Source: Armatimonadota bacterium (GTDB taxonomy: Bacteria > Armatimonadota > Zipacnadia > Zipacnadales > UBA5352). From it: a stretch of 25,537 nucleotides of DNA. Within the stretch, counting starts at the first letter, position 1. Each line of letters starts with the position of its first letter. The stretch is from the NCBI GenBank assembly GCA_034722055.1, contig JAYENL010000235.1, positions 1 through 25,537 of the forward strand. Direction: 5' to 3'. The notes beneath the pieces were generated by a model that worked only from the letters and a program-made list of their open reading frames with translations, was not told the DNA's origin and made no database searches. Both the position numbers and the translations under genes were made by a program. Below are positions 1 through 25,537 of this stretch, piece after piece.

Positions 1-1239
1 CCGTCTGAGTAGGTATACGCTGAGCGGTACCACAAGCGTGACGGTCAGCAGTCGGCCAAGGGCTGCACCGAGGCCCGCGAGCTGCACCGTCAAGAGGGCG
101 ATGAGACCGAGTGAGAGTGTCGTGTGGGTCGCATCCAAGAGAACCATGTGCCACCGGTTTCCGATGACGAGAACATGACGGCGGTACAGCGAGTACAACC
201 CGTCCACAAGCAGGTAGACGCACAGCACCGAGAAGATGATACCTGCTTCTGCATACTCGTCACCGGCGTAGAGTCGGATAAGCGGGGAGCCAAGGGCGGC
301 CAGCGTGAGATGCAATGGGACCATCGTGAGGAAGAAGTACCGGGTGCACCGTGTAAACGTCCGCTCCGATGCTCTCGTGCCTTCAGTGGCTTTCTCCGCC
401 AGCTTGGGCGTCAGAGTCTCCATGATGTATGTGTCGAATTCCTTCAGGTATTCAATGACGCGGTAGGCGACGTAGTAGAGAGCCAGGTCCCCGGCACCGC
501 CAAGTGCGCCGACCAGGATATAGTCAACACGCGACAGCGCTCCTTTGTAGAGACTTGAGAGGTAGAATGCTCCAGACTTCTTCAGTAGCTCCAAGGGATG
601 CATAAGGCCAACTCCGTGCCGCATATGCGGCACCAGCCCGTATCCGCTGATGATGCAGCCGACTGCTGAGCCCAGCGTCAGTCCCCATATGCTGGCCTGG
701 ATCCCGCCAATCACGTAGAGCGTGAGCGCGCCAACGGCCCGCAATACCTGGGCCACCATCCGCGCCGCAGCCATGATCTTGTACTCTTGACAGGCATTCA
801 GAAACCAGTTCAGATGACTCTCGAGAACCCTCACGAACACCGCGACTACTAGGAGGCCCATTAGGCCTTCAGGCAGTTCGCCTTTCAGCAGTATTCGGTT
901 CGCCTGCTCTGAGAACACGAAGAGCACCACGGAGATGGCCGCCGTACAAAGCAGCATCCCCAGCAGACCCGTCCTCATCATCCGGCCAGCTCGTGCCCGT
1001 TCTCCCCGCATGAAGAGCTTAGGGATCGAGCGCACCAGTGCGTTAGGCATTCCCAGATTGCTGCCCGGTGCTACCACCGCGACTAAGGCGACGCACACAG
1101 GCCACATGGACAGCTCCTGGGAGGGCAGGTTGCGGGCGAACCACGCGGCAGCGGCTAGCCCTACAACGCCGCCAACCACCTGGCCCAGGACCAGGTAGCC
1201 TGTGTCCCGGATTACTCGGTGTCCCCGGCTCAGTGACAT
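1..1239 (-). CDS. wzx: Polysaccharide/O-unit flippase (Wzx/MATE-like), 3' end runs off the window
   Basis: Not in the ORF track because it has no stop in the window. My translation from ATG 1239 is open to base 1: MSLSRGHRVIRDTGYLVLGQVVGGVVGLAAAAWFARNLPSQEL...RVDYILVGALGGAGDLALYYVAY...LIRLYAGDEYAEAG...LAGLGAALG. It has many hydrophobic helices and the usual Wzx pattern. An alternative in-frame GTG start lies at 1278. Confidence 0.85.
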   Translation of the reverse strand, partial: MSLSRGHRVIRDTGYLVLGQVVGGVVGLAAAAWFARNLPSQELSMWPVCVALVAVVAPGSNLGMPNALVRSIPKLFMRGERARAGRMMRTGLLGMLLCTAAISVVLFVFSEQANRILLKGELPEGLMGLLVVAVFVRVLESHLNWFLNACQEYKIMAAARMVAQVLRAVGALTLYVIGGIQASIWGLTLGSAVGCIISGYGLVPHMRHGVGLMHPLELLKKSGAFYLSSLYKGALSRVDYILVGALGGAGDLALYYVAYRVIEYLKEFDTYIMETLTPKLAEKATEGTRASERTFTRCTRYFFLTMVPLHLTLAALGSPLIRLYAGDEYAEAGIIFSVLCVYLLVDGLYSLYRRHVLVIGNRWHMVLLDATHTTLSLGLIALLTVQLAGLGAALGRLLTVTLVVPLSVYLLRR

Positions 1240-1290
1240 AGCGGTTGTCCGATCCCATGGCCCTGCAGTGCCGTGCACGCACGTCCCGTA

Positions 1291-2295
1291 TCAGAACCTG
1301 ATCCGCAGGAGCTCCCAGGCAAACTGAGCCAAGGGACCGTGCCCCAGCGGGAACCGTCCGAGTCTCAGTCTGTCCCTCTCGGGCGTGTTGACACGCTTCT
1401 GCGTCGTGAATGCAGCGCGAATCCCCGCCTCCTCCAAGACTACGGGGATCCGCTTGGCTGAGGTGTCGGTCTCACCGTTTGGGTATGCGAACACGGTGGG
1501 CCGCTTGCCGACCAGACGCTCCAGAGCGCCCATGTTCGCCTCCAACTCCTCTGCCATCTCGGGCTCTGCGCAGCTCGGTAGGATGGTATGAGTGTGTGTA
1601 TGTGCTCCAATGGTCACCAGGGGCTCCTCGCCCAGCAGGGACAGATCCTCAGGGGTCAGCATCAGGTCAGGCGAGATGTCCAACTGCCCGTCCGTGCCTG
1701 CCGCCGCGTAGAGCTCCTGCATCCTGGCAGTGCGCGAGTCCGGGCCATCTCTCCTCAGCACCTGCGCCATCTCGCCGGTCACCTGATCAACCTGACCGGG
1801 CGTGCGAATGTCAATCGGCCCATCCATCCAACTGACCTCGAAGCGCTTTCCGACGCTCGCCTGGACGACGGCGCGGAGCTCTGCAAACCACACTGTCCGA
1901 CCGCTGAGGACAGGATGCGTGCAGACGAAGACTGTCGCCGGCGCACCAGTGGACCGGAGGACAGGCAGGCCGTTAACAAGGTTGTTCCGATACCCATCAT
2001 CAAACGTGATGACAGCCAGCCGGGCTCCCGGCGTAGGCCTATCCAGCCACTCCAGCGCGGTTTCCACCGTGACTATGTCGAAGTGCCGATGCAGGTACGT
2101 CAGGCGGTCGAAGAGGTCCTGTGCTGTCAGGCCCGCATAGATGCCCTTGCCCCTAAGGCTTGGGTCGCGACCTCTATCATCGAAGACATGGTGGCCGGAG
2201 AAGACGTAGACGCCACTGCGGGCTCTGCGCCACAGCGCGTTGAGCGCCCGCGTGCACGCGTCCACCAAGCCGGCGGCGAAGGCCGCATCCCGCAT
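1291..2295 (-). CDS. Polysaccharide deacetylase (CE4/NodB homology)
   Basis: ITFDDGY, IGAHTHTH and FAYPNG motifs. Start uncertain: ATG 2295 chosen, ORF open to 2502. Confidence 0.9.
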   Translation of the reverse strand: MRDAAFAAGLVDACTRALNALWRRARSGVYVFSGHHVFDDRGRDPSLRGKGIYAGLTAQDLFDRLTYLHRHFDIVTVETALEWLDRPTPGARLAVITFDDGYRNNLVNGLPVLRSTGAPATVFVCTHPVLSGRTVWFAELRAVVQASVGKRFEVSWMDGPIDIRTPGQVDQVTGEMAQVLRRDGPDSRTARMQELYAAAGTDGQLDISPDLMLTPEDLSLLGEEPLVTIGAHTHTHTILPSCAEPEMAEELEANMGALERLVGKRPTVFAYPNGETDTSAKRIPVVLEEAGIRAAFTTQKRVNTPERDRLRLGRFPLGHGPLAQFAWELLRIRF

Positions 2296-2669
2296 CAGGT
2301 GCCTTGCGTGAGGCGTGAGACCAGAGCTGCGATGCCCGGAAGAGGTGCATGTCGAACCACGCTGCGTCTGCACTGCTGCGTGATCCCGCAATTGCAGCAC
2401 ACCTCCCGTCGGGAATCCGACACCGACATACCAGGTGACCTGGGGCCCAACTTCACGAGCGCGGGGAACGCGAGCATCCCGCTTCAGATCCGAGGATGCC
2501 ATCGTGCCCCTGTGGCCGCCTCACGCCGAGGCCGATCCGGTGCGTCCTGCAGCAGCACCAGTCACGGGCGCGCACCCCGCAATGCCTGTCGGGATATCCG
2601 AAGCGCCCGTGCGCGCACCGCGTATCTGGGCGTCAATAGGACGCGCCCACCAGCCGTCTTCGCACGGCT

Positions 2670-2715
2670 ATCATAGCACGCGCAGACGGCCCGCGTGGCT
2701 CACAATACCTTCACA
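2670..2715 (-). promoter_or_regulatory. Putative leftward promoter: TGTGA-N6-TGTGA box plus extended -10 (TGcTATGAT)
   Basis: Minus strand reads TGTGAAGGTATTGTGAG (2715-2699), then 23 nt, then TATGAT (2675-2670) preceded by TGn. Confidence 0.55.
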
Positions 2716-2826
2716 GTGCTGCGCTGGACTCGATACGCGCGCGTTCACGCTGCCTCTGTTGTCCATCGATGAGGGATGTGCAGCTCTGCAGACCGGCTCT
2801 CTGCCGTGGCGACGTGCTTGCTACCT

Positions 2827-2871
2827 TGTGAAGTGATTGTGAGGGCGGCGGCGGCCTCGGCGTGATAGGCT
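2827..2871 (+). promoter_or_regulatory. Putative rightward promoter: TGTGA-N6-TGTGA box plus extended -10 (TGaTAGGCT)
   Basis: TGTGAAGTGATTGTGAG (2827-2843), then 22 nt, then TAGGCT (2866-2871) preceded by TGn. Mirrors the leftward element. Confidence 0.55.
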
Positions 2872-3050
2872 ATCTGGTGCATGAGCGGCCTCCAGGCTCC
2901 AGCATATGTCCGAAGCCCACCGCCCCATCAGGGGCGGAGCACGCTTGTGGCCTCAAGCGTCAGGGGCTCGACGCCTGCGTGGCGTCTAAGTCGCAGGGCG
3001 GGTCGCGACTCACTCTGTAGCTGGCAACTGTTTTGGGGTAGCCCACATCT

Positions 3051-4313
3051 ATGAGGATTCTGCTGGCCCACAAGTACATGTTCCGCGGGGGCGGGACCTC
3101 CACGTACGTCTTCGGGCTCGCCGACGAGCTCGAGCGGCGCGGGCATGAGTGGGTGCCGTTCACGGTTGCCTATGATCAGACAGCAGTTGACACCTACACC
3201 GAGTACTTCGTGTCGCCGCCGCTGGGCCCCGACCAGAGTCACTACAAGGACATGGAGCTTTCGCCGCTGGCCATGATCAAGCTCCTGGCACGGGCCGCCT
3301 ACTCCTTTGAGACGCGGAGAAAGGCCGGTGCGCTGATCGACGCGGCGCACCCAGATATCGCCTACATACAGAACATCTACAACTACATGTCGCCTAGCGT
3401 CCTCGACGCCTGCGCCAGCCGCGATCTGCCCATCGTCATGCGCGTCCCGGACTACAACATGATGTGTGCGGAGCTGCATTTCCTGCGCCATGGCGAGGTG
3501 TGCACGGAGTGCCTGCGGGGCGGCTACTGGCGGGCGCTGCAGCACCGCTGCCTGAAGGGATCCCTGGCGGCGACCGCCGCTCGGGTGGCCTCCATGTACG
3601 TGCATCGCTGGCTTGGGGTCTATGACACGGTGGACCTGTTCATCACGCCCTCCAGCTTCATGCGCGAGAAGCTCATCGCGGCAGGCTACGATGCGGAGCG
3701 CATCGTGCATCTGCGCAGCTTCTATCCCCGCCAGGTCGAACAGGACGCGACCCGCGTGGAGGACGACTACATACTCTACTTCGGCCGGGTCGCGCCAGAG
3801 AAGGCCGTGGACACTCTGATCAGGGCGCTGGCAAGGCTCGAGGACCCGCCGAGGCTGGTCATCGCCGGCAGCGATGTCGATGGAACACGGAGTGAGCTCG
3901 AGGACCTGTGCGCCGAACTGGGCCTCCGCAGCGTGGAGTTCGTGGGCTTCCAGGACCGCGAGGCGCTCGATGACCTGATCCGGCGCTGCCTGTTCACGGT
4001 CGTGCCGTCGCGCTGGTACGACAACTGCCCGATGGCGGTGCTGGAGAGCTTCGCGCACGCGAAGCCGGTAGTGGCCAGCGACATCGGCGGCATCCCGGAG
4101 CAGGTGGCCGGCGACTGCGGCATCCTCTTCGAGCCTGACAACGTGGAGGAGCTTGCGGCGAGCATCACGCGGCTGTTGGAGGACGCCGAGCTGCGTCACA
4201 AGATGGGCGCTGCGGCTCTCCACCGGCTCCGAGAGCAGTACTCAGCCGGCGCGCACTGCGACCGGCTGCTGGAGCTGTTCGAGAGACTCGTCACGGAAAG
4301 ATGCGTGGCATGA
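3051..4313 (+). CDS. Glycosyltransferase family 4 (GT-B) with Cys-rich insert
   Basis: MRILLAHKY..GG N-terminus, YFGRVAPEK, PSRWYDNCPMAVLESFAHAKPVVASDIGGIPE. Confidence 0.9.
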   Translation: MRILLAHKYMFRGGGTSTYVFGLADELERRGHEWVPFTVAYDQTAVDTYTEYFVSPPLGPDQSHYKDMELSPLAMIKLLARAAYSFETRRKAGALIDAAHPDIAYIQNIYNYMSPSVLDACASRDLPIVMRVPDYNMMCAELHFLRHGEVCTECLRGGYWRALQHRCLKGSLAATAARVASMYVHRWLGVYDTVDLFITPSSFMREKLIAAGYDAERIVHLRSFYPRQVEQDATRVEDDYILYFGRVAPEKAVDTLIRALARLEDPPRLVIAGSDVDGTRSELEDLCAELGLRSVEFVGFQDREALDDLIRRCLFTVVPSRWYDNCPMAVLESFAHAKPVVASDIGGIPEQVAGDCGILFEPDNVEELAASITRLLEDAELRHKMGAAALHRLREQYSAGAHCDRLLELFERLVTERCVA

Positions 4314-5443
4314 CAGAGAGCATCCTGGATGTCGTCATCGGCTGTGACTGCGACCCGGATCGTCCGGGATACGACGGCACACGCTATGACAGCAGGGCGC
4401 CGCTGAGGTGGCACGGCGTCCGCAACGGCATTCCGCGGGCGCGCGAGATTGCTGATGAGTTTGTAGATGACTTCGGAAGCCCGGTGCGCATCACGTGGTG
4501 TGTACGATCGGATGCGCAGATGGCAGACATCTACGGGGATTTCGCCTGGCCCTACGCCGAGTTCGCGGACCTCTGGCAGGAGTTGGAGGCGGAGGGCGAC
4601 GAGATCGCCTGGCACCCGCACCTGTGGAGGTGGGACGAAGAGGACGGATGCTGGTACCAGGAGATCGAGGACGAGGAGTGGATCCGAGACTGCCTGCGTG
4701 GTGGATATGAGGCGCTGTGCGAGAGGATGGGACGGGTGCCGACGACCAGCCGGATGGGCTGGGAGTTCCATAACAACGTGACCATGGACGAGATCAGGAG
4801 GCTGGGGATTACGCTGGACTTCTCGGCAATACCGGGCCGCTTTACGCCCGGGGCCGCGGATCGGTGGGGAAGCAGCTTCAACGGCCACGTGGACTGGCAC
4901 GGCACGCCCCAGGAGCCGTACGTCCCCTCCGCATTGGACTACAGGCGGCCTGCCGACGGTGAGACAGGCTCGGATCTGGTCGAGCTGCCGATGTCCGTCT
5001 TCCGGTCGCGGGCCCTGGCCCTGGCCGCATTCACGCGCGGACTGGTCAAGGCTCGCGGCCACGGCAGAATCAGTCGACTTCAGAGCTGGCGGACAGCACT
5101 TGCGGCGCCACTCAAGGCCTACATCAGCGCCCACCCCCAGCTTTTCAGGCGCCTGGTTCGGGCGAAGCTCCGGTACGTACGGGCGGGCAGGTGGGCCGTC
5201 CTCGTGACTGCATTTCATCCCGATGAGGTACTGGGGGATAGCACACTTGGGCATTCGAGCGGAGCCAACCGACACTTCACGCGGAACATCGAGCAGCTTC
5301 AATCGCTCGCCGCCGAGGCAGGCGTAGCCCTGCGCTTCGCCAGTGCGAGCGGATTCGCCCGTGACAGGCACAGCGTCTGCGACCACCTTGCTGACGGTGG
5401 ACCGCAGAACCGCAGCACGGAGTCAGCCGTCACCGCCGGCTAG
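4310..5443 (+). CDS. Divergent polysaccharide deacetylase-like protein (WalW-like)
   Basis: ATGA overlap with the upstream stop. DCDPD, EIAWHPHLW, SRMGW, ELPMS and AFHPDE align by eye with CE4/WalW-type motifs. Confidence 0.6.
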   Translation: MTESILDVVIGCDCDPDRPGYDGTRYDSRAPLRWHGVRNGIPRAREIADEFVDDFGSPVRITWCVRSDAQMADIYGDFAWPYAEFADLWQELEAEGDEIAWHPHLWRWDEEDGCWYQEIEDEEWIRDCLRGGYEALCERMGRVPTTSRMGWEFHNNVTMDEIRRLGITLDFSAIPGRFTPGAADRWGSSFNGHVDWHGTPQEPYVPSALDYRRPADGETGSDLVELPMSVFRSRALALAAFTRGLVKARGHGRISRLQSWRTALAAPLKAYISAHPQLFRRLVRAKLRYVRAGRWAVLVTAFHPDEVLGDSTLGHSSGANRHFTRNIEQLQSLAAEAGVALRFASASGFARDRHSVCDHLADGGPQNRSTESAVTAG

Positions 5444-5491
5444 CGACATCCGAGCTAGCGCACAAGCCCAACCCCGAAAGGGGGCACGGCA

Positions 5492-6568
5492 ATGATGAAG
5501 GCGACTCCGGAGACGATGGCAGTCGCCGTTGAGTCTCGACTACACCGGGAGGAGGTGGAACTCCCCTCAGGCCAGACGATGTCGTACCCTCCGCGCATTC
5601 CGCTGGGTCTGCTTCCGACGCGCATAGCCGAATGTCCCAGTCTGTCGGCCCGGCTCGGCGGCAGGCGCCTCGCGATCAAGCACGATGACGAAACGGGGTG
5701 TGTGACGACCGGCAACAAGGTCCGGAAGCTGGAGTTCTACATCGCTGAGGCGATGCAGAGCGGCGCAGACACACTGGTGACGGCTGGCAGCACGCTCTCG
5801 AACCACTGCCGCACGACGGCATTCGTCGCACGGGAACTGGGGTACGACGTTCACCTGGTGCTCTCGGGACCGGAGAGCCCGCTGGTCAACGGCAACTACC
5901 TGTTGATGCTCCTGGCGGGGGCAGAGATCCGGCTGATCCCGATCGAGCGCCACGACGACAAGGATGATTTCGTCAGGGAGGCAGCGTCCGAGCTGGAGGC
6001 AGCGGGCGCAATCCCCTACGTCATCCCTCCAGGCGGCACCGGAGCTCTGGGAGTGATCGCCTACGTACGCGCTGTCCAGGAGCTGCGGGACCAGCTCGCC
6101 GAGACCGGCACGACAGTGGACGCCATCACGGTCACATTCGGGAGCGGCAGCACCTACTCCGGTCTACTGTTGGGCACGCGTCTTCTGGGATTGGACCTTC
6201 GGGTCCTGGGGATGAGCATCGGCACCGAGGCCGGGCAGTGCAGGGAGATCGTTCGTGACCTGATAGCTCAGGCCTGTAGCGTCTTGGGCGTGGATGTACC
6301 CGTCTCGGTTGATGACATCCTGATTACTGACGCCTACTGTGGCCCGGGATACGGTCAGAACACCGAGAGCGACTTCGAGTTCATAAAGGAGATGGCTCGA
6401 GAGACGGGGCTTGTTCTCGATCCCACCTACACAGGCAAGGCCTTCAGAGGCACACTCGAGGAGATGCAGACCGGACAACTCGCAGACTGCCAGGACGTGC
6501 TCTTCCTGCATACCGGCGGCATCTTCGGGCTTTTCCCGAAGCGGAAGCGGTTCGGTCCCAGTGCGTGA
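5492..6568 (+). CDS. dcyD: PLP-dependent D-cysteine desulfhydrase / ACC deaminase-family enzyme
   Basis: GNKVRKLEF (PLP lysine), SNHCR, GSGST, LDPTYTGKA and FLHTGG. YTGK/HTGG is the desulfhydrase or cysteate-lyase type, not the YEGK/HLGG of ACC deaminase. Confidence 0.85.
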   Translation: MMKATPETMAVAVESRLHREEVELPSGQTMSYPPRIPLGLLPTRIAECPSLSARLGGRRLAIKHDDETGCVTTGNKVRKLEFYIAEAMQSGADTLVTAGSTLSNHCRTTAFVARELGYDVHLVLSGPESPLVNGNYLLMLLAGAEIRLIPIERHDDKDDFVREAASELEAAGAIPYVIPPGGTGALGVIAYVRAVQELRDQLAETGTTVDAITVTFGSGSTYSGLLLGTRLLGLDLRVLGMSIGTEAGQCREIVRDLIAQACSVLGVDVPVSVDDILITDAYCGPGYGQNTESDFEFIKEMARETGLVLDPTYTGKAFRGTLEEMQTGQLADCQDVLFLHTGGIFGLFPKRKRFGPSA

Positions 6569-6587
6569 GATACCGAGGGTGAGAGCC

Positions 6588-7958
6588 ATGGGACACGAAC
6601 GCACGCGCGAACTGACCTACCGCCAGACCCTGGTGGTGGTCACACTGCCCTTCCCGGAGAACGTGCCGACTGGGCTGGGCGTCATCCGGGCGCTTGGGCA
6701 GCAGGGCGTCCCGGTCATAGCCGCAGGGGCACGGGCCAACTGCCTGTCAATGCGCTCGCGCTACGTTTCGGACGTATTCGTGGATGATCGGCTGGCTTAC
6801 GATGGGGAGGCCTTTGCTGCAGCACTTCGGTCGCTGGGGGCTCGTGTGAGCCCGAAGCCGGTGCTCTTCGTCAGCACGGACTTCCAGGCGGCGGCCGTGA
6901 GTAACGCCGCAGATGCCCTGCGCGAGCTCTACATCTATCCTTATGTCGAGCCCGAGCGGCTGACTGTGGCGCTGGACAAGCGTCGAACGTGCGAGGTGGC
7001 GAAGAAGGCGGGCATCAGCGCGCCGGCGACGGTAGTAGCAGGACCTGATAGCGATGTTACGGCCATCATTGAGGAGATCCGGTTCTCGGCCGTGGTCCGG
7101 CCAGCGGCGTGGGTCGAGTTCGAGGGCGGCTCAGTCGCGTTGCACAAGGTGTTCCGGGAGGTCTTCAGCGGAAAGGCGGTTCGGGCCACAGACCATCGCG
7201 AACTGGAGCGGCATCTGCAGACTGCGGCGGACCTGGCTACGCCCATCATCGTCCAGGAAGAGATAGTCGGGCCGTCCTCCCGTATCTTCGGGGCGTCAAG
7301 CTACTCCGACGAGGACTGCGATGTTCGGGCCCTGTTTGTGGGTCGAAAGACGCGGCAGCTCCCGTCGGACTTCGGCAGCGGCACGATGGTTGAGAGCATG
7401 GCCTGTGAAGCGGTCGCCGATCACACGAAGCGGCTGGTGGAGGCGGCAGGATACCACGGTGTCGCCGAGCTTGAGTTCAAGTTCGACGAGCGAGATCAGG
7501 AGTTCAAGATCATCGAAATCAACCCGCGGCCCGGAACATGGATCAGCGTAGCGCCGGCCAGTGGGGTAAATACGCCATACGTCGCGTACGCAGACCTGCA
7601 GGGGCACTCCATACCTCCCGTGGACCAGACCGGCGATGGGATGAAGTGGATCGACGCGTGGCCCGACCTGGAGTACCTCTACAAGTACCGAAGCGGCGAC
7701 CACGCCGGTGAGCGGCTGTCAGTGGGCGAGTATCTCAGGTCAGTTCGCGGCCGGAGGGTATGGGCCTACTGGGATGTCAGGGACCCGGTCCCAAGCCTTG
7801 TGCGGCTTGGAGTGGTGTTCCGCGAGCTTTCTGGCAGGGCGATAAGGAAGCTGGTGCAGCCGACCTCTCGGAAGGGAGCTGGCGGCACGTTCGCCGGGAC
7901 TCGGGCAGGGCGATTGCCTGCTCTGCACAGTGGGGTCGGGGACACTGAGCGGCGATAG
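6588..7958 (+). CDS. ATP-grasp carboxylate-amine ligase (D-aspartate ligase-like)
   Basis: GLGVIRALG, SRY, DK, IVQEEIVG, ELEFKFDERD, IEINPR. Start moved to ATG 6588, just after the upstream stop. Confidence 0.8.
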   Translation: MGHERTRELTYRQTLVVVTLPFPENVPTGLGVIRALGQQGVPVIAAGARANCLSMRSRYVSDVFVDDRLAYDGEAFAAALRSLGARVSPKPVLFVSTDFQAAAVSNAADALRELYIYPYVEPERLTVALDKRRTCEVAKKAGISAPATVVAGPDSDVTAIIEEIRFSAVVRPAAWVEFEGGSVALHKVFREVFSGKAVRATDHRELERHLQTAADLATPIIVQEEIVGPSSRIFGASSYSDEDCDVRALFVGRKTRQLPSDFGSGTMVESMACEAVADHTKRLVEAAGYHGVAELEFKFDERDQEFKIIEINPRPGTWISVAPASGVNTPYVAYADLQGHSIPPVDQTGDGMKWIDAWPDLEYLYKYRSGDHAGERLSVGEYLRSVRGRRVWAYWDVRDPVPSLVRLGVVFRELSGRAIRKLVQPTSRKGAGGTFAGTRAGRLPALHSGVGDTERR

Positions 7959-8023
7959 GTCTGTCAGCGGCTTCCAGCGAGGGATCCGGGAGACGGCGCC
8001 GCCTATACCTGCTCCTAATCAGA

Positions 8024-9241
8024 TTGGAGGAGCGCGAGCTGTCAACGAGGCGCAGTGGGGACGAGCGATCAGTCTGCTTCATCCACACAGGCCCGGCCAT
8101 GGTGGCGCTCCTTACCGGGAACGGACCAAAGGCGATGGGTGGCGCCGAGCTACAGCTCGACCTGCTGGGCCGCGAGCTGAGGAGGAGAGGCTGGCAGGTC
8201 TCCTTCCTGGTCGGCGACTACGGACAGGAACGCGTTCAAGAGACGCCAGACGGGATTCGCCTGCTCCGAGCATATGCTAACAGCGCGGGGGGACGCTCCA
8301 TGGCATCGACGGTAGGGGCAATGAGGGAGTTCTGGAAGGCGCTCAAGGACGTCGACGCCAGCATCTACGTGACGCGCGGATTGACGGGACAGGCGGGTAT
8401 CGTGGCGGCGTACAGCCGAGTGCGCCGAAAGAAGTACGTCTTTTGGTTCGGCAAGAACTCGGACGCTCGCTACGGAGTGCCCTGGCTGTCCGGATTGCCG
8501 CTCACCGAGCGGCTGCCGGCGTCCTACGGCATTCGAGCCGCAAGCGCGGTCGTCTGCCAGACCGAGCAGCAACGCGAACTGCTCCGCAAGCATATCGGCC
8601 GGGATGGCGTGCTAATCCGCAATGCGACACCATGGTGTGAGGGGACTTCCATAAGGGAGTCCGGTGGCTACGCCCTATGGGTTGGCTCCGTGCAGCCGAA
8701 GAAGAGGCCTGACATGATGCTGGACCTCGCGGCGGAGATGCCTGACGTGCGGTTCGTGATGGCGGGAGGCAGCATCAAAGGGCACACCGAGCTCTACCAT
8801 ACGACGGAGCAGCGCGCAGCCGAGTTGCCCAATGTGGACTTCCTCGGCTTCGTGCCCTTCGCCGAGATACAGAAGCACTTCCGGTCCGCCGACCTGCTGA
8901 TCAGCACGTCGGATGGGCGAGACGAGGGCTTCCCGAACGTGTTCTTGCAGGCCTGGAGTATTGGAGTGCCGGTCGTCGCAACATGTGATCCCGATGGCGT
9001 TATCTCCAGGCACAACCTGGGCTTCCACTGTAAGTCGATTGCAGAGATGCGTGGCGCTATCGGCCGGCTAAGGGAAGACCGCCTGCTTCGGCACGAGATC
9101 GGGAAGCGGGCTCGCGAGTACGTGAGGGAGAACCACTCTCTCGAGCGGGTTGGCAACCGGCTCGAGACGCTGCTCAAGGGGCTGCTGGGCGATGGTTCAC
9201 CACACAGAGACGACGAGCAAGACAGAAGAGCTCATGCCTGA
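8024..9241 (+). CDS. Glycosyltransferase family 4
   Basis: GGAELQL, WVGSVQPKKRP, EGFPNVFLQAWSIGVPVV. Start codon uncertain. Confidence 0.9.
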   Translation: MEERELSTRRSGDERSVCFIHTGPAMVALLTGNGPKAMGGAELQLDLLGRELRRRGWQVSFLVGDYGQERVQETPDGIRLLRAYANSAGGRSMASTVGAMREFWKALKDVDASIYVTRGLTGQAGIVAAYSRVRRKKYVFWFGKNSDARYGVPWLSGLPLTERLPASYGIRAASAVVCQTEQQRELLRKHIGRDGVLIRNATPWCEGTSIRESGGYALWVGSVQPKKRPDMMLDLAAEMPDVRFVMAGGSIKGHTELYHTTEQRAAELPNVDFLGFVPFAEIQKHFRSADLLISTSDGRDEGFPNVFLQAWSIGVPVVATCDPDGVISRHNLGFHCKSIAEMRGAIGRLREDRLLRHEIGKRAREYVRENHSLERVGNRLETLLKGLLGDGSPHRDDEQDRRAHA

Positions 9242-9265
9242 TCCAGAAGTTCGAGGTCTGGGGCA

Positions 9266-10396
9266 ATGGTCTCGCGTAACCAGAAACCGAGGCTCTGCAT
9301 AGTTAACACTGGCCTGGCGGTGCCGGAAATGCTCCTGGCTAAGGGCCCTCAACGAGCCGGCGGAGCCGAGTTGCAGTTGGCGCAGATCGCTCGGCAGCTC
9401 AGCCAGCGCGGCTGGCCCGTGACCTTTGCGTTCAAGGGGGCGCCGGGAAGCGACAGGGGTATGCACACACCAGACATCGAACTGCTGAGTTTCAACGGCT
9501 CAGGCGCGGGCGTCCCGGGACTTCGCTTCCTCACGCACACACTTCCGAGCAATTGGCGTCTCATCAACAGAGCCAACGCTGACGTGTACTTGCAGCGCGG
9601 TACCGGCTGGCAGAATGGACTCCTGAGCTGGCTGTGTCGGCGGCGTGGTCGGGCGTTCGTGCTGTGGCTGGCATCGATCACTGATCCCTATTGCGATGAC
9701 CCCAGGCGCTCCCGCCTACCTATCCACGAGCGGTGGTTGGCGCGATATGGTCTGAGGCGCGCCGATGCCATTGTGGCTCAGACGCGCGAGCAACAGGTGG
9801 TGCTCCGCGAGCGCCATGGCCGCGACTCGGTGGTCATTCGGAACATGTGGGCGCTGCCGGCGGGACCTGCCCAACCGCCAGAAGAACCGCGAGAGGTGTT
9901 CTGGGCCGCGACGATGCGGGAGCGGAAGAGACCGCACCTTTTCCTGGATGTGGCTGAGGCTCTACCCGACCTCCGCTTCACGATGGCCGGGGGACCGGCC
10001 TCAGACAATCCGGAGTTGTACGAGGAGACACGAGCGAGAGCCGAGCAAATCCACAACGTCGAGGTCCTGGGCTTCGTGCCATTCCGGGAGATAGACCAGT
10101 ACTTCGCTCGGGCCGCCGCCTATCTGTGCACCTCGACGATCGAGGGCTTCCCGAACACATTCCTGCAAGCGTGGAGCCACGGGAGACCGGTCGTGTCCAC
10201 CCTCGATCCGGATGGCATCATAGCTGAGCATAATCTGGGCTTCCACCGCACGGGTCTGGATGGCCTCATCTCGGCTGTTCGCCTGGCGTGCGAGACCAGC
10301 GAAGACTACATCGAGCGCACGCGAGAGTACGTTCGCGCCTATCATTCGCCCGACGTGATCGTACCGCAGATCGAGGAGCTTCTCTGGAGCCTTTAG
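9266..10396 (+). CDS. Glycosyltransferase family 4, paralog of the preceding gene
   Basis: GGAELQL, WAATMRERKRP, EGFPNTFLQAWSHGRPVV. Confidence 0.9.
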   Translation: MVSRNQKPRLCIVNTGLAVPEMLLAKGPQRAGGAELQLAQIARQLSQRGWPVTFAFKGAPGSDRGMHTPDIELLSFNGSGAGVPGLRFLTHTLPSNWRLINRANADVYLQRGTGWQNGLLSWLCRRRGRAFVLWLASITDPYCDDPRRSRLPIHERWLARYGLRRADAIVAQTREQQVVLRERHGRDSVVIRNMWALPAGPAQPPEEPREVFWAATMRERKRPHLFLDVAEALPDLRFTMAGGPASDNPELYEETRARAEQIHNVEVLGFVPFREIDQYFARAAAYLCTSTIEGFPNTFLQAWSHGRPVVSTLDPDGIIAEHNLGFHRTGLDGLISAVRLACETSEDYIERTREYVRAYHSPDVIVPQIEELLWSL

Positions 10397-10468
10397 CTTA
10401 GCCGGGAGGGCTCCTCGGCGACGCCGCAAGCAGTACCTCTGGTAGCCTGCAGGTAGGAGGTGTTCCTG

Positions 10469-13159
10469 GTGCCGCAGGACACGATTGTCTCGATCATCCT
10501 GGCCGGGGGGCGCGGTACACGTATGCGGTCAGATGCGACGCACAAGGTCTGCTTCGAGGTAGCCGGCGTCCCGGTCATTCTTCGGGCGCTTCAGACATAT
10601 GAGGAGTGCGGCATAGACCACCACATCATCGTGATCGGTGAGCTCGGCGAACAGGTCGTGGAGACCGTCGGCGGGCGGTTCCCCAACGTCAGCTTCGCCT
10701 ACCAGCCCGAGCCGCTGGGCACCGGCAACGCTGCGAAGTGTGGAGCCCGCTCCCTGGAAGCTACCGGCTACGATGGGCGGGTGCTGGTCGTGGCCGGTGA
10801 CCGACTTCTCAGTCACGGAGCTGTCACCAGCCTCATCGACCACGCCCTACAGACCCACAGTGACTGCGCCTTCCTGGTGGGGCATAAGGCGGACAGTCCT
10901 ACGTCCGGTCGGGTGGTGTACGACGGCGGACAGCAGGTCGCCGGCATTGTGGAGACGAGTGAGATCGCGCTGTCGAATGTCGTGAGCGCTCTCAGTGAAG
11001 AGGTGAGAGGCGACGGCGAGCGCCTGGCCTGTGGCCCCCTCCTCGAGAAGATACATGCCCACTTCCCGAGCCGGGACAAGGCTGCCACCGCGTGCGGCGA
11101 GCTCTACGTGACACTGGCTGGCCAGGAGCAAGTCCAGGGCGCTGAGGTGAAGCGGCTCCTGCAACCTCTTGCTGACGTGAGCACACTGCAACTGCCGATG
11201 GGCAGCGGAATGACCACCTTGCCGGCCGGTGACGTCGAGGAGATGACGGAGGACGTCAACCTCTCTTCGTATCTGTTCCGGGCGCCGGCGCTCTACGAGA
11301 GCCTGCGATCTCTCAGCAGGGACAACGCACAGGGGGAGGAGTTCCTGACCGATTGCGTGCGAGCTCTCGCCGGAGAGCGTGATGAGACCGGGGAGCGCCG
11401 GTACACGGTGACGACCGTCAAGATCGATGACCCGGATGAGGCGATGGCGTACAACACCCCTGAGGAGCTGGCGGCCATCGAGCGACGGATGAGGGCCGAA
11501 CAGGGAGGTACGGTCAAGCTCGTTGAGAGGCCCAGATTCCTTCACGAGCGCAGCCTCCGGCCCCTCGCCGAGTGGCACCTGCTGTTCTCAACCAATCCAC
11601 CGGAGGTCCAGCAGTTCATGCGGGAGACCTATGGCCCCTACGCTGCAGTCCACGAGGAGAAGCGCCGACAGTACCAGGACGCCATCTCCTGCTACATGCA
11701 GCACTATAGCGCCCAGGACGAGGTCTTTCTGGTCCGCTCACCGGGCCGAATCAACCTGCTGGGCCGGCATGTGGACCACCGCGGGGGAACCGTCAACGTC
11801 GTGGCCATCGACGACGAGATCATCCTGGTCGCTTCGCCGCGAGACGATGACGTGATCGAGCTGCGCAACAGCGACCGCTCCTTCAGTCCGGCCTCGTTCT
11901 CCATCCAGGAGCAGATCGCCAGGCTGGACTGGGGGGACTGGATGACCTGCGTGAACAGCCCCAAGACCCTCGCCATGGTCAGCAACGGTCATTGGGAGAA
12001 CTACGTGATGGCGGCAGCCCTGCGACTGCAGGAGCGGTTCCGGGACACCGGCCTGCGAGGCCTCAATCTCCTGACGCACGGTACGATTCCGATGGGCTCG
12101 GGGCTGAGCTCGTCATCCGCCATGGTGATCGCCGCCGCTGAGGCACTGGTCACCCGGAACAGGCTGCCTGTCCGAGCCAACCTGCTGGTCGATCTGTGCG
12201 GCGAAGGAGAGTGGTTCGTTGGCACCAGGGGCGGGAACAGCGACCACGCGGCCATCAAGTTCGGGCGACGAGGCCAGGTGGCCCATATCGGCTTCTTCCC
12301 GTTCGCGGTGCATGAGTTCCTTCCGTTCTTCTCCGACCACTGCCTGGTGGTCTGCAACTCAGGCGTCGAGGCCAAGAAGAGCGAGGGCGCGCGCATGACC
12401 TTCAACGGGAAGATCCTGGGATATGTGGCGGGTGAGCTGATCTTCAAGCAGCTCTTCCCCGCCTTCGCCGGGTCGATCCATCACCTGCGGGACATCTCCT
12501 GTCGGAACCTGGGGATCCAACTTCCCGAGTTGTATGAGATGCTCAGACGTCTGCCCATGAAGCTCACGCGCACCGAGCTGTTCGAGCGCTACGGCCCCTT
12601 CGATCCATCGGGACGTGAGAAGCTGCGCAACCTGCTGTCGGGCCTCCCTGAAGATGACACGCCCTTCGATGTCAGAGGCGTCATGCTCTATGGACTGGCG
12701 GAGTGCGAGCGTAGCCTGCGCTGCGTGGAGCATCTGAGACGCGGTGATGCGAGTGGCTTTGGTGAGCTGTGGCATGTCTCGCACGATGGCGACCGGGTCG
12801 TTGAGTACGACGAGCAACTGCGGCCCCAGCCATGGGACTACGAGGTCGATGACGAGTATCTCGACGGACTGATAGCGGACATCGAGAGTGGTGACCCGCC
12901 CAGGGTTCGGCGCGCGCAACTGCACCGCCAGCCCGGCAAGTACGGGTGCAGCACTCCCGAGACGGATCTCATCGTGGACCTCGCGCGGCGTGTGCCCGGC
13001 GTGAAGGGAGCCCAGCTCGCCGGGGCCGGCCTGGGCGGGTGTGTCATGATTCTCGTAGAAGAGGCATCGCTTGATGAACTGCTCAACGCGCTCGAGCAGC
13101 GGAGCCTGCAAGCCAAGCGTTACCACCTGCCGGAGGGCGCTGGTCTGGTAGTGGTATAG
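10469..13159 (+). CDS. Bifunctional GlmU-like nucleotidyltransferase / galactokinase-family (GHMP) sugar kinase fusion
   Basis: N-terminal part: ILAGGRGTRM, QPEPLGTGNA, VAGD, DNAQGEEFLTD. C-terminal part: PGRINLLGRHVDH, PMGSGLSSSSA, GAQLAGAGLGGC. GTG 10469 follows the SD AGGAGGT. Confidence 0.85.
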   Translation: MPQDTIVSIILAGGRGTRMRSDATHKVCFEVAGVPVILRALQTYEECGIDHHIIVIGELGEQVVETVGGRFPNVSFAYQPEPLGTGNAAKCGARSLEATGYDGRVLVVAGDRLLSHGAVTSLIDHALQTHSDCAFLVGHKADSPTSGRVVYDGGQQVAGIVETSEIALSNVVSALSEEVRGDGERLACGPLLEKIHAHFPSRDKAATACGELYVTLAGQEQVQGAEVKRLLQPLADVSTLQLPMGSGMTTLPAGDVEEMTEDVNLSSYLFRAPALYESLRSLSRDNAQGEEFLTDCVRALAGERDETGERRYTVTTVKIDDPDEAMAYNTPEELAAIERRMRAEQGGTVKLVERPRFLHERSLRPLAEWHLLFSTNPPEVQQFMRETYGPYAAVHEEKRRQYQDAISCYMQHYSAQDEVFLVRSPGRINLLGRHVDHRGGTVNVVAIDDEIILVASPRDDDVIELRNSDRSFSPASFSIQEQIARLDWGDWMTCVNSPKTLAMVSNGHWENYVMAAALRLQERFRDTGLRGLNLLTHGTIPMGSGLSSSSAMVIAAAEALVTRNRLPVRANLLVDLCGEGEWFVGTRGGNSDHAAIKFGRRGQVAHIGFFPFAVHEFLPFFSDHCLVVCNSGVEAKKSEGARMTFNGKILGYVAGELIFKQLFPAFAGSIHHLRDISCRNLGIQLPELYEMLRRLPMKLTRTELFERYGPFDPSGREKLRNLLSGLPEDDTPFDVRGVMLYGLAECERSLRCVEHLRRGDASGFGELWHVSHDGDRVVEYDEQLRPQPWDYEVDDEYLDGLIADIESGDPPRVRRAQLHRQPGKYGCSTPETDLIVDLARRVPGVKGAQLAGAGLGGCVMILVEEASLDELLNALEQRSLQAKRYHLPEGAGLVVV

Positions 13160-13210
13160 CGCCGAGGCGTGCTACGAAGACACTGAGGGGTATGGAAGGA
13201 GACGACGTCG

Positions 13211-14146
13211 ATGGCGACTTACCTGGTGACGGGCGGAGCCGGGTTCATCGGCAGCAACATCGCGGCTGAGCTGACGAGAAGGGGGCACGAAGTACGCGTC
13301 CTCGACAACCTGGCGACCGGCAGACGGGAGAACCTGTGCGAGATCGAGGACAGCGTGGACTTCTACGAGGAGGACATCCGCGATCTCGAGGCCATCAGGC
13401 CGGCGTTCGAGGGCGCGGATGTTGTGCTGCACCAGGCTGCCCTGCCCTCCGTTCCCAGGTCTGTAAAGGACCCGGTAGCGACGACGGAGGCAAACGTCAA
13501 TGGCACAATCAACGTCCTCCTGGCCGCTCGCGACGCGGGGGTCAGACGGGTGGTGGCAGCATCGTCCTCATCGGTCTACGGCAGCAATCCGGAGCTGCCT
13601 AAGAGGGAGAGCATGCGCCCGGCGCCGATCTCGCCCTACGCTGCATCAAAGCTGGCAGGTGAGGGGTACGCTGCGGCCTTCAATGAAGTCTACGATCTGG
13701 AGACCGTCTGCCTCCGCTACTTCAACGTCTTCGGTCCGCACCAGGACCCGTCATCTCAATACGCGGCGGTCATTCCGATCTTCGTGTCGAGGATGCTGGA
13801 GGGGAAGCCACCCATCGTCTTCGGCGACGGGGAGCAGTCGCGAGACTTCTCCTACGTGGCAAACGTAATCGAGGCCAACATGTGCGCGGCCGAGGCCGAT
13901 GGAGGCGCCGGCCAGGTGTTTAACATCGCCTGTGGGGAGAACGCGACGCTCAACGAGCTGATCTCCCATCTCAATGACATTCTGGGGACGGACCTCACAC
14001 CCGAGTACACTGACGAGCGCCCCGGAGACGTGAAGCACTCCCTGGCCGACATCTCAGCAGCCCGCGAAGTGCTTGGCTACGAGCCACAAGTCCACTTCCG
14101 CGACGGCCTGGCGCTGGCAGTCGAGTGGTATGCAGAGAACCTGTAG
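13211..14146 (+). CDS. NAD-dependent UDP-hexose/HexNAc 4-epimerase (extended SDR, WbpP/TviC-like)
   Basis: TGGAGFIG, HQAALPSVPRS, SSSSVYG, YAASK, LRYFNVFGPHQDP..YAAVIP. Confidence 0.9.
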   Translation: MATYLVTGGAGFIGSNIAAELTRRGHEVRVLDNLATGRRENLCEIEDSVDFYEEDIRDLEAIRPAFEGADVVLHQAALPSVPRSVKDPVATTEANVNGTINVLLAARDAGVRRVVAASSSSVYGSNPELPKRESMRPAPISPYAASKLAGEGYAAAFNEVYDLETVCLRYFNVFGPHQDPSSQYAAVIPIFVSRMLEGKPPIVFGDGEQSRDFSYVANVIEANMCAAEADGGAGQVFNIACGENATLNELISHLNDILGTDLTPEYTDERPGDVKHSLADISAAREVLGYEPQVHFRDGLALAVEWYAENL

Positions 14147-14309
14147 TCGCCGACGAGACGTTCCGAACGGAAGCTGCGGGGATTCCTCCCCGCGCCAGGC
14201 TGACCAGAGCCGGGAGACAGATGTGGCGGGAACCTTCTCCGAGCGCGGTCATCCCGTAGTTGTGGGGGTTCGTGATGGCAGCCACTCTGCGGACCGACGG
14301 AGGCATCGC

Positions 14310-15650
14310 GTGACCCAGGCCGTGTCCGACCAGGAGAAAGCAACCGGCAATCGCAGAGCCGCGCACGGAGAGGCGGATGCCCGGGCGACATGGTTCCAGC
14401 GCAGGCCGCTCGCAATGCTCGTAGGTCTTTTCGTGTTCGCATTCGTCGTGCGTCTCGCAGTGATCCCTGTCTTGCCCCAGGAGCCGACCTACGGCGACGA
14501 AGCCGACTACATGGAACTGGCTGAGAAGCTCGCGACCGACGGGACATACCCGGCCAGACCCTTCCGTCCGCCAGGGTATCCCGCCTTCCTTGCGGGTCTT
14601 CACCTGCTGGGCCTCGACAGCTACGACTCGGTCCGTGTGTTCCAGGCTCTCGTGGGCGCCCTTGCCGTAGTGGTTGCTGCTTTGGTGGCGACCAGAATAC
14701 TGACTGAGACTGCGGGGGTCGCCGCTGGCGTGGTCATGGCGACTTATCCGCTTTGGGTCTACGCAGGTGCGACCGCCTATCCTCAGACGCTGGTTGCGTG
14801 CCTGCTTTACTTGATGATTCTGCTGCTTCTGGTGGCGAAACGACGGGTGAGCACATCCCTGGGTCTCGCCCTCGGAATAGCCGGAGGGGTAACCGCGCTG
14901 ATGGTCCCGGTCTACGCCGCCGTGGTGCCAGTGGGCCTGGCGTGGCTCTACGTGGTGGCAGCCCGGCAAGGTGCGAGCGGCTTCTGGCGCTTCGTGGCGG
15001 TGTGCGTGCTGGGCATCATCGTGGTCGTGGGGCCGTGGACAGCGCGCAACTACCTCGCGTCGGGCGAGTTCATTCCCGTCTCCACCAATGGCGCAGTCAA
15101 CTTCTGGCTGGGGAACAACAAATGGGCAACTGTCAACACCAAGAGCCACCTGCATCCGTTCGAGATATACGGGGATGAGCTCTCGGAGCTGTCGCCGCGG
15201 CAACAGGAGCGTTTCATGATCGAGGCCGGTCTTGAGCACATCGCCTCAGACCCGATAGGCGCGATGCGGTTTGGCCTCGCCAAGTTCCTGGCGTTCTTTC
15301 GACCATGGCCTGGCCAGATGGTCGAAAGCGGATCGCAGTCGATGGTAAGAAAGACCGGGCTCTGGGTGGTCGCTATCTCATCAGCTCTTGTCATCGGGCT
15401 GGGGATGCTGGGCGCGATCCTCACGTGGCGGAGGCATAGCGAGACATGGTTGCTGGTGGGCATGGTGATCTTGATCGCCGGGCTCTACAGCGTGTTCTTC
15501 ACCGCCGTACGCTTCCGCATGCCTCTGGACGGGATCTTCGCCATGCTCGCGGTAGCGGGGCTTGCCGAGCTACGCCGACAGGCGAGACGGGCAAACGGCC
15601 GCTGTGGTGACGAGACGCACGATCGCCGTCCTCTCTCTGACCCATTGTAG
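14310..15650 (+). CDS. GT-C fold membrane glycosyltransferase (ArnT/PMT-like, GT39/GT83)
   Basis: GDEADY acidic loop after TM1, RPPGYPAFLA, PWTARNY...STNGAVNFWLGN, RFRMP, and many TM helices. GTG 14310 follows GGAGG. Confidence 0.8.
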   Translation: MTQAVSDQEKATGNRRAAHGEADARATWFQRRPLAMLVGLFVFAFVVRLAVIPVLPQEPTYGDEADYMELAEKLATDGTYPARPFRPPGYPAFLAGLHLLGLDSYDSVRVFQALVGALAVVVAALVATRILTETAGVAAGVVMATYPLWVYAGATAYPQTLVACLLYLMILLLLVAKRRVSTSLGLALGIAGGVTALMVPVYAAVVPVGLAWLYVVAARQGASGFWRFVAVCVLGIIVVVGPWTARNYLASGEFIPVSTNGAVNFWLGNNKWATVNTKSHLHPFEIYGDELSELSPRQQERFMIEAGLEHIASDPIGAMRFGLAKFLAFFRPWPGQMVESGSQSMVRKTGLWVVAISSALVIGLGMLGAILTWRRHSETWLLVGMVILIAGLYSVFFTAVRFRMPLDGIFAMLAVAGLAELRRQARRANGRCGDETHDRRPLSDPL

Positions 15651-15741
15651 CGATTGGCTCCCTGGCGCACCGACTCGCCTGCAATCGGGGTGAGACAGAC
15701 CAGTCGCGTGTGGCTGGGCAACCGACGCGGAGAGGTAGGGC

Positions 15742-17685
15742 ATGTTCGGGATAGTCGCATCGACGCGGAAGGCGGCGGAAGGCACGGTCGGTGCGGTTCG
15801 GCGGGCGGGTGCGTCTGCGGGGGGCGCCCACTTCGCGGACGGACCTCGCTCGTCGTTCCGAGTGCTTCTGCCCGACGGAACGCCCGGCAGCTTCTCGTGG
15901 AACGAGAAGCGCACGGCATGTTGTGCGGTGGTCGGAGAGGTGCTGGATCCCAGCGCAGGGAGCCAGGAGGATGCTTCTGACGGCGGTGGGCGAGCTGATG
16001 GTGCAGCCAGGCGCCTGCTGCACCAGTGGGAGCAGCGTGGCGCCAGGCTCATCCAGAACGTCAGCGGGCTCTTCGCGGCGGCGGTGTGGGAGGTCGAGGC
16101 CGAACGCCTGACACTGCTGTGTGACTGGATCGGTGGGATACACCACCTTCACTACGCGATGACAGATGATGGACTTGCCTTCGCCTCAGACATCTACCCT
16201 CTTCTGCAAATCGAGGCATGGGACGGTGCGTTGAGCCAGGCCGGGCTGGCGCAGTATCTGGACTTCGGACACATCCTCCCCCCCAACACCGTGTTCCAGG
16301 GAATCCACAAGCTGGCTCCGGGCTGCGCGTTAACCTACGAGAACGGCGAGGTCACTGTGCAGCGCGTGTTCCGGCTGGACTTCGCGCCACGATCGGATGG
16401 TGACTGGGTCGAGCAGTTCCGCGACACACACCGGCGAGCGATCGCTCGCTGTCTCTCGGGCCCGGACGAGGTGGGGGCCTTCCTGAGCGGGGGCATCGAC
16501 TCCAGCTTCAACGTCGCCGCGATGAGCGAGCTCAGTGAGAAGCCCATCAAGACCTTCGCGGTGACCTATCCCGGCGAGGACATTGATGAGGCTCCCTACG
16601 CGCGGCTTGTCGCCGAGGCGTTCGGCACGGACCACCACGAGCTCGCACTGGAGTCCTCGGCCGTACTCGATGAGCTGCCCGAGATGATCTGGGCGCTCGG
16701 GGAGCCGGCCATGGACTACTCCTTTATCCCCACCTTCAACCTCGCTCGGTTCGCGCGGCAGCATGTGCAAGTCGCCGTCTCGGGTGACGGCCCGGATCAT
16801 CTTCTGGGTCGGCACCATCCGGTGGCGCTCGTCAGGCGGACTCTCGGAAGGCTTCCCTGGAGCGGTCGGCTCGCATCGGTTCTGCTGGCGAGCGACCGGT
16901 CCGTAAGGTGGAAGATCGCCGGCTGGCGACGTCTGCGAAAGAGCGAGAGCGGCCGCTTTCTTTGGAAGGCCCTGCAGTCACTGGATGGGGATGCAGTCGA
17001 GGCGTACCTCTCGATCTACCGGGAGATCGCCTACCGGGGTCTGCTGCCAGACGGCCCCCGTGCGATGATGGACAGCACGGCTGCGGGTGTGCTCGACGGG
17101 GCTGGCGTGGACGCCATCGTGACGGATACCCTTGACGGGCAGCCAAGTGAGTTCGAGCGGATGATCGGTCTGGACCTGGCCATCGACGGCTCCTTCGGAG
17201 TGTTCGCCAAGGTCGGCAAGATGGCTGGGTATCACGACCTGCAGATACGGGAGCCCTACCTGGACGCGGAGATGTGTAGCCTGCTGGAGCACGTCCCATC
17301 CGGCCTGAAGGTGCGGGGCTCTGCGATGGACCTGGTCCGGAACCGCGCGCGAACGAAGTACCTGCTCTATGAGGCGGCCAGGGGCGTGGTGCCCGACGAG
17401 GTGATCCGGAAGCCGAAGCAGGGCTTCCAGGCGCCGATTGGCCGGTGGCTTTGTGACTGGCTGGCGGACCGGGACGCTCACGCTCTGCTCCCCGCTCTCG
17501 CACGCAGCACGCAGTGGCTCAACGCAGGCGCGGTCGATAGGATCCTGCGTGAGCACCGTGAGGGGAGGCGCGACCACAGTACCCTCATCATGATGCTGAT
17601 CACACTGGACCTGTGGCACGGCATCTTCGTCGAAGGGAATGCTGACAAGCCCGGCTGGACCTGGAGCGAATGGCTGAAGCAGTAG
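15742..17685 (+). CDS. Asparagine synthetase B-like amide synthetase, N-terminal catalytic Cys absent
   Basis: FASDI, LSGGIDSS, SGDGPD, REPYLD, KPKQGFQAP. The protein begins MFGIV rather than MCGI. Confidence 0.85.
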   Translation: MFGIVASTRKAAEGTVGAVRRAGASAGGAHFADGPRSSFRVLLPDGTPGSFSWNEKRTACCAVVGEVLDPSAGSQEDASDGGGRADGAARRLLHQWEQRGARLIQNVSGLFAAAVWEVEAERLTLLCDWIGGIHHLHYAMTDDGLAFASDIYPLLQIEAWDGALSQAGLAQYLDFGHILPPNTVFQGIHKLAPGCALTYENGEVTVQRVFRLDFAPRSDGDWVEQFRDTHRRAIARCLSGPDEVGAFLSGGIDSSFNVAAMSELSEKPIKTFAVTYPGEDIDEAPYARLVAEAFGTDHHELALESSAVLDELPEMIWALGEPAMDYSFIPTFNLARFARQHVQVAVSGDGPDHLLGRHHPVALVRRTLGRLPWSGRLASVLLASDRSVRWKIAGWRRLRKSESGRFLWKALQSLDGDAVEAYLSIYREIAYRGLLPDGPRAMMDSTAAGVLDGAGVDAIVTDTLDGQPSEFERMIGLDLAIDGSFGVFAKVGKMAGYHDLQIREPYLDAEMCSLLEHVPSGLKVRGSAMDLVRNRARTKYLLYEAARGVVPDEVIRKPKQGFQAPIGRWLCDWLADRDAHALLPALARSTQWLNAGAVDRILREHREGRRDHSTLIMMLITLDLWHGIFVEGNADKPGWTWSEWLKQ

Positions 17686-17822
17686 AGATTGCGCGATGTT
17701 CTCGGCGACATCCGGGGGCGTCGCGGCGTCTGCCCTACTTCCACCACTGCGACGTCGTGGTGCCGCTGTCCCTCACAACCATCCGTGCCTCCTCACAGAA
17801 CGGGAGAGGCGGGTTGACGAAT

Positions 17823-17841
17823 CTTAACCTTCTGTTAAACC
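17823..17841 (+). promoter_or_regulatory. Putative OmpR/PhoB-type direct-repeat box CTTAACCT-N3-GTTAAACC
   Basis: TTAA repeated at an 11-bp period (17824 and 17835) in an AT-rich patch just upstream of a -35 element. Confidence 0.45.
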
Positions 17842-17852
17842 AGTATGGCCAC

Positions 17853-17881
17853 TTGACTGAGACCCCCGGCGCTGCTATACT
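17853..17881 (+). promoter_or_regulatory. Sigma70-type promoter TTGACT-N17-TATACT with extended -10 TG
   Basis: Both hexamers match consensus 5/6 with an exact 17-nt spacer, in intergenic DNA upstream of the response regulator. Confidence 0.75.
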
Positions 17882-18134
17882 CTACGCGACAACTTAGGAA
17901 GCTGCTGATGCGGTACTGGATTGCGGCCCCGGTGAGAGACCTCAGATCGGTGGTCGCAATTATCGTCTCTTGGCAACGCGCATGGGTTTGGGGTCCGACG
18001 CGCGGCGTCGGTGCACCAGACCCCTCGGGGTGAATCGCCGATGCGGGCGGGCGCATCGGCCACGCATGGGTCATCTCGGACAGCACCGCCGGCTGGACGA
18101 GTGATCAGACCCAGGAGGGAGGCGCAGACTGCCA

Positions 18135-18863
18135 GTGCGCGGTAGCAACGGGAACACGGTGCTGCTAGTTGAGGACGACGCGGATCTGGCTGCGGCTATC
18201 GGAAGGAAGTTCTCATCCTCGGAGCTTCGTCTGCTACACACTCCTCTGGGCGGGGCCGCCCTTGAGTTGGTTCGGACCCGCCAGCCCGACCTGATGATTC
18301 TGGATCTGATGCTGCCGGACATGCCCGGTGAGCAGGTCCTGGTCGAGACCCGGGGTGAGAGCAACATCCCCGTCATCATCATCTCGGCCAAGGCCGACGA
18401 GCCTGACAGGATCAACGGGCTCCAGACCGGCGCGGATGATTACGTCACGAAGCCGCTGAGCCTGAGCGAGCTGCTGGCCCGGGTGGAGGCTCTGCTGCGC
18501 CGATCCCGTATCGCGCCGATCGCGAAGAACAACGGCGACGGGCGTCCGACGATGTCTGCACTCTCCTTCGGGGGCATCGAGGTGCTGCTATCCGAGCGGG
18601 AGGCGCGTCTGAACGGTGAGCTGCTCGACCTGTCCCCGACCGAGTTCAAGCTGCTGCGCCTTCTCGTCGAGCGCGGTGGCAGCGCCGTCAGTGCGGAGCG
18701 CATCGTCGATGCCGTGTGGAAGTACGACGGCTACGACCGCCACATCGTGGAGACGAACATCTACCGCCTGCGTAAGAAGATAGAGGACGACCCAGCGAAT
18801 CCCCAGCGACTGGTGACCGTTCGCGGCTTCGGCTATAAGCTCACTTCGCCGGACGAGGCGTAG
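18135..18863 (+). CDS. OmpR/PhoB-family response regulator (intact receiver plus winged helix)
   Basis: LVEDD, ILDLMLPD, IISA, GADDYVTKP, LSPTEFKLL, YRLRKKIEDDP...TVRGFGY. Confidence 0.95.
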   Translation: MRGSNGNTVLLVEDDADLAAAIGRKFSSSELRLLHTPLGGAALELVRTRQPDLMILDLMLPDMPGEQVLVETRGESNIPVIIISAKADEPDRINGLQTGADDYVTKPLSLSELLARVEALLRRSRIAPIAKNNGDGRPTMSALSFGGIEVLLSEREARLNGELLDLSPTEFKLLRLLVERGGSAVSAERIVDAVWKYDGYDRHIVETNIYRLRKKIEDDPANPQRLVTVRGFGYKLTSPDEA

Positions 18864-18906
18864 GGGGTAGCCTGCGACTTTTGCGGCTGTGCGAACTCGC
18901 GTCCGT

Positions 18907-19698
18907 CTACTGCTCCCCGTCATCCGTGACGGGGAGTATCTTGTACCCGTAGCCGGCGACATGAATGATGCGCTGCGGGTGCACGGGGTCTTTCTCGAGC
19001 GCATCACGCAACGCCATCATCGCGTCCCCGAGCGCAGACTGGTCCCTGCTGCCTTCCGGCCAGGCGCGAGCGACGAGCAACTCCGGGGAGACCACCCGCG
19101 GGGAGTGCTCGATGAGCACACGCAGCACCGACGCCTGACTCGGCGACAACGCTACCTCTCGCTCGCCGACCGTGAGGGCATGTGTGTTGAGGTCCAGAGC
19201 CAGATCCCCCAGCCGCAGCATGCGCCCCTCCGGATCCTCAAGCACAGGTGTCTGTGTTGCCACCTGTGCCGCCGGCCGCTCCCTCAGCAGCCGCATGGCG
19301 CGGGCCACCACCTCGGTCACGCGGAACGGTCGCGTGACGTAGTCATCGACATCCCGAAGGACATCGATGAGTTGGTCTTCGACTGGCGAGAGGATGCCGA
19401 CCAGGAGCACCGGCGCCTGCGTGATGTACTGCAGCCGCTCGCAGGCGTCGATGCCGGAGCCATCATCGAGCGCCGCGCCCATCACGATCAGGGCCGGCTC
19501 GTACAGCTCAGTGAGATGAAGAGCGCGAGCCCCCGATGGCGTGGCTACCACGGACAACCCCTCGGCCTCGAGAGCCTGTTGCAGGTGCTCGCGGACCTCT
19601 TCATCTCTCTCTACGACGAGAATCGTGGCGCTCATTGGTCCCACCGTGGGAATAGATGTCGAGTCCCAGGGCTCGATAGCGCCCTCTCGGAGAAGCAT
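18907..19698 (-). CDS. Atypical OmpR-family regulator with pseudo-receiver domain
   Basis: Receiver plus winged-helix layout (DDYVTRPF, DPVHPQRIIHVAGYGYK), but the phospho-Asp position is Gly. TGATG overlap with the upstream gene; alternative start 19635. Confidence 0.8.
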   Translation of the reverse strand: MLLREGAIEPWDSTSIPTVGPMSATILVVERDEEVREHLQQALEAEGLSVVATPSGARALHLTELYEPALIVMGAALDDGSGIDACERLQYITQAPVLLVGILSPVEDQLIDVLRDVDDYVTRPFRVTEVVARAMRLLRERPAAQVATQTPVLEDPEGRMLRLGDLALDLNTHALTVGEREVALSPSQASVLRVLIEHSPRVVSPELLVARAWPEGSRDQSALGDAMMALRDALEKDPVHPQRIIHVAGYGYKILPVTDDGEQ

Positions 19699-20579
19699 CA
19701 GTTGCCCATCAGCTCCTGCATGTACTCGCGAACGGAGAGGCCCACCTCCGGATCGTTGAGGCTGAACCGGATGAACGCGCGACTGTATTGGAGGAAGTTG
19801 TCAACGTCAAACGGCCCCTCCCCGGGCTTCATCATGGCGGCCCACACCGACTCCCTGGTGTGTACCACTCTGCGCAGTGCTTCGGGCAGGCGCAGCTCAC
19901 CGGTCGCGGTGCGGGGCAGCTCCTTCAGGTAATCGAAGATGATCGGCTGCAGCACGTACCGGCCGACCACGGCGATGTCGCTTGGTGCCTCATCGACCGG
20001 CGGCTGATCGATGATATCCTCCACCATGAAATGCGGCTTGCCCTCCACCGGCCCGAATGACTTCACAATTGCATGGTGGCTGACCTCCGACTTCGGCACC
20101 CGCCGCACGGCCAGCACCGCGTCGCCCGCAGTGTTGTCCATCACGTCCACCATCCGCGAGATCAGACGAACGGGGCCATTCGGACCGGACAGGACGGTAT
20201 CGCCGCATGCGACGACAAAGGGCTCATCGCCGACAAACCCCTCGGCCTGAAGGAGGGAGTTGCCGAGGCCGTTGGGCATCGGCTGTCGGACGTAGTAGAT
20301 GTGGACGCGTCCCTGGCGGAGAGCTGGAGGGAACAGCTCACCGCCGGGGAGGCCGGCGTCGCCATCAGCGGCGAGATCGAAGTGATCCTCGATGGCCTGC
20401 TTCGAGTGGCTGGTGACGATGCAGATGTCCTCGATCCCCGCATTGATGAGCTCCTCGACGACGACGTGGATGGCGGGCTTGCGCCCCAGAGGGAGCATCT
20501 CCTTGGGCTGCGACTTGGTGATGGGGTACAGGCGCCTGCCCAGACCTAAGGCGGGAATGACGGCTCTTTTGACAGGCAT
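19698..20579 (-). CDS. GalU/GalF-like sugar-phosphate nucleotidyltransferase with divergent active site
   Basis: RAVIPALGLGRRLYPITKSQPKEMLP, RQPMPNGLG, APSDIAVVGRY. SD AGGAG upstream. Confidence 0.85.
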   Translation of the reverse strand: MPVKRAVIPALGLGRRLYPITKSQPKEMLPLGRKPAIHVVVEELINAGIEDICIVTSHSKQAIEDHFDLAADGDAGLPGGELFPPALRQGRVHIYYVRQPMPNGLGNSLLQAEGFVGDEPFVVACGDTVLSGPNGPVRLISRMVDVMDNTAGDAVLAVRRVPKSEVSHHAIVKSFGPVEGKPHFMVEDIIDQPPVDEAPSDIAVVGRYVLQPIIFDYLKELPRTATGELRLPEALRRVVHTRESVWAAMMKPGEGPFDVDNFLQYSRAFIRFSLNDPEVGLSVREYMQELMGN

Positions 20580-20819
20580 GGCAGCTCCTAGCTTCCGGCG
20601 GTGATATGCGCGATCGGCGTTGGCACTCGGCGCACACCCCAGGGCGCTAGTGCCTCGCCCACCATCGCCGTGCAGGGCTTGACTGCCACCGGGTTGGCGA
20701 GGCCGCTCGCCATACCGGGAGGCAGATCCGGCCTTCTCGCGTCCTGACGATATACCAGACGAATCCCACCAATGCTCGTCACTGATCTCTCCACTCGGCG
20801 GACATGTCTCGTCATCACA

Positions 20820-21962
20820 TCAGCTCTCGGCAGCAGCGGCCGTCGCGGAGTCCGGAGGCTCAGACTCGGACAGCGCCTGTTGCTGTCGAGCTGCATGTCC
20901 CACCAGCGAGTCGCATGTATTAATCTTCTCGCGTGCCCACCGGATAGCCTTCCTGCGCAGATGGTCGAGTCCGTATCTCGGGATGTAGTAGAAGCGCTTG
21001 TACGCCGTACCCAGCATATCGTTGCCGATGCAGTGTCCCTGCTTGGGGTAGAGAAGGAACTGGCGATCGGCCTCCAGGCCGAACAGCAGCAGCTCCGTGA
21101 CGGTGTCCTCGATCTGTGCAACCGGGTGCACGAAGCTTATCCCGTGCGAGCCGTACCACTGCTCCCGCACCGCGAGCATCTCCGGGTCGCCCTGGCTGAG
21201 CTGGTAGCTGACCCTCAGATCCGAGCCGTCGGCGACGACCTTCACGCCGTGCTCGGCCGCGTATCTGAGGGTGCCGATGTCGAAGGACATCTTGCAGGCA
21301 AGGCACGGCCAGCCGATTGGAGCCGTCCCGAACCTGCGCAGGTCGGCCAGGTAGTCGCCGAAGAGCAGGGCCTTCAGGCCTTCGGTGGCGTCGATCTGCC
21401 GGTGAACGATGAGGTCATGGCCGAAGAGATCAGCCAGCTTCTGTGCGTTCACCCGGCTCTGACCTGAGTCCCGGATGAAGGGATGATGGAACGTAAGCAG
21501 ATGTACCCGCTCGAAGGCCAGTGCACTGAGGACCGCAGCCACCGTGGAGTCCGCCCCACCCGAGTACTGCACGATCAACTCGGGACCGTGCGAGAGGGAG
21601 TCGCCGAAGGCCGTCCTCGCATACTCGGTCGTCAGCAGCGACCTGCGGGCGGGATCGACGCCCAGGCGCTGGAGGAGCTCGCCGGTGAGCACCTGGCCCT
21701 TACGGTCCGCCGCCTGGAGCTGCTCGCATAGCTCCCGCGTCTGCCGGCGGCTTCTGACCCGTCCGGATGCGTGCTGGCGCTTGTGCTCACCCTGACCATC
21801 GTAGAGCGAGGGGAGGAGCCTCAGACCGATCCCGGCAGTGGACCGGAGCAGACGCAGCCAGGCGCAGCGCAGCCCCAGCGTACACATGCCGGTTGTCATG
21901 GCTCCGATCAGCCACGTCCCGGCTCCAGCCACTGCTTTCCCCATTCGTGCGACCACCGACAT
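20820..21962 (-). CDS. Uncharacterised PP-loop ATP pyrophosphatase (adenine nucleotide alpha-hydrolase) with CxxC
   Basis: QYSGGADST PP-loop, WPCLACK, VADG and a distal QGHC. Start uncertain (21962 or 22016). Confidence 0.7.
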   Translation of the reverse strand: MSVVARMGKAVAGAGTWLIGAMTTGMCTLGLRCAWLRLLRSTAGIGLRLLPSLYDGQGEHKRQHASGRVRSRRQTRELCEQLQAADRKGQVLTGELLQRLGVDPARRSLLTTEYARTAFGDSLSHGPELIVQYSGGADSTVAAVLSALAFERVHLLTFHHPFIRDSGQSRVNAQKLADLFGHDLIVHRQIDATEGLKALLFGDYLADLRRFGTAPIGWPCLACKMSFDIGTLRYAAEHGVKVVADGSDLRVSYQLSQGDPEMLAVREQWYGSHGISFVHPVAQIEDTVTELLLFGLEADRQFLLYPKQGHCIGNDMLGTAYKRFYYIPRYGLDHLRRKAIRWAREKINTCDSLVGHAARQQQALSESEPPDSATAAAAES

Positions 21963-22000
21963 TCGCAGTGCCCCTTGTCGTAAAGGCGGCCCCTGAACGG

Positions 22001-23161
22001 CTACCCCGCGACACACGCCGCCCGATGCTCACGTCTGCTGCCGAGCTTGGTGAGCGCACGCTCGTAGACGGCCTCGAAGCCGTCGGTCGTCTTCTCCCAG
22101 TCATACTCCCGGGCCACGTAGCGTCGTGCGACATCGAACTGATCGGCGACCACGTAGGGACAGGCCAGGAGCTCGGCGAGCGTACGGCGCAGATCGTCCG
22201 CGTCGCGGGACCTGAAGGTGCGGCCGCATTCCCCCTCGCCCAGGGCCTCAAGGTTCCCCGGGATGTCACTGGCGAGCACGCACCTGCCGTAACTCAGGGC
22301 CTCCAGAACGGCCATCGAGAGCCCCTCGAGAGTCGATGGCTGCACGTAGAGATATGCGTTGGAGAACAGCTCGGCGAGCACGCTCCCATGCTGATAGCCG
22401 GCGAAGATGACGTTGGGGCCAGCCTGCTGGTGCAGCCGGTCCACGTAGGGATCCCTGAAGTTGGTGCCGCCCACGATCACAAGCTTCTTGTCAGTGTCAA
22501 TAGCCTCATAGGCCGAGATGAGATACTCCAGTCCCTTCTCCGGAGTGAGCCGGCCAACGAAGAGCAGGTACTCCCCGGGCTCGAGCCCCCACTGCTCGCG
22601 GATCTGTCTCGCCGGAAGCAGCTCCGGTATTTCGACGCCGCTGGGAATGTAGGTGGTGTCGCGGCCAAAGGTGCGCCGATAGAACTGGCGCAACTGCTTC
22701 GACACCACCGTGACCTCGTGGGCGAAGGCGATGGGAACCCGGGCGGCCATGCGCATCGCCGCCGTGGCCAGAGGTCCCCACTTCGCGCCTGTCCAGTCCA
22801 GGCTGTGAATCGTCGCCACCACAGGACGACCGCGTCGAAGCCGCAGCAGCGGTGCGACCACCGCCGGGGCGGAGCCATGGATGTGCACCACGTCGAAGTC
22901 CCGGCCGAGGGCGTCTATCGCAGAGGAGACCGTGTGCGTGAGGGCGTCGAGGTACTTGCCGCGCAGACCCGCAGACAGCTTCCGCTCAACGCCCTTGTGG
23001 GGCGAGATGGGCGGAGTCTCGTCATCCGGCAAGTACTGGCGCCGGCAGTAGACGACCACCTCATGCCCGCGGGCCACCAGGCGCGAGCCGATCTGCTCCG
23101 TGTACGTGCAGATGCCTCCGGGACACGGGATGGCCTTGACCCCAAGCATGGCGATCTTCAT
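22001..23161 (-). CDS. Glycosyltransferase family 4
   Basis: MKIAMLGVKAIP..GG, FVGRLTPEKG, EGLSMAVLEALSYG, SDIPGNLE. ATG 23161 lies 7 nt after GGAG. Confidence 0.9.
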   Translation of the reverse strand: MKIAMLGVKAIPCPGGICTYTEQIGSRLVARGHEVVVYCRRQYLPDDETPPISPHKGVERKLSAGLRGKYLDALTHTVSSAIDALGRDFDVVHIHGSAPAVVAPLLRLRRGRPVVATIHSLDWTGAKWGPLATAAMRMAARVPIAFAHEVTVVSKQLRQFYRRTFGRDTTYIPSGVEIPELLPARQIREQWGLEPGEYLLFVGRLTPEKGLEYLISAYEAIDTDKKLVIVGGTNFRDPYVDRLHQQAGPNVIFAGYQHGSVLAELFSNAYLYVQPSTLEGLSMAVLEALSYGRCVLASDIPGNLEALGEGECGRTFRSRDADDLRRTLAELLACPYVVADQFDVARRYVAREYDWEKTTDGFEAVYERALTKLGSRREHRAACVAG

Positions 23162-23199
23162 CAGCATTCTCCGGGGTGCGCATCGCAACAGCCTCAGCG

Positions 23200-24252
23200 T
23201 CACTCGCTCGGAACCTGGTCTCCCGCCACCACGGGCGAGGCATCATCCGCAGGCTGCCCGTCACAGTCAGATCCAACCGACAGGAAAGCCCCTTCGAGCT
23301 CCTGGTCAAAAGGGGCTTCCGGCTCTTCCTCAGCGATCCCCTCTTCTGGCTCGGGAGCGCTCATCTGCCTCTGAGTGTCGTACAGCCAGCCGATGAACAG
23401 CACGAATGAGAGCACCGCAGCGAAGTAGACGACGAGGTCCGAGAAGCCGTGCACGACCACTCCCAGTGCGAAGTCAGCACCGAGGTACTCCGCGAGCAGA
23501 AGCACGAAGACCAGACGGACGACGTTCGCGAACAGCACCAGGGGAACGATTATCGCGATGGCTGCGACCCTGCGAAAAGGGCCGAGGCCTGACAGCTCGA
23601 CAAGCACGAACCCGGTGAGGAGCAGGGCCACCAGCGAGTGCATTCCGCTGCACTCCTGTGCGACCACGAAGTCGAACCCGTGGAGATCAAGGGTGATGCC
23701 CTGCTGCACGACGGACAGGCCGAGGAGGGGCGCGGCCTTGGCAGCGATGACCGCCGAGACCTGCTGCATGGGCATCGCGGCCATCCCGATGGCGTGCTCG
23801 GGAAAGGGGACCGCGAATATCAGGACCGCAATGGGTGCGGCTACGATGCGCAGCGTGCGCATTCCGTACATCGCGCCCACGATACCGGCCAGTATGACGG
23901 GCAGCGCCAGCCCTGCCACTATGCGCACGCCGGTGCGAGCGAACACCCAGTACAGCACAAGCCCCATGACCAGCAGGGCAAGAGCGGATCCGGAGGCTGA
24001 CGGCTGCTCCTCCGTCAGGCGTTCCCAGCGCCGCCACAGCAGCCAGCCTGCGATCGCCGGCACCGCAACGCAGTGGTAGTAGGCGGGCGTCTCGAACCAC
24101 CGCGCCAGCCATACCTGCCCGACCTGCCAGTACATGGCGACCAGCACAATGAGAGCTGCCGCCCCCCACAGCAGCTCGCGCCGGGGCTTCCTCTGCGTGC
24201 CGAGCGCAGTGCCCGCTCGCGCAACCGATTGGCCTATCTCTGTCTTCCGCAT
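23200..24252 (-). CDS. Exosortase (EpsH/Xrt family), no EpsI domain
   Basis: Multi-TM protein with Cys-Arg-His triad motifs VAQECSGMHSL, ANVVR and VHGF; also YYH and FAVPFP. Start set at ATG 24252. Confidence 0.92.
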   Translation of the reverse strand: MRKTEIGQSVARAGTALGTQRKPRRELLWGAAALIVLVAMYWQVGQVWLARWFETPAYYHCVAVPAIAGWLLWRRWERLTEEQPSASGSALALLVMGLVLYWVFARTGVRIVAGLALPVILAGIVGAMYGMRTLRIVAAPIAVLIFAVPFPEHAIGMAAMPMQQVSAVIAAKAAPLLGLSVVQQGITLDLHGFDFVVAQECSGMHSLVALLLTGFVLVELSGLGPFRRVAAIAIIVPLVLFANVVRLVFVLLLAEYLGADFALGVVVHGFSDLVVYFAAVLSFVLFIGWLYDTQRQMSAPEPEEGIAEEEPEAPFDQELEGAFLSVGSDCDGQPADDASPVVAGDQVPSE

Positions 24253-24282
24253 GAGATCAGGGCTTGGCCCTCCGTCGGTTTT

Positions 24283-24316
24283 GGGGCGCCGGCGCCCTCG
24301 CGGTCGCCGGCGCCCC
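24283..24316 (-). terminator. GC-rich hairpin after the second PEP-CTERM-type gene (no U-tract)
   Basis: Perfect 12-bp stem GGGGCGCCGGCG/CGCCGGCGCCCC, 16 nt after the stop codon. Confidence 0.55.
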
Positions 24317-24332
24317 GGGCAGCCGTGATGTG

Positions 24333-24947
24333 TTACGACTGGCGGCGTCTCCTGTACCCAATCCAACCAAGGATCGGGATGCCCTGCCCCAGGAGCAACA
24401 TCAGGGGCGAGAGCTCAGGAGACGGACCTGTGGTCACGTCAGTGTCGTATTCGCCGCCACAGCCTGACACGTACCAGTCCCGATCGTGCGGAGGCTCGGA
24501 GCTGTGGAAGGTGAATGTCCCGGCGTCGCCCGGCGTCTGCGGATCTGTACCCAGGCTCGCACGCCCCCATAGGATGGCGGGCATGGAGCCGGTATTCAGG
24601 TACTTGCCGGACTGCCCGAGCACACCGTCCCAACTCGGCACCTCACCGGGTTGGAGAACCTCACCATCTCGCCACGCGTACTTCGTAGTGTCAGTGTGTG
24701 AGATGGTCGTGACATCGACACCGTACGCCCCGTCGAGCCAGAAGCCTTCTATCGGGCTCGAGAGGTCCTCCACGATGTCCAGGTCGTACGTGTAGGTATA
24801 CGACCCACCGCCGGAGTACGTGACGGTCACGTCGAACACGAAGGCTGTGTACGCTGGCTCTGCGAGTGCCCCATGCGAGGCGAGCACCAGCAGTGCCAGA
24901 CACATCACGGCCACTGCAAGCCAGTTGAGGCTTGCTCTGCCCTGCAT
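24333..24947 (-). CDS. Secreted protein with variant PEP-CTERM sorting signal (GPSPEL)
   Basis: Signal peptide ending ALA|E. C-terminus TTGPSPELSPLMLLLGQGIPILGWIGYRRRRQS. Adjacent to the exosortase; SD GAGGGGG. Confidence 0.85.
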   Translation of the reverse strand: MQGRASLNWLAVAVMCLALLVLASHGALAEPAYTAFVFDVTVTYSGGGSYTYTYDLDIVEDLSSPIEGFWLDGAYGVDVTTISHTDTTKYAWRDGEVLQPGEVPSWDGVLGQSGKYLNTGSMPAILWGRASLGTDPQTPGDAGTFTFHSSEPPHDRDWYVSGCGGEYDTDVTTGPSPELSPLMLLLGQGIPILGWIGYRRRRQS

Positions 24948-25124
24948 CCGTACTACCCCCTCTCTGTGAGGGTCCCCGTTGTAGCCATGTTCGGGGACGT
25001 GTCGTCTCCGGCCACACAGGCCTTGAGCGCACGTCCCTGATGTGCGACCGCGTGGTCTTCATTGGGGAGGCCAGCAGCGTCGGCCGCGTGACCTCCCCAG
25101 GTGCATCCCGATCAAGGTCCAGGT

Positions 25125-25158
25125 GGGGTGCCGCACGACCTCAGCCGGGCGACACCCC
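25125..25158 (-). terminator. GC-rich hairpin after the first PEP-CTERM gene
   Basis: Minus strand GGGGTGTCGC...GCGGCACCCC, a 10-bp stem with one G-U pair plus an inner stem, 22 nt after the stop. Confidence 0.5.
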
Positions 25159-25180
25159 GGAACAGCGTTACGTCCAGCGG

Positions 25181-25537
25181 TTAGTCGTCGCGGCGCCGGC
25201 GCATCAGCAGACCCGCGGGCAGACCGAGCGCCAACAGAGCCATGCTGATCGGCTCAGGCGTCGGTCCGGAGACTTCGCCAGATACCGTGTTGGCCGCGTC
25301 ACTCTCCGCACAACCTTCATAGATGTTGTGCGGAGGCGCCTTGCTCCTGATCTTCATGTGGTCAAGGGTCTCGCCGTAGGCGATGGGGTCTCCAGTATCC
25401 GTCTTGCTCCAGCCAATGGAGTACATGCCATAGCCATAAACCCAGCCAGTGGGCTTATCGCAGTACTCGAAGCTGACGCACTTAGGTACGTTATAGCCCC
25501 ACCCAACTACCCCCTGCTCGCGCCAGCTATGGTTCTT
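25181..25537 (-). CDS. PEP-CTERM protein, 5' end beyond the window
   Basis: Frame is open to the window edge (KNHSWREQGVVGWGY...). It ends VSGPTPEPISMALLALGLPAGLLMRRRRDD. Confidence 0.9.
   Translation of the reverse strand, partial: KNHSWREQGVVGWGYNVPKCVSFEYCDKPTGWVYGYGMYSIGWSKTDTGDPIAYGETLDHMKIRSKAPPHNIYEGCAESDAANTVSGEVSGPTPEPISMALLALGLPAGLLMRRRRDD

Follow-up and report, generated by a model that had tools for sequence, protein, structure and literature searches.

A GlmU-type uridylyltransferase fused to a GALK2-like kinase in Armatimonadota: a candidate enzyme for the activation of acidic amino sugars

The window analysed here, 25,537 nucleotides of an Armatimonadota contig, carries one intact frame of 896 aa plus stop at 10469-13159 (+), in which a GlmU-type uridylyltransferase domain is fused to a GALK2-like GHMP kinase; both retain their catalytic residues (Table 1). 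The earlier note had described a single ORF of about 896 aa with both domains, and the open frame, Pfam and the fold matches confirm it. GTG 10469 is a likelier start than the in-frame GTG 10460 because of the AGGAGG element and its spacing. A scan for promoters and terminators gave matches at chance level.

Table 1. Features at the fusion locus (positions in the window)
Feature	Position	Strand	Evidence
Two GT4 glycosyltransferases, directly upstream	8024..10396	+	Pfam; cluster recurs in 7 loci
Shine-Dalgarno-like AGGAGG(T)	10454..10460	+	sequence; 8 nt 5' of GTG start 10469
GlmU-type sugar-1-phosphate uridylyltransferase domain, N-terminal, aa 1-345	10469..11503	+	Pfam, NCBIfam, alignment, fold
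Inter-domain linker, low confidence, about aa 346-354	11504..11530	+	pLDDT < 50 at 347-354
GALK2-like GHMP sugar-1-kinase domain, C-terminal, aa ~355-896	11531..13159	+	Pfam, alignment, conservation
WbpP/WbgU/TviC-type UDP-HexNAc(A) 4-epimerase, 51 nt downstream of the fusion	13211..14146	+	PDB, NCBIfam, linkage
AsnB-like amidotransferase, no N-terminal Cys	15742..17685	+	begins MFGI

Pfam placed NTP_transferase/NTP_transf_3 at residues 11-165, GalKase_gal_bdg at 412-460, GHMP_N at 514-602 and GHMP_C at 805-880 (899-aa numbering). The galactokinase and GlmU models of NCBIfam ranked top, with all scores far under cut-off: 127.5 bits against 226.65 for TIGR00131, whose GEHxDY is replaced by GRHVDH, and 106 bits against 366.85 for TIGR01173. 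The AlphaFold model (mean pLDDT 92.9) matched galactokinases with Z 34-36 and GlmU with Z 29-31; folded without alignment, the N-domain reached a pLDDT of only 47.9. The ESM Atlas returned GalK-family clusters only. A frameshift or assembly artefact was rejected as the origin of the fusion, since the frame is open throughout and near-full-length relatives of 40-75% identity fill the best 120 matches.

The arrangement in one chain, nucleotidyltransferase N-terminal and GHMP kinase C-terminal, is that of kinase/pyrophosphorylase fusions. The earlier note had named FKP as precedent, which holds for the layout; it is not the sole one, as its domain order recurs in zebrafish GKUP, which works with a uronic acid. 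Bacteroides fragilis FKP (L-fucokinase/GDP-fucose pyrophosphorylase) resembles the fusion in domain order and two-step logic and feeds surface polysaccharides, but it uses L-fucose and GTP, and its N-domain has a beta-helix that is absent from the fusion model (PMC11982464). Its structural match to the fusion is weaker (kinase Z 23.5), and we found no fucokinase Pfam match and no FKP among the sequence matches. DrGKUP, the zebrafish glucuronokinase/putative UDP-glucuronate pyrophosphorylase of 619 aa, likewise joins an N-terminal nucleotidyltransferase to a C-terminal GHMP sugar-1-kinase, and split forms occur too (PMC3938481). A further likeness would be the conversion of a free acidic sugar to a UDP-sugar, as proposed here for the fusion; the DrGKUP kinase, however, is of glucuronokinase type, whereas the fusion combines a GALK2-type kinase with a GlmU-type transferase. 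The fusion layout is already known from FKP and GKUP, and what is new are the basic changes in both sugar pockets.

For the kinase, galactokinases and GALK2 (PDB 2A2C) are the top matches in sequence and fold, the closest PDB sequence being the human GalNAc kinase GALK2. In an alignment with human GALK2, the motifs GRHVDHRGG and GGNSDH, both present as the earlier note had read them, fall opposite GEHIDYCGY and GGMDQ. The catalytic Arg427 and Asp592, the O3/O4-binding Asp436 and the ATP loop PxGxGLSSS (541-551) are kept, and the TxGG loop has Gly like GALK2. The differences are the replacement of GEHIDYCG by GRHVDHRG and of TEGGGMDQ by TRGGNSDH (re-wired positions Arg433, His437, Arg438, Arg587 and His593), some insertions and the added transferase. 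The Pfam scores of the kinase domains in the fusion lie above cut-off, and across relatives the GHMP motifs (PxGxGLSSSA loop, catalytic Arg and Asp) are near-invariant. For PDB entry 9ULX (AbGHMP) we found no describing paper.

The galactokinase Glu, which we take to bind the C6 hydroxyl, is replaced by Arg in 112 and by Ser in 8 of the best 120 relatives. Among 150 representatives of the family, sampled at 50% identity, this position holds Arg 121 times, Met 10, Val 8, Lys 3, Thr 3, Ser 1 and Asn 1, with 3 gaps and no Glu (0/147 aligned). The loss of Glu claimed before is thus real and family-wide, and a private mutation is ruled out. A second change from Glu to Arg, TEGG to TRGG, is shared by 118/120 best relatives and 130/150 representatives; the exact string RGGNSDH occurs only in this copy (1/120), the consensus being RGG[SA][GA]DH. 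Arg433 itself is dispensable, as Ser, Met and Val variants occur and the Ser variants precede the same epimerase. Nor is the loss of Glu alone diagnostic, because the ordinary galactokinase-like protein of G000, the genome of the window, has Gly there. A sister group of 8 sequences from the same phylum keeps GEH[IT]DYNG and T[EQM]GGGMDQ like human GALK2, and a quick tree (64 rows, 4 left out) places it apart from the Arg family; three of its fetched loci have their own separate nucleotidyltransferase. A conventional GalNAc-kinase type is therefore already present in that phylum.

The transferase shares the fold and signature residues of the GlmU uridylyltransferase domain, with equivalents of R18, K25, Q76, D105, G140, E154, N169, Y197, T199 and N227 in what we take to be the GlmU numbering. 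It differs in lacking the left-handed beta-helix acetyltransferase domain (Pfam finds no hexapeptide domain), in HKVC for PKVL, in an insertion of ~90 aa (aa ~166-255) and in a family-specific basic residue, here Arg112, directly after the GlmU Asp. Lys or Arg stands there in 117/117 aligned close relatives and 72/85 aligned representatives, and in none of the 27 true GlmUs parsed from 30 loci; by RmlA, this position presumably faces the sugar O6. The retained equivalents of E154 (119/120 best relatives), N169 and aromatic Y197 fit an N-acetyl sugar with free O3. A full, separate GlmU is present in G000 and in at least 9 other carriers; that they have a further transferase suggests a sugar-1-phosphate that is no substrate of GlmU. 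Judged from these alignments, both pockets lose an acid or gain a base. The intact domains also support the proposal of a kinase and UDP-sugar pyrophosphorylase in one predicted protein.

The family of the fusion is large and uncharacterised and spans bacteria and archaea; its members are fused, split or kinase alone, many of them kinase only. Automatic annotation labels them 'galactokinase' or 'N-acetylgalactosamine kinase'. The extra domains of 18 long members gave no substrate clue. We found no study of the family in the literature searched, which included few subscription papers, so that absence from print is not proven.

The downstream 4-epimerase has its best PDB matches in 10KE, WbpP 1SB8 (E 1.7e-80) and WbgU; TviC is its top NCBIfam model but under cut-off. 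It is a conserved partner within the order: of its 17 genomes with the close epimerase, 15 have a member of the close fusion clade as well, which bears out the link drawn in the earlier note. The upstream glycosyltransferases are possible users of the fusion product. The argument from an amidating enzyme, by contrast, is weak, as the AsnB-like gene lacks the N-terminal Cys and nothing equivalent occurs in the 42 other loci that were clustered. A UXS-like decarboxylase of at least 45% identity (best PDB match human UXS1, E 6e-47) occurs in 9/67 genomes of the order; all 9 hold a dehydrogenase or the fusion family, and 5 have the UXS-like gene beside the family gene. In G013 the UXS-like match is weaker (38%), and fusion, dehydrogenase and glucuronokinase were not found there. 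The four genomes (of 67) with a WlbB/WbpD-like acetyltransferase (3MQG, E 4e-60) comprise three that hold the fusion family without dehydrogenase and one that holds a dehydrogenase; in G113 this gene lies directly 3' of the fusion. Among 80 metagenome loci examined, L197 has a WbpA-like dehydrogenase directly 3' of the fusion, L204 a TviB-like one directly 5' of it, and L149 a TviC-like epimerase and a WlbA-like gene (3Q2K, E 1e-56) upstream of it. In the majority of distant loci the family gene lies among unrelated housekeeping genes. All these counts come from draft genomes and from kin that are not independent, and adjacent genes co-occur through linkage alone.

Cells obtain UDP-GlcNAcA and UDP-GalNAcA, donor substrates for Vi antigen, many O-antigens and teichuronic acids, by oxidising UDP-HexNAc with NAD. 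In G000 (92.7% complete), searches with PF00984, PF03721, TIGR03026 and tblastn found no UDP-sugar 6-dehydrogenase. Such an enzyme was found in 265/301 genomes of the phylum but in only 5/28 of this order among those 301, and in 13/67 genomes of the order overall. The counts do not support the idea that the fusion strictly replaces the dehydrogenase: within the order 3/18 fusion carriers and 8/49 others have it (p = 1.0, no anticorrelation), and both coexist in distant carriers. G000 has two genes which, from a motif, we take to be glucuronokinase-like; such a gene occurs in 13/18 close fusion carriers, in G122 inside the same cluster, so glucuronate seems to be served separately. A search of G000 for MIOX, a candidate source of free glucuronate, gave no match, but as the control likewise had none the result carries no information.

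We consider, with a probability of about 0.4, that the fusion converts free N-acetylhexosaminuronate (HexNAcA; GalNAcA or GlcNAcA) through its 1-phosphate to UDP-HexNAcA. The C-terminal domain would phosphorylate C1 of the free acid with ATP, and the N-terminal domain would then join the 1-phosphate with UTP; the N-acetyl group and C6 carboxylate of the substrate are both predicted from the pockets. GalNAcA is slightly favoured over GlcNAcA because the kinase is GALK2-like and keeps the O3/O4-binding Asp. The adjacent WbpP-type epimerase would convert the galacto form to the gluco form and back, for use by the glycosyltransferases of the surface-polysaccharide cluster, and the free sugar would presumably be imported from the environment, although we know of no source of free HexNAcA. 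As no dehydrogenase was found in G000 and most of the order, the fusion may be the sole route to UDP-HexNAcA there. An enzyme taking free HexNAcA to the UDP-sugar was not described in the literature searched. That the substrate is an acidic sugar of some kind appears rather probable: the basic residue added in the transferase and the failure to find a dehydrogenase both lend independent support to this part of the earlier proposal. As to the sugar itself, an N-acetylated uronate appears a better fit than GalA, the first that the earlier note had named.

The strongest rival is salvage of a neutral HexNAc, in which GalNAc (or GlcNAc) goes through its 1-phosphate to UDP-HexNAc, the epimerase links this product to the UDP-GlcNAc pool and the Arg/Lys changes are lineage marks or phosphate binders. 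The human GalNAc kinase as top PDB sequence match, the GlmU-like N-domain with its kept N-acetyl pocket, and neighbours such as GlmS (L176), GH123 (L144, L174) and NagA-like genes (L159, L058, L168) speak for it. WbpP-type epimerases act on neutral UDP-HexNAc, and G027 (93% complete) holds the close epimerase with no uronate source found, that is, no fusion, dehydrogenase or glucuronokinase. The dehydrogenases beside the fusion in L197 and L204 could oxidise a neutral product, which they fit equally well. Yet this reading must accommodate a family without the galactokinase Glu in a phylum where a Glu-keeping GALK2-like group exists, an extra basic transferase residue missing from all 27 parsed GlmUs, and a full GlmU already present in many carriers; nor does it account for UXS- and WlbB-like genes that adjoin the fusion in genomes where no dehydrogenase was found. 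We regard it as less likely than the HexNAcA reading, but as a serious alternative.

The charge arguments of both pockets apply equally to a non-acetylated uronate, GalA or GlcA, converted to UDP-GalA or UDP-GlcA; the fusion would then be the bacterial equivalent of plant galacturonokinase combined with USP. Plant galacturonokinase (GalAK) is a GalK-family enzyme for an acidic substrate, without the Glu and with an HxDHQGG-like motif, which HxDH[QR]GG appears to resemble; it is stand-alone, of about 420 aa, with Ala instead of Arg. UXS-like neighbours normally use UDP-GlcA, and in four genomes (G297, G313, G316, G318) a clear dehydrogenase and a glucuronokinase-like gene are both missing. The layout is combined with GlcA in zebrafish GKUP (PMC3938481). 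The transferase, however, is of GlmU type and not GalU/RmlA type, the epimerase is of WbpP/WbgU type, most close carriers encode a glucuronokinase-like protein anyway, and the fusion kinase is almost unrelated to the glucuronokinase-like protein of a related genome (27% over 77 aa). We regard a GalA or GlcA substrate as unlikely.

Other anionic sugars, namely MurNAc in AmgK/MurU-like recycling or a 6-sulfo or 6-phospho HexNAc, would suit the basic pockets, the weak MurU similarity, the scattered distribution and the housekeeping neighbours, but we consider them very unlikely. Against them stands the kept Asp436, whose equivalent Asp46 in human GALK2 binds C3-OH and C4-OH (PMC7790741). The conserved E154 equivalent would leave an O3-lactyl group little space, MurU falls well behind GlmU in fold (Z 23 against 31), archaeal members exist, and no peptidoglycan-recycling gene recurs among the family neighbours. 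That one domain is inactive or merely regulatory, as the extremely low pyrophosphorylase activity of zebrafish GKUP in vitro (PMC3938481) and the many kinase-only members might suggest, is highly improbable, since all signature residues are near-invariant in either domain and, where the two are split (G149, G313, G318), their genes stay adjacent.

The fusion, as read from its sequence, probably converts a free, negatively charged amino sugar to a building block of the surface coat. If the HexNAcA reading is true, the kinase/pyrophosphorylase route from the free acid is a second entry to UDP-HexNAcA donors, it explains uronate-using genes in a lineage without detectable dehydrogenases, and a single protein could serve as catalyst for the synthesis of these nucleotide sugars. 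With a neutral substrate the protein would be a natural one-protein enzyme from HexNAc to UDP-HexNAc; on either reading, once tested, a large family now annotated automatically as galactokinase or GalNAc kinase gets a function. More speculatively, the whole family may consist of HexNAcA kinase/pyrophosphorylases in an order that largely gave up dehydrogenases and builds the uronates of its surface glycans from free acids, HexNAcA through the fusion and GlcA through plant-type glucuronokinases. If so, the order would depend on scavenged uronates or on an unknown oxidation of free sugars.

The earlier note had described a GlmU-type transferase and a galactokinase-like kinase in one open frame, and this holds: the frame is uninterrupted, a ribosome-binding-like sequence lies 8 nt upstream of its GTG start, and Pfam places a nucleotidyltransferase at the N-terminus and all three galactokinase/GHMP models at the C-terminus. 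The sugar-kinase motifs were found exactly as described there. The NCBIfam models for GlmU and galactokinase also matched, but both far under cut-off, and neither family proper includes this protein. Its AlphaFold model, built on an alignment of 121 sequences, is of high confidence (pLDDT 92.9, pTM 0.68) and shows two lobes joined by a loose linker at 347-354. In fold it matches GlmU (Z 29-31) and, with higher scores, both galactokinases and human GALK2 (Z 34-36). Its layout works like that of FKP and of zebrafish GKUP (PMC3938481), but the fusion belongs to neither.

Features of the window, and related genes on other contigs of its source genome
Location	Strand	Feature	Remarks
4301-5443	+	no Pfam/NCBIfam match over cut-off	recurs in three loci
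5492-7958	+	D-cysteine desulfhydrase/ACC deaminase-like PLP enzyme and ATP-grasp ligase	within the polysaccharide cluster; amino-acid decoration of the glycan possible
10469-13159	+	fusion ORF	single open frame, 896 aa
15742-17685	+	AsnB-like amidotransferase	first residues MFGI, the usual N-terminal Cys missing; ammonia or some other amine may be used
20820-22016	-	no Pfam/NCBIfam match over cut-off	SGGxDS PP-loop-like motif
23200-25537	-	exosortase gene, then small secreted proteins	PEP-CTERM-like tails (PSPELSP, PTPEPIS)
C232:1499-2533		plant-type glucuronokinase-like gene	
C193:10345-11370		plant-type glucuronokinase-like gene	
C7:7590-9152 (locus L072:7521-9152)	-	second, stand-alone paralog, about 32% identical	pocket re-wired otherwise (GLHSDGQ, GSRGGPGDT); adjoins glycoside-hydrolase-like genes; close relative in genome G327

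The best 120 matches, the query counted in, are nearly all near-full-length fusions at 40-75% identity. Their names in the sources, where present, come from automatic annotation (galactokinase, N-acetylgalactosamine kinase, NTP transferase). Among the organisms named are Armatimonadota, which are the nearest, Chloroflexota, Brocadiia and Hydrogenedentes, and for divergent members also Promethearchaeota and Thermoproteota archaea. Six divergent proteins (P0263, P0268, P0275, P0276, P0264, P0273), three bearing archaeal names, are extended by a long stretch at the N-terminus or carry a CxxCxxCC domain at the C-terminus. Of 301 genomes of the phylum, 116 gave a match at E <= 1e-20, a count that also takes in more distant GHMP classes. 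The family occurs as fused, split-adjacent and kinase-only genes. One fusion (L046, G238:C136) is flanked by Mu-like prophage genes, portal/protease on one side and major head on the other, and two more distant kinases (G080:C44, G227:C152) are spread over two frames by apparent frameshifts. The protein is real, intact and widespread. Our literature search, with subscription papers and supplements outside its scope, found no study of the family, and PMC6329318 and PMC8056384 contribute nothing on it; so far as this search shows, the family is apparently unstudied.

Judging by residue conservation, both domains look active. Of the 120 relatives, 119 retain the kinase residue Arg427 and 118 each retain Asp592 and Asp436; the ATP loop is retained as well. 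In the transferase, Lys26 is conserved in 115 (5 gaps), Gln79 in 116 (4 gaps), Asp111 in 117 (3 gaps), Glu162 in 119, Asn264 in 117 and Asn329 in all 120. Asp436 aligns to human GALK1 Asp46, which binds the C3-OH and C4-OH of galactose (PMC7790741).

The sugar pockets differ from those of galactokinases, GALK2 and GlmU. At position 433, where galactokinases and GALK2 have Glu, 112 of 120 relatives have Arg and eight have Ser; 150 representatives at 50% identity have Arg (121), other non-acidic residues (26), a gap (3) and never Glu, so that the constraint is "no Glu", usually "Arg". A second GALK2 Glu (TEGG) is also Arg (118/120 relatives, 130/150 representatives). Directly after the GlmU Asp, the transferase carries Lys or Arg in all 117 relatives that align there and in 72 of the 85 representatives that do; each of the 27 true GlmUs that could be parsed from 30 loci has Thr, Ala, Ile, Val, Leu or Asn instead. 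Both positions, the galactokinase-type Glu and the one after the Asp, we take to sit at sugar O6; if this is right, both domains would be adapted to a C6 carboxylate. Caution is needed because the galactokinase-like protein of the source genome has Gly at the equivalent of 433, the Ser433 variants share gene context with the Arg forms, and the transferase Lys could bind phosphate instead.

In a sister kinase group of the same phylum, the first Glu is kept in 8/8 aligned sequences, the motifs are nearly identical to GALK2, and a separate nucleotidyltransferase adjoins the kinase in three loci. A quick 64-row tree (midpoint root, no bootstrap) separates this group from the Arg family with SH-aLRT 97. 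Kinases of this type, at loci L210-L217, are candidate true bacterial GalNAc kinases. Two other types were seen: a highly conserved GHMP kinase class of ~622 aa on a long tree branch, with a sugar motif very unlike the others (NAFLEYLDMC, THGGANDQ; L219-L225, from G060, G018, G034, G153, G230, G004 and G108), and a subfamily in which NPH[SAC][DE]HQG replaces the sugar motif (L069, L070, L071, L226), with a WbpA-like dehydrogenase gene divergent from the kinase in L070.

The window carries a surface-polysaccharide cluster (flippase, GT4s, deacetylase, exosortase, GalU-like gene), in which the fusion has two GT4 genes on one side and a WbpP/WbgU-type epimerase on the other. Among 67 genomes of the order Zipacnadales, the close fusion clade (at least 46% identity, not counting five more distant kinases, fragments at contig ends and paralogs of other types) is present in 18, the close epimerase (62% or more) in 17, and both in 15, mostly adjacent. 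A Gfo/Idh/MocA gene follows the fusion in G167, G308, G309 and G328, in G113 it is WlbB-like and DegT genes that come after it, and a UDP-glucuronate decarboxylase-like (UXS-like) gene flanks the fusion-family gene in G149, G297, G303, G313 and G318. Beyond the order the neighbours are mostly housekeeping genes. In a metagenome survey (80 loci of 354 kept), uronate-pathway neighbours were WbpA-like (L197), TviB-like (L204) and TviC- plus WlbA-like (L149) genes; general HexNAc neighbours were GlmS (L176), GH123 (L144, L174) and NagA-like genes (L159, L168). Both sets point to N-acetylhexosamine, and the acid is indicated by the uronate-pathway set only.

No UDP-sugar 6-dehydrogenase was found in the source genome (92.7% complete) by three profiles and tblastn; the search controls were positive in 11 of 14 genomes. 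This enzyme is present in 265 of 301 phylum genomes, yet in five of the 28 that belong to this order, and in 13 of the 67 order genomes, two of them by weak partial matches. It is absent from 15/18 close fusion carriers; there is no anticorrelation, because 41/49 other order genomes lack it too. More telling is co-occurrence: all nine order genomes with a close UXS-like gene (45% or more; four weaker matches of 37-39% left out) and all four with a WlbB-like gene hold the dehydrogenase or the fusion family. In G297, G313, G316 and G318 the UXS-like gene occurs without a clear dehydrogenase or a glucuronokinase-like gene. None of dehydrogenase, fusion and glucuronokinase-like gene was found in G013, which has one of the four weaker UXS-like matches, or in G027, which has the close epimerase. 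As the genomes are drafts, and kin, the pattern is only suggestive. Glucuronokinase-like genes in 34 of the 67 genomes, two of them in the source genome, suggest that the order makes use of free-uronate kinases.

The fusion is very probably a sugar 1-kinase that also forms a UDP-sugar. An acidic substrate, which the earlier note had drawn from the kinase motif, is now better supported than by that motif alone; we still infer it, and consider it probable. The favoured candidate is an N-acetylhexosaminuronic acid (HexNAcA), at a probability of roughly 0.4. A neutral HexNAc, which the general HexNAc neighbours would suit, is a serious but less likely rival. GalA or GlcA would suit the basic pockets and the flanking UXS-like genes, and is less likely still. 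With HexNAcA as substrate, the kinase domain would convert free HexNAcA and ATP to HexNAcA-1-phosphate, with Asp592 as putative base assisted by Arg427, by analogy with FKP Asp762/Arg592 (PMC11982464). The 1-phosphate and UTP would then give UDP-HexNAcA, the adjacent epimerase would balance its galacto and gluco forms, and the GT4 enzymes of the cluster would consume them.

Plant galacturonic acid kinase and glucuronokinase have almost no sequence in common (PMC2823444), which means that acidic-sugar kinases arose in this fold on more than one occasion. If the proposed function is true, the order would possess a dehydrogenase-independent route to acidic UDP-sugars.
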